NCBI GenBank assembly: GCA_043814985.1
Contig: JBDRJK010000019.1
Coordinates: forward strand, 56,561-120,560
DNA from: Candidatus Aenigmatarchaeota archaeon
Lineage (GTDB): Archaea > Aenigmatarchaeota > Aenigmatarchaeia > Aenigmatarchaeales > Aenigmatarchaeaceae
Length of the DNA: 64,000 nucleotides
Reading direction: 5' to 3'
Part shown: piece by piece, positions 1 to 64,000 of the stretch
How the letters are laid out: the number at the start of each line of letters is the position of its first letter
How positions within the stretch are numbered: position 1 is the first letter of the stretch
Program-made: the position numbers and the translations under genes
Notes under the pieces: generated by a model
Told to the model about the DNA's origin: nothing
Database searches by the model: none
Seen by the model: the letters and a program-made list of their open reading frames with translations, nothing else

Positions 1-1
1 T

Positions 2-183
2 CAGAATACAGTTTTAAGAAAATTTAGAGATAGAATAACCGGACATCTTGAGGACATGGATATGAAAGAATTTATAGAATTATATAGAGAAATTGATAAA
101 ATTGGGATTAAAAATATTTTAAAAGATTATTTAAAATTTAGAGATATAGTTATCAAAAAATTAAAAGATACGGAAAAGACTTA
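2..183 (+). CDS. 3' end of a hypothetical protein truncated by the window edge (ends ...KKLKDTEKT*)
   Basis: Open frame from window start to TAA at 181-183; no recognisable domain. Confidence 0.3.
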
Positions 184-189
184 AATCCT
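180..189 (+). promoter_or_regulatory. TATA-box-like element (cTTAAATcct) about 25 nt upstream of the GTG start at 209; leaderless-type promoter
   Basis: Same 20-nt motif CTTAAATCCTyGTTTTyCyATA recurs at 595-616 upstream of the next ORF. Confidence 0.4.
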
Positions 190-208
190 CGTTTTCCATA
201 TTTTTATT

Positions 209-592
209 GTGAGTATTCTTGATAGATTTAGAAAAAAGAAGGAAGTAGATAAGAAAAAAATTCGATTAGAAAAGTTAAAAATGAGGGGTTTTACTCAAAG
301 AAACGAAGATGAAGTTATGAAAAAAGAAGATATTTTAGGTTTTTGGTGTCATACTTGTGATAAAAATATAACAAAAAGAGACATAAGAAAACATCTAAAA
401 AATAAACATAAAGTGTTTCTAGCAAAGTTTGGAGAAGAAACAAAAATTATACATGTGTTAGATAATGATAAAAAACAAGAATTTCTAAAAATAGAGGAAG
501 TAGCATTAAGAAAACACAAAAAAAAGACTAAAATGAAAAAAGAAAAGGTTACACCTGTAAAATACATCTTGGAATTATACTTAAAAGAATAA
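209..592 (+). CDS. Lys-rich small protein with C2H2-like zinc-finger motif (CHTCDK...HLKNKH)
   Basis: ORF track; Cys-x2-Cys...His-x4-His spacing; start may be GTG 209 or an internal ATG. Confidence 0.45.
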   Translation: MSILDRFRKKKEVDKKKIRLEKLKMRGFTQRNEDEVMKKEDILGFWCHTCDKNITKRDIRKHLKNKHKVFLAKFGEETKIIHVLDNDKKQEFLKIEEVALRKHKKKTKMKKEKVTPVKYILELYLKE

Positions 593-594
593 CC

Positions 595-604
595 CTTAAA
601 TCCT
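595..604 (+). promoter_or_regulatory. Second copy of the TATA-like motif cTTAAATcct, about 26 nt upstream of in-frame GTG at 625
   Basis: Direct repeat of the element at 180-200. Confidence 0.4.
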
Positions 605-810
605 TGTTTTTCTATAGATTTAGTGTGGGTGCCATACGAATTTTAGGTCTAATCTTATTGATAGTAGGTATCATACTCTTAATTGGTCCGGTTCTTTTTT
701 CATTTCTCGGTTTAGGTGGCTTCCTAATAACTGGAATTTTATATGCGATTTTATTCGTCCCATCAATTATTTTAATTGTTGTGGGAGCATGGCTCTACGG
801 AAAAAAATAA
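604..810 (+). CDS. Small two-TM membrane protein (likely real start GTG at 625)
   Basis: Hydrophobic ILLIVGIILLIGPVLFSFLGLGGFLITGILYAILFV segments. Confidence 0.4.
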   Translation: MFFYRFSVGAIRILGLILLIVGIILLIGPVLFSFLGLGGFLITGILYAILFVPSIILIVVGAWLYGKK

Positions 811-828
811 GATTAGAATGGTTTTAGT

Positions 829-1443
829 ATGAAAAAAATAGCTTTGGTAGGCTTGATTTTATTTGTGGTTCTTATAGCTGGCTGTAGTCAAACTACTACA
901 ACTACTTCTGATACAGGTCAAGAAGCAACAAAACAAGAAACACAAATTTACACGGGTAATACAGAAAATCTTCTACCTGAAAGAGATGAAATCAATACAG
1001 AATATGAAATATTAACAACTGAAGATTTCGATATAACTAAATATTTTTCAAAATATCAAACAAAAGGTTTAATGACAACAGGATTTGAAAGTGGTAGTTA
1101 TATGGAACATGAAATTTTGGAAGAATTTCCTAGAAACACCATAACTGTAGGATACATTTTCATACTAAAGTTTGATTCTGTTGATAATGCCGATTTATTT
1201 TATACTACTATGATTGATATGATAAAAAACGAGGGTGGGTATAAAGAGATAAGTTCTTTTTGGATAGATGCTGACTGTTTTGGTAAAGAAGGGTTTTATC
1301 CTGATTACCCCCTGAACAATTATTATCAAAATTTTTTCTGTAAAAAGAAGAACATCTTTTTCAATACAGAAACTTCAGGTTATAAAAAAAGCAGATTATC
1401 TGATTCTGAAGAATGGGCTAAAACAATAGCCGACAAAATTTGA
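829..1443 (+). CDS. Putative lipoprotein (signal peptide plus lipobox LIAGC), Thr-rich linker
   Basis: N-terminal hydrophobic segment followed by AGCSQTTTTTSD. Confidence 0.55.
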   Translation: MKKIALVGLILFVVLIAGCSQTTTTTSDTGQEATKQETQIYTGNTENLLPERDEINTEYEILTTEDFDITKYFSKYQTKGLMTTGFESGSYMEHEILEEFPRNTITVGYIFILKFDSVDNADLFYTTMIDMIKNEGGYKEISSFWIDADCFGKEGFYPDYPLNNYYQNFFCKKKNIFFNTETSGYKKSRLSDSEEWAKTIADKI

Positions 1444-1907
1444 ATAGTATGAAAATCCTAATAGCTATTTTGATTCTAGCAACAGTTTTGATAGCCGGGT
1501 GTATAAATGCACATTTGGATGTTTCTAAGTCTAAACAAGAATTTAATTGTCCATTTGAAATGGAGATAAAAGATGCTATACAAAATAGATTTCTTTATCA
1601 AAAAGAATATGGAGCTAGTACGGAAGCTGCTCTTGTAAATTGGAATATCTCAGACACATTACTTTTTCAAGATGATTATGAAACAAAATCAATGACTATA
1701 GTTTGTAGATATGGTTTAGAAAAAGGAGAAAATATAAACTATCTTTATTGTCATTTTGGAATTTTTGATTATACAATCCAACAATTGATTGTGGATTCTC
1801 AAGACATCGTAAAAGAAAAAGTAGTACATAGGATACTAGAACCTATAATTGTTGATACGAGTAATAACTTTACAGTTGTTGAATTGAAATGCCAAAAGGT
1901 TTCTTAG
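1440..1907 (+). CDS. Putative lipoprotein (lipobox LIAGC)
   Basis: Signal peptide/lipobox; ATGA overlap with the upstream lipoprotein gene. Confidence 0.5.
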   Translation: MNSMKILIAILILATVLIAGCINAHLDVSKSKQEFNCPFEMEIKDAIQNRFLYQKEYGASTEAALVNWNISDTLLFQDDYETKSMTIVCRYGLEKGENINYLYCHFGIFDYTIQQLIVDSQDIVKEKVVHRILEPIIVDTSNNFTVVELKCQKVS

Positions 1908-2146
1908 ATTCTCTCTGAAAAGAAGGTATTTTGGCAGTTAAAAGTCAATTTAACAGGTTGTAAGGCTGCACCTACCTTATGTGTAAGTGTTTAAATTCTC
2001 TTTCTTAAAAAAGGGGTAATTTTTTGACGATTTTTTTCGATTCTTCAAATTTTTAGCGATAGAAAGCGATTTGATGATATTTTCAATTTTTTAAGCTTTA
2101 AATATCGCCACAAATGACCTATCTAAGCTAGGTAAGGTGATTTAAT

Positions 2147-2428
2147 ATGGTAAGTGAAAGAAGAATAGAGGACATGAGCAGAGAAGAATTAATCCAAAAA
2201 CTCAAAGAGACAGAGAATCTAGGTGTAAAAATGACCAGACCAAATGACGACAGTAGAATTCAAATGAAATTGTCAGAGGACAGATTCGTTGCAGAACTGA
2301 TGGACTTAGGTTTGTCAGAGAAATTAGCAACTAGACGATATAAGGAATTTTTGAGACTAGGCGGTCTCAGTAATTTCGTCGTGCTGAAAAACGGGTCAGT
2401 TACAACCAAGAGAATTTCAAGGTATTAA
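2147..2428 (+). CDS. Hypothetical protein; first gene of a compact small-gene cassette
   Basis: ORF track; stop overlaps the next start. Confidence 0.4.
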   Translation: MVSERRIEDMSREELIQKLKETENLGVKMTRPNDDSRIQMKLSEDRFVAELMDLGLSEKLATRRYKEFLRLGGLSNFVVLKNGSVTTKRISRY

Positions 2429-2429
2429 C

Positions 2430-2591
2430 ATGACAAAAAAAGGATACTCCGTCTACTTAGGACGGGAGTTGAGCTTTATGGTAGACAAACTTATAGAAAA
2501 CAACTGTGGAAAGGTCAACGATACACTTAGTGGATTGATAAAACGAGGAATTGACAGTTTCGAGAAAGAGATAATTAGGGGGAATAAATAA
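2430..2591 (+). CDS. Ribbon-helix-helix (CopG/Arc-like) small DNA-binding protein, 53 aa
   Basis: Translated by hand: MTKKGYSVYLGRELSFMVDKLIEN... has the typical RHH N-terminal beta-strand plus helix; 1-nt overlap TAATG with the next gene. Confidence 0.4.
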   Translation: MTKKGYSVYLGRELSFMVDKLIENNCGKVNDTLSGLIKRGIDSFEKEIIRGNK

Positions 2592-2986
2592 TGACAGACA
2601 TACACTTTGAGAAATGGTTATACCAAAAATTCCAGAGCGAATTTAAAAACAGTTTGAAAAAACAGAAGCAGAAAGCCAATGAGATTTTTGAGAAGCAGAA
2701 GAAGAAAAACGACAAAAGAAGGGAAGAAACACAGAAGATAGCCAGCAATGTTCTTGACAAATACCCTTTATTTGCCAATGGTGTGCAAGTGAAGGGTAAA
2801 ATTACATGCAACAACAAACTTGAAGATGGTAAGCTATGTGATTTCGAGTTTGAGCCTAAGAAAATGCTGTTGGATAGGGCACCAAACATCCAAGATGAGA
2901 ATGAATTGCTGAAATACTTCTTGGGTATGGATTTGACTGCTATATGCAGGAAATGTGGGAAGACCTTGAAAATTTCATTGAGGTGA
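2591..2986 (+). CDS. Hypothetical zinc-ribbon protein (CNNK...C, CRKC)
   Basis: Two CxxC-like pairs; charged N-terminus. Confidence 0.45.
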   Translation: MTDIHFEKWLYQKFQSEFKNSLKKQKQKANEIFEKQKKKNDKRREETQKIASNVLDKYPLFANGVQVKGKITCNNKLEDGKLCDFEFEPKKMLLDRAPNIQDENELLKYFLGMDLTAICRKCGKTLKISLR

Positions 2987-2990
2987 TTGA

Positions 2991-3155
2991 ATGGACTATG
3001 ATAAATTAGCTAAGAAAATTTCTAAGCATTTACAAAAGGATTTTGTATCAAGAAAAGAATTTAAACAAATGGGCAAAGCTGTAGATACCTTGCTATTGAT
3101 ACATGATGAGGAAGCCAAGAAAATCAATGCTGATAAGATAAGATACATTGGCTAA
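2991..3155 (+). CDS. Small hypothetical protein (54 aa, MDYDKLAKKISKHLQKDF...)
   Basis: Hand translation; tightly packed between neighbouring genes. Confidence 0.3.
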   Translation: MDYDKLAKKISKHLQKDFVSRKEFKQMGKAVDTLLLIHDEEAKKINADKIRYIG

Positions 3156-3159
3156 AAAT

Positions 3160-3873
3160 ATGAATAATAAGAATGTAAGAATTCAACGAATGCACAAAAA
3201 AGCTTATTTTGTACTTTACCATATGTTATTCTTGCTATCTGAGGAAGAATATAATCTTACATCACTCGCTAAAATTATCGGAGAAAGCAAACAAAACACT
3301 TTATTTCATCTTAAAAAAGCACAAAAGAAGGGATTGGTAAACCAACATAGAGACACAAATTTCTGGTTCGTATTACCCAAAGGATTGGGGTCTATCCGAC
3401 TATTGAAAGCTTTTGTCAAATCAAAGAAGAGAATACCTAAAAAATACATAGGAAAGAGACGTTTTCATGCTTTCAAGGTAAATGGTAAATTGGGAACTAA
3501 ATTAGATACAAGACAGATTATAGAGCGTAATGGTGCGATTTTTGAGAATTCAGTCTATCAAGCTACTTATGGAATTGTGGTATGTGAGGATAATTTTGTT
3601 GCAACATCTAAAAAGCTTGGTTTGGCTACCTATACATTTGATTATAGTGAAGTATATTCCATTTTTGATGAAATAATTAATAAAATTAATAAGGAAACTC
3701 CATTCAAGATAAAAACTTACGAGTGTGAGATGGAGGTTGCTGAACTTCTGGACCAAAAGGACATAATTCAGGATGCTGAAAATAATGAAGGTTACCTCTC
3801 AGAATACTATTGGTACGATAATAGCTGGGACTTCTTAGAAAGGGAATTTAGAACAGAATTTAAAGATGTCTAG
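3160..3873 (+). CDS. Winged-helix (MarR/TrmB-like N-terminus) protein with uncharacterised C-terminal domain
   Basis: N-terminal SLAKIIGESKQNTLFHLKKAQKKGLV resembles HTH recognition region; ORF track (ATG 3160 preferred over TTG 3148). Confidence 0.45.
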   Translation: MNNKNVRIQRMHKKAYFVLYHMLFLLSEEEYNLTSLAKIIGESKQNTLFHLKKAQKKGLVNQHRDTNFWFVLPKGLGSIRLLKAFVKSKKRIPKKYIGKRRFHAFKVNGKLGTKLDTRQIIERNGAIFENSVYQATYGIVVCEDNFVATSKKLGLATYTFDYSEVYSIFDEIINKINKETPFKIKTYECEMEVAELLDQKDIIQDAENNEGYLSEYYWYDNSWDFLEREFRTEFKDV

Positions 3874-4216
3874 TGTTTTTCATCTGTAGGTCTTCTTTAT
3901 CCTTTTGATGTTTAAATCCCAAAAGGGCAAAAAATATAGAAACTGAACAAAAAGCTACTCCTAATGCTAATAAAAAAGCTGAATTATTCAATGTAAATTT
4001 TGAGTCTTCTAGAAAAACATTTGATACAGAATCAAAACTTTCTTTTTGCTGTTCATAAATTTGTGGTTTTTCCAAATGTAAATCATTAGTATAAACAATG
4101 AAATCTAACCACTGACCACGTATACTAACAAAAGATGAGAACATAAGACTGCAAATTATACCACTGAATCCTGCCAAAGTTGCCAATACTTTAGCAAATT
4201 CAAAGAATCTGTTCAC
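3860..4216 (-). CDS. Small membrane protein
   Basis: Two hydrophobic helices; ORF track. Confidence 0.35.
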   Translation of the reverse strand: MNRFFEFAKVLATLAGFSGIICSLMFSSFVSIRGQWLDFIVYTNDLHLEKPQIYEQQKESFDSVSNVFLEDSKFTLNNSAFLLALGVAFCSVSIFFALLGFKHQKDKEDLQMKNTRHL

Positions 4217-4284
4217 ATAAATTATTTAAAGTTCAAATTTTATATACTAAATAGGTATTTTAATTTCAGACCCCATTTCTTATT

Positions 4285-4701
4285 ATGAGATTCAAATTTT
4301 TGGAGGATATGGCAACAGCAGATGTTGCGTTCGAGGCTTACGGGAAGACTCTGGAAGAGGCCTTTGCTAATTCAGCTCTTGCAATGTTCGAGGTTCAGAC
4401 TGATGTTGGAAAAATTAAACCGATTATTTCCAAGGATGTTGAGATTGTTTCCGAGAACAAGGAGTCTCTTTTGTTTGACTGGCTTTCCGAATTGCTTTAT
4501 TTCAGGGACATAGAGAACATGTTCTTCGGCAAGTTTGACATCAAGATTGAGAAGAATGAGAATTTCAAGCTGACTGGCAAGATATATGGTGAGAAGATAG
4601 AGGGGCATGAGCTGAGGACCGAAGTGAAGGGTGTCTCCTACCAGTTGATGAAGATAGAGGAAAAGCCGGAATTCAAGATCAGGGTTATTCTTGACGTCTG
4701 A
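4285..4701 (+). CDS. Archease (RtcB activator/chaperone)
   Basis: MRFKFLEDMATADVAFEAYGKTLEEAF... matches the archease family signature and length (about 140 aa); RtcB lies 1.2 kb downstream. Confidence 0.8.
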   Translation: MRFKFLEDMATADVAFEAYGKTLEEAFANSALAMFEVQTDVGKIKPIISKDVEIVSENKESLLFDWLSELLYFRDIENMFFGKFDIKIEKNENFKLTGKIYGEKIEGHELRTEVKGVSYQLMKIEEKPEFKIRVILDV

Positions 4702-4759
4702 TTTTTACTACTAAAGAGTATTTAAAGTTTGCTATCTTATTTCTATTAGGTTGTTTGTA

Positions 4760-5044
4760 ATGGCTAGAATTAATAATACGATAAGAGAATCTTTGGATAA
4801 ACTTAGTTTTCATTTGAGGACAGAAGAAAAGAATGACCATATGTCTATTAAAACCAAGCCTGACATGCTTCTTGAACTGGTCAAGAAAAGAAAGAGGACC
4901 GTTAGGGAATTGTGCAACATACTGGATGTTGATCAAAGAATTCTGTCCAGCTGGGTTAATGCCCTTGAGAGCAATAAAATCCTGAAAACAGAAGCTTCTA
5001 TTTTTGGTGAATCTTTTATTAAACTGAATGGTTACAAGGAATAA
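4760..5044 (+). CDS. Small winged-helix DNA-binding protein
   Basis: KKRKRTVRELCNILDVDQRILSSWVNALESNKILK HTH-like segment. Confidence 0.4.
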   Translation: MARINNTIRESLDKLSFHLRTEEKNDHMSIKTKPDMLLELVKKRKRTVRELCNILDVDQRILSSWVNALESNKILKTEASIFGESFIKLNGYKE

Positions 5045-5280
5045 TAAAATTATATATTAAAATAATTAAAAACAAAAATAAAGATGGTTATATTCTTTAT
5101 TTGACAAAAAAACTTACTTAATAATCATCATCTTCTTTTTGAACTTCTTCTTTCATTTTCTTTTTCTTTGGCATGGATATCACCCCCTGTAGGCACTATC
5201 TCTGACAGATGGAAGAATTATGGACAACCTCTATTTAAACTTTTAACCGTATTTAAACATGACCTCTCACTTGCCAGTTA

Positions 5281-5847
5281 TTAAAAAAACGACAGTATCA
5301 GGTCTATTCCTCTGGCAGCTATGAATATGCCCATTACCTTTGAGATTATGTCAACTGTTCCCTTGCCCAAAAACTTGTTTATGAAGCCGTAGGCCCTTAG
5401 GAATACCCATATTAGAGAAAGTGAAAGCAGCAATGCAAGAGAAGTCAAAACCGCACCTATGCTGTTAGTAAAAAATATTACACTGGTTATTACTCCAGGC
5501 CCTGTTGTTATAGGGGTGGCTATTATAACAGCTGCCACACTGTAGTTCCTAGCCTTTTCCTTTGATATTTTGAAGTTAAGTATCATCTCCAAACCCAGAA
5601 GGAAAAGGACAATGCCGCCGACAATGGTAAAGCTCCTGAGGGATATGCTGAACACGTCAAGTATGGAGTTGCCACCTATGATGAAAATAAACGCAAGAAT
5701 GCCTGCAACAGTTACTGCCTTGTTTACGCTCTTTATTTTCTCTTTCTTGCTGAACTTTTTGGTTATGTCCGCGAAAACTATGTACGAAGAAAAGGGGTCC
5801 ATTATCATGAAAAGTATTATGAATGCCTGTAAAAAACCCGTCAACAT
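5281..5847 (-). CDS. MarC-family (UPF0056) integral membrane protein
   Basis: MLTGFLQAFIILFMIMDPF... N-terminus and 6-TM profile typical of MarC family. Confidence 0.65.
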   Translation of the reverse strand: MLTGFLQAFIILFMIMDPFSSYIVFADITKKFSKKEKIKSVNKAVTVAGILAFIFIIGGNSILDVFSISLRSFTIVGGIVLFLLGLEMILNFKISKEKARNYSVAAVIIATPITTGPGVITSVIFFTNSIGAVLTSLALLLSLSLIWVFLRAYGFINKFLGKGTVDIISKVMGIFIAARGIDLILSFF

Positions 5848-5884
5848 AAAGTATATTCACTTTTGTTGTTTTATAAACCTATAA

Positions 5885-7318
5885 TCAACCTTTTACAACA
5901 CCCAAAGGCTTCAATCTGCAAACAATCTTACTTATACCAGCCTTCTCACAAGTCTCAACAACCTCTGTAACATCCTTGTAGGCAAAGTCTGCCTCTTCAG
6001 CCAATGTCTTCAACCCAGCGCTCCTGACAAAGATTCCCCTTTTCTCCATATCTCTTTTTACTTCCTCTCCACTCTTTCTTCTCAATGCCGCATGCCTTGA
6101 CATTAATCTCCCAGCTCCGTGGGCAGTGCTGAAGAATGTATCCTTTCCAGTCTCTGTCCCGACAAGCAAATAAGAATAAGTTCCCATTGAACCTCCTATG
6201 ATAACTGGCTGGCCGATATTCTTGTAGATGTCAGGTAAGGCAGCATGACCAGGTGGAAACCCTCTCGTCGATCCTTTCCTGTGAATCCATACTTTTTTCT
6301 TGTTGCTATCAATAACATGCTCTTCCTGTTTGATGGTGTTGTGGCTGACATCGTAAATTAGTTCTAATCCTAAATCTTCTGCGCTCTTTCCAAAAATATT
6401 CTCAAAGCTCTGCCTGACCCAGTGAAGTATCATTTGTCTATTAGCTAAAGCATAGTTGACGGCGCATGATGCAGCCTTGAAATAATCCTGTCCCTCCATG
6501 CTCTGTGCCGGGGCGCATGCAAGTTCCCTGTCAGGAATCTTTATTCCGTATTTTCTCATTGCTCCCTCCATGACCCTTATGTAGTCTGTTGCAACTTGAT
6601 GTCCTAGTCCTCTTGAGCCGCAGTGTATCATGGCTGTTATCTGGCCCTCTTTTTCTATTCCCATTGTTTTGGCGACTTCAGGCAGGAATATCTTGTCAAC
6701 CCTTTGGACCTCTAGATAATGGTTTCCTGAACCAAGGCTTCCCAATTGTGGAATGCCTCTCTGCTTGGCCTTGTCAGAAACACGGGAAGCGTCAGCTTGC
6801 TTCATTCTTCCCCTGTCCTCAATCCTTTCCAAGTCCATCTTCCAGCCATAGCCGTTCTTGACAGCCCACTCAGCTCCTGTTTCCAATACCTGATTCAGCT
6901 GATTCATGTTCAGTCTTATTCTTCCTTTAGAGCCTAGACCGCTTGGGACATTCCTGAAAAATGCCTCCACCAAGCTTTTTACTTTTGGTTTCATGTCCTT
7001 CTCATTCAGGTTGGTTCTTATCATTCTCACTCCGCAAGAAATATCATAGCCGCAGAATCCAGGAGATATGATGCCAGTATCAAAATCAAATGCCCCGACC
7101 CCTCCGATTGGAGCCCCGTATCCCTCATGTGCATCTGGCAAAACAATAATGTTCTTTAAAATTCCCTTTAATGTTGCGCAATTAGAGGCCTGCCAAAATG
7201 TCCTGTCTCCCTGTATCTTTTCAATCATCTGCCTAGAAGCGTGAACCCTGACAGGAACCAGCATCTTGCCGGTTTTTGGAATCTCCCAGAGAACATCGTT
7301 TATTTTGTTTATCTCCAT
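5885..7318 (-). CDS. rtcB: RNA-splicing ligase RtcB (tRNA ligase)
   Basis: 477 aa; conserved RtcB blocks (LPDAHEGYGAPIGGV, HCGSRGLGHQ, HNTIKQEEH, STAHGAGR). Confidence 0.9.
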   Translation of the reverse strand: MEINKINDVLWEIPKTGKMLVPVRVHASRQMIEKIQGDRTFWQASNCATLKGILKNIIVLPDAHEGYGAPIGGVGAFDFDTGIISPGFCGYDISCGVRMIRTNLNEKDMKPKVKSLVEAFFRNVPSGLGSKGRIRLNMNQLNQVLETGAEWAVKNGYGWKMDLERIEDRGRMKQADASRVSDKAKQRGIPQLGSLGSGNHYLEVQRVDKIFLPEVAKTMGIEKEGQITAMIHCGSRGLGHQVATDYIRVMEGAMRKYGIKIPDRELACAPAQSMEGQDYFKAASCAVNYALANRQMILHWVRQSFENIFGKSAEDLGLELIYDVSHNTIKQEEHVIDSNKKKVWIHRKGSTRGFPPGHAALPDIYKNIGQPVIIGGSMGTYSYLLVGTETGKDTFFSTAHGAGRLMSRHAALRRKSGEEVKRDMEKRGIFVRSAGLKTLAEEADFAYKDVTEVVETCEKAGISKIVCRLKPLGVVKG

Positions 7319-7341
7319 ACTATCATCACTATCTTATTATT

Positions 7342-7350
7342 CTTTATAAA
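7342..7350 (+). promoter_or_regulatory. Consensus archaeal TATA box (cTTTATAAA) about 25 nt upstream of ATG 7372
   Basis: Spacing implies a leaderless transcript. Confidence 0.5.
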
Positions 7351-7371
7351 GATTTAATTGCAATAACTTGT

Positions 7372-7656
7372 ATGCCAGTGAGTACAGCACCATACAGGAG
7401 GGCTTATTTACATACGAAAAGCAAGGGAAGAGAGGGCACTGTCAAGTGCGGTTATTGCGGGAGAATGGTTCCCAGATGGAAGACCTTTACAAAATTCAGG
7501 GGTTTTAGGATTTCAGACCCGATTTTGAGAAGACAGGTCCCAAGTTATAGAATACACACGTTCCAGCAGAAGATGTATGTCTGCCCGAGCTGTGCCAGGA
7601 GAAGAAAAATTGTTAAACCAGGCAAAAGCGTCAGGAAAAAACATCTCAAGGTTTAA
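7372..7656 (+). CDS. Zinc-ribbon ribosomal protein, S26e-like (94 aa)
   Basis: KGREGTVKCGYCGRMVPRWK...YVCPSCARRRK pattern resembles S26e (possibly L34e); the track ORF start at 7276 overlaps RtcB and is unlikely. Confidence 0.45.
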   Translation: MPVSTAPYRRAYLHTKSKGREGTVKCGYCGRMVPRWKTFTKFRGFRISDPILRRQVPSYRIHTFQQKMYVCPSCARRRKIVKPGKSVRKKHLKV

Positions 7657-7688
7657 AAGCTTCAATTTCTATATAATAAAGTGATTTT

Positions 7689-8018
7689 ATGAACGTAATT
7701 GAATCAAAGCCAGTGGGAATGCCAGAAGCAAAGGAAATTATGACTAGTCAGGAGAAGGACAAGGAAATGACATACGAGCAGAAGCTGGCAATGGAACATC
7801 TAAAGAAGTTTACCAAACTAAAAGCTGCTGAGGCCAAGAAAATGTTGGAAGAGCTATCAGCAGTTCTGAGAATGTCTGAGGAGACCAAAATCCAAATTAT
7901 AAATCTCTTGCCAAAGAAGCCAGAGGAGCTGAGAATGATATTCACAAGAGAGAACTTCAGCTTGAAGGACGATGAAATCAAGAAAATACTAGAGATAGTT
8001 AAAAAATACCATAAGTGA
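7689..8018 (+). CDS. rpoF: RNA polymerase subunit F (Rpo4)
   Basis: EAKEI...YEQKLAMEHLKKFTKLK...LLPKKPEELRMIFTRE matches RpoF family; followed by the conserved DUF655 partner gene. Confidence 0.7.
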   Translation: MNVIESKPVGMPEAKEIMTSQEKDKEMTYEQKLAMEHLKKFTKLKAAEAKKMLEELSAVLRMSEETKIQIINLLPKKPEELRMIFTRENFSLKDDEIKKILEIVKKYHK

Positions 8019-8584
8019 TGCTTATGCCTTTTCTAAGAGACGAAAATGTGATAGTATTAGATTTCCTTCCAAGGGGCCATGCAGCTGGAAGACAGGAGTC
8101 TTTGGCACAGGTAATAGGCAACAAATACTTCTCATTGTTGGAGGTTGTTGTGAGAAAGGATGTTTCCTTTAAGTCAGGAGACATTGCCTACATAGGCGAA
8201 TCGAAAAGGGACCAGATAGATCACATCAAAAGAAGGATAACCATCAGGGACCTGACAACCTTTGCCAAGTCCGAACTGCCCTTTGTTGTTGAAAAACTGG
8301 TTAAAGAGAACGAGGAGAAGTTTGTCAACTTCTTTAACACTTCTAGACCAATCTCGACCAGATTGAATCAGTTAGAGCTCTTGCCGGGAGTCGGGAAAAA
8401 GCACATGTGGGACATAATCAAGGAGAGGAAGAAGGGAGAGTTCAAGAGCTTCAAGGACCTTTCAGAGAGGATAAAGCTCATGCCAGATCCTGCCAACATA
8501 GTCATCAAGAGAATAATGGAAGAGCTGGAAAATGACAATGTCAGATACAGGCTGTTTGTAGCAGGTCCTGTCAGGAGATATTGA
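8015..8584 (+). CDS. DUF655-family HhH nucleic-acid-binding protein (conserved rpoF neighbour)
   Basis: LELLPGVGKKHMWDIIKER helix-hairpin-helix; 4-nt overlap with rpoF. Confidence 0.55.
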   Translation: MMLMPFLRDENVIVLDFLPRGHAAGRQESLAQVIGNKYFSLLEVVVRKDVSFKSGDIAYIGESKRDQIDHIKRRITIRDLTTFAKSELPFVVEKLVKENEEKFVNFFNTSRPISTRLNQLELLPGVGKKHMWDIIKERKKGEFKSFKDLSERIKLMPDPANIVIKRIMEELENDNVRYRLFVAGPVRRY

Positions 8585-8877
8585 TGGATGTAATGGGAAA
8601 ATTGCAGCAACTTCTTCTAAAAATTCCCAGAGGCAAAGTAACAACTTACAAGGAAATAGCTAGAGCGCTTGGTATCCATTCTAGGGCTGCCGGAAGATTG
8701 CTTGGAAGTAATCCTGACAGCAAGAAATACCCATGTTATAAGGTTGTTTATGCTGATGGAAGATTGGGAGGATACACTAGTTCTACAGGTTTAAAGGAAA
8801 AGGTAAAAAGACTTAAAAAAGATGGGATAGAAGTAAAGAATGGAAGGATTGCCAAAAAGTCGTTCTTTTATTTTTAA
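8581..8877 (+). CDS. MGMT-like DNA-binding domain protein (COG3695-type) with variant PCYKV motif
   Basis: YKEIARALG...PCYKVVYADG resembles the O6-alkylguanine alkyltransferase C-terminal domain (PCHRV) with His replaced by Tyr. Confidence 0.55.
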   Translation: MMDVMGKLQQLLLKIPRGKVTTYKEIARALGIHSRAAGRLLGSNPDSKKYPCYKVVYADGRLGGYTSSTGLKEKVKRLKKDGIEVKNGRIAKKSFFYF

Positions 8878-9165
8878 GCTGTTTTTACTACTGGATGATA
8901 GTTTTATATATCACCTGAGCTTAATTATTATTACGGTTAAGTGATAAAGGTGTATATGTGTTTCAATTTCCAAAAGGTGACTTTGTGTTTAGAAAACTCA
9001 AACCAAAAAGACCCGTTGTGATAAGGAACTGCAATACTGTAAAAGTTTGCTATTATCATAAGGGAACTAAGACATGCTTGGGTCCTTTGTGCTACTGGCT
9101 CAGGATTGGCAGATGTCCTATTCATGATAGGATAATAATCAAAAGAGGCAAGTAATAAGGGTTTT

Positions 9166-10275
9166 TTAAGAAGAAATCAGAATCTTCAATGTTTTGAAAT
9201 CAGCATCAGTCTTTATGGCAGTTGGACAGAAATGAGTTCTTGACACCTTGAAGCCTTTTTTCTCAAGTTTTTTGAATAAATAATCCATTCTAGGTATCTT
9301 TGTTTTAAGGACCTTTGCCAGATAATGTAAATCATAGTAAAAGGCAGACATGTCAGCCTCATCTATTAATAGATTCAGGAGTTTCTCCTCTTGTTTCTCC
9401 AAATTGAAGTCCCTTTTTCTCAAGTCAGCAAGCACCTTCTTGCAGAACTTCCCATCTAGGATGCTTCCCAAGTATAAAGGACCAACTATCTTGAATTTTT
9501 CACCGCAAAAACACTTTTCCTTCAATTCTCCTTGCTCCCTATTGCCGCAGGAGCAGTCCATGACATAACCGAATTCCTTGAGTATGTCTTTCATTTTGCC
9601 CAGATGCTCTATTTTTCCATAAACTCTGAAATAGTGCTTTGTGGAGTGCATTAGTAATGGAACAAAGACCCTCTCTCTTTTTGACAGGGTCAGCATTATG
9701 TTGGTTATCAGTATCCTCATTCCCAGTTCTGGATAGTAATCTGTCTTCAAGGAACGGATTCCGTACTTTCTAAGGCATGTTAGAGGATAGGTTCCACATA
9801 GGGGAGCCTGATCAGTTGCAGTTACACAGAGAAAGCCTCTGTGGTATATTGACCTTGCAGCAGAATCAAGATAAGGTACGGGAGTTCCAAAGGGATCCAA
9901 ATCAATGACATTAAAGATGTTCTGATGAAAAAGAATATTCGCGTCTCCCTTGCTGGCCTTGCATTTCCTTGATAGCTTGTTCTCCTTTATGTTCTTTTTA
10001 ATTAGTTTCACAGCAACAGGGTTCTTGTCATTCAGGAAAACCTTTTCTATTCCCTTGATTTCCTTGGCATACCTTAACCCTCTTATACCAGTTCCTGCTA
10101 GGGCATCGCATATGGTTATCTTGTCCTCGAACTGCTCTTGGAAGGCATGTATTGCTGATATTGAGATGTCCCTCAGCAGCTCTGCCTCTGGGTTATAGAA
10201 TACAGGCACATCGTAAATTCTCCCCTCAGGAACCCAGAACTTTACTTTTCCTTCTTGGACTTTCTTCAGTTTCAT
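9166..10275 (-). CDS. trm1: tRNA (guanine26-N2)-dimethyltransferase Trm1
   Basis: FYNPEAELLRD, DALAGTGIRGLRYA SAM-binding motif, C-terminal Cys cluster; 369 aa. Confidence 0.85.
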   Translation of the reverse strand: MKLKKVQEGKVKFWVPEGRIYDVPVFYNPEAELLRDISISAIHAFQEQFEDKITICDALAGTGIRGLRYAKEIKGIEKVFLNDKNPVAVKLIKKNIKENKLSRKCKASKGDANILFHQNIFNVIDLDPFGTPVPYLDSAARSIYHRGFLCVTATDQAPLCGTYPLTCLRKYGIRSLKTDYYPELGMRILITNIMLTLSKRERVFVPLLMHSTKHYFRVYGKIEHLGKMKDILKEFGYVMDCSCGNREQGELKEKCFCGEKFKIVGPLYLGSILDGKFCKKVLADLRKRDFNLEKQEEKLLNLLIDEADMSAFYYDLHYLAKVLKTKIPRMDYLFKKLEKKGFKVSRTHFCPTAIKTDADFKTLKILISS

Positions 10276-10447
10276 AAAGAGAATTATGCCTTATCACTAT
10301 TAATTACCACTGCCAGTGGTAAAGGCTGTATTTATCATTTTTGGCTAAAGCTTTGAATAGTAATTTCATGAATTGTCGAATGTGCAAAAAAGATTTATAA
10401 GCATTAATTGACTACTAAGAATAAGTTGATTATCGAGGAGCTAAAAA

Positions 10448-11524
10448 ATGCCTGAAATTGACATCAAAAAATTCTTGCTGGAGAAAAAGCCCACTATTGA
10501 TAAAGTGGTTGAGAAGTGGATTCCCAAAAAATTTGACATGAATTTCATGGATTTTGTTTTTGGTAAAACAAGATACCAGTATAATGTTGATGTTGTTAAC
10601 AAGACTATTACCGAGCCCATTTGGGAGTTTTTGGAAAGGGGAGGAAAGAGATGGAGACCATCTTTGTTCCTTCTAGTTGTGGAGGCTTTGGGTGGTGACA
10701 AGGAAAAGGTCTTTGACTTTGTTGTGATACCAGAAATAATTCATAATGGGACTCTTTTTGTTGATGATATTGAGGACAGGAGCGAGTTGAGAAGAGGCAA
10801 GCCATGCATGCATTTGATGTACGGTATGGATGTGGCAATCAACACTGGCAACACTATGTATTATTTGCCTCTTTTGCCTCTGATCAAGCACAGAAAGGAT
10901 TTTGATTCAAACATACTTCTTAATGTTTACGAGACTTATGTCCAGGAAATGATAAACCTGGGTCTTGGGCAGGCCATGGACATAGCTTGGCATAATGGCA
11001 TATGCAATGCGGACAATCTCTCTGAGAAGGAATACTTACAGATGTGCGCTTTCAAGACAGGGACTTTGGCTAGGATGTCCGCCAAGATTGCTGCAATACT
11101 TTCAGGAGCTGATGACAAGCTTGTGGAAAATTTAGGCAATTATGCTGAGACAATCGGTATAGCGTTCCAAATACAGGACGATGTACTGAACTTGGTTGAG
11201 GGAGAGTTCACGGAGAATAAGGGGCTTGGTGAAGATATAACAGAGGGGAAGAGGAGCCTTTTGGTGATAAACACTTTAAACAAGGCAAGTCAAGAGGACA
11301 GGAAAAGACTTCTAGAGATTCTTGGCATGCATACTAATGTTCAGAAACTAAGGAATGAGGCAATATCCATAATCAAGAAATACGGTTCAATTGAGTATGC
11401 AAAGGAGAAGGCAAAAAAAATGATTATGGAGGCTTGGGAAGGCGTTGACAAACTTATTCCAGACTCGGATGCTAAGTTAAAGTTAAAGGCCTTTACTGAT
11501 TACTTGGTTGATAGAAAAATATAA
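10448..11524 (+). CDS. Polyprenyl diphosphate synthase (GGPP synthase-like) with N-terminal extension
   Basis: First DDxxD motif (FVDDIEDRSELRRGKP) and second (QIQDDVLN); SD-like GAGGAG upstream. Confidence 0.8.
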   Translation: MPEIDIKKFLLEKKPTIDKVVEKWIPKKFDMNFMDFVFGKTRYQYNVDVVNKTITEPIWEFLERGGKRWRPSLFLLVVEALGGDKEKVFDFVVIPEIIHNGTLFVDDIEDRSELRRGKPCMHLMYGMDVAINTGNTMYYLPLLPLIKHRKDFDSNILLNVYETYVQEMINLGLGQAMDIAWHNGICNADNLSEKEYLQMCAFKTGTLARMSAKIAAILSGADDKLVENLGNYAETIGIAFQIQDDVLNLVEGEFTENKGLGEDITEGKRSLLVINTLNKASQEDRKRLLEILGMHTNVQKLRNEAISIIKKYGSIEYAKEKAKKMIMEAWEGVDKLIPDSDAKLKLKAFTDYLVDRKI

Positions 11525-11535
11525 GGAGGAATAAT

Positions 11536-11688
11536 ATGGAGAATGACAATCTAAAAATGGTTTTAATAGATGCATCTGATGGACAGTGGGTAACTGTACC
11601 TAAACCAATTTACGAGACAGTAATAGAGGATAAGGGTTTCCTTGAAGGAAGACTTTATCTGTTAAGAAAAGAACATCCTAGTTTATAA
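11536..11688 (+). CDS. Small hypothetical protein (50 aa) with strong SD (AGGAGGA)
   Basis: Hand-translated MENDNLKMVLIDASDGQWVTVPKPIYE...; not in the ORF track (<60 aa). Confidence 0.3.
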   Translation: MENDNLKMVLIDASDGQWVTVPKPIYETVIEDKGFLEGRLYLLRKEHPSL

Positions 11689-11748
11689 TTAGCACCACCA
11701 AGGGTAGTAAATAAAATACATATTCCCTTAAATTGAATACTACATGTT

Positions 11749-12057
11749 ATGTTCCAAAAAATATCAGGAAACGTTTTAACTCCTGAAAAAATCAAAATTT
11801 TATTGAAGCTTAATAATATCATGATAAAGTTTTCCCCCTTCGAGGACCATACAGAGTTCGGCAGAAAGATTGAGGGTGAATTGAAAAAGAGATTCGGTAC
11901 ACATGGTTTGGAGTATGATTCAGAAAGTAACAAGTTTAGAGTCGAGGAAGGGAAAATCAGATGCATAACTCACGACTGTGGGAGCACCTGTTGCAGCGGT
12001 CTAGGAGATATTTTTTATGTTAGTGGAGAAGAACTTCAAGAGATTGCGAAAAACTAA
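11749..12057 (+). CDS. Hypothetical Cys-containing protein overlapping the mvk start
   Basis: ORF track only. Confidence 0.25.
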   Translation: MFQKISGNVLTPEKIKILLKLNNIMIKFSPFEDHTEFGRKIEGELKKRFGTHGLEYDSESNKFRVEEGKIRCITHDCGSTCCSGLGDIFYVSGEELQEIAKN

Positions 12058-13066
12058 GGCTTCTGCTCCAGGCAAGGTTATATTGTTCGGCGAACATGCT
12101 GTTGTCTATGATAAGCTAGGAATTGCCGCTTCTGTTGATTTGAATTGTCTTATTGAGGTTAGTACTAATAACGAGAATAAGGTTACCTATGAGATAAAGA
12201 AAATAGGAATGAAGAAGTCCATGACAAAGGAAGAGCTTTTCAATCTTTATGAAACTGTTGAAAGGCTCAAAAGAGAGGAAAGATTTGACGAAATAAAAGA
12301 ACTTCAAAAAAATGAAAAGCTAAACGCAGCCCTTTTCCTAATTTCTTCACTAATGAAGAAATACGGGTTTGTACCTATTGATGTGGTTGGTGATTCAGGC
12401 GTTACCAAGAACCTAGGTTCCAGTTCCTCAGCCTTTTCCGCGACTGCTATGGCAGTTTCAAAGTTTCTGGGAAAAGATATCTCTAAAGAGGATATTTGTG
12501 ATATGGCTTACCAGGGAGATGTGGTTGCTCATGGTGGCACGCCGTCGGGCATTGACAACTCCATTGTTACTTACGGTGGTTATATCCAATACAGGAAATC
12601 AAAGGGAATAAAACCTCTTGACATTAAGTTCAAGCTTCCTATAATTTTTGTGGACAGCGGTCAACCGTCCAGAACAGGTGAGACTGTTCCTTACATCAGG
12701 GACCAGAGAAATAAGAACAAGGAATTCGTTGACCAAGTTTTGGATAAGCTAGACAAAATCTCTATCCAAGCCTTGGACGCTCTGAAAGAAAATAAATTGG
12801 AATTGATAGGCAAGTTAATGCTGGAATATTATTCGGAATTGAAAAAGCTCAACATATCAACAGAAAAACTGGATGAGATAGTTGAGATCGCTATCAAGAA
12901 CGGAGCATTAGGAGCAAAACCAACAGGAGGATGGGGTGGAGGTTGCTGTCTGGTTCTTGCAAAGGATCAGGAACATGCAGATGAATTGGTAAAGATTTAC
13001 GAAGAGAACGGTTTTAATTCTTTCCAGACCAAAATAGGCGTAGAGGGTGTCAGGGAGATAAAATGA
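12017..13066 (+). CDS. mvk: Mevalonate kinase
   Basis: SAPGKVILFGEHAVVYD and GHMP-kinase motif LGSSSSAFSA; 349 aa. Confidence 0.85.
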   Translation: MLVEKNFKRLRKTKASAPGKVILFGEHAVVYDKLGIAASVDLNCLIEVSTNNENKVTYEIKKIGMKKSMTKEELFNLYETVERLKREERFDEIKELQKNEKLNAALFLISSLMKKYGFVPIDVVGDSGVTKNLGSSSSAFSATAMAVSKFLGKDISKEDICDMAYQGDVVAHGGTPSGIDNSIVTYGGYIQYRKSKGIKPLDIKFKLPIIFVDSGQPSRTGETVPYIRDQRNKNKEFVDQVLDKLDKISIQALDALKENKLELIGKLMLEYYSELKKLNISTEKLDEIVEIAIKNGALGAKPTGGWGGGCCLVLAKDQEHADELVKIYEENGFNSFQTKIGVEGVREIK

Positions 13067-13593
13067 GAATAGCAGTTGCAATTACAGGTGCTTCTGGCAG
13101 TGTTGTTGGTTTGAGATTAATAGAAGAACTAAAGAAGAAAGTTGAAGTTACAACAATAATATCAGATGCAGGTGAGAAAGTACTGAAAGAAGAGACAGGA
13201 ACTAAAATGAAAGCCGACTATGAGGAAGATGATATAGAGTCTCCCTTGGCGAGTAGCTCGAACATCGTAGATGCTTTCATAATATGTCCTTGCTCTGTGA
13301 AGACCCTGTCTGCAGTTGCCAATGGTTATACTAACAACCTTATTATCCGTTTGGCTGATATACAACTGAAGATGAGAAGGAAGTTGATATTGTGCATTAG
13401 GGAGACTCCCTTCAATCTCATGCACATAGAGAATATGAGAAAGGTTACCTTGGCCGGTGGAATCATAATGCCTTTGAACATCGCATATTATTCCAAGCCT
13501 AAAACCTTGGATGACGTTAATGATTTTTTTGTGGGCAAAGCTTTAGATTTAATTGGAATTGAAAACAAATTGTATAAGAGGTGGAAAGAATGA
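13063..13593 (+). CDS. ubiX: UbiX-family flavin prenyltransferase (prFMN synthase)
   Basis: MRIAVAITGASGSVVGLRLIE flavoprotein N-terminus; 176 aa; overlaps mvk stop. Confidence 0.8.
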   Translation: MRIAVAITGASGSVVGLRLIEELKKKVEVTTIISDAGEKVLKEETGTKMKADYEEDDIESPLASSSNIVDAFIICPCSVKTLSAVANGYTNNLIIRLADIQLKMRRKLILCIRETPFNLMHIENMRKVTLAGGIIMPLNIAYYSKPKTLDDVNDFFVGKALDLIGIENKLYKRWKE

Positions 13594-14840
13594 GTTTTAG
13601 AGGATTCATAAAAAAACTTGAAAATAACAATATGATTAAAAAAATCGAAGATGAGATTGATTTGAACTTGGGTCTTACCGGTTTTTTGAAAAATAAAACC
13701 CAGAGTTATGTTTTTGAAAACATAAGAGACTTTCCTAATTTTAAGATAGCCGCAAACCTTGTGACAGACAGAAAACATTTGGGCTTATCCTTTGATTGTA
13801 GTGAACAGGAAGTTGTAAAGAAGGTAGCCGATGCTATTAGAAATCCCGGAAAGTTGAATGAGGTAGACGATGCGCCATTTTTTGAGGTTGAAGCAAAACT
13901 ATCAGACCTACCAATACCTAGATATTTGCCTACAGATGGGGGTCCTTACTTATCGTCTGCTATTGTCTTTTCAAAAGATAAAGAACTTGGAGACAATGTT
14001 TCTTTCCATCGAATGATGGTAAAGGACGGAAGGATAATAATAAGGCTTGTTAAAAGACATACTTGGGAATTCTATGAGAGGTCAAATAGAAATTTGGACA
14101 TAGCGATATGCATAGGTCTTGACCCTGCTATTTTAGAGGCCGCTGCTGTATGCACAGATATAAGTGTATTTGAATTGCCAATAGCAAGCGCAATAATCGG
14201 AAAACCAATTGATGTTGTTAAATGTAGAACATGTGATTTGAAGGTTCCTGCTGAATCTGAGATAGTTATCGAGGCAACGATTACAGAGGAATGGGATGAC
14301 GAGGGGCCCTTCTTGGATATTACACTTACTCCTGACATAGTCAGAAGCCAGCCAGTGGTAAAGGTCAAAAAGATATTCCATAGGAAAAATCCTATATTTC
14401 ATGCTTTGCTTCCAGGCGGCTATGAACATGGAACAGTATGGAAAACGCCAACAGAGTCAGTCATGTTTAATGAAGTGAACAAAGTGTGTGCATGCAAGGA
14501 TGTCTTTCTAAGCTTTGGGGGATGCTCCCGTTTGCATGGGATGGTTCAGATAAAAAAGAAAAATAAGGAAGACGGACTAAGTGCTATAGAAGCTGCGTTC
14601 AAGGCGCATCCGAGCATGAAGCATGTGTTCATAGTTGATGAGGATATTGATATCTATGACATTAATGCAGTTGAATGGGCCCTTGCAACAAGATTCCAGG
14701 CAAAAACAGACTTGGTTATAAAACATGACTTAAAGGGTTCTACTCTGGATCCATCTTCTAGCAAGACGGGGAAGACATCCAAACTAGGGTTTGACTGTAC
14801 AATAAAAGGTGACCCAAAGGAATTCAGAAAAGTATTTTGA
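13581..14840 (+). CDS. UbiD-family decarboxylase (candidate trans-anhydromevalonate 5-phosphate decarboxylase)
   Basis: 419 aa UbiD-like; operon context between UbiX and AcnX genes. Confidence 0.7.
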   Translation: MERMSFRGFIKKLENNNMIKKIEDEIDLNLGLTGFLKNKTQSYVFENIRDFPNFKIAANLVTDRKHLGLSFDCSEQEVVKKVADAIRNPGKLNEVDDAPFFEVEAKLSDLPIPRYLPTDGGPYLSSAIVFSKDKELGDNVSFHRMMVKDGRIIIRLVKRHTWEFYERSNRNLDIAICIGLDPAILEAAAVCTDISVFELPIASAIIGKPIDVVKCRTCDLKVPAESEIVIEATITEEWDDEGPFLDITLTPDIVRSQPVVKVKKIFHRKNPIFHALLPGGYEHGTVWKTPTESVMFNEVNKVCACKDVFLSFGGCSRLHGMVQIKKKNKEDGLSAIEAAFKAHPSMKHVFIVDEDIDIYDINAVEWALATRFQAKTDLVIKHDLKGSTLDPSSSKTGKTSKLGFDCTIKGDPKEFRKVF

Positions 14841-14870
14841 TGAACTCCATATACAAAAATCGTCAATAAA

Positions 14871-15194
14871 ATGATTGTAATGATTGCTGGTAGGGGAAAA
14901 TATAAAGTTTGGCTAGAAAAGAAAAAGGTTGGCAAGGAGACAGTTTTATTTTTGTTTGGTGGAGAAAAACCGCATGTAGGCTGTGTTATAATAGTTGAAC
15001 CAAAGAGGAAAACTAAATTGATAAAATTTGATAACCATAAAGACTATATTGTTGCAAGACCTATTGCTGAAAAGTTTTGTAAAAAAACAAAGAGAAGAGT
15101 TGTTTGTGTTGCAGGAATCCATGTGGACAATGCGACAAAAGAAGAGATTAAGATTTTAGTTGACAACTGCAAAAAAATTGAGGAAAGGATATAG
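14871..15194 (+). CDS. Uncharacterised 107-aa protein embedded in the mevalonate operon
   Basis: ORF track; abuts the AcnX large subunit start (15195); no recognisable family. Confidence 0.4.
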   Translation: MIVMIAGRGKYKVWLEKKKVGKETVLFLFGGEKPHVGCVIIVEPKRKTKLIKFDNHKDYIVARPIAEKFCKKTKRRVVCVAGIHVDNATKEEIKILVDNCKKIEERI

Positions 15195-16391
15195 ATGGAA
15201 CTGACAAAAGAAGAGAGGGAAATGTTTGTTGGTGAAAGGGGAGAAGGCATACAAAAGGCAATGGAAATAATTGTTGCTTTAGGAAAGATATACAGTGCTG
15301 AAAGGCTCATAAGGGTTACAAGCGTTCAGGTTGCTGGTGTTAGCTACAAGAACCTGGGCGATGCTGGCATTGAATTTCTAGAGGATTGGGCAAGAAAGGG
15401 AGCAAAGATTTCTGTCAGAACTACATTAAATCCTGCAGGCATGGACTTGGAGAACTGGAAGAGATTAGGTTTCAAGGAAGAGTTTGCAAAAAAGCAGCTC
15501 AAAGTAATAGAGGCTTTCAAGAAGATAGGCATATCTCCTGTCTGCACATGCACACCCTACCTGATAGGCAACCTGCCAAAGTTCGGGGAGCATATTGCAT
15601 GGAGCGAGTCGTCTGCTGTTTCCTTTGCCAATTCTGTAATAGGAGCTAGGACCAACAGGGAAGGAGGTCCCTCTGCACTGGCAGCTGCAATAACAGGAAG
15701 GACAGCCTGCTATGGTTTTCATTTGAAGGAGAACCGCAAGGCAGACTTTGTCTTTGATGTGAAGTGCAAGGTTGATGGCTTCTCAGACTTAGGAGCTTTG
15801 GGGAACATTATTGGAAAATCTGTGAAAAACAAGGTACCATACATAATAGGTGTGAAAGAAGAGAATCAGGACAACCTGAAAGTTTTGGGAGCCTCAATGG
15901 CTGCTAGCGGTGCTGTAGCATTATACCATATTGATAATGTTACTCCTGAAGCTAAGATAAGGGACATGAGAAAGGAAGAATTCCAGACCATAGTCATTGA
16001 ATCCTTGGAAGAGGGCTACAAGTCTTTGAACTCTAACGAGAATGAGATAGACTTTGTTAGTATAGGATGCCCTCATGCTTCAGTTGATGAGATTAAGAAG
16101 ATATCAGAACTTGTCATAGGAAAGAAACTCAAGGCAGAACTGTGGGTCACAACCTCAAAACATGTCAAAAAGCTGGCAGACAAATATGTTAGGACAATAG
16201 AGCAAAGCGGCGGCAAGGTCCTAAGTGATACGTGTATGATTGTTGCACCAGTTGAGGATTTTGGTTTCAAGAATCTTGCCACAAACTCTGGCAAGGCTGC
16301 GTTCTATGCGCCTTCTTATTCTAAACTCAATGTCAGGTTCGGCTCGCTTGAACAATGTATTAATGCAGCATTAACAGGTAGATGGGAATGA
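15195..16391 (+). CDS. Aconitase X (AcnX) large subunit, phosphomevalonate dehydratase
   Basis: 398 aa; AcnX-type catalytic domain; coupled to the small subunit downstream. Confidence 0.75.
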   Translation: MELTKEEREMFVGERGEGIQKAMEIIVALGKIYSAERLIRVTSVQVAGVSYKNLGDAGIEFLEDWARKGAKISVRTTLNPAGMDLENWKRLGFKEEFAKKQLKVIEAFKKIGISPVCTCTPYLIGNLPKFGEHIAWSESSAVSFANSVIGARTNREGGPSALAAAITGRTACYGFHLKENRKADFVFDVKCKVDGFSDLGALGNIIGKSVKNKVPYIIGVKEENQDNLKVLGASMAASGAVALYHIDNVTPEAKIRDMRKEEFQTIVIESLEEGYKSLNSNENEIDFVSIGCPHASVDEIKKISELVIGKKLKAELWVTTSKHVKKLADKYVRTIEQSGGKVLSDTCMIVAPVEDFGFKNLATNSGKAAFYAPSYSKLNVRFGSLEQCINAALTGRWE

Positions 16392-16765
16392 AGGGAAGAA
16401 TAATAAAATTTGGAGATGTGGAAGGAGAGGCTATTGTCTCAAAAGAACCAATAAGCTTTTTTGGCGGCGTTGACCCGGATACTGGAATAGTTATTGAGAA
16501 AGGCCATTCTCTGGAAGGCAAAAACATCAAAGGAAAAATACTGGTCTTTCCCACAGGAAAGGGTTCCACTGTCGGTTCCTATGTCTTGTACAGGTTAAAG
16601 AAGAGCAATGTCGCTCCCTTGGGTATAATAAACGAGGAGTGCGAGCCCATAGTTGCTGTCGGTGCAATAATATCTGACATACCATGTGTTGACAAGATTG
16701 ACATAGGTAAGATAAATGATGGTGATATGGTCGTTATTGAGGGAGAGAAGGTTACCATCAAATGA
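16382..16765 (+). CDS. AcnX small subunit (DUF126 swivel domain) of phosphomevalonate dehydratase
   Basis: GEAIVSKEPISFFGGVDPDTGIV...LVFPTGKGSTVGSYVLYRL typical of PMDh small subunit. Confidence 0.75.
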   Translation: MGMKGRIIKFGDVEGEAIVSKEPISFFGGVDPDTGIVIEKGHSLEGKNIKGKILVFPTGKGSTVGSYVLYRLKKSNVAPLGIINEECEPIVAVGAIISDIPCVDKIDIGKINDGDMVVIEGEKVTIK

Positions 16766-16811
16766 CGATGCCATTAAAAAGGTATTAAAAGATTTGGACA
16801 TAAAGTGTATT

Positions 16812-17612
16812 ATGACGGACAACCTAATTTTGATCAAGCTCGGCGGCAGTCTTATAACAGACAAGAACACGCCCTTTACACCAAGACACGATGTTATCAA
16901 CAGACTGGCAAAGGAGATACACGAGGCCAGGCAGGAAAAGAAATTAAAGATTATTGTAGGACATGGTGGCGGTTCTTTCCCTCACAAGCCGGCAAAGGAC
17001 TATAGGACTAATGAAGGCATAGTGAACGGAGACAGTTTCAAAGGAATCTCTCTTGTCCAGGACGCGGCTTCTAAGCTTAATCGAATAATTGTTGATGCTT
17101 TGATAGATGCTGGCGAGAACGCTATTTCTGTGCAACCTTCTGCTTCCCTTATATCAGAGAACGGCAGGATAAAGGAGTGGTATCTTAAGCCAGTAACTGA
17201 GATGCTAAAAAATGATTTGTTGCCAGTACCTTATGGTGATGTTTCAATGGACACAAAAAAGGGCTGCTGCATAATATCCACTGAGGAGATTCTTAATTAC
17301 ATAGCAAAACATTCTTCTTTCAAGAAAATAATCCTTGCTGGTATAACCAATGGTGTGTATGAGAAAGACCCTACAATATACAAGGATGCCAAACTGATTC
17401 CTGAGATAAACTCGAAGAACTTCGAGGAAATCAAAAAATACCTTGGTGGCAGTACTGGGATTGATGTCACTGGAGGCATGCTCCACAGGGTAACTAGGAT
17501 ATTTGAGCTGTCAAAGTTCGGTACTGAATCTATTGTGATGAGCGGGGAAATAGAGGGCAACCTGAAAAGGGCTTTGCTTGGAGAAAGAGTAGGAACGCTT
17601 ATGAGATTGTGA
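16812..17612 (+). CDS. Isopentenyl phosphate kinase (amino-acid-kinase family)
   Basis: LILIKLGGSLITDK and GHGGGSF motifs; ATG at 16812 preferred (track start 16716 overlaps AcnX-S). Confidence 0.8.
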   Translation: MTDNLILIKLGGSLITDKNTPFTPRHDVINRLAKEIHEARQEKKLKIIVGHGGGSFPHKPAKDYRTNEGIVNGDSFKGISLVQDAASKLNRIIVDALIDAGENAISVQPSASLISENGRIKEWYLKPVTEMLKNDLLPVPYGDVSMDTKKGCCIISTEEILNYIAKHSSFKKIILAGITNGVYEKDPTIYKDAKLIPEINSKNFEEIKKYLGGSTGIDVTGGMLHRVTRIFELSKFGTESIVMSGEIEGNLKRALLGERVGTLMRL

Positions 17613-18139
17613 TTATGGAAGAGATAATTTCTGTTGTAGATGAGAAGGATATTTTACTGAGAGGAGAAGACAGGAAAAAAGTCCATGCTTCCACCTTTTG
17701 GCACAGAGGAATACATGTTTTTCTTTTCAATAAAAAAGGTGAGCTGTTAGTTCAATTGCGATCTCCAGACAAGGACAAATATCCCAATACTTTCGATTGT
17801 TCTGTCTCAGGTCATGTTGATTATGGAAATGGATATCTTGAGACCGCTAATAGGGAAATGAATGAGGAAGTTGGGCTGGATGGTTTAGATTTGGAACTGC
17901 TTGTGCATTTCAGGATGGTTTATGGTGATAGGGATTATATGATAAGCAAGCTTTTCAGGTGCGAATATGGTGGTGAGATAAAACCGAATGAAGAAGTTTC
18001 AGAAATAAAATTCTTGAAGATGGATGAACTGAAAAAAGCAATAATTGAGAAGCCTGATATGTTTACTCCTTGGTTTGTGGAAATGTTAAAATGGCATTTT
18101 AAGATGGAAAATAAGTTGCATATTCTTAAGGTTTATTGA
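17609..18139 (+). CDS. Nudix-fold protein resembling type 1 IPP isomerase (IDI-1)
   Basis: HRGIHVFLFNKKGELLVQLRSPDKDKYPNTFDCSVSGH..REMNEEVGL and C-terminal TPWFVEML align with IDI-1 conserved blocks. Confidence 0.5.
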   Translation: MIMEEIISVVDEKDILLRGEDRKKVHASTFWHRGIHVFLFNKKGELLVQLRSPDKDKYPNTFDCSVSGHVDYGNGYLETANREMNEEVGLDGLDLELLVHFRMVYGDRDYMISKLFRCEYGGEIKPNEEVSEIKFLKMDELKKAIIEKPDMFTPWFVEMLKWHFKMENKLHILKVY

Positions 18140-18146
18140 GAATTTT

Positions 18147-19187
18147 CTAAAGCTTTCTTTGATCAACCCAGTCCTTGACTTTTCCATCCAAAATGTATTT
18201 TGTATTTTTCAATTCTTCTATGTTCTTAGAGCCAGTCAAAAGCATTGTTGTCTTCAGCTCCTTTTCCAGTTTGTCAATATATTCTTCCACACCCTGTTTT
18301 CCTTTGGTTTTCAGAATCCTCAAGAAGGGTAAAGCTATGCCGCACATCTCCGCTCCAAGTGCAATTGATTTGGCAATGTCAACACCTGACCTAATCCCGC
18401 CCGTAGCAATTAGAGGCAGCCCTACTTTGGCTTCTATAATCGAAACAGGAGTCGGGATTCCCCAATTCTTGAAATTCTGGAACTCCTTGCCAGATATCAA
18501 GCCGTCAATAACAATCCAGTTAGTTCCCCCAAAACCTCCCACATCTATTGCCTTGACACCAGCTTCCTTAAGTTTCAAAGCAACATCTCTTGATATGCCA
18601 AAACCTACCTCCTTGCCAATAACAGGGTATTTCAAATCCTTGCATAAGTCCTTCAGAAAACATAGGCATTCACTGAAATTGGAGTCTCCGTTTTTCTGGA
18701 ATATCTCTTGGGAGGGGTTTATGTGAACGCAAAGGGCATTTGCTCCAACATATTTCAAGGCTTCCTCGATTTTATCAATGCTGAATTTCTTCAATTGATA
18801 TATGCCTACATTGCCGAAAAGCAGAACATTAGGAGCAACATCTCTAACATAGTAAGTATCCTTCAATTTAGGGTCTTCTATCATGGCTCTCTGGGATCCC
18901 AAAGAAAATCCAATACCTTTCTTCTCTGCTATTTCTGCTAGGTCCTTGTTTATTTTAGTTGCCTCTTCTGTCCCACCTGTCATTGATGCTATTGTCAGGG
19001 GTAATCTGAGTTTTGTTCCAAGAAACTCCGTGGTAGTGTCTATTTTTGCCAAATCCAATTCAGGCAAAGAATTATGAACTAGGTTAACATCCTCAAAACA
19101 TGCCTTATTGCTTTCAACATTCTCCTCTATGCATATCTTAAGATGGTCCTTTTTTCTTCTCTCCGTTGTCATAGTAATAGAATACAA
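18147..19187 (-). CDS. fni: Type 2 (FMN-dependent) isopentenyl-diphosphate isomerase
   Basis: N-terminal TERRKKDHL, ASMTGGT, GGFGGTNW motifs; 346 aa. Confidence 0.85.
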   Translation of the reverse strand: MYSITMTTERRKKDHLKICIEENVESNKACFEDVNLVHNSLPELDLAKIDTTTEFLGTKLRLPLTIASMTGGTEEATKINKDLAEIAEKKGIGFSLGSQRAMIEDPKLKDTYYVRDVAPNVLLFGNVGIYQLKKFSIDKIEEALKYVGANALCVHINPSQEIFQKNGDSNFSECLCFLKDLCKDLKYPVIGKEVGFGISRDVALKLKEAGVKAIDVGGFGGTNWIVIDGLISGKEFQNFKNWGIPTPVSIIEAKVGLPLIATGGIRSGVDIAKSIALGAEMCGIALPFLRILKTKGKQGVEEYIDKLEKELKTTMLLTGSKNIEELKNTKYILDGKVKDWVDQRKL

Positions 19188-19238
19188 AGGAAGAATATAT
19201 AAAAGTGATAACCGGATACGATGAAAGACGAAGGCTTG

Positions 19239-19628
19239 TCAGAATTTGACTGTTTCTTTGGGAAATACCTTTCTAAATGATTCGTATACATTTTCATTTA
19301 ATTGTTTTTTTGTTTCTTTATCCAACTCATGGAGATACATATCCCCCCCTGCATGAGCTCTATCTAAACCTCCAATATTATTCAAGAAATCCAAATTGTC
19401 TGTGTTCGTTTTCCTTGCTCCTTTATACTGTGGAATCAGTTTTTTAGAATCAATATCATGAATCACAGAAAGAAGAATATTTTGCTCTCCATATCTTAGC
19501 AAAAGAGTTTGTTCTATACCATTCTTTGTAAAGAAATCTTTTCTATCTAAAACATTAAGTCCTCTTTCCTTAAGTTCATCAATTACTCGTCCTATATTGC
19601 CTTTTTTAGTTTCTTGTACCATAGCCAT
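19239..19628 (-). CDS. Hypothetical protein (second gene of a two-gene minus-strand cassette)
   Basis: ORF track; no recognisable family. Confidence 0.35.
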   Translation of the reverse strand: MAMVQETKKGNIGRVIDELKERGLNVLDRKDFFTKNGIEQTLLLRYGEQNILLSVIHDIDSKKLIPQYKGARKTNTDNLDFLNNIGGLDRAHAGGDMYLHELDKETKKQLNENVYESFRKVFPKETVKF

Positions 19629-19644
19629 ATTTTCACCAATTATA

Positions 19645-20019
19645 CTATTGGGATCCTATGCTGAGTTTCGGTATATCCAATCTCTTTTTCCCAATCCCTA
19701 ATCTTCCAAACAACTTCCATCTTGTTGCCTTTACTACAACTTCCTTTCCAACCCCACATTTTTTAATTTGTGTATGAATATATCTATTACAACTTGGTGA
19801 ATGTGGTCTTTTGACTTCTTTATACTCCATTAGAGCATTTTTATTCATATATCCCTCTGGTAAAATATACACATCTTGATTGCATCCTGGACATGGTATA
19901 CCCGTTTTTGCAACTCCACTACCCGGAACTTGTATAGGAATATCTATGTTGTAATTTACCAACGGGATTTTTTTCAGATTTGGTTCACCGTTTTCGTATA
20001 CAGTTTCTATTAATGACAT
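19645..20019 (-). CDS. Hypothetical Cys-rich protein (CPGC...C...C)
   Basis: ORF track; possible zinc-binding. Confidence 0.35.
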   Translation of the reverse strand: MSLIETVYENGEPNLKKIPLVNYNIDIPIQVPGSGVAKTGIPCPGCNQDVYILPEGYMNKNALMEYKEVKRPHSPSCNRYIHTQIKKCGVGKEVVVKATRWKLFGRLGIGKKRLDIPKLSIGSQ

Positions 20020-20145
20020 ATTTACAACCTCCCTTTTAGGTTATCCTATTATAAAACTAAATCTTTATATACTTATCGGTAGTAAAAACAGCCTTATAAA
20101 ATCTTCCCTGATTCTAATATCGTTGTTTGCTGAATTTCTCGTCAA

Positions 20146-20508
20146 ATGACTGAAGTTTGTAAATTGTCGTGGTTAAGTATATATTCCGACGATGAGATAT
20201 TTTCTATTCGAGTGGTGGTAATTTTTATGACAGCTGATCCCATCTTAGGTCAAACAAAGTCATACAGGCATAAGGACATGCCAGATGCCGTGAGGAGGGC
20301 TGCTGAAAGTCTTCCTAAATTGGAAGGCAACCCACACCTGCCTGTATATGGTTCTCAGCATCTTGAAATACTAAGAAAGTCTTTGGAAAAGCAACTGAAT
20401 GTTTCCATACCGCATATCCTTGTGAAAATCATTCCTGAGGAAAAACCATCAATTGATTATGAAACTGATTTGGTTTTTCATGCAGGTTATTCTGGTACCG
20501 AAGGTTAG
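20146..20508 (+). CDS. Hypothetical protein upstream of aIF5B
   Basis: ORF track only. Confidence 0.3.
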   Translation: MTEVCKLSWLSIYSDDEIFSIRVVVIFMTADPILGQTKSYRHKDMPDAVRRAAESLPKLEGNPHLPVYGSQHLEILRKSLEKQLNVSIPHILVKIIPEEKPSIDYETDLVFHAGYSGTEG

Positions 20509-20560
20509 CAATTTTTTACACTAAAGATAAAATCTTTTAAGCTTCTAGATTTAACTATTT

Positions 20561-22288
20561 TTGATTGATATGATTAGGCAGCCCATTGTTGTGACTATTG
20601 GCCATGTGGACCATGGAAAAACCACTTTGCTAGACAAGATTAGAAAAACAGCTGTCCAGTCAAAGGAAGCTGGCGGCATAACGCAGGCAATAGGCGCAAC
20701 AGAGATACCTCTGGACATTGTCAAGAAAGTGTGCGGCGACCTTCTGAAGAAAATGAAAATAGAAATCAAAATTCCAGGCTTGTTATTCATAGACACTCCT
20801 GGACACGAGGCTTTCACAGCTATCAGGAAGAGGGGATCATCAATAGCTGACTTAGCGATTCTTGTTATTGACATAAATTCCGGCATACAGCCCCAGACAG
20901 ACGAGTCAATTCAGATATTGAAAGAGTTCAAGACGCCCTTCCTTATCGCAGCAACCAAGATTGACAGGTTGGAGGGTTGGATAAGAAAAGAGGGCTCTTG
21001 CTTTTTAGAGAGCTTCGAGAAGCAGCCGGACTGGGTAAAGCAGAGGTTTGATGAGAAGTTCTACAGGCTCATTGGTCAGCTATCAGAGAGGGGTTTCAAT
21101 TCAGAAAGATTTGACAGGGTTGAGGATTTCAAGAAGACCGTTTCAGTAGTGCCGTGCTCCGGATTGACTGGCGAAGGCATACCTGAACTTTTGATGATGC
21201 TTACTGGTCTTGCACAGAACTTCCTGAAAAATGAGTTGGAAGTATCCAAGGGCATTGGCAGGGGCTCCATACTTGAGGTTAAAAATGTGAGAGGTTTGGG
21301 CTCAACAATAGATGTGATTCTTTATGACGGAGAAATAAAGAAGGGGGACTGGTTGATAGTCGGTGGTAAAAAACCAATAGTGACAAAGATAAAGGCCCTG
21401 CTAAAACCTAGGCCGTTAAAAGAAATAAGAGTCGAGAAGCAGTTCGAAAATATCGATTATGTTTTTGCTGCTGCTGGAGTAAAGATTGCAGCGCCTGATT
21501 TGGAGGATGCCATTGCAGGAAGTCCCATAGCTACTGTCCATGAGGGAGGCCAGATAGAGGAGATGAAGAAGGAACTGCAAACAGGTATAGAAGAGATTGA
21601 GTTTGAAAAGGCAATTGATGGGATAATACTGAAGGCAGACAACCTCGGCAGTTTGGAAGCCTTGATTGGTATTTTCAAGGACAGGGTTCCCATACAGAAG
21701 GCAGGAACAGGGAATGTTCTGAGAAAGGACGTTATTGCGATAGATGCTGGCAAGGATTCCCTGAAGAAAATTATTATAGCTTTCAATGTGGGCATTGATG
21801 ATGTGGCTGCCCAATACGCAAAAGACAAGTCAATCAAGATTCTACAGAACAACATAATATACAAACTGACAGAAGGTTATGACGAGTTTGTGAAAGAAGC
21901 TAAAGAGAAAATCAGATTGCAGAAGCTTGACACAATAACCATGCCAGCCAAGATTAGGATAATACCAGGTCACACCTTCAGGGCTTCAAACCCTGCCATA
22001 GTTGGAGTAGAAGTTTTAGCAGGGACAATAAAGGCTGGCTACAGGCTCCAGAAGGGAGGGAAGGAGATTGGGGAAATAAAGACAATACAGTCTGACAACA
22101 AGACTTTGGAGAGGGCTGAAACTGGAGACAAAGCCGCAGTTTCCATTGTTGGACCGACTGTTGGAAGGCACATAATGGAAGGGGATGAAATAACAACTCT
22201 TTTGACTGAAAAGGACTTGAAGGTTTTGGAAGATTTAGAACTGAATGCGGAAATACAGCTTGCCAAGCAAATTCTAGGCATTGATTAG
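20561..22288 (+). CDS. infB: Translation initiation factor aIF5B (IF2 homologue)
   Basis: GHVDHGKTTLLDKIR, DTPGHEAF GTPase motifs; 575 aa. Confidence 0.9.
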   Translation: MIDMIRQPIVVTIGHVDHGKTTLLDKIRKTAVQSKEAGGITQAIGATEIPLDIVKKVCGDLLKKMKIEIKIPGLLFIDTPGHEAFTAIRKRGSSIADLAILVIDINSGIQPQTDESIQILKEFKTPFLIAATKIDRLEGWIRKEGSCFLESFEKQPDWVKQRFDEKFYRLIGQLSERGFNSERFDRVEDFKKTVSVVPCSGLTGEGIPELLMMLTGLAQNFLKNELEVSKGIGRGSILEVKNVRGLGSTIDVILYDGEIKKGDWLIVGGKKPIVTKIKALLKPRPLKEIRVEKQFENIDYVFAAAGVKIAAPDLEDAIAGSPIATVHEGGQIEEMKKELQTGIEEIEFEKAIDGIILKADNLGSLEALIGIFKDRVPIQKAGTGNVLRKDVIAIDAGKDSLKKIIIAFNVGIDDVAAQYAKDKSIKILQNNIIYKLTEGYDEFVKEAKEKIRLQKLDTITMPAKIRIIPGHTFRASNPAIVGVEVLAGTIKAGYRLQKGGKEIGEIKTIQSDNKTLERAETGDKAAVSIVGPTVGRHIMEGDEITTLLTEKDLKVLEDLELNAEIQLAKQILGID

Positions 22289-23007
22289 AATACCGTGAAA
22301 CCTAGCAACAACAAAATAATTATCAGCAGAGGCTGGTGCACCAGATAAATGAACAGCGACTTTCTACCAAGAAATGATAAGAATCTTACAATGGAAGAGT
22401 TTGAAACATCTTTTATCTTGAAGCTTCTTTTGCCGTTCTTGTATAAAACGTTTCCAAAATAAATTCCCAACAGAGTTATCCCGAACCATGGAAGAATTGG
22501 AAAGTAGTCAAAGGTGTAAAAATGTTGTGGAGCAAAGCCCAGCCACAAAAGCCAAGGGAAATCAAAGCTGAAGTTTTGTAGATATAAACCAATAATAATT
22601 AACAACAATCCTAGCAACAAGTTCAGTTTTTTAAACTTCAAGAAGAACTGACCGAGTATTATTGAAACCCCTATGAAATGAAGGATTCCGAAAACTACAA
22701 AGGATTCAGGAAATGTTAGAAACGTGATAACACTTATTAGAAGACCATAACTAAAAACCTTCAAGCCCCTTGAAAAGTACTTCTTGTATGTTTCCTTTAA
22801 TTTCTTGCCCCTGATTCTACTATAGCTTATTGTCAGGCTTAAACCAACTAGGAAAATGAAAATAGAGGCACCTAAACCTGGAAGAGCCATTCCCAAGCTG
22901 AAGGTGTATATTCCCAGATACATAAGGGTAAAGGACCAGTTGAAAATCACAATCCTGATTAATGCAATTCCACGCAGAGCATCTATTTCCCAAAACCTCT
23001 TCTTCAT
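22285..23007 (-). CDS. DUF1624/acyltransferase-3-like polytopic membrane protein
   Basis: N-terminal EIDALRGIALI motif; multi-TM. Confidence 0.55.
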   Translation of the reverse strand: MKKRFWEIDALRGIALIRIVIFNWSFTLMYLGIYTFSLGMALPGLGASIFIFLVGLSLTISYSRIRGKKLKETYKKYFSRGLKVFSYGLLISVITFLTFPESFVVFGILHFIGVSIILGQFFLKFKKLNLLLGLLLIIIGLYLQNFSFDFPWLLWLGFAPQHFYTFDYFPILPWFGITLLGIYFGNVLYKNGKRSFKIKDVSNSSIVRFLSFLGRKSLFIYLVHQPLLIIILLLLGFTVF

Positions 23008-23085
23008 AACTTTTAAATAGTTTCTTTTTAATTAATAAACAACCCGGAAATGTGCCTAATAAGCTAAAACTGGGGGTGATATATT

Positions 23086-23667
23086 ATGGCATTTAAAATT
23101 GTAGTAAGCGAACCAAAAAGCAGAAAGGCTTGGCAGATAGAAAAAGAAGCGCCTTTGCTGGTTGGGAAGAAGATTGGGGAAAATTTCGACGGTTCTTTGA
23201 TAGGCTTGTCCGGTTTCAAGTTGCAAGTTACTGGCGGTAGTGACAAGGACGGCTTTCCAATGAGACCGGATTTGGACGGGTCGCAAAGGAAAAAGGCTTT
23301 GCTGACAAAGGGCATCGGTTTCAAGGGAAGGAAAAAGATAAAGAAGAAAATCTTCAAGGTCAAGGGCCTTAGAAAGAGGAAGTTCATAAGAGGCAACATA
23401 GTTTCTGACGATATAATGCAGATAAACTGCAAGATTGTGGAAGGAGAAGGTGACATTCCAAAGATATTGGGAATACAGCCAAAGGTAAAAGAGGGTGAGG
23501 AAAAAGCAGCAGAACAGCCTAAAGAGGAAAAGCCACAAGAGAAACCAAAAGAGGCTCCCAAGGAAGAAGCAAAACCTGTAGAGAAGAAAGAGGAACCCAA
23601 GAAGGAAGAGCCCAAACCAGAACCAAATAAAGAAGAAAGCAAGCCTGAAGAGAAGAAGGGTGAGTAA
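23086..23667 (+). CDS. rps6e: Ribosomal protein S6e with about 60-aa K/E/P-rich C-terminal extension
   Basis: MAFKIVVSEP...GFPMRPDLDGSQRKKALL matches S6e; SD GGGGGTGA upstream. Confidence 0.8.
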   Translation: MAFKIVVSEPKSRKAWQIEKEAPLLVGKKIGENFDGSLIGLSGFKLQVTGGSDKDGFPMRPDLDGSQRKKALLTKGIGFKGRKKIKKKIFKVKGLRKRKFIRGNIVSDDIMQINCKIVEGEGDIPKILGIQPKVKEGEEKAAEQPKEEKPQEKPKEAPKEEAKPVEKKEEPKKEEPKPEPNKEESKPEEKKGE

Positions 23668-24178
23668 ATTCAACAGGGAAATCGAGACCAAGTTCAGAGT
23701 GGATGAGAAACTCTCCTCCAAGCTAAAGAGTCTAAACCTTGTTCCACATGAAGAGATAGATGAATATTTCTTTACAAAGGAAAATGTTACTGGAAGCACA
23801 TATCTCAGGTTCAGAAAGAAAAAGGGAAAGGTGTTTCTTAATTTAAAGAACGTGATAATCGGTGGGACTGATGTTGACATCTATGAGTCAGAGGAAATTA
23901 TGACCGAATTGACAGCAGAACAGTATGAAAAATTAAGAAAAATATTTGAAATACTATTTCCCATAAAATTACAGGTAAGAAAAATAAGAAAGACTGGAAA
24001 ATACGGGCAATGTGAAATATGCCATGATTCTGTTGATGACTTGGGCGAATTTTTTGAAATAGAAGGCAGCAGAGAAAATATAAAGAAAGTCTGCGAAGAA
24101 TTAGATATTGATAATAGCTTGAGAGACAGAGAAAAGGGTTATGTTGAAATGACTTTAAAGAAAATGGGATTGAAATGA
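23660..24178 (+). CDS. CYTH-domain (CyaB/thiamine-triphosphatase-like) protein
   Basis: N-terminal EIETKFRV motif characteristic of CYTH. Confidence 0.55.
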   Translation: MSKFNREIETKFRVDEKLSSKLKSLNLVPHEEIDEYFFTKENVTGSTYLRFRKKKGKVFLNLKNVIIGGTDVDIYESEEIMTELTAEQYEKLRKIFEILFPIKLQVRKIRKTGKYGQCEICHDSVDDLGEFFEIEGSRENIKKVCEELDIDNSLRDREKGYVEMTLKKMGLK

Positions 24179-25374
24179 AAAAAATAGATGAGAGATTAAT
24201 ACCAGAAGTTAATATCGGCACTCTTGGTCATGTAGATCATGGCAAGTCATCAGTTGTCCAGGCAATTTCAGGAAAGTGGCCGGCAACTCATTCTGAGGAA
24301 CTCAAGAGAGGAATCACAATAAAATTAGGATATGCTGATGCAACTATATACAAGTGTGATAAATGCAATTTGTTTTGCTCAACAGAAAAATGCATCAAAT
24401 GTTCTGGAAAGTGCGAGCCTGTGAGAACAGTCTCATTTGTTGACGCTCCTGGCCACGAGACCCTGATGGCGACTGTTTTGGCAGGGGCAAGCTTAATGGA
24501 TGGAATATTGTTTATCATAGCTGCTAACGAGAAGTGTCCGCAGCCCCAGACAAGGGAGCACCTGATGGTTCTTAACATCGTTGGGATAAAGAACGTCATT
24601 ATTGTCCAGTCCAAGGTAGATCTGGTTACCAGGGAAAAGGCAATGAATAGCTACAATCAAATAAAGGAGTTCGTCAAGGGGACAGTGGCTGAGAATGCTC
24701 CGATAATTCCTGTTTCTGCGCAGAAGAACCTTAACATGGACCTTCTGTTGCAATTGATACAAGAGAGAATACCGACTCCGAAAAAGGACAATACCAAGCC
24801 TGCCAAGATGCTGGTTGTCAGGTCTTTTGATGTTAACAAGCCTGGAACAGAGATTGAGAAACTGAGAGGAGGAGTATTGGGAGGAGCCCTCATACAAGGA
24901 GAATTGAAGGTTGGGGACGAAGTCGAGATAAGGCCTGGCATAAGGACAAAGGACAACTGGAATCCAATCAAGACAAAAGTATCTGGTTTGCAGAAAGCAG
25001 GCAAGGATTTGGAAAGAGCAGATGCGGGAGGTCTGCTGGGTGTTCTGACAGAGCTTGATCCATTCCTATCCAAGGCAGACTCGCTCACGGGCTCTCTGGT
25101 TGGAAATGAGCTGCCTCCTATATTAAACAACATATCCTTCAGGCCAAACCTTTTTGATAAGATAATTGAGAAAATAGAACCGTTGAGAATGGAGGAGCAG
25201 CTGATGGTCAATGTGGGGACTGCTAGAACATTGGGAATAATCAAGAACCTTAAGGACGGTGTCTGCGATTTGGAGCTAAGGCTTCCCATATGCGCTGCCA
25301 AGGGTGACAGAATCGTCCTTTCAAGGAGAATTGCAGAAAGATGGAGACTCATTGGGTGGGGTCTCATAGAATAA
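24175..25374 (+). CDS. eif2g: Translation initiation factor aIF2 gamma subunit
   Basis: NIGTLGHVDHGKSS, zinc ribbon CDKC...CIKC, DAPGHE; 399 aa. Confidence 0.9.
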   Translation: MKKIDERLIPEVNIGTLGHVDHGKSSVVQAISGKWPATHSEELKRGITIKLGYADATIYKCDKCNLFCSTEKCIKCSGKCEPVRTVSFVDAPGHETLMATVLAGASLMDGILFIIAANEKCPQPQTREHLMVLNIVGIKNVIIVQSKVDLVTREKAMNSYNQIKEFVKGTVAENAPIIPVSAQKNLNMDLLLQLIQERIPTPKKDNTKPAKMLVVRSFDVNKPGTEIEKLRGGVLGGALIQGELKVGDEVEIRPGIRTKDNWNPIKTKVSGLQKAGKDLERADAGGLLGVLTELDPFLSKADSLTGSLVGNELPPILNNISFRPNLFDKIIEKIEPLRMEEQLMVNVGTARTLGIIKNLKDGVCDLELRLPICAAKGDRIVLSRRIAERWRLIGWGLIE

Positions 25375-25400
25375 CAAAATATTTAAGCTTAAATGTATAA

Positions 25401-26810
25401 TTGTTTCTTATGAAAAAGCTGGTATTGTCATTTCTGGTCCTATCTATTATCTTGACACAAGTTGCATTTGCGCAAGATTTCAACATTGTTGTGGAACCTT
25501 CTGATTTATCACACTATGATTTTTTTGCCAGCCATACTGCTTACATAACAGTTACCATAAACAACCCAATGCCAGAGGACTGGTTCTCAATAATTGTGTT
25601 CGGATTTCCTAATGAATGGGTTGTTGCCAAGGAGTCCTTGGTAAAAATACCTTCTTACAGTAGCAAAACAGTACTTCTAGAGGTCAAACCAGCAAGAGAT
25701 GCCATACCTCAAGAAAAGGAATACCTGCTTAAGATTACAAGGCCCAGCACAGGTTCTGTATTAGAGCAAGCCATGCGCATAAATATCAAGCAGGTCACAT
25801 CAGCAATAATAAGGGACATTTCCCTGAGCTGCGAGACTTGCTCTGATGAAGTCATAGTTTCGGGTGATGCTCTTAATGTTGGCTCAAAATCGTTGACCAA
25901 CTTGGCTGTCATAGTAAAGGTTGCCAACCAGCAAAAAACATTTCCAATCAATAGGTTGGGTGTGCTAGAAAGCAAAGATTTTGCTCTCAGCTTCTCGTTA
26001 GATGGATTAAGTCCAGAAGAATATGATGTTGATTTTAACTTGGTCAATGATGTTGGCATGAGCTTTTACAAAGAAACAAAGACACTTAACATCCCTTCCT
26101 TTGAGAACGTCATCTATGATGAAGAGGTATCTACAACACCGTTCGGAAGCTCGGTGACTGTTACAGCAACCAACACCGGTAATGTTGTTGCAGAGGCTGA
26201 CTTGCAGTCTGTTTCAACAGAGGGATGGCATTATTTCATATCAGGCCCGACTCCAACAGGCATGATGCTCGGCAGTTATTTCTGGAAAGTAAGCTTGGCG
26301 CCTAACGAGTCCAGAAGCATAACCTACTCTGAAATCTACTGGCCAACTTATGTTCTGATAATTTCCGCTGTGATGATTGCAGTTTTCATATACTGGCAGT
26401 CAACAGCTTTGGTTTTCTCAAAAAGATTGATTAGGAAGTCTGGAAAAGAGGTCTCAGTCTCCCTTCACTTGAAGAGCAAGAAAAGGGGCGTTGGCAATGT
26501 TGTTGTCAAGGACAGTGTTCCTGCTGATTTCTCGATTGTCAGCAAGTTCGAAAGCGTTAAACCGCTCATAAGAAAGGTAGCAAGCGGGGTAGAGCTCCAT
26601 TGGAAGTTGGGAAGTCTGAGTCCACATGAGGAAAGAGTTCTCCATTACACATTGAAGCCAGCAAGGGAATTGTTTAAAGATGTAAAGCTACCAAGCGCAA
26701 AGGCAAAGGGTGTTAGACGCAAAGCACCTATTTACAAACGTTCTAACAGGGTTTCTATTCATCCCAAGAAAAGGGCAAAAGGCTTTGTCACAGTATCAGT
26801 CAAGGAATGA
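25401..26810 (+). CDS. Large secreted/cell-surface protein with C-terminal TM anchor
   Basis: Signal peptide, Thr/Ser/Val-rich beta-like repeats, TM near residue 330, basic tail. Confidence 0.45.
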   Translation: MFLMKKLVLSFLVLSIILTQVAFAQDFNIVVEPSDLSHYDFFASHTAYITVTINNPMPEDWFSIIVFGFPNEWVVAKESLVKIPSYSSKTVLLEVKPARDAIPQEKEYLLKITRPSTGSVLEQAMRINIKQVTSAIIRDISLSCETCSDEVIVSGDALNVGSKSLTNLAVIVKVANQQKTFPINRLGVLESKDFALSFSLDGLSPEEYDVDFNLVNDVGMSFYKETKTLNIPSFENVIYDEEVSTTPFGSSVTVTATNTGNVVAEADLQSVSTEGWHYFISGPTPTGMMLGSYFWKVSLAPNESRSITYSEIYWPTYVLIISAVMIAVFIYWQSTALVFSKRLIRKSGKEVSVSLHLKSKKRGVGNVVVKDSVPADFSIVSKFESVKPLIRKVASGVELHWKLGSLSPHEERVLHYTLKPARELFKDVKLPSAKAKGVRRKAPIYKRSNRVSIHPKKRAKGFVTVSVKE

Positions 26811-26842
26811 TTCTGGAAAAGAATTTAAAGCTTACATAACTA

Positions 26843-27097
26843 ATGATTTTTATGTCCAAACGTGATCGTTTTAGTATACCAGTAGAGATTTTGGAAACAT
26901 CTATAAATGGAGCTACAATGAGACAGATTGAGCGTGAAATGTGTCTAGCTGATACTCTTTTTAAAAAATATGAACCAATGCTTTTAGAAGAAGGAACATT
27001 AGAAAAGAAAGAAAAAATATATATAACAACAGAAAAAGGCAAAAATGCTATAACAACATATCAAGAAATGATGGCATTGATCGAATCCAAGGCTTGA
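26843..27097 (+). CDS. Small putative DNA-binding (winged-helix) protein
   Basis: ORF track; 84 aa. Confidence 0.35.
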   Translation: MIFMSKRDRFSIPVEILETSINGATMRQIEREMCLADTLFKKYEPMLLEEGTLEKKEKIYITTEKGKNAITTYQEMMALIESKA

Positions 27098-27146
27098 TGA
27101 TACCAAATAAACTTATAAATACTTCTTTAATTAATTCTGAATATAT

Positions 27147-27262
27147 CCCCGTCTGGCTCAATGGTAGAGCGGTCGGCTGTAGCTTTTTACTGTTGTATTA
27201 AGCATTTAGCAACCGTTCAAACAGAAACCGACAGGTTGGGAGTTCGACTCTCCCGGCGGGGA
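27147..27262 (+). tRNA. tRNA-Tyr (GTA) with 44-nt canonical intron (27183-27226)
   Basis: Acceptor CCCCGTC/GGCGGGG, D-stem GCTC/GAGC, anticodon stem GTCGG/CCGAC, loop CTGTAG^A, T-arm GGGAG-TTCGACT-CTCCC. Confidence 0.6.
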
Positions 27263-27306
27263 CTCTTTTCCTTTTTAGAAAAGAATAAATCTATGTTATC
27301 CAAAAG

Positions 27307-27624
27307 ATGAATATGGTATTAAAGAGAATTAGAAACTTTTTAGAAATTCACACTGACTACTTCAAACTATCCCTCAGGAATAGGAAAAAGTCTGTCCTTT
27401 GTCCCATGTGCAGCAAAAACATATCTAAGATAAGTGCAATAGTACTTTGTAAAAAATGCGATGAAAAATTCTCTAAGTATTCTGATAACTTGAAAAGAAC
27501 AATCGTTGAGAGAATAAAGAAACGTCCGAACAAAACCAAATGCTCTTTCTGTAATGAAGGCGGTCTGAAATTGGATAACAGACTGATTTACTGTGCTGAT
27601 TGCGACGTCTCCTTCCATCTCTAG
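27307..27624 (+). CDS. Zinc-finger protein (two CxxC pairs)
   Basis: CPMCSK...CKKCDE and CSFCNE...CADCD. Confidence 0.4.
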   Translation: MNMVLKRIRNFLEIHTDYFKLSLRNRKKSVLCPMCSKNISKISAIVLCKKCDEKFSKYSDNLKRTIVERIKKRPNKTKCSFCNEGGLKLDNRLIYCADCDVSFHL

Positions 27625-27660
27625 AATAACCTTTAAATACTTTTCAATTGAAATAAGGTT

Positions 27661-27780
27661 TGGTTGCCGATCAAAGAGTGTAGGCAAGACCCGTTCCCAT
27701 TTCGAACACGGTAGTGAATCTACATTTCGATTTCGGTTGTACTGTCGAAAAGATGGGAACCCGAAGTAGTTGGCGACCAC
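27661..27780 (+). rRNA. 5S rRNA, stand-alone, embedded in a tRNA cluster
   Basis: Helix I pairs GGTTGCCGA with TTGGCGACC; loop C CCGTTCCCATTTCGAACACGGTAGT and TGTACTG...GGGAACC match archaeal 5S conserved blocks. Confidence 0.7.
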
Positions 27781-27846
27781 TACTTTTCTAAATATTCACA
27801 AACTAGAAAACTATTTAAATATCTTACGAAATAAAACAATAGATAT

Positions 27847-27918
27847 GCCTCGATAGTATAGTGGTTAGTATACGGGCCTGTCGAGTCCGTGACCTGGGTT
27901 CAAATCCCAGTCGGGGCG
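27847..27918 (+). tRNA. tRNA-Asp (GTC)
   Basis: Acceptor GCCTCGA/TCGGGGC, anticodon stem CGGGC/GTCCG, loop CTGTCGA, T-arm CTGGG-TTCAAAT-CCCAG. Confidence 0.65.
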
Positions 27919-27929
27919 CAATTATATTC

Positions 27930-28187
27930 ATGGTCGTCATACTGAAGCTGAACAAAGGAACAGCAGAGAAGCTTTTGGAATTCACTTACATCAAGCCAGA
28001 GCAGTCTAGGAATCTCTCAGGCAAGGGACTGACATTGGAAATTGATGATAAGGACTTTTTGATAGAAATACACGAAAGGGAAAAGATGATAGAGATAGCG
28101 GACTATAATGGAAGCTTCGGGATATGGTTCAAGCTTACAAAGGAGAAAGTCAAGAAATTGAAGGAAATAGCAAAAATGGGCCCATAA
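27930..28187 (+). CDS. Small hypothetical protein between tRNA-Asp and tRNA-Lys
   Basis: ORF track (internal ATG chosen; the track N-terminus overlaps tRNA-Asp); stop overlaps the tRNA-Lys 5' end. Confidence 0.25.
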   Translation: MVVILKLNKGTAEKLLEFTYIKPEQSRNLSGKGLTLEIDDKDFLIEIHEREKMIEIADYNGSFGIWFKLTKEKVKKLKEIAKMGP

Positions 28188-28299
28188 CTCAGTTGGTAGA
28201 GTGCCAGGCTTTTATCTGTTAGATAAAAGCATGTGTAACGCGAAAGCGTGATGACAGGAAGAAACCTGGAAGTCGTGGGTTCGACCCCCACTGGGCCCA
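28178..28299 (+). tRNA. tRNA-Lys (TTT) with 49-nt intron (28215-28263) containing a C-box-like GTGATGA
   Basis: Acceptor GGGCCCA/TGGGCCC, D-stem ACTC/GAGT, anticodon stem CCAGG/CCTGG, loop CTTTTA^A, T-arm GTGGG-TTCGACC-CCCAC. Confidence 0.6.
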
Positions 28300-28305
28300 C
28301 TTTAT

Positions 28306-28415
28306 GCCGAGATAGCTCAGCCTGGTGGAGCGCCGGTCTCATAAAATCATTATGAGATTTGATCCCAAGATGATATGGAATCCGGAGGTCGAGGGTTCAA
28401 ATCCCTCTCTCGGCA
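28306..28415 (+). tRNA. tRNA with CAT anticodon (Met, or Ile2) carrying a 36-nt intron (28344-28379)
   Basis: Acceptor GCCGAGA/TCTCGGC, D-stem GCTC/GAGC, anticodon stem CCGGT/TCCGG (U31-U39), loop CTCATA^A, T-arm GAGGG-TTCAAAT-CCCTC. Confidence 0.55.
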
Positions 28416-28438
28416 TAATTCATTGTTAAAGTGATTGA

Positions 28439-28795
28439 ATGCACTGGAAAGAGAACTTCAAGGAAGGCAAAGAAATAATTCTTTCTACATGCTCCAATTC
28501 AGGGGAGCCCAATGCCAACATAGTCATTTCCTTGGGGTTTGCTGATGAGAAGCTGCTTGTAGCGGACTGCTAGATGACAACCACAATAAAGAACCTGAGG
28601 GAAAACAAGAATATCTGCGTGGTCGGTGGCTATTTCAGAATAAAGGGAACAGTTGAAATATACGATTCTGGAAAGTACTTTGACGTTTGTTCTGAAATTC
28701 TTCGTGGGCAAGATGAAACACTTGAAATGAGGAATGCAATCATTATTACTGTTAAAGAAGTTTTTGACTTGGAAAATAATAAGAAAATAATTTAA
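28439..28795 (+). pseudogene. Pyridoxamine 5'-phosphate oxidase (PPOX/FMN-binding split-barrel) family gene interrupted by an in-frame TAG at 28571-28573
   Basis: Hand translation MHWKENFKEGKEIILSTCSNSGEPNANIVISLGFADEKLLVADC-TAG-MTTTIKNLRENKNICVVGGYFRIKGTVEIYD...; both halves are contiguous PPOX-like sequence in one frame. Confidence 0.5.
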
Positions 28796-29485
28796 TTACC
28801 AATACATTTTCTGCTCCTTTCCTATCTTCAGTCTGAAGTAGTTCAATAGGTAATACTTGAAGGCTGTCCTGTGGAAGCCTTTCTTGAAGCGCCTTGCAGA
28901 AATGAGCATGTACAATTCTTTACAACACTTGACCTTCCCCACCTTTCTCAACCTGTTGCCCAGGTCAAAGTCCTCCAAAAAATTTAATCTGAAAGGATGC
29001 TTCTTCAGAATATCTCTTTTGAAGGCAGCGTTCGATGCGCATATGCAAGGGTAATCCATTTTTGAGACTATCCTCAAAAACAAATCTCCCCATACTTTCA
29101 AACCGATCCTGGCCTCGGTTTTTGCATCATATGGGATTATTGGCCCGAATATGCATACATTGTCTTTCATTAATTTAGATATTTTTTCAATCCAGTCATC
29201 GGGGGGACGGCAGTCAGCATCGCAATATGCTACTATTTCTCCTTTAGCAGTCTTCCATCCAAGGTTCCTTGCACTGGCAATTCCATTTTTTTTGTCCCTG
29301 ACAACTTTGTCAGCGTATTTCTTGGCTATATTATATGTGTCGTCAATTGAATGTCCGTCCACGACAATTATTTCAGGTTTCAGAGTCTGCCTCTTCAAAC
29401 ACTGCAGACATTTCTTTATGTACTTTTCCTCGTTCTTGGCGCAGACCACCACAGATATTGTCATAAGAGAAATATGAAAAAACAA
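28796..29485 (-). CDS. Family 2 glycosyltransferase (soluble, 229 aa)
   Basis: VVVCAKNEEKYIKKCLQCL...VVDGHSIDDT...CDADC GT-A motifs. Confidence 0.75.
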   Translation of the reverse strand: MFFHISLMTISVVVCAKNEEKYIKKCLQCLKRQTLKPEIIVVDGHSIDDTYNIAKKYADKVVRDKKNGIASARNLGWKTAKGEIVAYCDADCRPPDDWIEKISKLMKDNVCIFGPIIPYDAKTEARIGLKVWGDLFLRIVSKMDYPCICASNAAFKRDILKKHPFRLNFLEDFDLGNRLRKVGKVKCCKELYMLISARRFKKGFHRTAFKYYLLNYFRLKIGKEQKMYW

Positions 29486-29509
29486 AATATATAATGCTTG
29501 TGCAAGAGT

Positions 29510-32161
29510 TTACTTCTTTGTCTTGAGTGCTGCCTGCGCAGCAGAAAGAATGGCTATTGGAACCCTGTAGGGAGAAGCGCTGACATTGGTAAGTCCTATG
29601 CTGTGGAAATACTTGACGCTTTCAGGGTCTCCACCATGCTCCCCGCAAACACCTATCTCAATACCCTTCTTCACCTTGTTGGCCTTCTTGATTGTTATCT
29701 CCATCAGCTGTCCCACCCCGACCTTGTCTATGGTCTGGAACGGGTCCTTCTCTAATATGCCACTGTCTAGATAACATGAAATGAACTTGCCTGCGTCGTC
29801 CCTTGAGAAACCAAGGGTTGTCTGCGTTAGGTCGTTCGTGCCGAAGCTTATGAAGTCAGACTCCTTTGCAATCGCATCAGCTGTCAACGAAGCTCTCGGA
29901 AACTCTATCATGGTTCCTATCTGGTATTTTATCTTGCCTTGGGCTCCTGTCTCCTTGGCAGCCTTCAATATTATCTCCTTGATTTTTCTGAACTCTTGGA
30001 TATCAATAATATTAGGAACCTCGATCATGGGTTTGGGATTTTTGCCCGCTTTTTTGGCTTTCAATGCTGCCTTGAAGATGGCCTTGGCCTGCATCTCACT
30101 TATTTCAGGATAGACAACACCTATTCTGCATCCCCTGAAGCCGAGCATAGGATTGAACTCATGTAATTTGGAAATCCTCTCCCTTATTGTCTTTTCAGGA
30201 GTCTTTGATGTTCTGGACAATGTCTTTATGCCGCCCTCTGTTTTGGGCAGGAACTCGTGCAATGGTGGGTCAAGCAGTCTTATTATCACAGGTTTATTGT
30301 TCATGACCTTGAATATTGCTACAAAATCACTTACCTGGTGTGGCAAGAGCTTGTCAAGTGCAATCCTCCTCTCCTTTTCATTGTCTGCTATGATCATTTC
30401 TCTCATTGAGTTTATCCTGTCCTCCTCGAAGAACATGTGCTCAGTGCGGCACAATCCAATTCCCTCGGCGCCAAAGTCTAGTGCCACCTTGGCGTCATGT
30501 GGGTTGTCTGCATTGGTCATTATCTCCATCTTCTTGACCTTCTTTGCCCATTCCATCAACACTCCAAACTCGTCAGATATGATAGGATCAATAACTGGAA
30601 GCTCACCCAAATAGAATTCGCCTGTTGTTCCGTCAAGCGTGATGTAGTCCCCTTCCTTGATTTTTATGAAGCCTACTGTCATCATGTTGTTTTCCTCGTC
30701 AATCGATATTTTCCCGCAGCCCGCAATGCAGCACTTGCCCATTCCCCTTGCGACAACAGCAGCGTGCGAGGTCATGCCGCCTCTTGCTGTCAGTATGCCC
30801 TCTGCGACATGCATTCCCTCAATGTCCTCTGGTGATGTCTCGTTCCTAACAAGTATTACTTTCTCATCCCTGTCGCTTGACCATACAAGAGCATCCTCTG
30901 CTGTGAACACAACCCTTCCAACAGATGCTCCTGGCGATGCTGGCAGGCCCTTGCCCAGCGGCTTCTTCTTTTCCTTGGGGTCTATTCTTTTATGTAGGAG
31001 CTGCTCCAGTTTGCTCGGCGCTACTCTCATAATTGCCTCCTCTTTTTTTATGAGGCCTTCCTTGACCATGTCAACAGCAATTTTAACAGCTGCCGGTCCT
31101 GTCCTTTTCCCGTTTCTTGTTTGTAAAATGAAAAGCTTGCCCTTCTGGACTGTGAATTCTAAATCCTGCATGTCCTTGTAATGCTTCTCAAGCTTGTTCC
31201 TTATCTGATACAGCTGCTTGTAAATGACTGGCATCTCCTTCTTTAGCTTGTCTATGCTTTTGGGCGTTCTTATTCCTGCAACCACATCCTCTCCTTGAGC
31301 ATTGATTAGGTATTCGCCGTAGAACTTGTTCTCTCCCGTGCTTGGGTTTCTTGTGAAAGCAACACCAGTACATGAGTCTTCTCCCATGTTGCCAAAAATC
31401 ATGGTCTGTACATTCACGGCAGTTCCAATCAGACCCTTTATGTCGTTTATTTTCCTGTACTTTATTGCTCTAGAGTTGTTCCATGAACTGAAGACAGCGT
31501 CAATTGCCATTTTCAGCTGCTTCTTGATATCATTTGGAAAGTCCTTTTTTGTTTCCTTTTTGATGACTGCCTTGAAGTCCTTTACCAATTTCTTGAGGTC
31601 ATCAACCCCAAGTTCGTAATCATAATGTATATCCTTTCTCTTCTTTGCCTTGGTTATTATTCCTTCAAAGTGCTTGTGCTCCACATCCATGACAACATTC
31701 CCGAACATCTGTACGAACCTTCTGTAGGAATCCCATGCAAATCTTTCGTTGCCAGTGTTTTCTTTTAATCCTTTCAACGTCTTTTCATTTAGACCTAGGT
31801 TCAATACTGTGTCCATCATGCCAGGCATGCTGACAGCAGCGCCGCTCCTTATTGATAATAGCAGAGGCCTCTTCACATTTCCCAGGCAGAAGCCCATCTT
31901 GTCCTCCAGCTTCTTTATGTTTTTATCAATCTGCTCCTGCAGTCCAGAAGGATATGAATTTTTGTTCTTGTAAAAGTAATCGCATGTTTCTGTTGTTATG
32001 GTGAACCCAGGTGGCACTGGCAGGCCCATTTTTGTCATCTCTCCCAGGTTTGCTCCTTTGCCTCCTAGAAGGAGTTTGTCCTTTGTATTGCCCTCTCCGA
32101 AGAAATACACGAATTTTTTTGATTTGGTGTTTGTTTTCATTAAATCTTTTACTCCTCTCAA
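29510..32161 (-). CDS. ppdK: Pyruvate, phosphate dikinase
   Basis: 883 aa; GGKGANLGEM ATP-grasp start, phosphohistidine region GGMTSHAAVVARGMGKCC, PEP-utilising C-terminal domain. Confidence 0.9.
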   Translation of the reverse strand: MRGVKDLMKTNTKSKKFVYFFGEGNTKDKLLLGGKGANLGEMTKMGLPVPPGFTITTETCDYFYKNKNSYPSGLQEQIDKNIKKLEDKMGFCLGNVKRPLLLSIRSGAAVSMPGMMDTVLNLGLNEKTLKGLKENTGNERFAWDSYRRFVQMFGNVVMDVEHKHFEGIITKAKKRKDIHYDYELGVDDLKKLVKDFKAVIKKETKKDFPNDIKKQLKMAIDAVFSSWNNSRAIKYRKINDIKGLIGTAVNVQTMIFGNMGEDSCTGVAFTRNPSTGENKFYGEYLINAQGEDVVAGIRTPKSIDKLKKEMPVIYKQLYQIRNKLEKHYKDMQDLEFTVQKGKLFILQTRNGKRTGPAAVKIAVDMVKEGLIKKEEAIMRVAPSKLEQLLHKRIDPKEKKKPLGKGLPASPGASVGRVVFTAEDALVWSSDRDEKVILVRNETSPEDIEGMHVAEGILTARGGMTSHAAVVARGMGKCCIAGCGKISIDEENNMMTVGFIKIKEGDYITLDGTTGEFYLGELPVIDPIISDEFGVLMEWAKKVKKMEIMTNADNPHDAKVALDFGAEGIGLCRTEHMFFEEDRINSMREMIIADNEKERRIALDKLLPHQVSDFVAIFKVMNNKPVIIRLLDPPLHEFLPKTEGGIKTLSRTSKTPEKTIRERISKLHEFNPMLGFRGCRIGVVYPEISEMQAKAIFKAALKAKKAGKNPKPMIEVPNIIDIQEFRKIKEIILKAAKETGAQGKIKYQIGTMIEFPRASLTADAIAKESDFISFGTNDLTQTTLGFSRDDAGKFISCYLDSGILEKDPFQTIDKVGVGQLMEITIKKANKVKKGIEIGVCGEHGGDPESVKYFHSIGLTNVSASPYRVPIAILSAAQAALKTKK

Positions 32162-32288
32162 TGAGTAAATATTGATTTTTTAATATATTTAAAATTTACA
32201 CAATAACCAACATTTATTTTGATGTTCAATAAAAGATTAAAGAGTTGTTATATAAATAAAATATCCAAGAAACATATATATTGAAAAT

Positions 32289-32362
32289 GCCTCGATAACT
32301 CAGTTCGGTAGAGTGCCTCACTTGTAATGAGGATGTCGGGGGTTCAAATCCCTCTCGAGGCT
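32289..32362 (+). tRNA. tRNA-Thr (TGT)
   Basis: Acceptor GCCTCGA/TCGAGGC, D-stem ACTC/GAGT, anticodon stem CCTCA/TGAGG, loop CTTGTAA, T-arm GGGGG-TTCAAAT-CCCTC. Confidence 0.75.
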
Positions 32363-32507
32363 TCAGTTTTTTTCAGATATGGAAAATCCAGAATTTAAAT
32401 TAAGGTCTTAAAACACTTTCAACGAGCATTCTCAAGACTTTTTAAAGCTTTCATTAGTTTATAAGATTCCGTATAATTTTATAAATGAGTTTTTCTCTAT
32501 TCTTAAT

Positions 32508-33539
32508 ATGCTTCCTACGGTGAGTTTGATTGTTCCAGCGAGGAACGAGGAGAAGGTTATAGGCAAATGCGTAAGAAGTTTGTTAAATTTGGACTATCCC
32601 AGAGACAAGCTAGAGTTAATAGTTGCAATAGACGGCTCCAAGGACAGAACCTTAGAGATATGCAAGAGCTTTGGTAGGAGAGTGAGGGTCATAAAATCCT
32701 GTCCAAAGACATGCAAGGGAGACGCCTTGAACAATGTGATACCCAAGGCAAAAGGCGAGATAATAGGTATCTATGATGCTGACTGTATTGTTGATAAAAA
32801 CTGCCTGAAACATGCTGTCAAGCACTTTTCTGATAAAAAAATAGCAGGAGTTTGCGGCAATCTCAAGTCCCACAACAAGGAGCAGGGCATGATTGCAAGG
32901 TCACTGGCCCTAGAAACCAGCTTCATATCTTTCATAGAGTACTTCCTTAACAGTCTCGGAGCCAACACACATTTCTTTGGAAAGAACATGTTCATAAGAA
33001 AGAATGTTTTGATGGATGTGGGCTGTTTTGACACTGAGACTTTTGTGGAAGACGTGGAGATGTCAATAAAGCTGAAAAAATACGGTTACAAGACGGTTTT
33101 CGAGCCCAATGCAATTGCATGGAACGAGGAGCCGCCTTCCTTCAGAGCATTCTTCAAGCAGCGTATAAGATGGGCCAGAGGAGCTGCAAAGCTGCTTAAG
33201 TACAAAAGAAGGCATGGAAAGGAATTCTTGTCAGATGCAATGCACGGCATATACTTCTACGTTCCACCTTTCGGTCTTATAACAGCAACTGTCCTTGCAA
33301 TTGTTATGCAGTTCGGCTTGCCCTTTTTCTTGATACTTCCCTTTATTGTCCTTTTTATGTTCAACATGGTTCTGCTGGTTTATTCGAGGATAAAGTTCAA
33401 GGAGCCTATGGGAGATTTGCTTTATCTGCCGGTGTGGTTTGTTTTGAGCAATGTTCACTTGGTCTTGTTGCTCAAAGGCCTTCTAGATGAGAAAATGGAA
33501 AAGAGTGTTTCTTGGAATTCTGTCAGGGCATTTTCTTAA
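32508..33539 (+). CDS. Membrane-anchored family 2 glycosyltransferase (processive-type, C-terminal TM helices)
   Basis: SLIVPARNEEKVI, YDADC, QRIRWARG (QxxRW) motif; C-terminal hydrophobic helices. Confidence 0.7.
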   Translation: MLPTVSLIVPARNEEKVIGKCVRSLLNLDYPRDKLELIVAIDGSKDRTLEICKSFGRRVRVIKSCPKTCKGDALNNVIPKAKGEIIGIYDADCIVDKNCLKHAVKHFSDKKIAGVCGNLKSHNKEQGMIARSLALETSFISFIEYFLNSLGANTHFFGKNMFIRKNVLMDVGCFDTETFVEDVEMSIKLKKYGYKTVFEPNAIAWNEEPPSFRAFFKQRIRWARGAAKLLKYKRRHGKEFLSDAMHGIYFYVPPFGLITATVLAIVMQFGLPFFLILPFIVLFMFNMVLLVYSRIKFKEPMGDLLYLPVWFVLSNVHLVLLLKGLLDEKMEKSVSWNSVRAFS

Positions 33540-33581
33540 ATGTAAATATATAAAAACACTTGCATATTATTCTCTTAAACA

Positions 33582-33690
33582 GGGGTCATAGTCCAACCAG
33601 GCCAAGACGGCTGGCTCCAGTCATGGAGCTTTGATTCCGAAGATGAAAGGAAGAAACCAGCTGATGGGGGTTCAAATCCCTCTGACCCCA
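33582..33690 (+). tRNA. tRNA-Trp (CCA) with 35-nt intron (33621-33655)
   Basis: Acceptor GGGGTCA/TGACCCC, anticodon stem GCTGG/CCAGC, loop CTCCAG^A, T-arm GGGGG-TTCAAAT-CCCTC. Confidence 0.55.
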
Positions 33691-33705
33691 CTTCATTGTG
33701 ATTGT

Positions 33706-34104
33706 ATGGATTGTGTCTTTTGCAAGATTGTGAAGGGGGAGATACCCTGCCACAGGGTTTATGAGGACGATGAGTTCTTTGCATTTTTTGATATAAATCC
33801 TCTGAACCCAGGACATACTCTCCTTATTCCCAAGAAGCATGTCCAGTGGGTTAATGATTATGAGCCATTTTGCAGTTACTGGCAAACAGCAAGGAAAGTA
33901 GCTAATGTGATACAGAAGGTTCTTGACCCTTTGGTTGTCTCCTATGTTGTATATGGTTTGGGTGTTCCCCACGCGCACATACATCTGATACCAAAGTTCG
34001 AGAACGACGAGCATCCATTGGGACCCAACCCTGAGAAGGTGCAGAAGATACCAGAAGAGGAAATGAAAAAAATCGCTGAGAAAATAAGAAAGTCTTTTAA
34101 ATAA
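33706..34104 (+). CDS. HIT-family (histidine triad) nucleotide hydrolase
   Basis: CVFCKIVKGEIP N-terminus and HAHIHLIPK histidine triad; ATG 33706 (the track start overlaps tRNA-Trp). Confidence 0.8.
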   Translation: MDCVFCKIVKGEIPCHRVYEDDEFFAFFDINPLNPGHTLLIPKKHVQWVNDYEPFCSYWQTARKVANVIQKVLDPLVVSYVVYGLGVPHAHIHLIPKFENDEHPLGPNPEKVQKIPEEEMKKIAEKIRKSFK

Positions 34105-34127
34105 TTACAATTAAAATCTATTCTAGA

Positions 34128-34199
34128 GCGCCGATAGTCTAATGGTTAGGACTTCAGCCTTCCAAGCTGATAATCCGGGTTCGAATCCCGGTCGGCGCA
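34128..34199 (+). tRNA. tRNA-Gly (TCC)
   Basis: Acceptor GCGCCGA/TCGGCGC, anticodon stem TCAGC/GCTGA, loop CTTCCAA, T-arm CCGGG-TTCGAAT-CCCGG. Confidence 0.75.
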
Positions 34200-34206
34200 C
34201 ATTTTT

Positions 34207-35634
34207 GTGATTAACATGAGGATAGTCTTATGCACACCACCATTCAGGACGACTGATTATTGCTGGCCACCTCTGGGTCTATTGTATATGGCTTCCTATC
34301 TCAAGACAAAAAGCAGCCATGTTGTGAAGGTCATTGACGCTTATTACAGCATGAATGAGAAGCAGTTTCTGGATCAAATGAAGAAGGAGAAGCCTGACGT
34401 GATAGGCTTCAGCTGTACAACTTACACATTCTTGAAATCAATGGAACTGCTTAAGAAAATAAAAAATGCCCTTCCCAACACCACAATTGTTCTGGGCGGC
34501 ATCCATGCGACATTCTTTGCTGACAAGATATTGAAGAACTACAAGTTCATAGACTTTGTGGTCAGAGGAGAAGGTGAGATTGCCTTTACGGAACTGGTCA
34601 ATAATCTGGGGAACAGGAAGAAACTGATAAATATCAATGGACTGGCCCTTCGCGATAAAGGCAAGATAATAAGCAACGAGCCAAGCTTTATCTCTGATTT
34701 GGACTCCTTACCTTTGCCAGACAGAAGGCTTTTGGGGAACAATGACTATTCACAGTACTGGTTTGGTCTGAAGCTTAACTTTGGAAAGTTCACCACGCTC
34801 CTGACATCAAGGGGGTGTCCGCACAATTGCAATTTCTGCTGTTGTTCCGCCCTGTTCAAGAGAAGATGGAGAACAAAGTCTGTAAAAAACATCCTTGATG
34901 AGTTGGAGGAGATGTACTTGCAGGGTTACGGGACCTGCATTATTGTTGATGACAACTTTACCTTGAATCCCAAAAGAGTTGTTCAGATATGTAGGGGCAT
35001 AAGAAAGAGAAAAATAAAGATGAATTTCCATTGCGAGGGAAGGGTCGACAGGACAGACCCCAAAATATTGAAGGAAATGAGAAAGGCAGGCTTTTCAACC
35101 ATATACTTTGGGATGGAAAGCGGGGTCCAGAAGGCTCTTGATTATTACAAGAAGGGGATTAAGGTTGAGCAAATCAAGAATGCTGTCAGGAATGTTAAAA
35201 AGGCTAGGATGAATGCTATAGGATCCTTCATAATAGGTTCCCCGGTAGAGACCAAGGAGGATGTAATGAAGACACTTGAATTCGCTTCTGGGTTGAAAAT
35301 AGGTCTTCAGATAAACATACTAGAGCTTGTTCCAGGATCAGAGATATGGATGGATAATATTAAGAAGATGGGAAAGGACGACTGGAAGAAGGCGCATTTC
35401 ATAACAGAATTCTATGACAACTTCACAAGAAAGGAGATGCTTTATTTTAGGGACTTGGGCTATAAGATGCTGTCTGAAAAGTGGATGAAAGTAAGTTCTG
35501 TGAAGGAACTGCCCAGCCTGTTGACAAGCTATAACGTAAAGGTTATAGTATCAAACATTTCCAAAGACCCATACTTATTCGTAAAACAGTTGAGCAAAAT
35601 TCACAAAAAGGGTCTGTACCCTTTCAAGGTATGA
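34207..35634 (+). CDS. B12-binding domain radical SAM protein
   Basis: N-terminal cobalamin-binding-like domain; CPHNCNFCC radical-SAM cysteine motif; 475 aa. Confidence 0.75.
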   Translation: MINMRIVLCTPPFRTTDYCWPPLGLLYMASYLKTKSSHVVKVIDAYYSMNEKQFLDQMKKEKPDVIGFSCTTYTFLKSMELLKKIKNALPNTTIVLGGIHATFFADKILKNYKFIDFVVRGEGEIAFTELVNNLGNRKKLININGLALRDKGKIISNEPSFISDLDSLPLPDRRLLGNNDYSQYWFGLKLNFGKFTTLLTSRGCPHNCNFCCCSALFKRRWRTKSVKNILDELEEMYLQGYGTCIIVDDNFTLNPKRVVQICRGIRKRKIKMNFHCEGRVDRTDPKILKEMRKAGFSTIYFGMESGVQKALDYYKKGIKVEQIKNAVRNVKKARMNAIGSFIIGSPVETKEDVMKTLEFASGLKIGLQINILELVPGSEIWMDNIKKMGKDDWKKAHFITEFYDNFTRKEMLYFRDLGYKMLSEKWMKVSSVKELPSLLTSYNVKVIVSNISKDPYLFVKQLSKIHKKGLYPFKV

Positions 35635-36182
35635 GTATGGATAAAACACAAAATGAAATAATCAAGACTGCTGCAGAAATTATTAGGAAAGGTCAAATAG
35701 TCGTGTATCCGACAGACACTGTCTATGGTATTGGTGGTGATGCTACTTCTGAGGAGGTTGTTAGGAAAGTATACGAAATAAAGAGGAGACCTATGAATAT
35801 GCCGATTTCAGTTCTTGTTTCAGACTTTGAAATGCTTGAGAAATATGCTGAAATAAACGAAGAGCAAATGGCTATCTTAAAGAAATTTTTACCAGGACCC
35901 TTCACCTTCATTCTAAAGCCAAAAATAAGGCTTTTTGTTTCTCGGGGTACAGTTGGGTTCAGAATACCAAATCACTGGTGCACCCTGATAGTTAAGGAAT
36001 TTGGAAAGCCAATAACAACCACATCAGCCAACATACACCAACAGACTACTCCTGATAACATAGAAAAAATAAGAGATAATTTTAAGGAATCTGTTTCTCT
36101 ATACATAGATGAAGGAACTCTAGAAGGAAAGCCTTCAAAGGTTGTAGACTTGATAGATAGATTAAAAGTGATTAGAGAATGA
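35631..36182 (+). CDS. YrdC/Sua5-family threonylcarbamoyl-AMP synthase (t6A pathway)
   Basis: IVVYPTDTVYGIGGDA motif; 183 aa (YrdC-only form). Confidence 0.8.
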   Translation: MSMDKTQNEIIKTAAEIIRKGQIVVYPTDTVYGIGGDATSEEVVRKVYEIKRRPMNMPISVLVSDFEMLEKYAEINEEQMAILKKFLPGPFTFILKPKIRLFVSRGTVGFRIPNHWCTLIVKEFGKPITTTSANIHQQTTPDNIEKIRDNFKESVSLYIDEGTLEGKPSKVVDLIDRLKVIRE

Positions 36183-36340
36183 AATACAAAAGGTTCAAAC
36201 AATTCAAGGACCAGAGAAGGAAGATAGCAGAAGAGAGGATAGAAATACTTGAAGGCATGGTAAAGAAGAAGCCTGAGTTCGAAAAGAGGTATAAAGAACT
36301 AATAAAAAGGATAGCTAAGAAATATAGATTAAACATTTAA
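36179..36340 (+). CDS. Small highly basic protein (53 aa), translationally coupled (ATGA) to the YrdC gene
   Basis: Hand translation MKYKRFKQFKDQRRKIAEERIEILEGMVKKKPEFEKRYKELIKRIAKKYRLNI. Confidence 0.3.
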   Translation: MKYKRFKQFKDQRRKIAEERIEILEGMVKKKPEFEKRYKELIKRIAKKYRLNI

Positions 36341-36364
36341 ATATTAAAGACGTAAAGTGAGTTT

Positions 36365-36769
36365 ATGAAACAAGTGCCACCACAGAAGATTGTAGAGAGA
36401 GTTTCAGAGAGACTGAAGAAGGACGAGAACATCAAGCCTCCACAGTGGTCTAAGTTCGTGAAGACAGGTATGTCAAGCGAAAGGCCCCCTATAAAAGAGG
36501 ACTGGTGGTTTTCCAGGTCCGCAGCCATTCTGAGAAGGATTTATGTTCATGGGCCTGTTGGCACGCAGAGACTTAGGACGTCTTTGGGAGGCAGGAGAAG
36601 AAGAGGACACAAGCCTGCTCACCGTGCCAGTGCTGGAGGAAAGATAATAAGGACAATTCTTCAGCAGTTGGAAAAGGCTGGTTATGTTAAAATAGTTGAG
36701 AATCCAAAAAAGGGAAGAGTAATAACGCCCAAGGGCCAGAAACTTTTGGAAAAGGCTGCAGGTGGATAA
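36365..36769 (+). CDS. rps19e: Ribosomal protein S19e
   Basis: PPQWSKFVKTGMSSERPPI...WWFSRSAAILRRIY...GGRRRRGHKP matches S19e. Confidence 0.85.
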   Translation: MKQVPPQKIVERVSERLKKDENIKPPQWSKFVKTGMSSERPPIKEDWWFSRSAAILRRIYVHGPVGTQRLRTSLGGRRRRGHKPAHRASAGGKIIRTILQQLEKAGYVKIVENPKKGRVITPKGQKLLEKAAGG

Positions 36770-37025
36770 GATGAAGAGCGATGATGTCAAGCAGTTCGAG
36801 GATTTGAAGAACCAGACTCTCAGGAAGGTCCTGTCCAAAAACGCCCTTGAAAGGCTTGGTAGAGTTAAGCTGGCAAACCCTGTGCTTGCGACCCAGTTGG
36901 AGATGTACTTGCTTCAGGCTTTCCAGACTGGCCAGTTGAAGGGAAACGTTGATGATAAAAAGCTGAAACAGATTCTCAATATCCTAGTTCCAAAAAAGAG
37001 GAAGACGAGTATCAAGAGAAAGTGA
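36762..37025 (+). CDS. PDCD5/TFAR19-family dsDNA-binding protein (COG2118)
   Basis: LRKVLSKNALERLGRVKLANPVLATQLEMYLLQAFQTGQL; conserved position after S19e. Confidence 0.7.
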   Translation: MDKMKSDDVKQFEDLKNQTLRKVLSKNALERLGRVKLANPVLATQLEMYLLQAFQTGQLKGNVDDKKLKQILNILVPKKRKTSIKRK

Positions 37026-37029
37026 TTAT

Positions 37030-37197
37030 ATGCCCAAGGCAAACCCATTAGCAAAAAAACTGAGACTGATAGCCGCTGGCAAGAAGAAGCCAGCTCCTAG
37101 ATGGGCTGATCTGAAAAAGCATGGGAAGAGAGCTAGGACCAGAAGAATTGCTGTTCATGTTACAAAGCACTGGAGAAGAGGAAGACTAAAGAAATAA
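37030..37197 (+). CDS. rpl39e: Ribosomal protein L39e-like (55 aa)
   Basis: Hand translation MPKANPLAKKLRLIAAGKKK...KHWRRGRLKK; expected position in the S19e-COG2118-L39e-L31e cluster. Confidence 0.5.
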   Translation: MPKANPLAKKLRLIAAGKKKPAPRWADLKKHGKRARTRRIAVHVTKHWRRGRLKK

Positions 37198-37208
37198 TAC
37201 TCTGACTA

Positions 37209-37913
37209 TTATTTTATATTCATTCCAAGCAATTTTAAAACATTTCTTACAAGAGGATGATTCATTATCCTGTCCAGACCATCCAGTTTTTCTATTGTGG
37301 CCAATATACCCAGAGTGTAGAGACCGTATAACAGTGGTATGAGAAGGGAAAACCCATTGGGATAACCGTAGCTACCGCTTCCAATAACTGTTATTTCAAC
37401 TATAATATCAACAACAGCGATAACCATGGCCAATATCAGGGCACTCTCCCTGTTTTTCTTTGGAATGTTCGCTATGCCCCACAAGCCTACCACTATTGCC
37501 AGTGGCATCATGTCAGGTAGTGGCTCCAGATAGAGGTCCCTGATATAAAGTACGAGCGCAGAGAAAATCAGAGCATAGAAAATGGCGTTTGCCCCTATTA
37601 GGAATTTTACTTTTTTAAAATTCAGGAATAAGAACCTGACAATGACTCCAAGTGAGAAAAATAAAAACACCAACTCTACGGGTACCAGCCCAAAGACAAA
37701 GAAGAGGGATTCATTGTATGTCCAGTGTCCGTTCAGCGTGCCAAAGTATTCAAAAATGAAATCTGCAAGTGCTACAATAAGGCCTATTCTCCAGTACTTT
37801 TCAATTTCCTTTAATTCCTTCCTCTTGAGAATTATAATCAGCACCGAGAGTGCTGTTGCGAAAAGCGATAGTAATGTCAAGTAGCCTAGCATGGTCGATA
37901 CCTTATTACTCAA
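37209..37913 (-). CDS. Polytopic membrane protein, unknown function
   Basis: Six or more hydrophobic helices; inserted within a conserved ribosomal gene cluster. Confidence 0.4.
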   Translation of the reverse strand: MSNKVSTMLGYLTLLSLFATALSVLIIILKRKELKEIEKYWRIGLIVALADFIFEYFGTLNGHWTYNESLFFVFGLVPVELVFLFFSLGVIVRFLFLNFKKVKFLIGANAIFYALIFSALVLYIRDLYLEPLPDMMPLAIVVGLWGIANIPKKNRESALILAMVIAVVDIIVEITVIGSGSYGYPNGFSLLIPLLYGLYTLGILATIEKLDGLDRIMNHPLVRNVLKLLGMNIK

Positions 37914-37947
37914 TGATGTTTTTTCTACCTCAAATATCTTTCACTCT

Positions 37948-38808
37948 CTATGTTAATAGTTTCAATTCTTCCATTCTCTTCTTAGCATCTATCGAGCTTC
38001 TGAAAAGGTGCCAAAATATCTTTTGCAACCATTCAACCCATTGCTCATCATAAATATAGTAAAGAATGTACATCTTTTCTTTCATCTCGTCCTTTGAGTA
38101 GTCCTTGGGATCCAATGATTCCCTTAGGATAGCTACCTTGTTGTCTATTATGTTGCCTCTTATGGGATGGAAGCAGTGTCTTACCTCAACAACATCTCTT
38201 CCTGTCTTCTGGTTTATTGAGAGAACATTCTGTATATTGTCTATGCCTGCCAATTCCACCCTGTTCAAGAACTTCAGTGAAATTTTATCTTTGCCCATAA
38301 CCTCCAAAACATTAAAGATTCTCTTCTTTTGGTCTGTTAGGTTGACAAATGATAGATTCCCTGATAAAAATAATATTTGCTTCTCTGCTTGCCTGAGCTC
38401 GTTCACAAATTCTTTGAAATGCGAGGATGAACTATATTCTTTTTTATTGATCATCTTCATTTCTTTCTTGTCATTGTCAATGAACTGGAATATTTCTGAA
38501 GGGCTGAAGTCTTTGTGGTACCTGCCAAAAATTATTTGTTTGAAAAGTCTTTCTTGAATATTAGATGCATGGAATTTCTCCATATTATTCCAGAAAACAA
38601 CCTTTAGCGAGCCTCTGGTACCTCCCCTGAAGACCCTTGAGGAGATGGTTCCCTGTTCCTTTTCTATTTTTTCCACATAATTGTTGGCTGTTCTCCAGTT
38701 AATATTAATGTACTTCGCTATCTCATTGATGCTTCTAGGCTTCTGATAGACGAATTCATTGATTTTCTTTGTTATTTCCTTGGTTAGAACCATGCTAATA
38801 ATATACAA
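37948..38808 (-). CDS. Winged-helix domain protein (N-terminal HTH SINEIAKYININWRTANNYV), unknown C-terminus
   Basis: ORF track; HTH-like N-terminus. Confidence 0.4.
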   Translation of the reverse strand: MYIISMVLTKEITKKINEFVYQKPRSINEIAKYININWRTANNYVEKIEKEQGTISSRVFRGGTRGSLKVVFWNNMEKFHASNIQERLFKQIIFGRYHKDFSPSEIFQFIDNDKKEMKMINKKEYSSSSHFKEFVNELRQAEKQILFLSGNLSFVNLTDQKKRIFNVLEVMGKDKISLKFLNRVELAGIDNIQNVLSINQKTGRDVVEVRHCFHPIRGNIIDNKVAILRESLDPKDYSKDEMKEKMYILYYIYDEQWVEWLQKIFWHLFRSSIDAKKRMEELKLLT

Positions 38809-38867
38809 CTATGTGTATAAAAAAGTGTATGTAATATACATATTTTGTACAACTATAAACTAATTAT

Positions 38868-39167
38868 ATGAAAAGAAATGTGAATTGGAAAAAATTCAAG
38901 AAACTGCTTGATAAGAATGAAGCAGGGTATGGTGCCATCAAGTATAGAGAAACCGTTGATAAACTACTCGAGGACGAAATATTCAGCTTTAAGCCAGAAG
39001 GCAATTACCAGATAGTGGGGTGTAACGTGGTTCTTAATCCCCACTCACATATATTGACTCTCTATTTCACAAGAAAGTCTGACGCTGTCAAATATGCAAA
39101 TAAAAATTATGGCAATGCTTTATACGAGGTAATGGTTGACAAGATAGAAACTCTTGTTCGGAGTTGA
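38868..39167 (+). CDS. Hypothetical small protein
   Basis: ORF track only. Confidence 0.3.
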   Translation: MKRNVNWKKFKKLLDKNEAGYGAIKYRETVDKLLEDEIFSFKPEGNYQIVGCNVVLNPHSHILTLYFTRKSDAVKYANKNYGNALYEVMVDKIETLVRS

Positions 39168-39582
39168 TTAAATGTCTATGCATCCTGATATAATTAAACT
39201 GACACATGAATTGTTTCCTGTAATAGCTGAATTTATAATCCAAAAAGAAAAGGAAAAGGAAAGGAAGGGGTTTCAGAGCCGCAAATACATCAATACTTTC
39301 ATAAGTTGAGCCAGGAGGGAGGTGTAGATGGTTTGACATTCAGATATGAGACATTGGAAAGGCCATGGAGTACACAATTAGAACAAGTCATAACAAACAA
39401 TACTAGAAGTGGACGAATCGAACAAATTGGGAACTCTTTAAACCTCACCGTATACGGCAGAAGTTTAATGGACAAAAAATAGAAATTTAGTCAAGTTCTT
39501 TAGACCAAATGGAAGAGCCCCTAGAAGAGATTCATTATCAGTAATATTAAACCTTTAAATATTTCTCCTTCATTTTATTGTT

Positions 39583-40056
39583 ATGGCTGAAGAGAAAATA
39601 TTCACAATTCCCTTGAGAGATATATTTTCAAAGGAAAGAGTCAGAAGGGCTCAAAACGCATCTAGGCTAGTTAGGAAATTCTTGATCAAGCACATGAAGT
39701 CTGAGAACGTTAAAGTAGGGAACTCTATTAATGAGAACATTTGGAAAAGGGGAATGCAGAAGCCTCCAAGAAAGGTCAGGATTCATGCTGTCAAAGAGGA
39801 AGATATTGTTTATGCTGAATTATTGGGTGTCGAGATAAAGACACCTTCCAAAGAAGAGTTGAAGAAGAAGGACGAGAAGAAGAAGCAAAAGAAGGAAAAG
39901 ATAAAGGAAGAGAGGAAGGAGAGGAAGAAGATGTCAATACAAGAGGAAATAGCCGAGGAAGTTAAAGGAAAGCCAAAGGAAATACCAGAAATCAAAGAAG
40001 AGGTTCCGAAAGAAGAACCAAAAAAGGAAGAACCTAAGAAAGAAGACAAGAAATAG
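39583..40056 (+). CDS. rpl31e: Ribosomal protein L31e with K/E-rich C-terminal extension
   Basis: MAEEKIFTIPLRDIFSKERVRRAQNASRLVRKFL...NENIWKRGMQKPPRKVRI matches L31e; tail KKKDEKKKQKKEKIKEERKE... Confidence 0.75.
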   Translation: MAEEKIFTIPLRDIFSKERVRRAQNASRLVRKFLIKHMKSENVKVGNSINENIWKRGMQKPPRKVRIHAVKEEDIVYAELLGVEIKTPSKEELKKKDEKKKQKKEKIKEERKERKKMSIQEEIAEEVKGKPKEIPEIKEEVPKEEPKKEEPKKEDKK

Positions 40057-40086
40057 TTTAAATACTTCTGTTTCTAATTTCAAGAC

Positions 40087-40755
40087 ATGCCTTTCAAATT
40101 TTCAAAGATAGAATTTAACGGGGACCCAAACATAGGTCTGTACGGCTTTGCCACGAATGATTATTGTGTTCTGGGAATCGATCCGCGGAAAAAAATTCTT
40201 GAGCAGATAAAGAAAACTTTAAAGGCTGACATCAAGGTATCAACAATAACCGGGACACAGCTAATAGGTCTTTTTGCCTCGGGAAATTCTAACGGGATAG
40301 TCCTGACAAAGATAATTGAAAATTATGAATTGAACAAGCTGAAGAAGCTGTTTGGTATAAACTTGGAAGTCATAAAGCCAAGGGAAACCGCCTTAGGGAA
40401 TCTTATACTTTGCAATGACAATGGTTGTATAATATCCAAGAGTCTTTTCAAATACAAGAAGGCCATATCTGATGCTCTAGGATGCGAGGTTGTTGTTGGG
40501 AAGGTTGCGAATGTTGACATAGTCGGTTCAGTAGCAATCGCATCCAATGTAGGTTGTCTATGCCACAGGGAGGCAACAAAGCAGGAAATGGAGAAGATTG
40601 AAAAACTCTTAAAGGTTAAAGTTGATGTAGGAACTGTGGGCTATGGCAGTCCTTTTATAAAATCAGGATTAATTGTTAATAGTAAGGGAGCCCTATATTC
40701 AGAAGGAACAACAGGAGCTGAATTAGGAAGGATATCAGAAGTATTTGGTGAGTGA
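40087..40755 (+). CDS. eif6: Translation initiation factor 6 (aIF6)
   Basis: FNGDPNIGLYGFATNDYCVLG and five-fold repeat architecture; 222 aa. Confidence 0.85.
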   Translation: MPFKFSKIEFNGDPNIGLYGFATNDYCVLGIDPRKKILEQIKKTLKADIKVSTITGTQLIGLFASGNSNGIVLTKIIENYELNKLKKLFGINLEVIKPRETALGNLILCNDNGCIISKSLFKYKKAISDALGCEVVVGKVANVDIVGSVAIASNVGCLCHREATKQEMEKIEKLLKVKVDVGTVGYGSPFIKSGLIVNSKGALYSEGTTGAELGRISEVFGE

Positions 40756-41164
40756 AATGACAAAAAAGCAAGAAGATATACAGAAGAAGGCAGTGCAATT
40801 CCAGATTTTGGAATCTAATTTGAAAATGCTTCAGGAAAGAGCAGGGGAAATCAACCAGAGGTTGAACGAATTCCTGCAGACCAAGTCAGCAATAGAGGAG
40901 CTGAAGACAACCAAGCCAGAAAAAGCCATGATACCCTTGGGAAGCGGGAACTTTATTTTCGGTACTGTTGAAAACAGCGATGACATAATTGTCGGCGTTG
41001 GAAGCGGTATTGCAGTAAAGAAAAAGAGGGAAGAGGCCTTGAAAATTCTTGATGCCAAGATAACAGAATCGCAGAATGCAATGAACGATATCACAAAAAA
41101 ATCCCAGGGTTTGATACAGAGCTTGGAAAGAATACAGCTTGAGATACAAGAGTTGCAGAGGTGA
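40745..41164 (+). CDS. pfdA: Prefoldin alpha subunit
   Basis: Coiled coil, central beta-hairpin region (MIPLGSGNFIFGTV...VGVGSGIAV), coiled coil; conserved position before ftsY. Confidence 0.6.
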   Translation: MVSEMTKKQEDIQKKAVQFQILESNLKMLQERAGEINQRLNEFLQTKSAIEELKTTKPEKAMIPLGSGNFIFGTVENSDDIIVGVGSGIAVKKKREEALKILDAKITESQNAMNDITKKSQGLIQSLERIQLEIQELQR

Positions 41165-42740
41165 TAGCATGTTCGGTTTTCTAAAAAAGAAGTTGAAAGA
41201 AGGAATAGATAAAATTTCTAAGAAAGTAAAGAAAAGGGAAGAGGAGATAATAGAGGAAGCTGTTGAGGAAATAAAAAAAGAGGAACAGATAGAAGAACCT
41301 AAAGAGGAATTGGTAAAGGAAGTCGAGGAAGAATTGGAGGAAGTTGTAGAAGAAGAGCCAGAAGTTGTTGAAGAACCTAAAGTTGAGGAAATCAAACCTG
41401 AAATTGAAGAAGTAGTTGAAGAAATCAAAGAAGAGATACCTGAAGTTATTGAAGAACCTGAGATTGAGAAAGAAACAATAGAAGAGGAAACCACTGTTGA
41501 GCCTGAGGTTAAAGAACCCACTGTTCTTGAAGAAGTTAAAGAAGAATTAAAGAAAGAGGAAATCAAACCGGAGATAGAGGAAGCCAAACCTGAAGTCAAA
41601 ATAAAGGAAAAGCCTAAAAAGGAGAAGGGTTTTCTTGAGAAATTTAAGGAAAAGGTATCACATGTTGTTAAAGAAGAACCAGTTGAGCCTGAAATAAAGG
41701 AAGAACCCGAAAAGGAAATCAAGCCGGAAGTGAAGGAAGAGATTAAGCCTGAAATCAAAATAAAGAAAAAACCTAAAAAGAAAGTAAAGGAAATTCCAAA
41801 GGAAAAGCATGTCATTGAAAAACCGACGGAAGTAAAGCCTGTTGAAGAACTGAAAGAGGAAAAGAAGGCAGGCATTCTCAAGAGAATAAGGAGAAAGGTT
41901 ACTGAGAAGAAGATAAGCGAGGAAGATGTAAAGGAAATGCTTGAGGACTTCAGGAAGGGTTTGATTGAGTCTGATGTTGCTGTTGATGTTTCTGAAAAAA
42001 TTGTAAATGATTTGAAGGGAAATCTTGTGGGCAAGTTCCTAAAGAGAAGCGAAGTCGAAAAAATTATCAAGGAATCTTTCAGGAAATCTATTTTAGAGGT
42101 TTTGGATGTTGATGGCATTGACCTGATAGAAAAAGTGAAATCCAAAAAGCCGTTTATAATTATTTTCCTTGGTTTCAATGGTTCTGGCAAGACAACAACC
42201 ATTGCAAGGATAGGTCACTTGTTAAAACAGAAGGGTTTCACTTGTGTCCTTGCTGCTGCGGACTCTTGGAGGGCAGCTGCCATTGAGCAACTGGAGGTTC
42301 ATGGCAAGAATCTCGGCCTCACTGTTATCAAGCACAAGTACGGTGCAGACCCGGCTGCTGTTATTTTTGATGCAGTCAAGCACGCAAAGGCCAAGGACAT
42401 TGATGTTGTCCTTGCTGACACTGCTGGCAGGAGCCATGCCAATACCAATCTTGTTGACGAGTTGAAGAAAATAGTAAGAGTGAATAAGCCTGACATGAAG
42501 GTTCTTGTTCTGGACGCATTGACAGGAAACGACATCTACGACCAGTGCAAAATTTTCAATGATGCTGTTGGTGTTGATGCCTTGGTTATAACAAAGGCAG
42601 ACGTTTACGAGAAAGGCGGTGCAGCACTTTCAGCTTCCCACACCATAAACAAGCCAATATTATATCTCGGAGTGGGTCAGAACTACGAGGACCTGGAGAA
42701 GTTTGACCCGGAAAAGATTGTAGAGAAACTTTTAGAGTAA
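41139..42740 (+). CDS. ftsY: SRP receptor FtsY with about 300-aa E/K/P/V-rich acidic N-terminal domain
   Basis: C-terminal NG domain GFNGSGKTTTIARIG, DTAGR, TKAD motifs. Confidence 0.85.
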   Translation: MRYKSCRGDSMFGFLKKKLKEGIDKISKKVKKREEEIIEEAVEEIKKEEQIEEPKEELVKEVEEELEEVVEEEPEVVEEPKVEEIKPEIEEVVEEIKEEIPEVIEEPEIEKETIEEETTVEPEVKEPTVLEEVKEELKKEEIKPEIEEAKPEVKIKEKPKKEKGFLEKFKEKVSHVVKEEPVEPEIKEEPEKEIKPEVKEEIKPEIKIKKKPKKKVKEIPKEKHVIEKPTEVKPVEELKEEKKAGILKRIRRKVTEKKISEEDVKEMLEDFRKGLIESDVAVDVSEKIVNDLKGNLVGKFLKRSEVEKIIKESFRKSILEVLDVDGIDLIEKVKSKKPFIIIFLGFNGSGKTTTIARIGHLLKQKGFTCVLAAADSWRAAAIEQLEVHGKNLGLTVIKHKYGADPAAVIFDAVKHAKAKDIDVVLADTAGRSHANTNLVDELKKIVRVNKPDMKVLVLDALTGNDIYDQCKIFNDAVGVDALVITKADVYEKGGAALSASHTINKPILYLGVGQNYEDLEKFDPEKIVEKLLE

Positions 42741-43238
42741 TTATCTTGGTATTATAATTCCACTCAAATCCTCATAATTTCCTTCTAGATAGGCTTTTGC
42801 GGTTAAAGCGCACAGTAAAGCATCATACTCGTCCTTGTTCTTTCTAGGTTCCTTGCTTAATCCAAGAACCTTTTCTGATGCTTTAGAGAATACTTCTATC
42901 ACCCTGTATTTTCTTTCAATCAGAATCTTGACAAGCTTGATTGCCCTTATCACAAGTATCCTCATTGTTGGAAATAGAGGCGAAACAGGTTGGAATCCCC
43001 GCTTCATTAGTTTTTCGTCAGCAGGCCTCCATGCTCCGGATTTGGGCATCCAGAAGGGAGCATCTATTGCTATGCAATCTGGCTTGATTAAGTCAATCTC
43101 ATTGATGATATCAAGATCGCTGTAGAGTAATTTCGTCTCTGAGCCCTTCTCTGTTAATAGACAAAAACCAGTAGGGTTTTTAGACATTCCTGCAAGGTCT
43201 AGACCCACTACTTTCATATTAATATTTAAGAACATCAA
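42741..43238 (-). CDS. DUF429-like RNase H-fold protein
   Basis: VVGLDLAGMSKNPTGFCLL N-terminus and C-terminal DALLCALTAKAY resemble DUF429. Confidence 0.45.
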   Translation of the reverse strand: MMFLNINMKVVGLDLAGMSKNPTGFCLLTEKGSETKLLYSDLDIINEIDLIKPDCIAIDAPFWMPKSGAWRPADEKLMKRGFQPVSPLFPTMRILVIRAIKLVKILIERKYRVIEVFSKASEKVLGLSKEPRKNKDEYDALLCALTAKAYLEGNYEDLSGIIIPR

Positions 43239-43255
43239 AAATTAAACTGTTAGGT

Positions 43256-44578
43256 ATGCTTGAAAAACTAAGCCAAGGATTAAAGAACGCCATAGACAGG
43301 ATAACCAAGTCAGGATATGTAAACAAGGAGCTTGTCGATGATTTGGCCAAAGACATCAATAAGACTCTCTTGGCAGGAGACGTCAATGTAAAACTTGCGG
43401 ATTCTTTGACTAAAAGGATAAAAGACAGATCATTGAACGAGAAGCCACCAAAAGGTTTGACAGCAAAGGAGCACTTGGTAAAGATTGTTTATGATGAGCT
43501 GGTTAAATTCGTTGGTGATAAGCCGGAAATAATGATGAAGCCTGGCAAGATAATGTTTGTCGGTCTTTTCGCTGCTGGAAAAACAACATCAATAGGAAAG
43601 CTTGCCAACTTCTACAGGAAAAAAGGACTTAGACCAGCATTGATTGGTTGTGACATCCACAGGCCAGCTGCTATGGACCAGTTGTCACAGTTGGCTGAAC
43701 AAAACCATGTTCCTGTTTATGCTCCCAAGGATGTGAAGGACCCTGTTGAGATTGCAAAAACAGGCCTTCAGAAATTCAAGAAATATGATATCATAATTAT
43801 TGATGCTTCAGGTAGAAGCTCTTTGGATAATGAGTTGGCTGATGAGTTGAAGAAGCTGGGAGATTTTATAAAGCCTGACGAAGTCCTGTTGACAATACCA
43901 GCAGACTTGGGACAGGCAGCAGGGGAGCAGGCTGAAGGTTTCAAGAAACTGGTTGGAATAACAGGAATATTCCTTACAAAAATGGATGGAACAGCAAGAG
44001 GCGGCGGAGCTTTGACATCTTGTGCAATAACAGGGGCTCCGATAAAATTTATTGGAATAGGGGAGAAGCTGGATGCAATGGAAATTTTCGATCCTGAGAG
44101 GTTTGTCTCAAGGTTGATTGGTTTCGGTGACATGCAGGGCTTGTTGGAAAAGGCAAAGGAAGCAGAGTTCAAACCAGAAACAGCTGAAAAAATAATATCT
44201 GGCAAGTTCAGCATGGACGAGTTCTTTGAGCAGTTGCAGTCAATGCAGAAAATGGGTTCAATGAAATCTGTTCTTGGCTCTATTCCAGGAATGGCTTCAA
44301 TGAAGATGCCAAAGGACATGGATGTTAATAAACAGGAGCAGAAAATGAAGAAGTGGGGCTTTATGATTCAGTCAATGTCAAAAAAAGAAAGGGCAGACCC
44401 GACAACAATTAATCCCTCTAGAGTGAAAAGAATCGCCAAGGGTTCTGGGACACAAGAATCCGAGGTCAGGGAATTATTGAAAACCTACCAGCAGATGAAG
44501 AAGATGATGAAGATGTTTTCAAGCAAGAGAGGAGTTATGGGAAAAATGATGAAGAGATTCAAAGGCTTCAAATTATGA
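43256..44578 (+). CDS. srp54: Signal recognition particle protein SRP54
   Basis: GLFAAGKTTSIGKLA, DASGR, TKMDGTARGG, Met-rich M domain; 440 aa. Confidence 0.9.
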   Translation: MLEKLSQGLKNAIDRITKSGYVNKELVDDLAKDINKTLLAGDVNVKLADSLTKRIKDRSLNEKPPKGLTAKEHLVKIVYDELVKFVGDKPEIMMKPGKIMFVGLFAAGKTTSIGKLANFYRKKGLRPALIGCDIHRPAAMDQLSQLAEQNHVPVYAPKDVKDPVEIAKTGLQKFKKYDIIIIDASGRSSLDNELADELKKLGDFIKPDEVLLTIPADLGQAAGEQAEGFKKLVGITGIFLTKMDGTARGGGALTSCAITGAPIKFIGIGEKLDAMEIFDPERFVSRLIGFGDMQGLLEKAKEAEFKPETAEKIISGKFSMDEFFEQLQSMQKMGSMKSVLGSIPGMASMKMPKDMDVNKQEQKMKKWGFMIQSMSKKERADPTTINPSRVKRIAKGSGTQESEVRELLKTYQQMKKMMKMFSSKRGVMGKMMKRFKGFKL

Positions 44579-45156
44579 GGACCTTCATTCTTTACTCAAG
44601 AAAAGCCAGAACAGACAACAAATTCAGCATAGATGACCTGTTAGATTCTGGTGGGAGGATGGATGTTGTCTGCAGTTGTATAACTTCTGCTTTGTGGTTA
44701 TCACACAAGTCACGGGATGACACCAACTTTATTCTGGTTATGAACGGTCCGCCAAACCCTCCAGTATCAATCTGGTTTGACGGCTCAAAGTTATTGAAGG
44801 TCTATGTTGACGAGAAGACCAATGCGATGTGGATAAAGAAGCTCCTGTCATTCAAGTTCGATAAGGAATGGAAGGAAATCAGCGGGACCAAGATTTCCAG
44901 AAAAAGTTTTCAGGAAGTATTAAAGGAATTAAATGGAAAGGTTTATGTCTTGCATGAGAAGGGGACTCCCATCAAGGATGTGGAAATAGAGGAGAACCCC
45001 ATCTTCGTGTGCGGTGACAACATCGGCATACCCCATGCTGAGGAGAAGTTTTTGATTAACAGAGGAGCGGAAAAAGTTTCGTTGGGCAAGAAGGTTTATC
45101 TTGCTACATCATGCATATCAACTTTAAACTGGATATGCGACCAAAGAGGTATTTGA
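44575..45156 (+). CDS. trmY: tRNA (pseudouridine54-N1)-methyltransferase TrmY (SPOUT, COG1901)
   Basis: MRTFILYSRKA...DLLDSGGRMDVVCSCITSALWLSH matches TrmY N-terminal signature; adjacent to Pus10. Confidence 0.6.
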   Translation: MRTFILYSRKARTDNKFSIDDLLDSGGRMDVVCSCITSALWLSHKSRDDTNFILVMNGPPNPPVSIWFDGSKLLKVYVDEKTNAMWIKKLLSFKFDKEWKEISGTKISRKSFQEVLKELNGKVYVLHEKGTPIKDVEIEENPIFVCGDNIGIPHAEEKFLINRGAEKVSLGKKVYLATSCISTLNWICDQRGI

Positions 45157-46383
45157 ATGATTGAAAACATTTCAAAGGTTTTAGAAAAAAATCTATGTGA
45201 CCATTGTCTGGGAAGATTGTATTCTAGATTGTTGACAGGCATGACAAACGAGGAAAGGGGAAAGGCCATCAGGAAATTTGCAGCCATGATGATTGATGCC
45301 AAAGTAATTGACAATCCCGATATAGACTTTAATAACTTCCACGGTTTCAAATTCCGGAACAATGAGAGAGAAATAAAAAAGGGAAAGTGTTCTTTATGTT
45401 CCAACCTTTTTGACAAGCTTGACAGCTTTGCTGAAAAGGCTTATAAGAAAACAAATAGGCTTGAGTTTGAAAGCTTTCTTGTTGGTTCAAAAATCAGTGA
45501 TGATATTTTCAAGAAAGAGGAAAAGCTGTGGGAAGTAACTGGGATAGAGCTTGTCGAGTCAATTAAGTCCGAGATAAATAGGGAATTGGGAAAAAAGATA
45601 TGGGATTTGAACAAGAAGCCTGTCAATTTCAAGAAGCCTGACATACTCATAGTTGCGAATTTTGTGAATAACAAAATCGAAATAAAGATAAACTCGCTCT
45701 ATGTTCTAGGCTATTACAATAAATTGAAAAGAGGCATTCCTCAATCCAAGTGGGGGACTCCCGGCAAGTACAAGACATCTGTTCAGGAGATAATTGCCAA
45801 GCCTTTCATGAAAGCCACAAAGGGAAAGAGCAATTCATTTCATGGTTCTGGAAGAGAGGATATTGATGCTACATGTCTTGGTTGGAGACCTTTTGTTTTT
45901 GAAGTTATAGAACCTCTAAAGAGAAAAATAAATCTTAAGGAAATCGAGAAGCAGATAAACAAGAGCAAGAAGGTCAAGGTCAAAATTATTAAATTCTGTG
46001 ATAAGGATACAGTCATAAAAGTCAAGGAAGGGAGAGGTGACAAGACCTACAGAGCCCTTGTCAAACTGTCAAAACCAGTGGGGAAGAAAGAATTGGGAAA
46101 GCTCAAAGAGCTGAAAGTGTCAATATCACAGAGAACTCCTATCAGAGTTTCACACAGAAGAGCTGATTTGATAAGAAGGAGAAAAGTAAAGGAAATAAGC
46201 TACAAGCAAATCAACAGCAAGACCTTGGAAATCAAGGTAAAGGGCGCTGCTGGTCTGTATATCAAGGAGCTGGTCACTGGAGACAAGGGAAGGACCAAGC
46301 CTTCTGTTGCTGAGAAGCTCGGCTGCGAGGCGGTTGTGAAGGAGCTCGATGTCATTAAAATCGAGAGACCAAAAAACTTATAA
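45157..46383 (+). CDS. pus10: tRNA pseudouridine(54/55) synthase Pus10
   Basis: N-terminal zinc motif CDHCLGRL...C, catalytic region GSGREDIDATCLGWRPFVFEV; 408 aa. Confidence 0.7.
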   Translation: MIENISKVLEKNLCDHCLGRLYSRLLTGMTNEERGKAIRKFAAMMIDAKVIDNPDIDFNNFHGFKFRNNEREIKKGKCSLCSNLFDKLDSFAEKAYKKTNRLEFESFLVGSKISDDIFKKEEKLWEVTGIELVESIKSEINRELGKKIWDLNKKPVNFKKPDILIVANFVNNKIEIKINSLYVLGYYNKLKRGIPQSKWGTPGKYKTSVQEIIAKPFMKATKGKSNSFHGSGREDIDATCLGWRPFVFEVIEPLKRKINLKEIEKQINKSKKVKVKIIKFCDKDTVIKVKEGRGDKTYRALVKLSKPVGKKELGKLKELKVSISQRTPIRVSHRRADLIRRRKVKEISYKQINSKTLEIKVKGAAGLYIKELVTGDKGRTKPSVAEKLGCEAVVKELDVIKIERPKNL

Positions 46384-46397
46384 AATTTCGGTTCCTA

Positions 46398-46976
46398 TTG
46401 ATTCAAATGGAAGACGACCTGTTTCTGAAAAGCAAAATAGACAAGCTGAAGGGCAAAGAGCCTGTCGTGAGGATCCGAGCCAAAGAAACCAAGGAAGAGT
46501 ACAAGAGGCCTTCCTGGGACGAGTACTTCATGAGCATAGCCAAATTGGTCGGGACCAGAGGCACATGTGACAGGGGAAGAAGCGGGGCAATAATAGTAAA
46601 GGACAAGAGGATTATTACCACTGGCTACGCAGGCTCTCCAATGGGACTGCCCCACTGCGATGAAGTCGGCCATTTGATGAGCGATGTCATGAATCCTGAT
46701 GGTTCAGTGTCAAAACATTGCGTGAGGACTGTTCACGGTGAGCAGAATGCCATTGTCCAGGCTGCTCTACACGGGGTTTCCACCAAGGGAGCTACTATCT
46801 ATACCAAGTTTGAGCCCTGCTTCATTTGCGCCAAGATGATAATAAATGCGGGAATAAAGAGGGTTGTCTGCCAGAGGAAGTACCACGCGGCAGAATTCAC
46901 CAGGAAGTTCTTCAAGGAAGCCGGCGTTGGACTGATTGTCCTGAGTGACGAAGTTGAGGAATACCCTAACCAGTGA
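46398..46976 (+). CDS. dCMP (deoxycytidylate) deaminase
   Basis: HCDEVGH and HGEQNAI...PCFICAKMI zinc-binding CDA motifs. Confidence 0.75.
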   Translation: MIQMEDDLFLKSKIDKLKGKEPVVRIRAKETKEEYKRPSWDEYFMSIAKLVGTRGTCDRGRSGAIIVKDKRIITTGYAGSPMGLPHCDEVGHLMSDVMNPDGSVSKHCVRTVHGEQNAIVQAALHGVSTKGATIYTKFEPCFICAKMIINAGIKRVVCQRKYHAAEFTRKFFKEAGVGLIVLSDEVEEYPNQ

Positions 46977-47541
46977 TTTTTGATAAGACTTCTTCTACCT
47001 TTTTTTGTAAATCCCCTAGAGTTCCAGTGTTTTTTATTGTAAAATCAGCCATTGCTACTGGCCCTGCTTTATGAAGGTTCCCTATCTCAGAATAGTCCCT
47101 GCTTTGTGCCTGTTCTTGTGTGAATGGCCTGTGTCTCATTTCTTTATCATTCTTTGGATCGTATTTTCTAATTTCTAATCTCTTGTAGCGTGTTTCTGGC
47201 GAAGCATAAACAGCTATACAGATAAATGATTCACCGTACCTTTTCTTTAATTCCAGATACTCTTCCCAGCTGTACAAGCCATCAGCAATAACATCACCCT
47301 TTTCCAGTAATTTGTCGATTTTCGGTATGTTCAAAATTGCATATGCGGCCATGCCATGCTCCTTTCTTATTTTCTCCCTTATTGGCCTTTCATTCTCTTC
47401 TGTTGGCTCAAGACCTCTTTCTTTCACAATATCCAGTGTTATCTGCCCAAAACGTATGAATTGAAAGCCTTTCTTTACAAGCATGTCAGCTACTGTGCTC
47501 TTTCCAGAACCTGTCATTCCTACTAGTGCGATTACCTTCAT
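46966..47541 (-). CDS. UPF0200-family P-loop kinase (dephospho-CoA-kinase-like, archaeal)
   Basis: GMTGSGKST Walker A; IAVYASPETRYKRLEIR and C-terminal AMADFTIKNTGTLGDL pattern. Confidence 0.55.
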   Translation of the reverse strand: MKVIALVGMTGSGKSTVADMLVKKGFQFIRFGQITLDIVKERGLEPTEENERPIREKIRKEHGMAAYAILNIPKIDKLLEKGDVIADGLYSWEEYLELKKRYGESFICIAVYASPETRYKRLEIRKYDPKNDKEMRHRPFTQEQAQSRDYSEIGNLHKAGPVAMADFTIKNTGTLGDLQKKVEEVLSKITG

Positions 47542-47578
47542 CTAACCACTTAATATATAAACTTTTAATTAATAACTA

Positions 47579-47587
47579 TTATAAATA
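47579..47587 (+). promoter_or_regulatory. TATA box (TTATAAATA) about 25 nt upstream of the L21e ATG
   Basis: Spacing consistent with a leaderless transcript. Confidence 0.45.
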
Positions 47588-47603
47588 TTTTAGGTTGGTT
47601 TTA

Positions 47604-47882
47604 ATGGTTTCAAAATCGCACGGTCCAAGAAGGGGAACAAGGAAGAGGTTTAAGAATGAGAGGAAGGCCACTGTCAACCAGTTCATGAGGAAGTTTGAGC
47701 TGGGAGACAAGATAGTGATTGACATAGAGTCCTCTTCGTCCAAAGGCATGCCTTTCAGAAGGTTCCAGGGACGTACTGGCAAGGTTGTTGGACAGAGGGG
47801 AAGGGCCTACTTGATTGAGATAAAGGACGGCAACATGGTCAAGAAGATAGCTACGAACCCGGAGCATATTAAAACCATATAG
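47604..47882 (+). CDS. rpl21e: Ribosomal protein L21e
   Basis: MVSKSHGPRRGTRKRFKNE...GRTGKVVGQRGRAYLIEIKDG matches L21e; ATG 47604. Confidence 0.8.
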   Translation: MVSKSHGPRRGTRKRFKNERKATVNQFMRKFELGDKIVIDIESSSSKGMPFRRFQGRTGKVVGQRGRAYLIEIKDGNMVKKIATNPEHIKTI

Positions 47883-47919
47883 TTATTTTAATAATTTCTT
47901 GGTAACTTATTCTATATAC

Positions 47920-48005
47920 GCGGAGGTCCGATAGTCTGGTCAATTCGGTAGGCTTGAGGAGCCTATGGGTTAGTCCCTTCGCAGGTTCAAATCCTGCCCT
48001 CCGCA
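47920..48005 (+). tRNA. tRNA-Leu (GAG), long variable arm
   Basis: Acceptor GCGGAGG/CCTCCGC, anticodon stem TAGGC/GCCTA, loop TTGAGGA, 15-nt variable arm, T-arm GCAGG-TTCAAAT-CCTGC. Confidence 0.7.
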
Positions 48006-48064
48006 CAACATATTTTCTCATGAAGGGCGGCACATTAATAAGCAAAATTTCATAAATTGTTAGT

Positions 48065-48547
48065 ATGAAGAAAAGATATTTTTTGATTATTGCAGTTTTG
48101 ATTTCAATTATAGTATCATTATACTTCTATATATCATATTTTTACATCGCGGAAGTACCAAATGAGTATATAGCTTGTGGTTGTGGTTGCTGTGGTGGTA
48201 TGGAACCTCAAGAAGAATGTATCTACCATTCAAAAGGTGATGATATGAGGTCAATTATTATAAACGATAGGTTAATGTCCAGAGACCCTATATGCCCTAC
48301 GGTTGGGTGTAGTTTTCCTATAAAATATGTCTATTGTGACTGCACTCAAGACAATTCCGGTTCATGTGATAGAACTTGCGAGTCTGATGATGATTGTCAA
48401 TTATCATGTGGTTGTGACTGTATCTCTAAAAACGAAGTTTGTAGATTTGCAGGTACTTTTTGCGAAGAACCGGAAGAAAATCCAAGCCTTTATCAGAAAT
48501 GCATATGTATCAATAACAGATGTGAACTTAAATGGGAAGAGGGTTAA
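48065..48547 (+). CDS. Secreted/membrane-anchored cysteine-rich protein (about 28 Cys in 160 aa)
   Basis: N-terminal TM; CGCGCCGG, CDCTQ, CDRTCESDDDCQLSCGCDC, CICINNRC motifs. Confidence 0.5.
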   Translation: MKKRYFLIIAVLISIIVSLYFYISYFYIAEVPNEYIACGCGCCGGMEPQEECIYHSKGDDMRSIIINDRLMSRDPICPTVGCSFPIKYVYCDCTQDNSGSCDRTCESDDDCQLSCGCDCISKNEVCRFAGTFCEEPEENPSLYQKCICINNRCELKWEEG

Positions 48548-48598
48548 GGGAGAAACGTAGTTTCTCCTTAGGAGGTTCAAATCCTGCTCTCCGCACAT
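48548..48598 (+). repeat. Hairpin plus tRNA-Leu 3'-end-like fragment (27/30 nt identical to 47976-48005)
   Basis: GGAGGTTCAAATCCTGCTCTCCGCACA vs tRNA-Leu GCAGGTTCAAATCCTGCCCTCCGCACA; no 5' half present. Confidence 0.5.
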
Positions 48599-48646
48599 CT
48601 CATGTTCTTCACCGCTTGATGTGAGGGCAGCAATAAGAATAAATTT

Positions 48647-49846
48647 CTAAATTTTTGTTGGAGAAGCTTCTCTCAAATAATTTTTATTGATTTTTATTCT
48701 GGTTCCATTGTGGTAGTATTTTTTCTTTGATAATCTCTCCCATCTTACCTCTTTCCCGAGTATGCTTAAAGTTCTTGCTACAACCAAACAAACAAGGGAC
48801 AGCGCCGAGTCAAAAGTCAAATAAAGAGGGATGAACGGAATAAGACGCCCCTCTTTCATTTTAAACAAACCTATGGAGATAGCTAAGAACGAGATTAGAA
48901 ACGGAATAATAGAAAAAATACGCAATTGCAGGCTGCTCGCAAAAATAAAGGCTATTAAAGAAAACAAACTTATGGTCTGTATAGCCACTGGATTGAGGGA
49001 TATCACCGTTGAGGTAATTTTTTTCTTTCTAAATACGAATCTCGTGGGCATGCTGTACCATCTCAACCTCTGTATAAAAAAGTGATAGACACTCTCGACC
49101 TCCTCTTGCCATACACTTGCACCAGTAACGGCCATCTTCCAGCCCCTGTTTTTCAGATTGCTGGCCATTTCTTCATCTTCTGCGAGCGTCTTTCCATGAC
49201 CACCCACATCTTTCCACGCTTTCCTCTTGAACGAATAATTAGCGCCGCAAATGTACTGTTCAACGCCCATCCTCGCTCTTCCCCAATACGCAACATTTAA
49301 CATCCACACGTCCTCTATGGCCCTCATCCTGGTCAGCAAGTTCTTGTACCAGTTACCGCAGAATACCAATCCCAAGGATGCGCCAATCCTTTTGTCACTC
49401 ATCAGAGTGCGGACGTGTTTCATCAGCCAGTCTCTTTCACATATTCCGTCAGGATCTGTGAGGGCGATGATGTCCCCCTTTGCCACATCTCTTATGGCAT
49501 CGTCAAGGACCTGGCCCTTTCGGTTGTATCCCTTTTTGCTTCTATAATGTTTTATCAGCCCCAATTTCTCGTAGTGCTTGCATATTTTCAGAGTCTTGCC
49601 AGTAGACCCGTTGTCATAAACTATTATCTCGTACTTGTCCTTTGGATAGTTCAATTTAAGGAAGTTTTCGATCTTTCTTTTTATTACATTTCCTGCCCAG
49701 TCGTCCCTGTATGCATATGTCATGACGCTGACCTTTGGCAAGACCTTTGGTTCCTTTGGCTGATAAGGTCTTTTCGCAATAAAGGCATAAAGAAGGTTGA
49801 GTAAGGATGACAGTATGAACAAAGATGATAGTATTTCTGTAAGCAT
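48647..49846 (-). CDS. Family 2 glycosyltransferase with C-terminal TM region
   Basis: KVSVMTYAYRDDW...YDNGSTGKT...DPDG GT-A motifs; 399 aa. Confidence 0.65.
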   Translation of the reverse strand: MLTEILSSLFILSSLLNLLYAFIAKRPYQPKEPKVLPKVSVMTYAYRDDWAGNVIKRKIENFLKLNYPKDKYEIIVYDNGSTGKTLKICKHYEKLGLIKHYRSKKGYNRKGQVLDDAIRDVAKGDIIALTDPDGICERDWLMKHVRTLMSDKRIGASLGLVFCGNWYKNLLTRMRAIEDVWMLNVAYWGRARMGVEQYICGANYSFKRKAWKDVGGHGKTLAEDEEMASNLKNRGWKMAVTGASVWQEEVESVYHFFIQRLRWYSMPTRFVFRKKKITSTVISLNPVAIQTISLFSLIAFIFASSLQLRIFSIIPFLISFLAISIGLFKMKEGRLIPFIPLYLTFDSALSLVCLVVARTLSILGKEVRWERLSKKKYYHNGTRIKINKNYLREASPTKI

Positions 49847-49892
49847 ACTTTATTATTGGTGGCGTTTAAATAAGCTTTTTTATAAATTCTGA

Positions 49893-49919
49893 TCTAGTTC
49901 AAATCCGGCCCTCCGCACC
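49893..49919 (+). repeat. Second tRNA 3'-end-like fragment (TTCAAATCCGGCCCTCCGCACCA)
   Basis: Shares TTCAAATCC..CCCTCCGCAC with tRNA-Leu 3' end; no 5' half. Confidence 0.4.
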
Positions 49920-49952
49920 ATTCTTATTAATCAAGAATTCTAAATTGATAAT

Positions 49953-50792
49953 ATGAAACTAATAATCTTAGGTTCTGGTGGAGCATGGTCTTGTCCCATA
50001 CCCACTTGCTTTTGCGAAAAATGTAGAGAAGCAAGAGACAAGGGAGTGCCTTATTCCAGAGGAGGGCCTTCCTTATTCATAGAAGAGGAGAGCATACTGT
50101 TTGATACCCCGGAGGAAATTACTCAGCAATTAAACAGGGAGAAAGTAAAGAGATTGAGGCACGTATTCTACACTCACTGGCATCCGGACCACACCCAAGG
50201 CATGAGGATATTTGAGAATATTGCAAGACGTTTGAAGCACCCGCAAGAATTACCGTTTGATGCGGAAATGATTGATGTCTATATACCAGTTGAGGTCTAT
50301 GATGATTTCAAAAAGTATTTGTCGAATTTTTTCTATTATGAAGAAAATGGATGGATAAGGGTTCATAAGATAGAAGACAGGAAAGAAATAAAGATAGGAA
50401 GGTTGTCCATAATTCCTCTAAGCTTTAGGGTTCCGGGAAAATCCCGTTATGGGTATCTAATAAAGGAAAGTAAAAAGAAGGTATTCTACGGGCCTTGTAG
50501 CATATGGAGCATGACAACTGACGAGAGCTTTGACAGTACTGATTTAATGCTTATAGAATTTGGTTGGTTAGGGAACACAGAAGAGAAAAGAAAGAATGAT
50601 CCCAAGACTTCATCTATTCACTATCACATAAGCTTTGAAGAGGATATAGAACTTATCAGAAAACTGAAACCTAAACGGACTATACTTACACATATCGACT
50701 ATACGGATTTTGAAAATGCTGAGAGGTTGGTAAAACCATTCAAAAAATTGAATATAGATATAGCATATGATGGCATGAAAATAGAGGTTTGA
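49953..50792 (+). CDS. MBL-fold metallo-hydrolase with N-terminal Cys cluster
   Basis: HTHWHPDHTQG (HxHxDH) motif. Confidence 0.65.
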   Translation: MKLIILGSGGAWSCPIPTCFCEKCREARDKGVPYSRGGPSLFIEEESILFDTPEEITQQLNREKVKRLRHVFYTHWHPDHTQGMRIFENIARRLKHPQELPFDAEMIDVYIPVEVYDDFKKYLSNFFYYEENGWIRVHKIEDRKEIKIGRLSIIPLSFRVPGKSRYGYLIKESKKKVFYGPCSIWSMTTDESFDSTDLMLIEFGWLGNTEEKRKNDPKTSSIHYHISFEEDIELIRKLKPKRTILTHIDYTDFENAERLVKPFKKLNIDIAYDGMKIEV

Positions 50793-50841
50793 TTAGAGTT
50801 CCAACATCCGCATTTTTATTCTAAAAATTCCAACTAACCAT

Positions 50842-51522
50842 ATGGTAGACTGGTTCGGTTCGTTTCCCGTGGCTCCACTGCTTTTCGCGTTTCTGATTCC
50901 AATAGTTTACTCCTTGGTTAAAAGAAAGGAACTCAAATCAATCCTATTAATGACAGCATGCTCAGTAGGGGTCGTTGCCTTCTATCCAATTACTAACTTT
51001 CTGAGCAGCTCCATCCCGTTGTTTGGTTATTTAATAGGAAAAGTCATTCTTTTTGTCTTGTTCCCAATAGGGACAATATTCTTCATAGAGCGCTGGAGCA
51101 TCAAAGACATCTTCACGAACTTGGGTGTCAGAAAGGAGAACCTAAAGAAAAGCATTCTCTATGGTTTATTAGCTGCAGTGGTTACAATAGCCATCACCAC
51201 CTTGATTATTACTAGTAGCCAGATTGATTCTGTCTATAGCACGGTCATGTTTTTCGAGTCCTTCACAGAGGAGTTCTTCTTCAGGGGCTTTTTATTGCTG
51301 TATTTAATGAAAAAGACCAGTCCCAAGGTAGCATATGCAACATCCATACTCGGCTTCATCCTAATACACCCCCAGAACTTTGACAATCTATTTATAATCT
51401 CAACAATGGTGCAGGGAGTTCTGATGACTGTCATTGCCGACAAGACCAAAAACATAGTGGGTCCTTGGGTTGGTCACGGCCTTAATAGGGTTGTTCCCAG
51501 TCTTCTGAGAATCCTTTTCTAG
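50842..51522 (+). CDS. CPBP-family (CAAX protease-like) intramembrane metalloprotease
   Basis: TEEFFFRGFLL (EExxxR) and downstream His motifs; multi-TM. Confidence 0.65.
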   Translation: MVDWFGSFPVAPLLFAFLIPIVYSLVKRKELKSILLMTACSVGVVAFYPITNFLSSSIPLFGYLIGKVILFVLFPIGTIFFIERWSIKDIFTNLGVRKENLKKSILYGLLAAVVTIAITTLIITSSQIDSVYSTVMFFESFTEEFFFRGFLLLYLMKKTSPKVAYATSILGFILIHPQNFDNLFIISTMVQGVLMTVIADKTKNIVGPWVGHGLNRVVPSLLRILF

Positions 51523-51569
51523 ATAATCTATATTTAAAGATTTCTTCCTTACTTTAATCTAGTGATAAG

Positions 51570-51836
51570 ATGGGAACTCCAAACTTTGAAATTAAAAGGG
51601 AAGAACATAAAAAGTGGTTAGAAGAACAAGGGATACCATTTGGAAGATGTGACTATGCTCCTAAAGAGGGGAATCTGGGTACTAACAAGTGTAGCATATA
51701 CTCTCATGTTGATCCTGAATTCCAAGTTTTCACATGCCTTTCTGCATGTGGTAATGAAGTTAATGGTTTTGAGAACAACCTGAAAGTAACGCCATGTGAA
51801 CATAAAAGATTGAAAGACCAATATGAAAAGAAATAA
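51570..51836 (+). CDS. Hypothetical Cys-containing small protein
   Basis: ORF track only. Confidence 0.3.
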   Translation: MGTPNFEIKREEHKKWLEEQGIPFGRCDYAPKEGNLGTNKCSIYSHVDPEFQVFTCLSACGNEVNGFENNLKVTPCEHKRLKDQYEKK

Positions 51837-51839
51837 TAA

Positions 51840-52259
51840 TCAGAATGATTTCATATATTCTCTTATCTTATTAACCGAAATCTTGACTTCTTCAATTATT
51901 TTGTCATTCTTCATGTTCTCTTTGGCATAATTCATGATAGGTCTTACTGACTCTATCTTCCTGCCGAATCTCTCCATCCATCCGTGCCTAGGAAATATCC
52001 AGAGGTGAAATTTATGCTCGGAATCCTCGTTCTGAAAGAGGTAGACATCCTTTATTTTTAGTACTTCCTTCATTCCCCTTCTGAGATTTATTAGCAGTTT
52101 TATGAATTCCTTTGACTCTTCTTCATTGAGGTCAGCAACAGAATTTATCTTCCTTTTGGATGATATTATGAAGAACCCTGGTATGGGAATCTCCCAGTCT
52201 TGGCCAACTTCGAAATGGTTAGTGGTTATTATTGTCTCATCAGGGAATAATTTTTCCAT
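51840..52259 (-). CDS. HIT-like nucleotidyl hydrolase/transferase
   Basis: HKFHLWIFPR histidine-triad-like motif. Confidence 0.5.
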   Translation of the reverse strand: MEKLFPDETIITTNHFEVGQDWEIPIPGFFIISSKRKINSVADLNEEESKEFIKLLINLRRGMKEVLKIKDVYLFQNEDSEHKFHLWIFPRHGWMERFGRKIESVRPIMNYAKENMKNDKIIEEVKISVNKIREYMKSF

Positions 52260-52332
52260 ATTAAGAAATTATGAAAATTGGTATTTATTAGAATATTATA
52301 ATTTTTTAAACCAGCATTTCTAAATCTATTAT

Positions 52333-52848
52333 ATGAAAAAGACAAAGACTTACGAGAACTTTCCTTTATGGATAGTCGCCTTAACTAACCTTTTCTCCCT
52401 ATCAATCTATCTGATAGGATTATATATTTTCTCAAGATTTGGAATACTATTCGCTGTATTCTTCGCTCTTTACATTATCTGGACTGAATTCCGCTTGGTT
52501 ACAAAATCCTGCAGGAATTGTTATTATTATGGTAAATTCTGTGCATTCGGAAGGGGCAAGTGCTGTTCTCTGTTATTCAAGAAAGGCAGCCCCAAGAGGT
52601 TTGTGAAAAGAAAGGTAACAATGAAAGACCTAATCCCAGATTTCCTATTAACTATACTTCCAATGATAGCAGGAGCCATACTTCTAATATACGACTTTTC
52701 ATGGTGCATTCTTGCATTAATAGCCTTTTTGATTGTTTTCGGATTCTTTGGAAATGCAGTGATCAGGAGCTCTTTCGCCTGTAAATATTGCAAGCAAAGG
52801 AAAATAGGATGCCCTGCAGAAAAGTTATTCAAGAAAAAGAACAAATAA
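52333..52848 (+). CDS. Membrane protein with cytosolic CxxC clusters
   Basis: Four TM helices; CRNCYYYGKFC and CKYCKQRKIGC. Confidence 0.4.
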   Translation: MKKTKTYENFPLWIVALTNLFSLSIYLIGLYIFSRFGILFAVFFALYIIWTEFRLVTKSCRNCYYYGKFCAFGRGKCCSLLFKKGSPKRFVKRKVTMKDLIPDFLLTILPMIAGAILLIYDFSWCILALIAFLIVFGFFGNAVIRSSFACKYCKQRKIGCPAEKLFKKKNK

Positions 52849-52881
52849 GCTTTTTAACCTTGAATTACAATTAAAATCAAT

Positions 52882-53586
52882 ATGAAAGGCATGATTGTAC
52901 CTGACCATCTGGGCGTTATTCTTGACGGCAATAGGAGATGGGCTATCGAAAATAAACTGAAGCCTTGGAAAGGCCACGCTTTCGGGGCTGAGAAATTTGA
53001 AAAATTTTTGGAATGGTGTGTGGAATTTGAAATACCTCAAATTTCCGCATATGTCCTATCAACAGAGAACCTTAACAGGTCAAAAAGAGAAGTTGATGCT
53101 CTGCTAGATTTATTCCAAAATGAGCTGGAAAGAGTCGAGAATAATAAGATAAGCCTTCTGGACAAGTATGAGATAAGAATGAAATTTATAGGAGATTTGA
53201 CCAGACTGCCTTTGGGACTCCGTAGAGTAATGGGAAGAATAATGGACAAGACAGAAAAATATAACCAAAGAGTCTTCAACATTATGGTTGCTTATGGTGG
53301 GAAGTTCGAGCTGACAAACGCTGTCAAGAAAATAGCTAAAAAGGCCTTGGAAACAGGCATAGTAACTGTGACCGAGAAGACAATAAAGGACAACCTTATG
53401 GTAAAAGATGATATTGACCTTCTTATTAGGACTGGTGGGGAGAAGAGGCTTTCCAACTTTATGCCAATCCAGGCCGCCTATGCAGAGATGATAGTTCTAA
53501 GAAAATTGTGGCCAGACATCAGGAAAAGCGATCTGAAAAGATGTATTATGGAATACTCTAGAAGGCAGAGAAGATTCGGCCACTAG
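52882..53586 (+). CDS. uppS: cis-Prenyltransferase (undecaprenyl/dolichyl diphosphate synthase)
   Basis: HLGVILDGNRRWA signature; 234 aa. Confidence 0.85.
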   Translation: MKGMIVPDHLGVILDGNRRWAIENKLKPWKGHAFGAEKFEKFLEWCVEFEIPQISAYVLSTENLNRSKREVDALLDLFQNELERVENNKISLLDKYEIRMKFIGDLTRLPLGLRRVMGRIMDKTEKYNQRVFNIMVAYGGKFELTNAVKKIAKKALETGIVTVTEKTIKDNLMVKDDIDLLIRTGGEKRLSNFMPIQAAYAEMIVLRKLWPDIRKSDLKRCIMEYSRRQRRFGH

Positions 53587-55223
53587 ACCTTTTCTAGTAT
53601 CTTTCTTACTCTTTCTCTTCCTATTATCAGAATGAACGGAGCTAGTCTGGGACCCCAAGACTTTCCTAGCAAAGACAGATATATTGCCTTGAAGAAATCC
53701 TTTGAATCGATTCCTACTTCCTTTTTTATCTCGAAGAACCTTCCATACAATTCCTTTTCTGTTAATTCTTTTTTCAAGTCATTAGCCAAAATTTTTAATG
53801 CTTGCCTTTGTTTATCATCCAACTTTTCCTTTGGGGGATTTTCCAAAATCTTTATCTTGTAGCTTTCGCCTCCGTATCTTTCTGCCCAGTTCTTGGCCAT
53901 CACGAGCATTTCCTTTATCTTGTTCTCGTCCTCTACTTTCTCCAGATGTCCTGTTGACTTGAACAGCTCGATTGCCTTCTCAAGCATCTTCTCCTTTGGA
54001 ACCAATTGCGAAACTAAAGCAGCATAATCAAAAGGAATCTGGGCCGGCATCTTGTCGGGAACCTCGACCTCGCTCATAACATATAGCCTCTTTGAGAACT
54101 CCTCTTTGTCGTCCTCTTCCATGCCAAAGTAAATTCTCTGCAGCTTGTAGAACTCGTCAACATACTTCGGGATGTACTCATAAGAAAAATCTCTGACTCT
54201 GTTCGGTCTCTTCATGAATAGCAGTCTCAGTATTTGCGGCGGAGCAAACAAGGGCCACTCCCATGTTGCCACCACATTACCCACGGATGCCGACATCTTC
54301 TTGCCAGATACAGTCAGGTACTCATAAGGTTGAATGTAGTTCTTTCCAGGATAAGGCTCTGCCCAACCAAATATTTTTTCACATATCTCACCAGCGCTCC
54401 AGAAGGAACCCCCTGGCATGAAGTGCTCCTTGCCGCCAGCCTCGAAAATGACCTTCCAGTGTGCCCATAACATTCCCCACTCTACTCTCCACAACAATTT
54501 TCCGTTCTTCATGTTGCTTTCTCCCTTGAAGCCGCAGCCTTTCAGCTTTGTGTAAGCATCCACACCGAAAGGTTTGAACTGGTAGTCCTCGCAGGAATAT
54601 TTCACAACACCCCCATCCATACTAGTCACCTTTGTTGTCATTAGTTTTCTACAGTTCTCGCATACAGGCTTCCATGGAGTCCAGTCTTTGGCTAATGGGA
54701 CCCTTCTCTTCTTGTTGAGAATCTCTTTGATTTCATCAAGGTTTTCAAACACAAGCTTGATCCACTTGGAGAAAGTTCCTGCTCTATATTCCTTGGATGT
54801 TGAGAAGTATTCAGGGCTTGTCCCGAATTTCTTCAGGCTTTCCACAAATTTCGTGCAGAAATGCTCGCTGTAAGTCTTGTGGCAACCCTCAGGGCATGGT
54901 ATGTCAGCAACAGGCATTCCCAGATACTTGTCAAAGCTTTTGGGTATCCCTGCAGGAACCTTTCTCAAGGCGTCCATGTCCTCCCCTATCCACAGGAACC
55001 TGGGTTCACGACCCTTTTCCTTCAGTGACCTTACAACAGCATCGTTCCTTATGACGTCGGACGCGTTGCCTATGTGAGGAACTCCGGAAATTGAAGTAGA
55101 ACTTTTTACAGCAAAATTTTTGGGCAGCTCGTATTTCTTTTTTATGTAATTGTAACCTTTCCTGTTCAAAATCATGTCTGCTATCTCATCTGACCAAAAT
55201 ATTTCTCCCATAATAATCTCCAA
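53583..55223 (-). CDS. lysK: Class I lysyl-tRNA synthetase
   Basis: HIGN (HIGH-variant) motif, KMSAS (KMSKS) motif, about 545 aa archaeal LysRS-I architecture. Confidence 0.85.
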   Translation of the reverse strand: MEIIMGEIFWSDEIADMILNRKGYNYIKKKYELPKNFAVKSSTSISGVPHIGNASDVIRNDAVVRSLKEKGREPRFLWIGEDMDALRKVPAGIPKSFDKYLGMPVADIPCPEGCHKTYSEHFCTKFVESLKKFGTSPEYFSTSKEYRAGTFSKWIKLVFENLDEIKEILNKKRRVPLAKDWTPWKPVCENCRKLMTTKVTSMDGGVVKYSCEDYQFKPFGVDAYTKLKGCGFKGESNMKNGKLLWRVEWGMLWAHWKVIFEAGGKEHFMPGGSFWSAGEICEKIFGWAEPYPGKNYIQPYEYLTVSGKKMSASVGNVVATWEWPLFAPPQILRLLFMKRPNRVRDFSYEYIPKYVDEFYKLQRIYFGMEEDDKEEFSKRLYVMSEVEVPDKMPAQIPFDYAALVSQLVPKEKMLEKAIELFKSTGHLEKVEDENKIKEMLVMAKNWAERYGGESYKIKILENPPKEKLDDKQRQALKILANDLKKELTEKELYGRFFEIKKEVGIDSKDFFKAIYLSLLGKSWGPRLAPFILIIGRERVRKILEKV

Positions 55224-55262
55224 TAATTAAATTATTTATATTAGTTTACATAAAAAGAGGGT

Positions 55263-56459
55263 ATGATAGACCCGTACACAGTATCTGTTTTGTTATTCTT
55301 CGCACTTCTCGGAATCATAATATACAGGGACAGGAAGAACATTGACTTCAAGTATATCCTCCTGATGAGGAGAACCAAGAGGTTCAGTAAGATATTGGAC
55401 ACTATAGCTAAGAAGTCAGTTACTTTCTGGAAAGTCACAGGAACAATAGCCTTTGTGCTTTGCTTCCTTGTCATGATATACGGCACCTATACTATGATTA
55501 ACATTGCCTATCTGATTCAGACTGGTGTGATAGACCAGCCAGCGCTATCTTTTGCGCTTCCTGTTCCATCGGACCAGATGATTGTCTCGCCCGGTTTCAT
55601 AGGAATACCCTTCTGGATCTGGATAATAGTTATTACAATAATTTTGATACCTCATGAGGCTTTCCACGGCATAATAGCAAGGGCTGAGAAGATAAAACTG
55701 AAGGATGTCGGTCTCATGCTTTTGGCGATTTTCCCAGGCGCGTTCGTTGAGCCTGACGAAAAACAATTAAAGAAATCAAAGCTGATGACAAAACTGAGAA
55801 TTTTCTCTGCTGGAAGCTTCATCAACATTGTCATAGGAATGCTTGTGATAGTTCTGGTTCAGAGTCTTCTCTGGTCCCCGAATGTGGGCGGCATACTCAT
55901 AACAAACGTGAACGAGACATCACCTGCTTATGATATAGGCCTAGAAGAGGGAATGGTTATTGAGAGCATTGATGGAAAAGAACTAACCATGAATTTCGAT
56001 GAGTATTCCTTTTTGATACTTATGGTGTCAGGCTCAAACTCGGGAGACATCACGCAATACATATCCCAGCTGATTCTTTTCAGGGAGCTCAGTGCTTACA
56101 GCCCTGGAGACACTGTTAGTTTGAGAATTAGTGGAAACGATTATGATTTAACATTGGCTGAACACCCGGAGATAGAGGTGGAAGGCGGGTTCCCCTACAT
56201 AGGAGTAAACTCCAAGTTCAACGTAGCAGATGTCAACATGTTCTTTGTCCTGTTCCCGCTTTTGGGATTGATAGCAACCCTCAGCATGCTGGTCGGCGCC
56301 TTCAACATACTCCCTATATATCCTCTGGACGGTGGCTTGATAGTCCAGTCATTGGCTGAAAGGTTTGCAAAGAAAATATCAAAACAGATTGTTATTGGCG
56401 TAACAGCAGTAATGGTTGTTATAATAATATTCAGCTTTGTAGGTCCTCTGTTTCTATAG
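55263..56459 (+). CDS. Site-2 protease (peptidase M50) with PDZ domain
   Basis: HEAFHGIIA (HExxH) in TM helix, PDZ-like middle region, multi-TM. Confidence 0.8.
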   Translation: MIDPYTVSVLLFFALLGIIIYRDRKNIDFKYILLMRRTKRFSKILDTIAKKSVTFWKVTGTIAFVLCFLVMIYGTYTMINIAYLIQTGVIDQPALSFALPVPSDQMIVSPGFIGIPFWIWIIVITIILIPHEAFHGIIARAEKIKLKDVGLMLLAIFPGAFVEPDEKQLKKSKLMTKLRIFSAGSFINIVIGMLVIVLVQSLLWSPNVGGILITNVNETSPAYDIGLEEGMVIESIDGKELTMNFDEYSFLILMVSGSNSGDITQYISQLILFRELSAYSPGDTVSLRISGNDYDLTLAEHPEIEVEGGFPYIGVNSKFNVADVNMFFVLFPLLGLIATLSMLVGAFNILPIYPLDGGLIVQSLAERFAKKISKQIVIGVTAVMVVIIIFSFVGPLFL

Positions 56460-56848
56460 AACTTTCAGTTCCTTTATGTCGCTGTTCCTTTCCAAGAACT
56501 TTCTTATGACCTTTATGTTGCATCCGCCCTTGCCGATTATGGAGCCTCGGTTTTCAGAATTCAAAACAACAGTTGCCTTGCCGTCCTTTATCTCGATTTT
56601 CTTGGCCTTGGGTATCATGTTCTTTATGAATTCCTCGTCGTTCTCGTCCCACTCAAACACCTTTATTGGCTTTCTGAGCATCTTCTCTGCGCTCTTGATG
56701 TTGTAGCCGTTCTTGCCTATTGTCCTGGCCATCTTCCCGGGATTAACGAGAAAATAAAGAGTGTCAGAAAAAACACAGTCCCTAATTTCAGTTCCTGTTA
56801 TGTTCTCGAATGTTGCCATCAGTTTTATTGTGTCGTTGTCAAATTCTC

Positions 56849-56852
<4 letters not shown>
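56454..56852 (-). CDS. nusA: Archaeal NusA-like transcription factor (two KH domains)
   Basis: IGKNGYNIKSAEKML and IIGKGGCNIKVIRKFL KH motifs; conserved position after L30e/rpoA''. Confidence 0.75.
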
Positions 56853-63981
<7,129 letters not shown>

Positions 63982-64000
63982 GGAATCACTTCTTTTTGAC

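Follow-up and report, generated by a model that had tools for sequence, protein, structure and literature searches.

In the CopG-RepB module of pMV158 and the ORF56-ORF904 module of Sulfolobus pRN1, a small ribbon-helix-helix (RHH) repressor gene lies upstream of the Rep gene. Archaeal viruses and integrative plasmids have early or regulatory clusters, such as T5/T6 of the fusellovirus SSV1, that are rich in RHH, C2H2 or zinc-ribbon, and winged-helix miniproteins. To our knowledge, mobile elements of DPANN archaea have hardly been charted, and a replication or control module has been defined in none of them. The Rep-Arvir gene closes a compact operon of small ORFs at one end of a provirus and was formerly annotated just as an HTH regulator (PMC13107129), a situation much like that of ORF5, the last gene of the cassette analysed here.

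This cassette occupies positions 2147-3873 of the window, by which we mean the whole 64-kb stretch of DNA analysed (Table 1). We moderately favour the reading that the right part of a foreign low-GC island, inserted in an Aenigmarchaeota (DPANN) genome directly upstream of archease, makes up window positions 1 to about 4272, that this island is most likely a mobile element that has integrated (provirus or integrative plasmid), and that within it the five genes form one operon acting as a regulatory and replication-control module. The mobile-element origin of the cassette region is by itself very probable, and ORF5 is considered separately below.

Table 1. Features of the island and its five-gene cassette (window coordinates)
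Feature	Position	Strand	Description
157-aa gene, 3′ end	1-184	+	Low-GC island member; start 428 nt left of the window; whole in L017 (323-796)
127-aa lysine-rich protein	209-592	+	C2H2-like zinc finger (CHTC...HLKNKH); island gene; GC3 0.18
Small two-helix membrane protein (tm68)	604-810	+	68 aa from TTG at 604; GTG at 624 is the likelier start
204-aa lipoprotein	829-1443	+	Lipobox LIAGC; cargo gene; GC3 0.21
152-aa lipoprotein	1449-1907	+	Lipobox LIAGC; NCBI MFH1473966.1, ABIE55_03665
Operon control region	1908-2146	+	240 nt; TATA-like TTTAAATA (2097-2104) and TTTAAATT (1992-1999); Shine-Dalgarno-like GGTGA (2136-2140)
Candidate operator or iteron	2028-2070	+	Four CGAT(T) repeats at 2028, 2038, 2057 and 2067; spacing 10/19/10
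ORF1	2147-2428	+	93-aa helical protein, opens the operon; NCBI MFH1473967.1; homologue L010 5066-5416 (first cassette gene)
ORF2	2430-2591	+	53-aa putative RHH DNA-binding protein; strand-helix-helix pattern read from the sequence
ORF3	2591-2986	+	131 aa; K/E-rich N-terminal helix, then a four-Cys zinc-binding domain; NCBI MFH1473968.1; homologue L010 5612-6046
ORF4	2991-3155	+	54-aa helical protein; GAGGTGA upstream
ORF5	3160-3873	+	237 aa from ATG; winged helix (~20-90) and new C-terminal alpha/beta domain (~95-237)
118-aa membrane protein	3860-4216	-	Convergent with ORF5, 14-nt overlap; GC3 0.19, assigned to the island
Right island/host junction	4217-4272	.	DNA of the closest relative aligns from ~12 nt upstream of the archease start codon (ATG, 4285)

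Organization and conservation of the cassette

As described in the initial annotation, the cassette consists of five tightly packed small ORFs with overlapping stops and starts, all on the plus strand and separated by -1 to +4 nt. The junctions are, in order, TAAcATG (1-nt gap), TAATG (1-nt overlap), TGAttgaATG (4-nt gap) and TAAaaatATG (4-nt gap), and Shine-Dalgarno-like GGTGA, AGGGGG and GAGGTGA motifs can be read before ORF1, ORF3 and ORF4, respectively. The sizes first given for ORF1 to ORF4 (93, 53, 131 and 54 aa) are correct, and that of the winged-helix gene, 238 aa, was off by one, the protein having 237 aa from its ATG. Lipoproteins and small membrane proteins had been named as the flanking genes, and this holds for the two LIAGC lipoproteins and for the membrane proteins on either side, the downstream one lying on the minus strand.

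Judged by sequence comparison, the five ORFs are genes and not chance ORFs, because an unrelated metagenomic element, represented by contigs L009 and L010, carries homologues of ORF1, ORF3 and ORF5 in collinear order, with phmmer E-values of 4e-6 (3.8e-6), 9e-4 and 6e-20 and shuffle z-scores of 8.6, 7.1 and 34 against the respective L010 counterparts. The same five-gene layout, with proteins of 116, 65, 144, 61 and 236 aa, and equally tight spacing are found there; the counterparts of ORF2 and ORF4 are of the same size and are matched by position only (z 1.1 and 1.6, not significant). On this comparative evidence the five-gene operon has been kept together in a distantly related element, and in all likelihood the five genes constitute a single co-regulated operon.

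A low-GC island upstream of archease

The GC content of window positions 1-4216 is 30.9%, about 6 SD lower than the 40.4 ± 1.6% of equal-sized windows elsewhere (minimum 0.369), and most of the island genes have a GC3 of 0.18-0.31 against 0.46 ± 0.05 for the host. The comparison of base composition and codon usage proposed at the outset thus separates the island from the rest of the window, with the exception of ORF1 to ORF3, whose GC3 is host-like (0.38-0.49). The archease-RtcB-S26e-Rpo4 gene order is kept in all five related Aenigmarchaeota genomes compared (archease 63-91% identical), each time without the island, and no island protein is encoded upstream of archease in these relatives within the sequence available (up to 10 kb in L001-L003, about 9 kb in L005 and less than 1 kb in L004). 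The genes which the relatives have in common upstream (about 550, 168 and 265 aa) are absent from the whole 64-kb window. Conservation of the cassette at the syntenic site, which had been named as the observation that would speak against a mobile module, was therefore found in none of the five genomes.

The 118-aa membrane protein that converges on ORF5 has no counterpart upstream of archease in the relatives and is found together with ORF5 and archease on Logan contig L006. At the other end, Logan contig L017, which like L006 comes from run SRR27458547, reaches 612 nt left of the window and contains a promoter-like motif (TTAAAT..TTTCTA) ~28 nt before the ATG of the 157-aa gene. The adjacent 127-aa protein, preceded by an element-type promoter motif at 180-206, displays weak sub-threshold Pfam matches to OrsD and zf-C2H2 and has no match among GTDB representative genomes.

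Alignment of window positions 4150-4330 with L001, L002 and L003 revealed no duplicated gene end at the junction, and no convincing flanking repeat was found in positions 1-9000. No tRNA or RNA family was found and no tRNA fragment is visible for the window copy. Positions 1-4272 contain no integrase, nor does any part of the 64 kb encode a homologue of one. Since the island extends leftward past the window start by more than 612 nt, the integrase and att site of this copy are out of view, and its integration is therefore argued by analogy.

Homologues in integrase-bearing elements

All ORF5 homologues with at least 10 kb of readable context reside in integrase-bearing elements. L009 and L010 are contigs of 21-25 kb, in which a tyrosine recombinase gene (Phage_integrase, E 1.5e-30) is located 4.4 kb from the cassette and the 17-20 kb read gave no housekeeping Pfam match. 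Besides homologues of ORF1, ORF3 and ORF5, they share with the island the 152-aa lipoprotein (L010 7559-8056; phmmer E 1.5e-29, tblastn 38% identity), which is a neighbour of the cassette in these contigs as well. On L012, L013 and L016, the ORF5-like gene closes a 9.6-kb block which an integrase gene opens (L012, Phage_integrase E 1.3e-17). A 35-nt direct repeat (1353-1387 and 10928-10962) bounds this block on both sides and duplicates the 3′ end of an L39e-like gene (WRRGRLKI-stop) in an S19e operon. Directly after the L012 integrase follows a homologue of tm68 (L012 2677-2862, phmmer E 1.7e-15), and the 204-aa lipoprotein matches a DUF4352 lipoprotein on the same contig (phmmer E 1.2e-6).

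The window has its own copy of the L39e-like target (about 37170-37199), which is unoccupied.

Orphan small genes and surface proteins abound in DPANN genomes, and the locus might accordingly be read as a host island specific to this lineage, made up of small, fast-evolving regulators and of surface proteins, either not mobile or an old immobile remnant sharing genes with integrase-bearing elements. The window without integrase or att site, the host-like GC3 of ORF1 to ORF3 and the occurrence of an ORF5 homologue (P0002) without the cassette would all fit such an island. It is nevertheless improbable in view of the sharp 6-SD drop in GC, the displacement of the upstream neighbours conserved in five relatives, and at least five island genes (tm68, the 152-aa lipoprotein, ORF1, ORF3 and ORF5) with homologues only in integrase elements (for ORF5, among those with at least 10 kb of readable context), one of which has clear att repeats. 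The absence from the relatives, the low GC and the integrase-bearing context of the homologues together support a mobile-element-derived module, as the initial annotation had supposed.

Searches of the island against IMG/VR, INPHARED (DNA and protein), PLSDB, PHROGs and PADLOC gave no match save those to ArsR-type helices, and IMG/VR and INPHARED contained no relatives of ORF5. The genes of the island, L009 and L012 yielded no significant PHROG or Pfam virus hallmark (capsid, portal, terminase or known viral families), and none of the elements yielded a replication protein or a plasmid family. The search of virus and plasmid databases that had been suggested for this locus thus came back empty, and the element is not assignable to any described virus or plasmid family.

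The four small genes and their upstream region

No family match was obtained for ORF1 in Pfam, PHROGs, NCBIfam or PADLOC. The RHH label given to the 53-aa ORF2 gained no HMM support, as no RHH profile in Pfam or NCBIfam matched it at E ≤1; the hints consist of its sole PDB match, the Arc repressor (pArc, E 0.5, non-significant), and of sub-threshold RHH matches of its positional counterpart (L010 5418-5615) to the YlcI/YnfO N-terminal domain (E 1.6e-4) and BrnA (0.037). ORF2 is presumed to be an autorepressor. Although a real gene, it is apparently missing from the public NCBI annotation, in which ORF1 and ORF3 carry consecutive locus tags (within ABIE55_03665-75).

The description of the 131-aa ORF3 as a zinc-ribbon protein is supported by its four cysteines (C73, C83, C119 and C122), all of which are kept in the L010 homologue, aligning with C77, C88, C129 and C132. 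No profile match was above threshold (zf-BED, Pfam, E 0.026). The first Cys pair is spaced by 9-10 residues and is not a CxxC. ORF4 has its positional counterpart at L010 6051-6236 (61 aa), which follows the ORF3-like gene after an equal 4-nt gap and shares a C-terminal YIG.

The initial annotation had further likened the cassette to a toxin-antitoxin module, which would here pair an RHH antitoxin with an unrecognised toxin, or to another defence or addiction module. A small RHH-like gene overlapping its downstream neighbour and the weak BrnA-antitoxin-like match of the ORF2 counterpart agree with it. However, neither the five cassette proteins nor their counterparts matched a toxin or defence family (Pfam, NCBIfam and PADLOC), the matches in these collections being winged-helix types such as Csa3 only, and a layout of five genes with a DNA-binding protein in last place is no toxin-antitoxin architecture, which renders this explanation very improbable.

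In the control region upstream of ORF1, the four CGAT repeats listed in Table 1 form the sole 50-nt window with more than two copies of this tetranucleotide, of which there are just 92 in the 64 kb. Single-strand DNA folding was no better than that of shuffles, both for 1908-2146 (z -0.27) and for the spacer between ORF5 and archease (z -0.55), and a hairpin origin is therefore unsupported.

ORF5 and its family

The winged-helix label of the largest cassette protein was borne out by structure comparison, which confirmed the fold of an ArsR/MarR/PadR-type winged helix-turn-helix at the N-terminus of ORF5; its Pfam HTH_5 score of 17.8 bits is below the 22-bit cut-off. The start at ATG 3160, giving a protein that begins with MNN, agrees with homologue P0002; alternative starts are a TTG at 3148 (241 aa) and the ATG at 3190 called by NCBI (227 aa).

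Only five distant full-length homologues of ORF5 were found among 1.84 billion representatives, and a profile search with the alignment of all six members added none. By these searches the ORF5 family, six members in about 15 billion proteins, is tiny, rare and undescribed. The nearest homologue, P0002 on contig L007, stands without the four small genes, and the cassette is therefore not obligatory.

Invariant residues of the C-terminal domain are R101, H103, F105, A194, K200, D220, S222, E227, R228, E229 and E233, the charged ones alternating along the predicted strands. The family thus has four invariant acidic residues (D220, E227, E229 and E233) and no invariant Tyr, Y219 being replaced by His in P0002, which counts against a covalent rolling-circle mechanism. 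Matches to the fold of this domain are generic, its likeness to Rep_trans and Rep-Arvir being weak and no better than that to aminoacyl-tRNA synthetase cores. No nuclease, primase or Rep family was detected for ORF5, and the six C-terminal domains of the family matched neither PF02486 nor PF25227 (Pfam, E ≤10).

These properties bear directly on the function of ORF5, which could be a transcription factor and nothing more, such as a regulator of lysogeny or maintenance, whose C-terminal domain serves dimerisation or ligand or metal binding, the cassette then having no role in replication. This is a real possibility, if short of probable: ORF5 begins with a typical ArsR/SmtB-MarR-PadR winged helix, His/Asp/Glu clusters are known from metal-sensing domains too, and the undetected nuclease, primase and Rep families, the lack of an invariant Tyr and the generic fold matches all agree with it. 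By contrast, conservation in the family peaks not in the recognition helix but in the charged C-terminal D-x-S-x4-E-R-E-x3-E together with R-x-H-x-F, a pattern more typical of a catalytic or metal site, and the 9.6-kb att-bounded relative encodes no plausible candidate for a role in replication other than the ORF5-like protein. That ORF5 is a replication initiator or nuclease can be put forward only tentatively, as about equally probable.

Discussion

For an integrated mobile element with a regulatory and replication-control operon, the preferred reading, we propose the following mechanism. The operon would be transcribed from the 240-nt upstream region, and the RHH-like ORF2, possibly with the zinc-binding ORF3, may bind the four CGAT repeats, which lie one helical turn apart, and so autoregulate the operon; such a control would parallel the CopG-Rep and ORF56-ORF904 plasmid modules. 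The winged helix of ORF5 would bind the DNA of the element, and the protein could act through a conserved carboxylate/His/Arg patch on the beta-sheet of its new C-terminal domain, most likely as a metal-dependent DNA-processing or replication-initiation protein.

A bolder version, which we consider unlikely but worth stating, is that ORF5 and its five relatives represent a new, very rare replication-initiation or DNA-nicking family of DPANN-associated integrative elements, a stripped-down and tyrosine-less cousin of Rep_trans and Rep-Arvir, in which the MarR/ArsR-type winged helix targets the origin and a miniature TBP-like beta-sheet domain carries a metal site (H103, D220, E227 and E229) and acts on the DNA. 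The elements would then be a previously unrecognised DPANN family ferrying lipoproteins and surface proteins.

The ORF5 family provides a concrete conserved marker for one family of DPANN elements. The cargo of these elements is mostly lipoproteins and membrane proteins, which are thought to mediate DPANN cell-host contact. Should ORF5 be an initiator, the replication proteins known from archaeal mobile elements would gain a new, minimal architecture, and the work toward genetic tools for uncultivated DPANN organisms would gain a handle; if ORF5 is only a regulator, the locus would be an ordinary, though poorly annotated, integrated element.

Compared with known systems, the cassette resembles CopG-RepB and ORF56-ORF904 in placing a ~50-aa gene of RHH type (putative here) in one packed operon with a larger DNA-binding protein, in the short upstream repeats one helical turn apart and in the location of the operon on a mobile element. 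It shares no sequence homology with them, HUH, prim-pol and helicase motifs are all absent from ORF5, and ORF1, ORF3 and ORF4 are interleaved as further small genes. Unlike archaeal virus clusters such as that of SSV1, the island has no homology to PHROG, INPHARED or IMG/VR entries and no capsid or other hallmark, yet its gene content is of the same type as that of the T5/T6 clusters, its genes are as tightly packed, and the homologous elements bear an integrase. ORF5 is set apart from ArsR/SmtB, MarR and PadR regulators by an extra conserved 145-aa domain outside any described family. Compared with Rep-Arvir and Rep_trans proteins, the domain order of ORF5 is reversed, with the winged helix first, its sheet domain is of ~145 aa as against ~300 aa, and the family lacks both a PF25227 or PF02486 match (E ≤10) and an invariant tyrosine; what it shares with Rep-Arvir (RepSNJ2, DUF7845/PF25227) and Rep_trans (RepD, PDB 4CWC) is the combination of a MarR-like winged helix with a beta-sheet domain (PMC13107129).

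Organization of the cassette

All five ORFs described in the initial annotation are present, each on the + strand; the lipoproteins and small membrane proteins reported to flank them are present too. Consecutive cassette genes meet, in order, at TAAcATG, TAATG, TGAttgaATG and TAAaaatATG, and SD-like motifs precede ORF1 (GGTGA), ORF3 (AGGGGG) and ORF4 (GAGGTGA). ORF5, the signature gene, would encode 241 aa with TTG at 3148 as its start, and is called by NCBI as a 227-aa 'helix-turn-helix domain-containing protein [Candidatus Aenigmatarchaeota archaeon]'. ORF1 and ORF3 correspond to MFH1473967.1 (ABIE55_03670) and MFH1473968.1 (ABIE55_03675), and since these locus tags are consecutive, ORF2 is apparently missing from the NCBI annotation. 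None of the five cassette proteins has a significant match in Pfam, PHROGs, NCBIfam or PADLOC, so that the toxin-antitoxin alternative raised earlier is not supported. Beyond the archease gene follow a small HTH gene, MarC, RtcB, an S26e-like gene and Rpo4.

Features of the window and of related contigs
Feature	Position	Strand	Remark
Small membrane protein	604-810		upstream of cassette
Lipobox proteins	829-1443, 1449-1907		upstream of cassette
CGAT cluster	2028-2070		between two TATA-like boxes
ORF1	2147-2428	+	93 aa
ORF2	2430-2591	+	53 aa
ORF3	2591-2986	+	131 aa
ORF4	2991-3155	+	54 aa
ORF5	3160-3873	+	237 aa counted from ATG
Membrane protein	3860-4216		118 aa, convergent, downstream of cassette
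Archease	4285-4701		after 118-aa gene
MarC family	5281-5847	-	between small HTH gene and RtcB
Promoter-like motif	180-206, 595-621; L017 293-322		three island genes left of cassette
Promoter-like motif	L012 2647-2676, 2920-2949, 5694-5723, 6874-6903		several L012-element genes
35-nt direct repeat	L012 1353-1387, 10928-10962		flanks L012 block

The cassette lies in a low-GC island absent from related genomes

Positions 1-4216 had 30.9% GC versus 40.4 ± 1.6% (minimum 36.9%) in equal-sized windows of the other 60 kb. At third codon positions, ORF4, ORF5, the 118-aa gene and the genes flanking the cassette had a GC of 0.18-0.31; ORF1-3 reached 0.38-0.49, and long host ORFs had 0.46 ± 0.05. Two more 1-kb blocks of low GC were seen at 19001-20000 (0.34) and 38001-39000 (0.35), against a mean of 0.40.

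Five related genomes, retrieved via the archease gene (63-91% identity), keep the archease-RtcB-S26e-Rpo4 order as far as their contigs extend. The sequence available upstream of archease, at most 10 kb in three relatives, ~9 kb in L005 and <1 kb in L004, gave no match to any island protein; the neighbours there (~550 aa, 168 aa and 265 aa) are common to the relatives and occur nowhere in the 64-kb window. Because the island proteins are absent and other genes stand in their place, the cassette is not syntenically conserved in these five genomes. DNA homology to the closest relative starts ~12 nt 5′ of the archease ATG, and the right boundary of the island is at ~4272. Contig L017 carries the island 612 nt further left than the window, still short of its left end, and no integrase or att repeat was seen for this copy. 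A second lineage-specific insertion nearby is the MarC-family membrane protein gene (Pfam E 1e-30), which none of the five relatives carries at the corresponding place.

Where enough context is visible, ORF5 homologues occur in integrase-bearing elements

When 1.84 billion representatives were searched exhaustively with HMMER, only five full-length homologues emerged besides ORF5 itself (E 1.4e-14 to 5.4e-5; 220-248 aa), and a profile search added none. Their contexts share the ORF5-like gene, lipoprotein cargo and, in most, small DNA-binding genes, and an integrase was found in every context with at least 10 kb visible. On the shorter contigs L014 and L011 the gene lies among other tiny zinc-ribbon and RHH-like ORFs, and on L007 the closest homologue is solitary, adjoining lipoproteins. 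Lipoproteins at L007 1714-2154, L012 2950-4614 and L012 6904-8151 carry a nearly identical signal peptide (MSKLVLL...LIILIAGCTQQPTG), which points to surface-protein cargo exchanged among ORF5-bearing elements.

On L009 and L010 (21.5 and 24.9 kb, two samples) the homologue is gene 5 of a 116/65/144/61/236 aa cassette with gaps of +1, -4, +4 and +1 nt, the architecture of the window cassette. A tyrosine recombinase (Pfam E 1.5e-30) lies 4.4 kb away; membrane proteins and lipoproteins abound, and the 17-20 kb read held no housekeeping gene with a Pfam match. Genes 1 and 3 are homologous to ORF1 (phmmer E 3.8e-6, shuffle z 8.6) and ORF3 (phmmer E 9e-4, shuffle z 7.1; all four Cys conserved), and the 152-aa lipoprotein adjoining the window cassette is homologous to one adjoining this cassette (E 1.5e-29). 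ORF2 and ORF4 have positional counterparts only, of similar sizes, that of ORF2 being RHH-like (sub-threshold) and that of ORF4 having the C-terminal YIG in common. Four genes (110, 102, 1020 and 337 aa) adjoin this cassette at L010 90-4830 (= L009 3550-8290); at least two of their products begin with what resembles a class III (type IV pilin-like) signal peptide of archaea (MRGS..., MKGAE...), and they may belong to a pilus or virion of the element.

A further element, present on host contigs (L012, L013 and L016; 22 to 272 kb), has an integrase as its first gene and the ORF5-like gene as its last. Before the latter stand a 44-aa gene resembling AbrB/MazE, an 84-aa zinc-binding protein and an 83-aa protein. 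The gene following the integrase has its homologue in the small membrane protein gene of the window (604-810; E 1.7e-15). Both copies of the flanking repeat (83% identical) encode W-R-R-G-R-L-K-I-stop, with which a gene for a small basic protein in an S19e operon ends; we read this protein as L39e-like from its HWRR motif. Such a repeat is the classic mark of site-specific integration into a gene 3′ end, and it bounds an element of 9.6 kb. The window has its own S19e/dsDNA-binding/L39e-like operon (36365-37199), whose 62-94% identity to the L012 operon marks the host of the L012 element as a related archaeon. The target (HWRRGRLK) is intact and unoccupied in the window and serves as an 'empty site' reference. 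Adjoining the host S19e operon, L012 11958-19866 carries a second integrase, then two DNA cytosine methylases, Vsr and an SduA_C (Shedu-like) protein, a defence island separate from the 9.6-kb element.

Island and L012 element also share a leaderless promoter-like motif, cTTAAATyCyyGwTTTTyCTAtAT, ending ~3-6 nt 5′ of the start codon, in place of which host genes in the window have TTTATA(A/T)A boxes. The only two occurrences of CTTAAATCYT in the 64 kb fall within the island, and the motif may be an element-specific promoter or operator.

Predicted structure and role of ORF5

The sole, sub-threshold matches of any cassette protein in the four databases, of ArsR/HTH_5 type, cover ORF5 residues 22-68, and ORF5 may be a pure regulator. 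An AF2 model from the six-sequence alignment reached pLDDT 80; the C-terminal 145 residues modelled alone (pLDDT 76) form an antiparallel sheet with helices behind, without a match in BFVD, Pfam or PDB sequences. Invariant residues concentrate in this domain (R101-x-H103-x-F105, A194, K200 and D220-x-S222-x4-E227-R228-E229-x3-E233). Because E227, E229 and E233 alternate with F230 and F234 along the last strand in the DSSP of the model, they should line the exposed sheet face. The invariant carboxylate/His/Arg patch suggests that the domain binds a metal and acts on nucleic acid, more than that it serves dimerisation; a role as replication initiator or nuclease is tentatively held to be about as likely as that of a pure regulator. 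The full gene list of the 9.6-kb element comprises the integrase, membrane proteins, lipoproteins, tiny zinc/AbrB proteins and the ORF5-like gene, leaving the last, by elimination, as the only replication or DNA-processing candidate, an argument limited by the fact that integrative elements can do without autonomous replication.

The most likely explanation of the cassette is a conserved operon with a regulatory and possibly a replication role, placed at the right end of an integrated element that belongs to a DPANN-associated family not described before. Low GC, absence from relatives and homologues in integrase-bearing elements thus uphold the mobile-element reading of the initial annotation; among the genes of the island, L009 and L012, no hallmark that would decide between virus and plasmid was found.

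Comparison with known systems

Rep-Arvir (RepSNJ2, DUF7845), a TBP-fold Rep_trans relative joined to a MarR-like winged helix, closes a compact small-ORF operon at a provirus terminus and long carried a regulator annotation (2026 paper, PMC13107129). ORF5 is similar in outline, but its domain order is reversed, its sheet domain is half the size, its family has no invariant tyrosine, its C-terminal domain matches neither PF25227 nor PF02486 in a Pfam scan, and the structural likeness is marginal. On these grounds ORF5 does not qualify as a Rep-Arvir member, and the likeness should be taken as a lead only.

An RHH gene lies upstream of Rep in pMV158 and pRN1, and the cassette would be a functional analogue of these RHH-Rep operons. 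Upstream of ORF1, four CGAT repeats with 10/19/10 spacing form a cluster unique in the 64 kb, where other 50-nt windows hold at most two copies; it is a plausible candidate operator or iteron and fits RHH-Rep control of the cassette.

Follow-up and report, generated by a model that had tools for sequence, protein, structure and literature searches.

A lower mevalonate pathway operon with a putative cofactor-supply module in a Candidatus Aenigmatarchaeota archaeon

The window analysed here is a 64 kb stretch of Candidatus Aenigmatarchaeota DNA, and positions 10448-19187 hold a cluster of isoprenoid genes (Table 1). All nine gene families that an initial annotation had named were correctly placed and are recovered with strong profile-search support, with mevalonate kinase (MVK), UbiX, the UbiD-family protein, the small AcnX subunit, isopentenyl phosphate kinase (IPK) and the type 2 isomerase (IDI-2) exceeding curated cut-offs. 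The searches placed the UbiD-like and AcnX-like ORFs in TIGR00148 and PF04412, not in unrelated families. Three ORFs had been overlooked: the LpdD-like gene and two small ORFs downstream of the polyprenyl synthase gene. Most differences between the locus genes tested and their relatives fall at third codon positions, which points to purifying selection on all of them.

Table 1. Features of the mevalonate cluster, with positions in the window
Feature	Position	Strand	Basis
Possible archaeal promoter	10385..10401	+	Purine-rich BRE-like run then TTTATAAG; read from sequence
Short-chain (E)-polyprenyl diphosphate synthase, GGPP-synthase-like	10448..11524	+	PF00348 (polyprenyl_synt) 226 bits
Small ORF, 50 aa	11536..11688	+	GGAGG 5' of start; homologous ORF at same place in L001
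Conserved ORF, 102 aa	11749..12057	+	Conserved in L001 and L092; C-x-x-H-D-C-G-x-T-C-C motif
Mevalonate kinase (mevalonate to mevalonate 5-phosphate)	12017..13066	+	TIGR00549 202 bits, cut-off 163
UbiX flavin prenyltransferase (FMNH2 + dimethylallyl phosphate to prFMNH2)	13063..13593	+	TIGR00421 198, cut-off 109
UbiD-family decarboxylase, putative anhydromevalonate phosphate decarboxylase	13590..14840	+	TIGR00148 331 bits, cut-off 245
Apparent replaced block: ubiD from about codon 15-22 on, plus lpdD-like gene	13651..15194	+	No DNA similarity to L092
LpdD-like protein, prFMNH2-binding chaperone family, 107 aa	14871..15194	+	PF21758 (LpdD_chaperone) 98 bits, cut-off 27
Phosphomevalonate dehydratase large subunit, AcnX type IIb (AcnX-L)	15195..16391	+	PF04412 524 bits
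Phosphomevalonate dehydratase small subunit, AcnX swivel domain (AcnX-S)	16388..16765	+	PF01989 124 bits; PRK03955 184, cut-off 163
Isopentenyl phosphate kinase	16815..17612	+	NF040647 210, cut-off 120
Nudix hydrolase, IDI-1/YfcD-like branch; putative IPP/DMAPP diphosphatase	17615..18139	+	NUDIX PF00293 64 bits
Type 2 (FMN-dependent) IPP:DMAPP isomerase, IDI-2	18147..19187	-	TIGR02151 394, cut-off 281

The candidate promoter is in the spacer that separates trm1 (reverse strand) from the divergently oriented polyprenyl synthase gene, about 46 nt 5' of the latter's start, the first start codon of the cluster. The synthase is 87-89% identical to its counterparts in two related contigs, L001 and L092, and in NCBIfam it scores best with IdsA (238 bits) and GGPP_syn (201 bits), in each case under the equivalog cut-off; it is best described as GGPP-synthase-like and of the short-chain class, a label that covers the family and not the product length. 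The 50-aa ORF that follows found no Pfam family, but its counterpart in L001 is recognisable (104 bits by jackhmmer, 40% identity by tblastn); L092 has an unrelated 52-aa ORF at this site. The 102-aa ORF, which overlaps the start of mvk by 41 nt, likewise matched no family in Pfam or NCBIfam. It has the same length, without indels, in L001 (73% identity) and L092 (95%), changes at the three codon positions being 21/12/44 and 1/3/12, respectively. L090 encodes at the corresponding position a 213-aa protein, one part of which is related to this ORF.

Several gene boundaries depend on the choice of start codon, for which the calls in L001 served as a guide. Of the 4-nt overlaps described initially, that between mvk and ubiX (ATGA at 13063-13066) is present as such. 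The ubiX/ubiD overlap, also ATGA, requires ATG 13590 as the ubiD start, as called in L001 (416 aa), rather than GTG 13581, which begins the longest ORF; the ATGA shared by acnX-L and acnX-S similarly requires ATG 16388, the L001 start (125 aa), rather than the alternative ATG 16382. The longest ipk ORF begins at 16716, and its match to NF040647 starts at residue 38; ATG 16815 gives the 265 aa called in L001. IDI-2 probably starts at ATG 19172 (341 aa, as in L001) and is indeed convergent, ending 7 nt from the Nudix stop codon.

By homology, these genes would take mevalonate to a lipid precursor in six steps. Mevalonate kinase, which also matches GHMP_kinases_N and GHMP_kinases_C, would form mevalonate 5-phosphate; the two-subunit [4Fe-4S] AcnX dehydratase would convert this to trans-anhydromevalonate 5-phosphate; a UbiD-family enzyme loaded with prFMN would decarboxylate the latter to isopentenyl phosphate; IPK would yield IPP; IDI-2 would interconvert IPP and DMAPP; and the polyprenyl synthase would build the lipid precursor. 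The route through trans-anhydromevalonate 5-phosphate, as first read from the cluster, is supported by the cysteine pattern of AcnX and by the UbiD clade followed by AcnX-L and AcnX-S.

The closest solved relative of the AcnX enzyme is the phosphomevalonate dehydratase of Thermococcus kodakarensis (7cnr), which AcnX-L matches at 406 bits, compared with 245 bits for type I AcnX. AcnX-L has Cys119, Cys292 and Cys347, and a residue other than Cys two positions past Cys347, giving the three archaeal-type ligands and a 'site C' without Cys; AcnX-L differs from L001 by 122 synonymous and 30 non-synonymous codon changes. That this enzyme is something other than a phosphomevalonate dehydratase seems to us extremely improbable: the score for the alternative, 317 bits, falls far short of its cut-off (700), the protein is split into two subunits and not fused, the Thermococcus match is much the stronger, the cysteine pattern is archaeal, and the surrounding genes belong to the mevalonate pathway and not to hydroxyproline metabolism.

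UbiX, which also passes PRK06029 (199 against a cut-off of 188), would make the prFMNH2 used by the decarboxylase. NCBIfam assigns the latter to the general UbiD family only, and its role as an anhydromevalonate phosphate decarboxylase is suggested by synteny and a clade motif. AcnX-L lies within 3 kb downstream on the same strand in 34 of the 47 archaeal species-representative loci of this UbiD clade with at least 3 kb of downstream sequence. Directly upstream of UbiD lies UbiX in 20, and MVK in 17, of the 49 loci with upstream room. Of the contexts examined that have long flanks, the two closest (L002 and L097) are MVK...UbiD-AcnX-L-AcnX-S-IPK-IDI-2 clusters.

The presence of an LpdD-like gene raises the possibility that UbiX, UbiD and LpdD form an aromatic-acid (de)carboxylase system inside the cluster, akin to the gallate LpdBCD enzymes or a quinone-pathway UbiD, in which case a GHMP-family enzyme from another locus would decarboxylate phosphomevalonate. 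The characterised partners of LpdD are all aromatic-acid decarboxylases, the UbiD membership is at family level, and among proteins of solved structure the UbiD comes closest to the furandicarboxylate decarboxylase HmfF (242 bits). However, where HmfF has EGPFGE, the window protein has the motif EGPF[LV]D[IL]T.T common to AcnX-linked UbiDs across archaea, and proteins 55-57% identical to it are encoded in MVK-UbiD-AcnX-IPK-IDI-2 clusters. Its gene occupies exactly the place of the native ubiD between ubiX and acnX-L, with no other UbiD in the cluster. An aromatic-acid role would leave the anhydromevalonate phosphate made by the dehydratase without a consumer, and no GHMP decarboxylase was found in the 64 kb window. 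We regard an aromatic-acid system as very unlikely, and take the UbiD protein to be the putative anhydromevalonate phosphate decarboxylase.

The LpdD-like gene lies between ubiD and acnX-L, its stop codon abutting the acnX-L start codon. As in the LpdB/LpdC/LpdD gallate decarboxylase system of Lactiplantibacillus plantarum (a UbiX, a UbiD and the prFMNH2-binding chaperone LpdD), the locus encodes UbiX and UbiD homologues together with a PF21758 protein, in which His35, His56 and Asp58 align with the H35-H61-D63 metal site of LpdD. The two systems also differ: similarity to LpdD (8p4w) is low (phmmer E 5e-5), the window protein, at 107 aa, is shorter than LpdD (about 136 aa) and lacks 5 residues ahead of the second His, its gene comes after ubiD instead of ubiX, and the UbiD belongs to the mevalonate-pathway clade and not to the aromatic-acid decarboxylases. 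A new observation is that, among 71 metagenomic LpdD-like loci with at least 300 nt of upstream sequence, a UbiD gene of this type is immediately upstream in every one; AcnX-L comes directly after the LpdD-like gene in 20 of them, and another 31 have it within 4 kb. Family membership and this strict linkage suggest that the protein binds prFMNH2 and helps to load or mature the cofactor in the decarboxylase. Viewed from the UbiD side, only 10 of 80 loci sampled have an LpdD-like gene, and L095 and L096 encode an 81%-identical UbiD with no adjoining copy; such a chaperone is therefore not generally required.

Comparison with the sister locus L092 suggests how this gene arrived. The DNA flanking the ubiD-lpdD segment is 86-88% identical to L092 and the segment itself has no DNA similarity, with breakpoints by blastn at window positions 13658 and 15195 and both junctions aligned. 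The UbiD proteins are 43% identical, against 89-94% for the neighbouring proteins, and the segment is shared with L001 (UbiD 92%, LpdD 89%). This pattern indicates that, judged against the sister genome, the ubiD body and lpdD-like gene (about 13651-15194) took the place of the native ubiD at its own site, a finding that is new here. They probably entered as one block, displacing the lineage's own ubiD, through recombination in the interval from the 5' end of ubiD to the acnX-L start.

The Nudix protein is identical (100%) to P0241, a 174-aa NCBI protein from a Candidatus Aenigmatarchaeota MAG. It was first described as IDI-1-like, a reading that is not supported in the sense of an isomerase. 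A working, divergent type 1 IPP isomerase backing up IDI-2 would fit the closeness of the protein to the IDI-1/YfcD branch (TIGR02150 71 bits, PRK03759 70 bits), the correspondence of His26, His32 and His68 to His25, His32 and His69, the metal ligands of IDI, the true IDI-1 at the same post-IPK position in the Iainarchaeum locus L037 and the JGI naming of several homologues as IDI type 1. Yet the TIGR02150 score is under the curated cut-off of 105.8, among solved structures YfcD is the nearest (54 bits, with IDI at 40), the segment with Glu114 and Glu116 is deleted, the catalytic Cys67 is Ser, as it is in 17 of 19 clade members, and many members of the clade have Gln for His69. The hydrolase motif GX5EX7REUXEEXGU, absent from true IDI-1, is perfect in most of the clade; the window protein keeps the REUXEEXGU core, with Asn for the first Glu of the Nudix box. 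IDI-2 itself is present in this locus and in three of four IPK-Nudix relatives (L090, L092, L094). We consider an isomerase unlikely, and the protein is probably an IPP/DMAPP hydrolase.

Such a hydrolase might turn DMAPP (and IPP) into the monophosphate needed by UbiX, which is the weakest step of our model. UbiX requires dimethylallyl phosphate, and a Nudix hydrolase of Methanosarcina mazei is reportedly specific for IPP/DMAPP and proposed as the source of dimethylallyl phosphate for prFMN synthesis; together with co-location with ubiX, ubiD and lpdD, this is the reason for suggesting a supply role. The window protein is likewise archaeal and of the IDI-1-like branch, and its match to the Methanosarcina model NF041653 (E 6e-17) is full-length. 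The score is nevertheless 62 bits against a cut-off of 300, equal to those with the IDI-1 and YfcD models, so it is not an equivalog of the Methanosarcina enzyme. The Nudix gene is absent from L001, the closest relative for the ubiD-lpdD block. It is possible, if somewhat doubtful, that the protein has no tie to prFMN supply, and either forms with IPK a homeostatic pair setting the ratio of isopentenyl phosphate to IPP or is a general house-cleaning enzyme. The Nudix gene is directly 3' of IPK in L090, L092, L093 and L094, a conserved adjacency that would suit such a pair, and a HAD phosphatase adjoins the two in relatives, suggesting dephosphorylation chemistry; L094 keeps the gene in a cluster without UbiX, and a 64%-identical homologue in L089 lies outside any mevalonate cluster, beside another Nudix gene.

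The enzyme families and their logical order are those of the Aeropyrum pernix/Methanosarcina mazei route (MVK, PMDh-L/S, AMPD, the UbiX 'PFS', IPK and IDI). In A. pernix three Cys ligands have been shown to hold the [4Fe-4S] cluster; the dehydratase of the window has all three, and its genes adjoin that of the decarboxylase, as the consecutive gene IDs of the characterised M. mazei enzymes suggest for that organism. Unlike those systems, about ten forward-strand ORFs and a convergent IDI-2 are packed into 8.7 kb, with a polyprenyl synthase, the LpdD-like gene, the Nudix hydrolase and two small ORFs added, in a DPANN host and with the upper pathway absent from the window.

Tight clustering had been taken as special, but it is not unique to the window. 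UbiD-AcnX-L-AcnX-S blocks recur across archaea, often with MVK, UbiX, IPK or IDI-2, and Bathyarchaeia (L034, L040, L085) have MVK-UbiD-AcnX-L-AcnX-S-IPK-IDI-2-GGPPS. Among the Aenigmatarchaeota superclusters compared (L092, L090, L094), which are equal or larger, L092 shares the flanks (rpo4-DUF655-MGMT-trm1 ... aIF5B) and the order GGPPS-orf-orf102-MVK-UbiX-UbiD-AcnX-L-AcnX-S-IPK-Nudix-IDI-2. These three differ in having the other UbiD without an LpdD-like gene, the HAD phosphatase (plus CYTH in L090), IDI-2 on the operon strand, and HMG-CoA reductase before aIF5B, with a thiolase-like gene in L094. The window either lost such genes or never had them.

The pathway cannot be called complete, as it had been. 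Profile searches found no thiolase, HMG-CoA synthase or HMG-CoA reductase in the cluster or the whole 64 kb window, which does not encode the conversion of acetyl-CoA to mevalonate. In three relatives HMG-CoA reductase occupies a site from which it is precisely missing in the window; this leaves the origin of mevalonate unexplained, which counts against our explanation. Of the initial interpretation, the anhydromevalonate route stands.

What is packed here into one operon is the lower half of a known pathway, the archaeal mevalonate route, together with genes for making, and probably delivering, the unusual flavin cofactor of one step. We are fairly confident that this operon of a Candidatus Aenigmatarchaeota (DPANN) archaeon leads from mevalonate through IPP/DMAPP to polyprenyl diphosphate with its own cofactor-supply module. 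In short, the pathway itself is known and its operon unusually complete, and the LpdD-like protein is a plausible new accessory factor of a mevalonate-pathway UbiD. In the literature searched, we found no mention of a chaperone gene accompanying the decarboxylase of this route and no paper treating LpdD together with mevalonate, the LpdD paper mentioning neither archaea nor mevalonate. If the Nudix step is true, the loop would be closed, with the product of the pathway feeding the cofactor of one of the pathway's own enzymes.

The mevalonate cluster is an unbroken forward-strand series of ORFs from 10448 to 18139, plus one convergent ORF (ORF list for 8-22 kb; see the table). Profile searches agree with the initial annotation on all the gene families that it had named here, and its claim of tight packing is borne out by the junction sequences, with 4-nt ATGA overlaps at mvk/ubiX, at ubiX/ubiD (taking the ATG at 13590) and at acnX-L/acnX-S (taking the ATG at 16388). 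In addition, the start of acnX-L abuts the stop of an LpdD-like ORF, 2 nt separate ipk from the Nudix gene, and the convergent stops of the Nudix and IDI-2 genes lie 7 nt apart. By eye, a TATA-like TTTATAAG follows a purine-rich run about 46 nt 5' of the first start codon.

Features of the window, with profile matches, protein identity to the sister locus L092 and codon changes (synonymous/non-synonymous) against the relative named
Feature	Position	Strand	Profile match	Identity to L092	Codon changes
Polyprenyl synthase	10448-11524	+	PF00348, 226 bits
orf50	11536-11688	+
orf102	11749-12057	+		95%
Mevalonate kinase (MVK), GHMP family	12017-13066	+	TIGR00549, 202 (cut-off 163)	94%
UbiX flavin prenyltransferase	13063-13593	+	TIGR00421, 198 (cut-off 109)	89%
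UbiD family	13581/13590-14840	+	TIGR00148, 331 (cut-off 245)	43%	73/33 (L001)
LpdD-like, 107 aa	14871-15194	+	PF21758, 98 bits (cut-off 27)		20/12 (L001)
AcnX large subunit (AcnX-L), 398 aa	15195-16391	+	PF04412, 524 bits	93%	122/30 (L001)
AcnX swivel domain, small subunit (AcnX-S), 125-127 aa	16382/16388-16765	+	PF01989, 124 bits
Isopentenyl phosphate kinase (IPK)	16815-17612	+	NF040647, 210 (cut-off 120)	91%	77/21 (L092)
NUDIX	17615-18139	+	PF00293, 64 bits
Type 2 IPP isomerase (IDI-2)	18147-19187	-	TIGR02151, 394 (cut-off 281), equivalog-level match
DUF655				97%
aIF5B				94%
Site without HMG-CoA reductase	20508-20561
tRNAs (eight)	27147-28415, 32289-34199, 47920-48005
5S rRNA	27663-27778
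B12-binding radical SAM gene	34207-35634	+
RNA polymerase A'' gene	57093-58241	-
1911-aa RNA polymerase B-A' ORF	58246-63981	-

Three ORFs had been missed in the first reading: the LpdD-like gene, orf50 and orf102. Neither orf50 nor orf102 has a Pfam or NCBIfam match, or a homologue beyond close relatives among loci L001-L087. Both lie between polyprenyl synthase and mvk. The former is conserved only in the related locus L001 (GCA_964421545.1). The latter, with its motif CITHDCGSTCCSGLG, shares 95% identity with its L092 counterpart and 73% with that of L001, with third-position-biased changes, and is homologous to part of a 213-aa protein of L090, a more distant relative. In all the genes compared with relatives, changes are concentrated at the third codon position, and these genes are therefore maintained. 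The neighbouring genes in the window are archaeal housekeeping genes (RtcB, Trm1, aIF2-gamma, aIF5B, SRP54, FtsY, Pus10 and RNA polymerase subunits). Among named organisms SRP54 is nearest to Aenigmatarchaeota proteins (75-76% identity), and the Nudix protein matches an NCBI protein from a Candidatus Aenigmatarchaeota MAG at 100% identity, while an exact-sequence look-up of the window UbiD gave no match. The source of the window is therefore a DPANN archaeon.

The core reading of the initial annotation, an archaeal route via anhydromevalonate phosphate, is well supported by the AcnX match, the AcnX cysteine pattern and the linkage of UbiD with AcnX. The closest solved relative of AcnX-L is the T. 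kodakarensis enzyme solved with mevalonate 5-phosphate (7cnr/7cns; 406 bits). According to the Aeropyrum enzyme paper, the archaeal type has Cys122, Cys297 and Cys356 as ligands and is without the bacterial-type 'site C' cysteine. Mapped onto these A. pernix residues through the T. kodakarensis chain alignment and by position, AcnX-L has Cys119 (TCTPY), Cys292 (GCPHAS) and Cys347 (DTCMIV), with Ile349 at the site C position. Two separate subunits, with Cys at sites A, 1 and B and none at C, correspond to AcnX type IIb. The fused AcnX type, one polypeptide with Cys at sites A, B and C, was rejected on the split subunits, the absent site C cysteine and an NF051439 score of 317 vs 700.

For UbiD, NCBIfam gives membership at family level only and the best solved relative is the furandicarboxylate decarboxylase HmfF, and it was therefore tested by gene context. 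No solved structure of an anhydromevalonate phosphate decarboxylase was found among its solved relatives. A 19-homologue alignment was searched against one genome per species, giving 80 loci in which the window proteins were then sought; the best identity in these species-representative genomes was 48%, and they serve for synteny statistics, not taxonomy. At 34 of the 47 archaeal UbiD loci with at least 3 kb downstream, a same-strand AcnX-L gene lies within 3 kb and AcnX-S comes after it; at archaeal loci with enough sequence on the other side, the gene directly upstream encodes UbiX (20/49) or MVK (17/49). The motif EGPF[LV]D[IL][TS].T is common to all UbiD proteins checked, HmfF having EGPFGE instead, and in a paper using M. 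mazei enzymes both dehydratase subunits and the decarboxylase carry consecutive gene IDs. Based on this linkage, the clade motif and the consecutive gene IDs, we take the window UbiD as the probable anhydromevalonate phosphate decarboxylase, the evidence for its specificity being good, though indirect. MVK is the sole GHMP-family protein among the window ORFs scanned (all of at least 340 aa and selected smaller ones).

The LpdD-like ORF falls in a family listed as LpdD_chaperone in precomputed annotations (PF21758), and the L. plantarum LpdD structures 8p4w, 8pzh and 8po5 match it in phmmer (E 5e-5). In a 2024 JBC paper, LpdD was reported to bind reduced prenylated FMN (prFMNH2) and to assist UbiD activation; that paper makes no mention of archaea or mevalonate, and no paper treating LpdD and mevalonate together was found in the literature searched. 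The His35-His61-Asp63 metal site of LpdD aligns with His35, His56 and Asp58 of the window protein, with both His present in 13/13 and the Asp in 12/13 aligned sequences. Within the window, the gene follows directly after ubiD, which is itself preceded by ubiX, and so UbiX and UbiD are co-encoded with it, as is expected for this family. AlphaFold, run on the single sequence, gave a poor and uninformative model of the protein (pLDDT 57.8), for which Foldseek had no PDB match at E <= 0.001.

Genes of this type occur in 10 of the 80 species-representative UbiD loci, directly after UbiD in 9 of these, and the loci with the pair are mostly in genomes labelled Thermoplasmatota or Methanomassiliicoccales. 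Metagenomes were also scanned from the LpdD side with a 12-sequence alignment, returning 80 loci. A UbiD of window type lies immediately upstream on the same strand in 71 of the 71 with at least 300 nt upstream, a linkage that is complete inside a sample biased toward the query subfamily. Of these 71 loci, 20 have AcnX-L directly downstream and a further 31 have it within 4 kb; upstream there is usually an MVK gene. The coupling of UbiD and LpdD is not absolute, because in loci L095 and L096 radical SAM genes, and not an LpdD-like gene, come after an 81%-identical UbiD. Many UbiD-LpdD lineages have an opposite-strand gene of about 390-409 aa between lpdD-like and acnX-L, seen as a recurrent 1.2-kb gap (L125 5324-6553 and L084 11615-12829, both minus strand; also L146 and L099). 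By eye it looks like a TruD-type pseudouridine synthase, and it was treated as unrelated.

Close relatives of the window surfaced via the contexts of Nudix homologues. The sister locus L092 (ENA ERZ27271168) carries, in order, rpo4, DUF655, MGMT, trm1 (minus strand), GGPPS, a 52-aa ORF, orf102, MVK, UbiX, UbiD (435 aa), AcnX-L, AcnX-S, HAD, IPK, Nudix, IDI-2 (plus strand), several genes, HMG-CoA reductase and aIF5B. The window differs from it in having no HAD gene and an inverted IDI-2 gene. L092 is without the LpdD-like gene, and its UbiD belongs to another type. In blastn the two loci form collinear blocks of 86-88% identity that break off at 13658 and start again precisely at the acnX-L start codon (15195). 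When the junctions are aligned, similarity dwindles some 12-22 codons into ubiD and is back, at 98%, from the ATG of acnX-L onward. L001 has the window-type block (UbiD 92%, LpdD 89%); outside it, L001 resembles the window no more closely than L092 does. L090 and L094, which are more remote, carry a UbiD of the L092 type. In a rough neighbour-joining tree the L092 type groups with Bathyarchaeia and the window type with L002 and L005, from archaea. The simplest reading of these alignments is that a foreign ubiD-lpdD pair took the place of the native ubiD within the locus, via recombination in the conserved flanks. Both genes would then have arrived together, which supports a functional coupling between them. 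With a GC content of 0.378, against 0.386 and 0.413 in its flanks, the replaced block is not distinctive, and so composition is no evidence of foreign origin.

Although the initial annotation had described the Nudix protein as IDI-1-like, the residues needed for isomerase activity are missing. Catalysis by E. coli IDI depends on Cys67 and Glu116 as acid and base. The IDI motif SVCGH reads SVSGH in the window protein, with Ser in place of Cys67, and the Glu114/Glu116 segment is deleted; the IDI-1 model TIGR02150 gives 71 bits, below its cut-off of 105.8. The best solved relative is YfcD, an E. coli Nudix hydrolase (54 bits), with Salmonella IDI at 40 bits. When 19 clade members were aligned with a true IDI-1 from an Iainarchaeum locus, Ser occupied the Cys67 position in 17/19 and the Glu114/Glu116 deletion was present in every member; the third metal His is Gln in many. 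The Nudix box G-x5-E-x7-REUXEEXGU is perfect in most clade members and reads G-x5-N-x7-REMNEEVGL in the window, its core intact with Asn replacing the first Glu. Because the catalytic Cys67 and Glu116 of IDI are missing, we reject a type 1 isomerase and infer that the protein is a diphosphatase.

The position of the Nudix gene 2-8 nt 3' of ipk, in the window and four related contigs, argues for an isoprenoid substrate. Since UbiX needs dimethylallyl monophosphate, the protein may hydrolyse DMAPP to this compound and so feed UbiX; a role in balancing isopentenyl phosphate against IPP appears about as likely. L001 does not have the gene. A Methanosarcina Nudix hydrolase has a proposed link to prFMN, and the window protein gives a weak NCBIfam match; the literature searched yielded nothing usable on such a link. 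In the relatives a HAD-family phosphatase gene lies between acnX-S and ipk near the Nudix gene (L090 6904-8144, with a CYTH protein; L092 8452-9174; L094 8492-9196); the window has neither HAD nor CYTH. The HAD proteins (with CYTH in L090) and Nudix suggest dephosphorylation of isoprenoid phosphates inside the cluster.

The pathway had also been called complete, and here the upper three enzymes have to be taken out, being absent from the whole 64-kb window. No thiolase, HMG-CoA synthase or HMG-CoA reductase occurs among the window ORFs of at least 340 aa, all assigned or scanned, and tblastn of the relatives' reductase and thiolase-like proteins gave no match in the window. The cluster spans mevalonate to polyprenyl diphosphate, not acetyl-CoA to mevalonate. 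Absence of the reductase is precise: L092 14755-15909 (gene 14770-15915) corresponds in blastn to an 8-nt gap at window 20516-20524. This site lies between orf120 and aIF5B, where L092, L090 and L094 have the reductase. Either the upper pathway is encoded in another part of the genome, or the archaeon relies on imported mevalonate. That loss of HMG-CoA reductase has left it running the lower pathway on host mevalonate seems unlikely to us, and less likely than a chaperone exchanged with its decarboxylase as a cassette. The locus prompts the question of the mevalonate source of a DPANN organism.

Clustering of these genes had been implied to be unique, a view that comparison with relatives does not sustain. 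Counting nine families within 10 kb (polyprenyl synthase, MVK, UbiX, UbiD, LpdD, AcnX-L, AcnX-S, IPK and IDI-2), the window and L001 both have 9, and the 80 species-representative loci reach at most 8 (one locus), with 7 in four. L094 has a single run of GGPPS, MVK, UbiD, AcnX-L, AcnX-S, HAD, IPK, Nudix, IDI-2, a thiolase-like gene, a 483-aa gene and HMG-CoA reductase, and comes nearer than the window to a complete pathway. The 483-aa protein has no Pfam match and for this reason is not called HMG-CoA synthase. A review-type paper states that archaeal mevalonate pathway genes 'usually form gene clusters', and the window cluster lies at the well-packed end of a known continuum.

Several other features accompanied this analysis. 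In this lineage B12-binding radical SAM genes turn up repeatedly close to isoprenoid genes, with one in the window, another in L093 (8413-9999, between two Nudix genes after IPK) and two radical SAM genes directly after the 81%-identical ubiD in L095/L096 (L095 3516-6003); they may have a role in lipid modification. In the clade closest to the window UbiD, the gene directly 5' of ubiD (L002 8605-9720, L097 6886-8004) encodes a protein of 371-372 aa that matches the GHMP C-terminal domain only weakly. A normal MVK lies further upstream, and this protein may be a second, divergent GHMP kinase. A 1911-aa window ORF joins Rpb2 domains 1-7 (residues 14-1083) in frame with Rpb1 domains 1-5 (about 1100-1889), equivalent to subunits B and A', and is followed by a separate A'' gene. 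Archaeal rpoB and rpoA' are normally separate genes, and the ORF is either a real fusion or reflects a stop codon lost in sequencing or assembly. The window also holds a 5S rRNA gene and eight tRNA genes, four of them 109-122 nt long, which suggests introns.

Taken together, our tentative proposal, which we rate a little short of an even chance, is that the LpdD-like protein could be a dedicated partner of the mevalonate-pathway decarboxylase in a subset of archaea. It would receive prFMNH2 from UbiX and enable cofactor loading or oxygen-independent maturation in the decarboxylase. Decarboxylase and chaperone would be co-adapted and hence exchanged between lineages as a two-gene cassette, as at the window locus, and with the Nudix protein supplying dimethylallyl phosphate the operon would form a self-contained 'pathway plus cofactor' unit.

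The archaeal anhydromevalonate phosphate pathway has been known since 2018, and the cluster itself is one more well-packed natural example of it. It is possibly a ready-made operon template for isoprenoid production, where groups at present build artificial operons from the same genes. When the decarboxylase is used in engineered hosts, a flavin prenyltransferase has to be expressed alongside it to provide prFMN; the dehydratase is sensitive to oxygen. The LpdD-like gene is the more useful lead, given that prFMN loading and oxidative maturation in anaerobes are an open problem in the UbiD field. Found directly after the mevalonate-pathway UbiD at every assessable locus, and apparently imported with it here, it offers a testable lead on prFMN handling in anaerobic archaea. 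The locus also suggests that archaeal lineages can exchange a central enzyme of lipid-precursor synthesis in situ.

Follow-up and report, generated by a model that had tools for sequence, protein, structure and literature searches.

LpdD of Lactiplantibacillus plantarum (lp_0272; PDB 8PO5, 8PZO, 8PZH, and 8P4W) is a chaperone of the gallate decarboxylase LpdBCD that binds reduced prenylated flavin, prFMNH2 (Gahloth et al. 2024, PMC10865409). Purified LpdD binds prFMN in the reduced form only, is pulled down with E. coli UbiD, and supports activation of both apo-UbiD and AnFdc1 (PMC10865409). Its most strictly conserved residues fall in the loops at positions 8-11, 30-36, 54-62, and 89-95; His35, His61, and Asp63 bind Mn2+, conservation is strict for the two histidines, and metal binding is dispensable (PMC10865409). 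The lpdD gene is co-transcribed with the UbiX homolog gene lpdB, away from lpdC, and LpdD was reported to be only rarely found alongside UbiD (PMC10865409). Within this protein family, prFMNH2 binding and activation of apo-UbiD have been shown only for the L. plantarum protein (PMC10865409).

Other small accessory proteins are also encoded together with UbiD and UbiX. Like LpdD, the maturases PhdC and YclD raise the fraction of active holo-UbiD, and co-expression of either one activates E. coli UbiD with an effect similar to that of LpdD, but they act catalytically, oxidising the prFMN radical to its iminium form, whereas no catalytic role was found for LpdD (PMC13040415). VdcD-type small subunits, as in VdcBCD, are needed for decarboxylase function, and VdcD is the obligate partner of VdcC (PMC10865409).

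One UbiD-type enzyme acts in the archaeal mevalonate pathway, the gene set of which consists of mevalonate kinase (MVK), phosphomevalonate dehydratase (PMDh; AcnX), anhydromevalonate phosphate decarboxylase (AMPD; UbiD), PFS (UbiX), and isopentenyl phosphate kinase (IPK) (PMC12547664). AMPD depends on the prFMN made by UbiX/PFS, and the pathway, which saves ATP, is being engineered into E. coli (PMC12547664). Here we describe an LpdD-family gene located within such a gene set.

A 107-aa ORF within an archaeal mevalonate operon

The DNA analysed, here called the window, is a stretch of 64,000 nucleotides from a Candidatus Aenigmatarchaeota contig. Family matches identified the following genes in and around the mevalonate operon of the window.

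10448..11524, + strand: short-chain prenyl diphosphate synthase, GGPP synthase-like (NF040698 and NF041003, below the equivalog cutoffs)
12017..13066, + strand: mevalonate kinase, MVK (TIGR00549, 202 bits, above the cutoff of 163; GHMP kinase domains)
13063..13593, + strand: flavin prenyltransferase UbiX, which makes prFMNH2 (Pfam Flavoprotein, 143 bits; NCBIfam UbiX, 199 bits, above the cutoff of 188)
13581..14840, + strand: UbiD-family decarboxylase, putative AMPD (Pfam UbiD_N, UbiD, and UbiD_C; TIGR00148, 331 bits)
14871..15194, + strand: LpdD-family protein of 107 aa, putative prFMNH2-binding chaperone (PF21758, fold, site residues, and dN/dS)
15195..16391, + strand: AcnX large subunit, i.e., phosphomevalonate dehydratase large subunit, 398 aa (PF04412, 524 bits)
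16382..16765, + strand: AcnX small (swivel) subunit (PF01989, 124 bits; NF003046, 184 bits, above cutoff)
16716..17612, + strand: isopentenyl phosphate kinase, IPK (NF040647 IPPK_Arch, 210 bits, above the cutoff of 120; AA_kinase)
17609..18139, + strand: Nudix protein related to type-1 IPP isomerase (NUDIX Pfam; TIGR02150, 71 bits, below the cutoff of 106)
18147..19187, - strand: type-2 IPP isomerase (TIGR02151, 394 bits, above the cutoff of 281)

The cluster is tightly packed and co-directional except for the type-2 IPP isomerase gene, which lies on the opposite strand. The archaeal mevalonate gene set is complete and contiguous from 12017 to 17612 (MVK, both subunits of AcnX, UbiD, UbiX, and IPK), and the UbiX, UbiD, and LpdD-family genes follow one another directly. 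Two of the called starts are probably too early: UbiD likely begins at 13590, with an ATG that overlaps the stop codon of UbiX, and IPK near 16812. A preliminary description of the locus, made without database searches, had placed the 107-aa ORF between a UbiD-like decarboxylase gene and AcnX inside the mevalonate operon, and the family matches of the neighbouring genes bear this out.

The UbiD protein of the window is 42 to 49% identical to UbiD proteins of many archaeal phyla, the genes of which adjoin MVK or AcnX/IPK in the three contexts that were inspected. In databases, these relatives are named "UbiD family decarboxylase" and occasionally "2,5-furandicarboxylate decarboxylase 1," and the closest solved structures (6h6x and 6h6v) were deposited under a generic UbiD name. 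As names and structures alike are generic, the assignment rests on context, and we infer from the surrounding genes that the window UbiD is AMPD.

The Nudix gene at 17609-18139 is absent from the closest genome, L008, the alignment of which covers window positions 9168-17637 and resumes at 18123, skipping approximately 490 bp. The window thus carries both a Nudix type-1-like gene, which L008 lacks, and a bona fide type-2 IPP isomerase gene. A 102-aa ORF just upstream of MVK and two small ORFs after the type-2 isomerase gene were without a family match.

The 107-aa ORF starts with ATG and extends from 14871 to 15194 on the + strand, and its translation was the same as that reported earlier. A second in-frame ATG is present at codon 4 (14880), and relatives are mostly 105 aa long, such that the start is fixed only to within a few codons. 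The UbiD stop codon and the ATG of the ORF are separated by 30 nt and do not overlap. At the other end, the TAG stop codon (15192-15194) directly abuts the ATG of the AcnX large-subunit gene at 15195 (...GAA AGG ATA TAG ATG GAA...), and the DNA thereby confirms the 15194/15195 junction given in the preliminary description. Because the two genes abut in the window and lie within a few nucleotides of each other or overlap in 47 of 74 related loci, translational coupling to AcnX is plausible. Such coupling, proposed earlier as co-translation, reflects the packing of the operon and not a partnership with AcnX.

The 107-aa protein is an archaeal member of the LpdD family

The 107-aa protein had been described as uncharacterised and without a recognisable family, and profile searches and structure prediction had been proposed as a way to place it. 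The protein scored 98 bits on the Pfam profile PF21758 (cutoff, 27 bits; E = 3.6e-28), with residues 8-105 aligned to profile positions 2-108 of 115. PF21758 is named "PAC_bac" in one copy of Pfam and "LpdD_chaperone" in precomputed Pfam matches, and some relatives are listed in UniRef as "prenylated flavin chaperone LpdD." A phmmer search of PDB sequences returned only the L. plantarum LpdD entries 8p4w, 8pzh/8pzo, and 8po5 (E = 5e-5). An NCBIfam scan of the protein gave no match, and thus the curated NCBI models would not name it.

Structure prediction led to the same family. An AlphaFold2 model made from a 40-sequence alignment had a mean pLDDT of 96.3 and contained six strands and two helices. 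When the model was compared to the PDB with Foldseek, the six best matches were all LpdD chains (TM 0.82 to 0.86; rmsd 2.0 to 2.6 Å), and next in rank were yeast Pba3/4 and human PAC3/4 (TM 0.45 to 0.63). Pba3/4 is likewise named as a structural neighbour in the LpdD paper (PMC10865409).

The motifs of the window protein, G7-x-G9, G30-G31-E-K-P-H35-x-G37, H56-K-D58, and G82-I-H84-V-D-N, include the LpdD metal site, as His35, His61, and Asp63 of LpdD are kept as His35, His56, and Asp58. Seven residues (G30, G31, H35, G37, H56, G82, and H84) were invariant across three alignments of 17, 40, and 43 homologs that reached down to approximately 25 to 30% identity. In the 40 closer homologs, conservation of D58 was at least 90%, and the sole substitution seen was Glu.

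Homologs of the protein are plentiful. A k-mer word-indexed protein search returned 39 homologs, all of which carried PF21758, and a profile search of 1.84 billion cluster representatives (50% identity level) returned 1637 matches with E ≤ 1e-3 and 859 with E ≤ 1e-10. Moreover, when species-representative genomes were scanned with a motif pattern, 185 stretches with relatives were confirmed. L008, the genome fragment nearest to the window, shares 84% DNA identity with it over 8.5 kb, and the LpdD-like orthologs of the two share 89% protein identity. Comparison of the two orthologs gave a dN/dS of 0.09 (dN 0.052; dS 0.58), which indicates purifying selection on the gene.

Profile, fold, metal-site residues with their loops, and linkage to UbiD or UbiX (see below) all agree with the LpdD family. 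We conclude that the 107-aa ORF encodes an archaeal LpdD-family (PF21758) protein. The label "uncharacterised" is therefore superseded by the PF21758 match, the LpdD crystal structures, and the 2024 biochemical paper (PMC10865409). Pfam-based annotation would already assign the protein to this known family.

The window protein resembles LpdD in its Pfam family, its fold, its four conserved loops with the His/His/Asp residues, and the proximity of its gene to UbiX and UbiD, but it differs in several respects. Identity to LpdD is only approximately 20 to 26%, the window protein has 107 aa compared to the 136 to 142 residues of the deposited LpdD chains, and the 5-residue insertion before the second histidine is absent. 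The window protein is archaeal, and its presumed UbiD partner would act on an aliphatic phospho-acid in essential isoprenoid biosynthesis, unlike the catabolic aromatic-acid decarboxylase served by LpdD. Finally, the window gene follows UbiD, whereas lpdD is co-transcribed with lpdB and lies apart from lpdC (PMC10865409).

The gene travels with UbiD rather than with AcnX

Gene neighbourhoods were compared at 87 related loci, of which 80 came from species-representative genomes and 7 were retrieved through exact-protein look-ups; pathway homologs were located by tblastn. The 80 genome loci were the best 80 of the 185 confirmed motif-scan matches, and 63 of them have record titles, from which the taxon labels are taken, that read Thermoplasmat* or Methanomassiliicoccales. 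The upstream side was visible in 82 loci, and in 80 of these the gene immediately preceding the LpdD-like gene, on the same strand, was UbiD, a figure that covers the closest subfamily only. In called genes, UbiD and the LpdD-like gene usually overlapped by approximately 17 nt, and one offset recurred in 59 of 85 loci. MVK preceded UbiD in 74 related loci. The two loci without an upstream UbiD belong to Methanomethylicaceae, and in both the LpdD-like gene is convergent with, and overlaps, UbiX.

Linkage to AcnX was looser. The AcnX large-subunit gene was directly downstream in 50 of 81 loci and was not adjacent in the remaining 31, where it started approximately 0.2 to 3 kb further on while the LpdD-like gene stayed attached to UbiD. 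Where called, the intervening genes encoded TruD (opposite strand), an M28 peptidase, or a 696-aa protein without a recorded Pfam family. As linkage to UbiD (80/82) exceeds that to AcnX (50/81), the gene tracks the prFMN enzymes and not the dehydratase. Of the accessory roles that the preliminary description had offered, those for the decarboxylase and for prFMN handling accord with the LpdD family and the upstream UbiD, and that for the dehydratase is disfavoured by the 31 loci in which AcnX is separated.

Linkage of the LpdD-like gene to UbiD is lineage specific. In the mevalonate clusters of one Micrarchaeia and one Freyarchaeum genome, UbiD was followed directly by the AcnX large subunit with no LpdD gene between them, and the closest UbiD from beyond the clade of the window (59% identity) has no LpdD gene downstream. 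Conversely, the LpdD-family genes of a Freyarchaeota MAG, Desulfolucanica, and Biomaibacter have neither UbiD nor UbiX nearby. No fusion to UbiX or UbiD was found among the long family members examined. The only multidomain case was P0277, a family representative of 335 aa in which a distantly related LpdD-family sequence is joined to a MobA-like NTP-transferase domain (PF12804, 128 bits), a hint that the fold may serve other cofactor pathways. Together, the orphan members and the MobA-like fusion suggest that the LpdD family may have wider roles.

We note that the Freyarchaeota LpdD-family gene (L088, 7512-8164), an Asgard representative, is separated by 18 nt from a small 4Fe-4S ferredoxin gene upstream; the Freyarchaeum mevalonate cluster described above belongs to a different genome. 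Separately, a 117-aa ORF between UbiX and UbiD in the Micrarchaeia cluster was considered as a divergent LpdD and rejected (hhalign probability, 0.2%); it looks like a membrane protein.

A putative prFMNH2 chaperone for the mevalonate pathway decarboxylase

Homology to LpdD and gene order suggest a function, and we consider it likely that the 107-aa protein serves as a chaperone that binds prFMNH2 and uses this cofactor, made by UbiX, to load or activate the neighbouring UbiD-type AMPD. The protein would be a small dimeric beta-sandwich that binds prFMNH2 produced by the UbiX encoded two genes upstream. The oxygen-labile prFMNH2 might be captured at the conserved loops on the surface, among them those of the His35/His56/Asp58 metal site, and, once bound, would be shielded from unproductive one-electron oxidation. 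The cofactor would then be handed to the apoenzyme of the UbiD-type decarboxylase, whose gene lies immediately upstream, and the resulting holoenzyme would presumably convert trans-anhydromevalonate 5-phosphate to isopentenyl phosphate.

Three observations count against a chaperone: the low identity to LpdD, the mevalonate clusters that lack an LpdD gene, and the orphan family members. Moreover, constructs that carry the Methanosarcina mazei pathway in E. coli contained AMPD and a UbiX homolog only and no LpdD-like gene (PMC12547664), and a chaperone is therefore not a general requirement.

An alternative with a modest share of the probability, and on balance an unlikely one, is that the LpdD-like protein is a stable subunit of the decarboxylase, a role that is compatible with cofactor delivery and overlaps that of a chaperone. 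The overlap of the gene with the end of UbiD in most relatives is typical of proteins made in a fixed ratio, but the window genes are 30 nt apart, and in Methanomethylicaceae the gene pairs with UbiX instead of UbiD. VdcD, an obligate partner, is the precedent for a subunit, but it constitutes a separate family, not known to be related to LpdD, and the window protein matches the LpdD Pfam family. That LpdD and E. coli UbiD pull down together favours a stable complex, but LpdD acts on non-cognate UbiD enzymes and was reported to have little or no role in gallate decarboxylation itself (PMC10865409).

A stronger form of dependence on the protein seems doubtful. [quoted passage not shown] Many of these Thermoplasmatota genomes were recovered from sediments that are probably anoxic. 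If the protein were obligatory, its gene would be the seventh one dedicated to the archaeal pathway in Thermoplasmatota and would give a handle on how UbiD enzymes become activated in strict anaerobes.

A role as a helper or assembly protein of the AcnX phosphomevalonate dehydratase, perhaps serving its [4Fe-4S] cluster, is highly improbable. The abutting stop and start codons and the 50 of 81 loci with AcnX directly downstream would fit such a role, but in the other 31 loci the two are not adjacent, with unrelated genes on either strand between them where genes were called, while the gene still follows UbiD. Moreover, no link between the LpdD family and Fe-S enzymes is known. The ligand characterised for the family is prFMNH2 (PMC10865409).

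The older Pfam name of the family, "bacterial proteasome assembling chaperone-like," raises the PAC3/Pba3-type chaperones, for which we see next to no prospect. Like the window protein, Pba3/Pba4 and the eukaryotic PAC3/PAC4 have a similar beta-sandwich with flanking helices and form dimers, and one bacterial homolog had a weak PAC4 Pfam match, but the LpdD fold is much closer. Unlike the window protein, they lack the His/His/Asp loops, which are LpdD features, have no significant sequence similarity to it, and have a different client; furthermore, no proteasome gene was present among the window ORFs scanned, and the gene is linked to UbiD or UbiX.

Lastly, that the ORF is spurious and unexpressed, as its short length and the lack of a clear Shine-Dalgarno sequence upstream of either candidate ATG might suggest and for which absence of conservation in related genomes had been named as a sign, is refuted almost with certainty, as far as computation can show, by the dN/dS, the hundreds of homologs with invariant motifs, the high-confidence predicted fold, and the kept synteny.

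We conclude that the LpdD homolog, putatively a prFMNH2-binding chaperone, is a near-constant neighbour of the mevalonate UbiD in the best 80 of 185 matches, mostly labelled Thermoplasmatota. An LpdD homolog is thus placed in an essential lipid-precursor pathway and not in a catabolic side route for aromatic acids. The LpdD (PMC10865409) and PhdC (PMC13040415) papers do not mention archaea or mevalonate, and neither a 2024 survey of archaeal mevalonate genes nor the engineering paper (PMC12547664) lists an LpdD-like component. In the open-access literature searched, nothing was found on an LpdD-like protein or prFMN chaperone in archaea, and no paper was found with both "LpdD" and "mevalonate." Within that literature, the mevalonate-operon context of an LpdD homolog appears to be unreported; an earlier report elsewhere is possible.

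Co-expression of the LpdD-like gene would be a cheap and testable way to raise the amount of active decarboxylase in E. coli engineered with the archaeal pathway. The locus also offers a natural system for asking why some UbiD enzymes need a cofactor chaperone when orthologs in other archaea apparently do not.

Other features of the window

Six ORFs had no Pfam or NCBIfam match at E ≤ 1e-5: 25401-26810 (+), 40886-42202 (-), 23056-23880 (-), 37948-38808 (-), 11749-12057 (+), and 19239-20019 (-). The ORF at 40886-42202 overlaps an FtsY-like gene on the other strand, and some of the matchless ORFs, those overlapping annotated genes of the opposite strand, may be spurious.

Rfam models matched nine tRNAs and a 5S rRNA (27663-27778) in the window. 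Four of the tRNA matches were 109 to 122 nt long and were missed by ARAGORN (27147-27262, 28178-28299, 28306-28415, and 33582-33690, all +), which fits archaeal tRNAs that carry introns and cluster around the 5S gene.

A 1911-aa ORF at 58246-63981 (-) contains Rpb2 domains 1-7 (aa 14-1083) followed by Rpb1 domains 1-5 (approximately aa 1206-1889). The ORF is an apparent in-frame fusion of RNA polymerase subunits B and A', with the junction near 60700-60730, and the A'' gene is next at 57093-58241. The junction reads through with neither a stop nor a start in frame, and a TAG-ATG sequence lies one base out of frame; one added G at the junction would give a normal A' start and a TGA stop for B. 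The B/A' ORF is either a real fusion or the product of a 1-nt assembly error.

What the first reader, a model, noticed from the sequence alone, without database searches (positions are those of the whole stretch)
17609..19187. IDI-1-like Nudix protein convergent with IDI-2: two IPP isomerase types side by side
The 176-aa Nudix-fold ORF aligns over conserved IDI-1 blocks (HRGIHVFLFN..GELLVQLRS..K..YPNTFDCSVSGH, REMNEEVGL, C-terminal TPWFVEML), including the position of the catalytic Cys. The neighbouring minus-strand gene is a clear FMN-dependent IDI-2. Most archaea carry only IDI-2, so carrying both types (or a neofunctionalised IDI-1-like Nudix) at the end of the pathway operon is unusual.
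Basis: partly seen in the sequence, partly recalled or inferred. Interest (0 to 1): 0.5.

Follow-up and report, generated by a model that had tools for sequence, protein, structure and literature searches.

The report
Isomerase-like Nudix hydrolase in mevalonate operon
The gene next to the type-2 IPP isomerase is not a second isomerase: it is an isomerase-like Nudix enzyme that lacks the isomerase's catalytic residues, keeps a working hydrolase motif, and most likely removes one phosphate from the C5 isoprenoid building blocks at the end of an archaeal mevalonate operon.

Summary
The ORF is real. It is 174-176 aa, in a Ca. Aenigmatarchaeota (DPANN) MAG, and it is homologous to IDI-1. Its neighbour is a bona fide IDI-2. 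It fails the IDI-1 membership tests. The Nudix box is the hydrolase form REMNEEVG, not the IDI-1 form RRxxYE. Both IDI-1 equivalog scores are below cutoff. The closest solved structure is E. coli YfcD.

The gene ends an archaeal mevalonate operon: GGPPS-MVK-UbiX-UbiD-AcnX-IPK-Nudix. IPK-Nudix-IDI2 order recurs in most related contigs. The same clade also sits beside a true IDI-1 in another Aenigmatarchaeon, stays in place in a relative that uses the classical pathway, and has distant relatives fused to IDI-1 in bacterial mevalonate clusters. It is therefore a distinct partner of the isomerase step, not a duplicate of it.

Best reading: an IPP/DMAPP diphosphatase producing IP and DMAP. Here it plausibly feeds UbiX, prFMN and the UbiD-type decarboxylase, or balances IP against IPP together with IPK. 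No substrate was tested. I rate it a new member of a known kind, of moderate interest.

The parts
17615..18139 (+). IDI-1-like Nudix hydrolase gene. The mechanical ORF starts at GTG 17609 and overlaps the IPK stop codon; the probable start is ATG 17615, giving 174 aa.
   Evidence: Pfam NUDIX 64 bits. P0001 is 100% identical, from Ca. Aenigmatarchaeota. AF2 model pLDDT 96. Best fold match is YfcD 2fkb, TM 0.83/0.90.
17810..17878 (+). Nudix box, residues G68-L90: GHVDYGNGYLETANREMNEEVGL. The R82-E83-x-x-E86-E87-x-G-L part is canonical. The GX5E glutamate is Asn74 in this protein but Glu in 30 of 36 clade members.
   Evidence: The IDI-1 equivalents are RRCRYELG (PMC5389931).
17798..17809 (+). Codons C64-S65-V66-S67. 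Ser67 occupies the position of the IDI-1 catalytic Cys67.
   Evidence: Alignments. Clade counts: S67 in 35/36, C64 in 36/36.
17933..17941 (+). Codons D109-Y110-M111, aligned to IDI-1 E114-N115-E116. The catalytic Glu116 is replaced by Met here (His in 30/36 of the clade). Asp109 is invariant.
18147..19187 (-). Type-2 (FMN-dependent) IPP isomerase, convergent with the Nudix gene.
   Evidence: TIGR02151, 394 bits against a cutoff of 281. Pfam FMN_dh.
16716..17612 (+). Isopentenyl phosphate kinase. The probable start is ATG 16812. The stop codon TGA is at 17610-17612.
   Evidence: NF040647 IPPK_Arch, 210 bits against a cutoff of 120, aligned from residue 38..
13063..13593 (+). UbiX-family flavin prenyltransferase (prFMN synthase). 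It uses DMAP.
   Evidence: TIGR00421, 198 bits against 109; NF004685, 199 against 188. Pfam Flavoprotein.
13581..14840 (+). UbiD-family decarboxylase, inferred from operon context to be the anhydromevalonate phosphate decarboxylase.
   Evidence: TIGR00148, 331 bits against 245. Pfam UbiD N, core and C domains. Pathway scheme from PMC11816158.
15195..16765 (+). AcnX large subunit (15195-16391) and small subunit (16382-16765), inferred to be phosphomevalonate dehydratase.
   Evidence: Pfam AcnX 524 bits and AcnX_swivel 124 bits.
12017..13066 (+). Mevalonate kinase.
   Evidence: TIGR00549, 202 bits against 163.
10448..11524 (+). Short-chain (GGPP-type) prenyl diphosphate synthase at the head of the cluster.
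   Evidence: Pfam polyprenyl_synt 226 bits. Closest NCBIfam models are IdsA and GGPP synthase, both below cutoff.

Best explanation
The gene encodes a metal-dependent Nudix phosphohydrolase that descends from the same branch of the Nudix fold as IDI-1, YfcD and DR0079. It is not an isomerase. It keeps the IDI-1-type residues that hold the diphosphate (R22, R51, K55) and the C-terminal Trp (W155, equivalent to IDI-1 W161) together with the neighbouring F101 position that line the IDI-1 substrate pocket. It also has the hydrolase Nudix box (R82-E83-x-x-E86-E87) for Mg2+/Mn2+.

Inferred chemistry: it binds the C5 prenyl diphosphates made at the end of the operon and removes the terminal phosphate (DMAPP to DMAP + Pi; IPP to IP + Pi).

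Inferred role in this operon. IPK makes IPP and IDI-2 makes DMAPP. The Nudix enzyme converts some DMAPP to DMAP, the prenyl donor UbiX needs to make prFMN. prFMN is the cofactor of the UbiD-type decarboxylase encoded in the same operon. Acting against IPK, the enzyme would also set the IP/IPP ratio.

Shown here: homology, loss of the isomerase catalytic residues, an intact and constrained hydrolase motif, and conserved gene neighbourhood. Inferred: the substrate and the physiological role.
For: (1) It is not an isomerase. C67 is Ser and E116 is Met/His, and both IDI-1 equivalog cutoffs are failed.

(2) The hydrolase machinery is under selection. R82, E83, E86 and E87 are present in 36/36 clade members. 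Across 146 family members, positions 68 and 83 show a perfect carboxylate swap: (G,E) in 108 and (E,G/C/A) in 30. The remaining 8 have a small residue (Ala or Ser) at 68, and 7 of those keep Glu83. No member carries a Glu at both positions.

(3) R22, R51, K55 and W155 are conserved and align with IDI-1 K21, R51, K55 and W161.

(4) Fold: YfcD TM 0.83-0.90, IDI-1 TM 0.76.

(5) Synteny. IPK lies immediately upstream in the window, L119, L003/L056, L005, L008, L047, L049, L050, L052 and L084. IDI-2 lies immediately downstream in most of these. A Nanoarchaeota contig has Nudix-IPK.

(6) The protein is distinct from whichever isomerase is present, yet tied to it. It coexists with a true IDI-1 in L120. 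Relatives are fused C-terminally to a true IDI-1 inside bacterial mevalonate clusters L116 and L117.

(7) prFMN link. UbiX and UbiD are in the same operon. Independently, an Archaeoglobi contig has the order UbiD-type phenylphosphate carboxylase beta, then Nudix (41% identity, 4-nt overlap), then HAD, with UbiX 4 kb away.

(8) Precedent. E. coli NudJ and other Nudix enzymes convert DMAPP to DMAP for prFMN (PMC12359138). In plants, IPK and Nudix hydrolases set the IP/DMAP to IPP/DMAPP balance (PMC8248349). From memory only, not verifiable in the paper library: M. mazei MM_2582, an IPP/DMAPP-preferring Nudix hydrolase proposed to supply DMAP (Ishibashi et al. 2022).
Against: No substrate was tested. 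The nearest characterised relatives within this subgroup do not act on isoprenoids: DR0079 prefers cytosine nucleotides (PMC5389931), and YfcD has no assigned substrate in that PDB entry.

The prFMN role cannot be the universal reason for the gene. A syntenic relative (L048, 64% identity) has the classical module (diphosphomevalonate decarboxylase plus an extra GHMP kinase) in place of UbiX-UbiD-AcnX-IPK and still keeps Nudix-IDI2. The bacterial fusion clusters contain no UbiX or UbiD. About 30 Chloroflexota homologs and one contig labelled Bathyarchaeia have no mevalonate or UbiX/UbiD genes within 10 kb.

This particular protein has Asn instead of Glu at the GX5E position of the Nudix box.

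The clade keeps most of the IDI-1 His/acid metal site (H26, H32, H/Q69, D109, H/M111) and an invariant Cys64. A hydrolase has no obvious use for these.
Confidence: 0.5

Rival explanations
1. It is a second, type-1 IPP isomerase working alongside IDI-2. It might use a relocated Cys (C64) and His111 or Asp109 in place of Cys67 and Glu116.
For: There is real homology to IDI-1 over the full length. H26, H32, H69, D109 and W155 match IDI-1 H25, H32, H69, E114 and W161, and Cys64 is invariant in the clade. IMG pipelines annotate many members as IDI type 1. From memory: human IDI2 also has Ser at the Cys position and is reported active.
Against: Ser67 is found in 35/36 clade members, and position 111 is His or Met, never Glu. 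The protein has a hydrolase Nudix box where IDI-1 has RRxxYE. It scores below both IDI-1 equivalog cutoffs. H69 is Gln in 29/36 close homologs. The clade coexists with a true IDI-1 in L120, and relatives are fused to a true IDI-1 in L116/L117, which argues against redundancy. It is always accompanied by another isomerase.
Confidence: 0.05
2. The chemistry is the same (IPP/DMAPP to IP/DMAP), but the role is a regulatory valve or futile cycle with IPK that sets the IP/IPP ratio or drains toxic excess C5 diphosphates, as in plants. It would not be a DMAP supply for prFMN.
For: IPK-Nudix is the most persistent gene pair. The Nudix is retained in the classical-pathway relative L048 and in bacterial clusters without UbiX or UbiD. 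The plant IPK/Nudix system is a precedent (PMC8248349). HAD-family phosphatases recur next to these genes.
Against: It does not explain the order UbiD(phenylphosphate carboxylase beta)-Nudix-HAD with a nearby UbiX in Archaeoglobi. L048 and the fusion clusters show no IPK within the cluster. A futile ATP-consuming cycle is an odd thing for reduced DPANN genomes to retain. The three HAD types are not orthologous.
Confidence: 0.2
3. It is a nucleotide-directed or cofactor-directed Nudix hydrolase (for example CDP/CTP as for DR0079, FAD to FMN for IDI-2 and UbiX, or isoprenyl-AMP adducts), and its operon position reflects co-regulation only.
For: DR0079 and YfcD are equally close relatives. Both IDI-2 and UbiX need FMN. 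Many family members (Chloroflexota, Bathyarchaeia) lie outside isoprenoid contexts. A second, MutT-like small Nudix is adjacent in L001, L045 and L048.
Against: Synteny with IPK and the isomerase is conserved across 60-73% identity and across phyla, and there are domain fusions to IDI-1. The IDI-1-like diphosphate-binding residues and the Trp at the IDI-1 W161 position are retained.
Confidence: 0.15
4. It is a proofreading or other prenyl-diphosphate enzyme. It might hydrolyse a by-product of the isomerase reaction (for example a hydrated C5 diphosphate) or longer products such as GGPP made by the synthase at the head of the cluster.
For: It is associated with either type of isomerase, including by fusion. 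GGPPS heads the same cluster. The remodelled IDI-1-like metal site is conserved.
Against: This is purely inferential and has no precedent in the papers searched. The family is the length of IDI-1 and keeps the Trp that aligns with IDI-1 W161, which suggests an IDI-1-sized C5 pocket rather than one for long chains.
Confidence: 0.1

Closest known systems
E. coli YfcD (PDB 2FKB; NCBIfam NF011922)
   Same: It is the best sequence hit in the PDB (E=1.3e-13 with the single sequence, 6e-20 with the profile) and the best fold match (TM 0.83/0.90, rmsd 1.8 A, 28% identity). It has the same length, the same N-terminal extension and a canonical Nudix box.
   Different: The query scores 68.7 bits against a cutoff of 152, so it is not an ortholog. 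YfcD lacks the equivalent of IDI-1 His25, which the query clade keeps. YfcD is not known to lie in an isoprenoid operon, and the PDB entry assigns no substrate.
Type-1 IPP isomerase (E. coli Idi, PDB 1NFS and others; human IDI1; TIGR02150/NF002995)
   Same: Same Nudix sub-fold (TM about 0.76-0.78). Conserved equivalents of H25, H32, K21, R51, K55, E87 and W161. Same pathway context.
   Different: Cys67 is Ser and Glu116 is Met/His. His69 is Gln in most of the clade. The Nudix box is REMNEE where IDI-1 has RRCRYE. Scores are below both equivalog cutoffs. The clade coexists with, or has relatives fused to, genuine IDI-1.
Prenyl-diphosphate-hydrolysing Nudix enzymes: E. coli NudJ, NudF, NudB and NudI; plant NUDX1/3; M. 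mazei MM_2582 (this last from memory; possibly the basis of NCBIfam NF041653 'Nud_hyd_Meth')
   Same: The proposed chemistry (DMAPP/IPP to DMAP/IP) and the proposed roles: DMAP for UbiX and prFMN (PMC12359138) and IP/IPP balance with IPK (PMC8248349). NF041653 matches the query over its full length at E=6e-17.
   Different: The query scores 62 bits against a cutoff of 300, so it is not an ortholog. No Methanosarcina protein appears in the top 120 hits of a family profile search. The E. coli and plant enzymes belong to other Nudix subfamilies and are not operon-linked to the pathway. Here the gene is embedded between IPK and the isomerase.
Deinococcus radiodurans DR0079 (PDB 1Q27/2O5F)
   Same: It belongs to the same IDI-like Nudix subgroup (E=5.8e-9; TM 0.78-0.84).
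   Different: It prefers cytosine (deoxy)nucleoside di- and triphosphates and has Asn in place of the last Gly of the Nudix box (PMC5389931). It has no isoprenoid context.

Membership tests
Type-1 IPP isomerase (IDI-1) | Catalytic Cys (E. coli Cys67) in the NxxC(G/S)H motif | tested here: not met
   The aligned residue is Ser67. The query's Cys64 lies 3 residues upstream. Ser is found in 35/36 clade members.
Type-1 IPP isomerase (IDI-1) | Catalytic Glu (E. coli Glu116) in the E-x-E motif | tested here: not met
   E114 aligns to D109 and E116 aligns to M111. In the clade, position 111 is His in 30 and Met in 6, never Glu.
Type-1 IPP isomerase (IDI-1) | Metal site formed by H25, H32, H69, E114 and E116 | tested here: inconclusive
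   H26, H32 and D109 are invariant. H69 is present in the query but is Gln in 29/36 close homologs. The fifth ligand is replaced. Metal binding cannot be tested with these tools.
Type-1 IPP isomerase (IDI-1) | Curated equivalog score (TIGR02150 at least 105.8 bits; NF002995 at least 127 bits) | tested here: not met
   The query scores 71.4 and 69.5 bits. True IDI-1 controls pass: L120 N1 scores 138 and 175, and the N-terminal halves of the fusion proteins score 114-170.
Type-1 IPP isomerase (IDI-1) | Degenerate Nudix box (RRxxYE or RRxxAE) instead of RExxEE | tested here: not met
   The query has R82-E83-M-N-E86-E87. IDI box forms are taken from PMC5389931.
Type-1 IPP isomerase (IDI-1) | IPP-DMAPP isomerase activity | not testable with these tools
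   This needs an enzyme assay or complementation.
Nudix hydrolase superfamily (PF00293) | Nudix fold and Pfam score above the gathering threshold | tested here: met
   64.2 bits against 21.1. AF2 model pLDDT 96 with an alpha/beta/alpha Nudix fold and top PDB hits that are all Nudix proteins.
Nudix hydrolase superfamily (PF00293) | Nudix box GX5EX7REUXEEXGU with the metal-binding glutamates | tested here: met
   G68 and R82-E83-M84-x-E86-E87-x-G89-L90 are all present. The only deviation is Asn74 at the GX5E position (Glu in 30/36 of the clade). The 68/83 carboxylate swap across the family indicates functional constraint.
YfcD (NF011922) | Equivalog score of at least 152 bits | tested here: not met
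   68.7 bits.
NCBIfam NF041653 'Nud_hyd_Meth' (presumed to be the Methanosarcina IPP/DMAPP Nudix hydrolase) | Equivalog score of at least 300 bits | tested here: not met
   61.9 bits over the full length. All clade members tested score 48-77 bits. What the model was built from could not be verified.
C5 prenyl-diphosphate phosphohydrolase (functional class) | Hydrolysis of IPP or DMAPP to IP or DMAP + Pi | not testable with these tools
   Inferred from residues and gene neighbourhood only.
Type-2 IPP isomerase (the neighbouring gene, 18147-19187) | TIGR02151 equivalog score of at least 281 bits and an FMN_dh TIM-barrel | tested here: met
   394.1 bits. Pfam FMN_dh 107 bits.

The most novel reading that the evidence does not exclude
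The clade is an uncharacterised enzyme family that acts as a dedicated partner of the IPP-isomerase step, whichever isomerase type is used. It lies next to IDI-2 or IDI-1 in DPANN archaea, and relatives are fused to IDI-1 in small-genome bacterial mevalonate clusters. It keeps a remodelled IDI-1 His/Asp metal site and an invariant Cys64. Its real job would be something not yet described, such as proofreading an isomerase by-product, or an obligatory DMAPP-to-DMAP branch that solves the unresolved question of where archaeal DMAP for prFMN comes from.
Probability: 0.2. Interest if true: 0.65.

Novelty: new member of a known kind. Interest (0 to 1): 0.42.

Why it matters
The archaeal mevalonate pathway depends on a prFMN-requiring UbiD-type decarboxylase. 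prFMN synthesis needs DMAP, and the source of DMAP in archaea is poorly established. A Nudix hydrolase placed between IPK and the isomerase, in the same operon as UbiX and UbiD, is a clean and directly testable candidate for that step, or for IP/IPP homeostasis.

The result also has an annotation consequence. IMG-type pipelines label many members of this family 'IPP isomerase type 1', which would wrongly suggest two isomerases, or an isomerase in genomes that lack one.

The pattern of association is a useful comparative-genomics lead for isoprenoid biochemistry in DPANN and other reduced genomes. The clade occurs with IDI-2, with IDI-1, and with distant relatives fused to IDI-1, and it is retained when the pathway module is swapped.

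Tried and rejected
1. Searching the paper library for the M. mazei Nudix study and for any link between Nudix and the archaeal pathway ('MM_2582', Nudix + anhydromevalonate, Nudix + UbiX + prFMN + DMAP) found nothing. Hayakawa 2018 is not held. The MM_2582 precedent therefore rests on memory only.

2. Looking for Rosetta-stone fusions to UbiX, UbiD or IPK among the 150 best family representatives found none. The fusions present are to RsmA, HAD, PlsY, GDPD and IDI-1.

3. A genome scan with the broad alignment A3 failed because it had no sufficiently conserved stretch. It was repeated with A4.

4. I tested whether the HAD phosphatases next to the Nudix in Aenigmatarchaeota, Archaeoglobi and Chloroflexota are orthologous. 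They are not, so I give the recurring HAD little weight.

5. I looked in the window for a true IDI-1, a small MutT-like Nudix, or an L003-type HAD or CYTH. None was found by tblastn. Pfam does find a CYTH gene at 23660-24178.

6. A profile search intended to pull in Methanosarcina homologs returned none in the top 120.

7. 'Generic housekeeping Nudix' was considered and down-weighted because of the conserved synteny and the fusions.

8. 'DMAP for prFMN' as the sole role was down-weighted after L048 and the fusion clusters were found to lack UbiX and UbiD.
Full report
**Observation**

The window carries an ORF at 17609-18139 (+) of 176 aa. The mechanical GTG start overlaps the TGA stop of the upstream gene. 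An ATG at 17615, 2 nt after that stop, gives the 174-aa protein found identically in an NCBI Ca. Aenigmatarchaeota MAG (P0001), and all homologs begin there. The quoted motifs are present.

The protein is a Nudix-domain protein (Pfam, 64 bits). Its best curated-model hits are the two IDI-1 equivalogs, YfcD, and a 'Nud_hyd_Meth' Nudix hydrolase model. All four score 62-71 bits and all are far below their cutoffs.

The minus-strand neighbour at 18147-19187 is a genuine IDI-2 (394 bits against a cutoff of 281). The observation therefore stands, with one exception: the claim that the catalytic Cys position is conserved.

**Is it an IDI-1?**

Three independent alignments agree: pairwise HMMER to Salmonella Idi, MAFFT with E. 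coli Idi, and a 14-sequence family profile against PDB chains. They map the key residues as follows.

| IDI-1 residue (E. coli) | Query residue | Pattern in relatives |
|---|---|---|
| Cys67 ('NSVCGH') | Ser67 ('CSVSGH') | Ser in 35/36 close relatives; the query's Cys64 is three residues upstream |
| Glu116 | Met111 | His in 30/36, Met in 6/36, never Glu |
| Glu114 | Asp109 | invariant |
| His25, His32 | His26, His32 | retained |
| His69 | His69 | Gln in 29/36 of the close clade |
| Nudix box RRCRYELG | REMNEEVG | hydrolase form |

IDI box forms are from PMC5389931.

An AlphaFold2 model (pLDDT 96) superposes best on E. coli YfcD (TM 0.83/0.90). E. coli IDI-1 comes next (TM about 0.76), followed by human IDI2 and DR0079.

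A positive control from the same phylum sharpens the contrast. In contig L120 the gene directly after IPK has the motifs NTCCSHP and FEHEF and passes both IDI-1 cutoffs (138 and 175 bits). The query's ortholog (66% identical to the query) lies 1.6 kb further on, is only 26% identical to that IDI-1, and fails the cutoffs.

**Is it a working enzyme?**

Yes, by conservation. In the close clade (36 sequences) the following residues are invariant: R22, H26, H32, R33, R51, K55, C64, R82, E83, E86, E87, D109 and E129. W155 is present in 35/36.

Across 146 single-domain family members, positions 68 and 83 show a perfect swap. In 108 members position 68 is Gly and position 83 is Glu. In 30 members position 68 is Glu and position 83 is Gly, Cys or Ala. 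The remaining 8 have Ala or Ser at position 68, and 7 of those keep Glu83. No member carries a Glu at both positions. A carboxylate is thus needed at that spot next to the Nudix helix, which indicates selection on metal-dependent catalysis.

R22, R51 and K55 align with the IDI-1 diphosphate-binding residues K21, R51 and K55. W155 aligns with IDI-1 W161. The functional assignment of those IDI-1 residues comes from established knowledge of the E. coli enzyme.

One blemish in this particular protein is Asn74 in place of the GX5E glutamate. A small subgroup that also has His69 instead of Gln shares this feature.

**Context**

The gene closes an operon with overlapping or abutting genes. The order is GGPPS (10448-11524), a small ORF, mevalonate kinase, UbiX flavin prenyltransferase, a UbiD-family decarboxylase, a small PAC_bac-like ORF, AcnX large and small subunits, IPK, and the Nudix gene. 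[quoted passage not shown]

The nearest relative (L119) has neighbouring genes that are mostly about 86-94% identical to those in the window, a Nudix that is 72-73% identical, and a UbiD that is only 44% identical. It has the same gene order, plus a HAD gene before IPK and a co-directional IDI-2.

Among contigs whose Nudix is at least 55% identical to the query, the pattern is as follows.
- IPK lies within 0-530 bp upstream in L119, L003/L056/L004, L005/L006, L008, L047, L049, L050, L052 and L084.
- IDI-2 lies within 25-470 bp downstream in L119, L003/L056, L005, L008, L047 and L048.
- A Nanoarchaeota contig (L009) has Nudix-IPK with IDI-2 about 5 kb away.

**What the exceptions show**

1. L048 is syntenic with the window (DUF655, TRM1, GGPPS ... 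Nudix, IDI-2). In place of UbiX-UbiD-AcnX-IPK it carries a diphosphomevalonate decarboxylase (287 bits against 171) and a second GHMP kinase, which is a classical-type module. It still keeps the Nudix, together with a small MutT-like Nudix.

2. L120 has GGPPS, a methyltransferase, IPK, a true IDI-1, a B12-radical SAM gene and then the Nudix, with no IDI-2.

3. Among 150 family representatives, three proteins are fusions of an N-terminal domain that passes the IDI-1 cutoffs with a C-terminal domain of this hydrolase-type family that does not. Two of these lie inside bacterial-looking mevalonate clusters: HMGR, HMGS, thiolase, the fusion, GHMP kinase(s), an MVD-like gene and UPP synthase. Neither cluster contains UbiX or UbiD.

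4. An Archaeoglobi contig (L017, identical to L073) has a UbiD-family phenylphosphate carboxylase beta subunit (571 bits against 469). It is followed, with a 4-nt overlap, by a 41%-identical Nudix and then a HAD gene, with UbiX 4 kb away.

5. About 30 Anaerolineales/Chloroflexota homologs (35-45% identity) and one contig labelled Bathyarchaeia lie outside any mevalonate or UbiX/UbiD context. In Chloroflexota a HAD phosphatase is the usual upstream neighbour. The HADs of the three contexts are not orthologous.

**Interpretation**

The protein is a distinct, non-redundant partner of the IPP/DMAPP node. It accompanies either type of isomerase and is sometimes fused to one.

The most economical chemistry is removal of the terminal phosphate from DMAPP and IPP. 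This fits an IDI-1-like binding site combined with a hydrolase metal box.

For the role in this operon I favour DMAP supply to the co-encoded UbiX, which makes prFMN for the co-encoded UbiD-type decarboxylase. E. coli Nudix enzymes do this for UbiD (PMC12359138), and the Archaeoglobi UbiD-Nudix pair supports it independently.

L048 and the fusion clusters show that this cannot be the only selective reason for the gene. An IP/IPP (DMAP/DMAPP) balancing role together with IPK, as in plants (PMC8248349), explains the persistent IPK-Nudix pairing and is the main rival.

Nucleotide or flavin substrates remain possible, since DR0079 and YfcD are equally close relatives. So does a proofreading role.

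Residual isomerase activity is unlikely but not formally excluded, given the retained His/Asp site and the invariant Cys64.

**Comparison with known systems**

The protein works like the prenyl-diphosphate-hydrolysing Nudix enzymes: E. coli NudJ, NudF and NudB, plant NUDX1/3 and, from memory, M. mazei MM_2582. It is not a member of any curated equivalog family tested, namely IDI-1, YfcD and Nud_hyd_Meth. Structurally it belongs to the IDI-like Nudix subgroup.

Searches of the held papers that combined Nudix with the archaeal pathway (anhydromevalonate) or with UbiX, prFMN and DMAP returned nothing. Automated IMG names often call these proteins 'IPP isomerase type 1', whereas NCBI calls them 'NUDIX domain-containing'.

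**Verdict**

- Novelty: a new member of a known kind, namely an uncharacterised clade of IDI-like Nudix hydrolases, operon-embedded in DPANN mevalonate clusters.
- Interest is moderate (0.42). The finding does not overturn anything, but it offers a directly testable candidate for the DMAP/prFMN supply step and a clear annotation correction.

Noticed in passing
window 14871-15194 (+) and 13581-14840 (+): A 107-aa ORF matching Pfam PF21758 ('bacterial proteasome assembling chaperone-like', 98 bits) sits between UbiD and AcnX inside the operon. It is absent from all related clusters. The adjacent UbiD is only 44% identical to that of the closest relative (L119), whereas most neighbouring genes are 86-94% identical. 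This suggests that a UbiD + small-ORF cassette was replaced.
   Followed up: partly
L048 6959-12026, compared with window 12017-19187: Within the same syntenic frame (DUF655, TRM1, GGPPS ... Nudix, IDI-2), a related archaeon carries a classical-type module (MVK, diphosphomevalonate decarboxylase, second GHMP kinase) instead of UbiX-UbiD-AcnX-IPK. Two mevalonate pathway variants therefore occupy the same locus in one lineage.
   Followed up: partly
L120 6863-7384 and 9001-9519: An Aenigmatarchaeota MAG encodes a genuine IDI-1 (NTCCSHP, FEHEF; 138 and 175 bits) directly after IPK, as well as the query-type Nudix. A B12-binding radical SAM gene lies between them, and there is no MVK, UbiD, AcnX or IDI-2 in the cluster.
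   Followed up: yes
P0061, P0065, P0097; loci L116 8001-9047 and L117 82-1137: These are natural fusions of a true IDI-1 domain to a hydrolase-type IDI-like Nudix domain. Two of them (P0061 in L116, P0097 in L117) were located, and both lie inside bacterial-looking mevalonate clusters flanked by T4SS-pilin genes, with UPP synthase in both and SpoIID in L116.
   Followed up: yes
family alignment, query residues 68 and 83 (window 17810-17812 and 17855-17857): There is a perfect either/or swap of a carboxylate between position 68 ('SGH' versus 'SEH') and the first Glu of the Nudix box ('RE' versus 'RG/RC/RA'). Among 146 members, 108 are (G,E) and 30 are (E,G/C/A), and none carries a Glu at both positions. 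Within the close clade, His69 goes with loss of the GX5E glutamate.
   Followed up: partly
window 23660-24178 (+); L003 5904-6437; L052 9477-10007: CYTH (triphosphate tunnel) genes and HAD phosphatase genes recur inside or near these mevalonate operons. In L052 a CYTH-like ORF sits between IPK and the Nudix. In L003, L005, L052 and L119 a HAD gene precedes IPK. The window has a CYTH gene 5.5 kb downstream and no HAD. Their role is unknown.
   Followed up: partly
window 18147-19187 (-): IDI-2 is inverted in this genome relative to all related contigs, where it follows the Nudix gene on the same strand. The 'convergent' arrangement is therefore a local rearrangement, leaving only 7 nt between the two stop codons.
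   Followed up: yes
L017 (= L073) 4117-16714: An Archaeoglobi contig carries what looks like an anaerobic phenol-carboxylation cluster: a PEP-utilising enzyme, phenylphosphate carboxylase beta, a Nudix, a HAD, an AMP-ligase and UbiX. The Nudix is translationally coupled to the UbiD-family subunit.
   Followed up: partly
P0043, P0045, P0055, P0048 and others: Many family representatives are tandem duplications or triplications of the IDI-like Nudix domain (320-530 aa). Others are fused to RsmA, HAD, PlsY or GDPD domains.
   Followed up: no
L001 7560-7958, L045 1887-2285, L048 10544-10933: A small (129-132 aa) MutT-like Nudix gene is adjacent to the query-type Nudix in three otherwise different contexts, one of them next to a UbiA prenyltransferase. 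The window has no such gene.
   Followed up: partly
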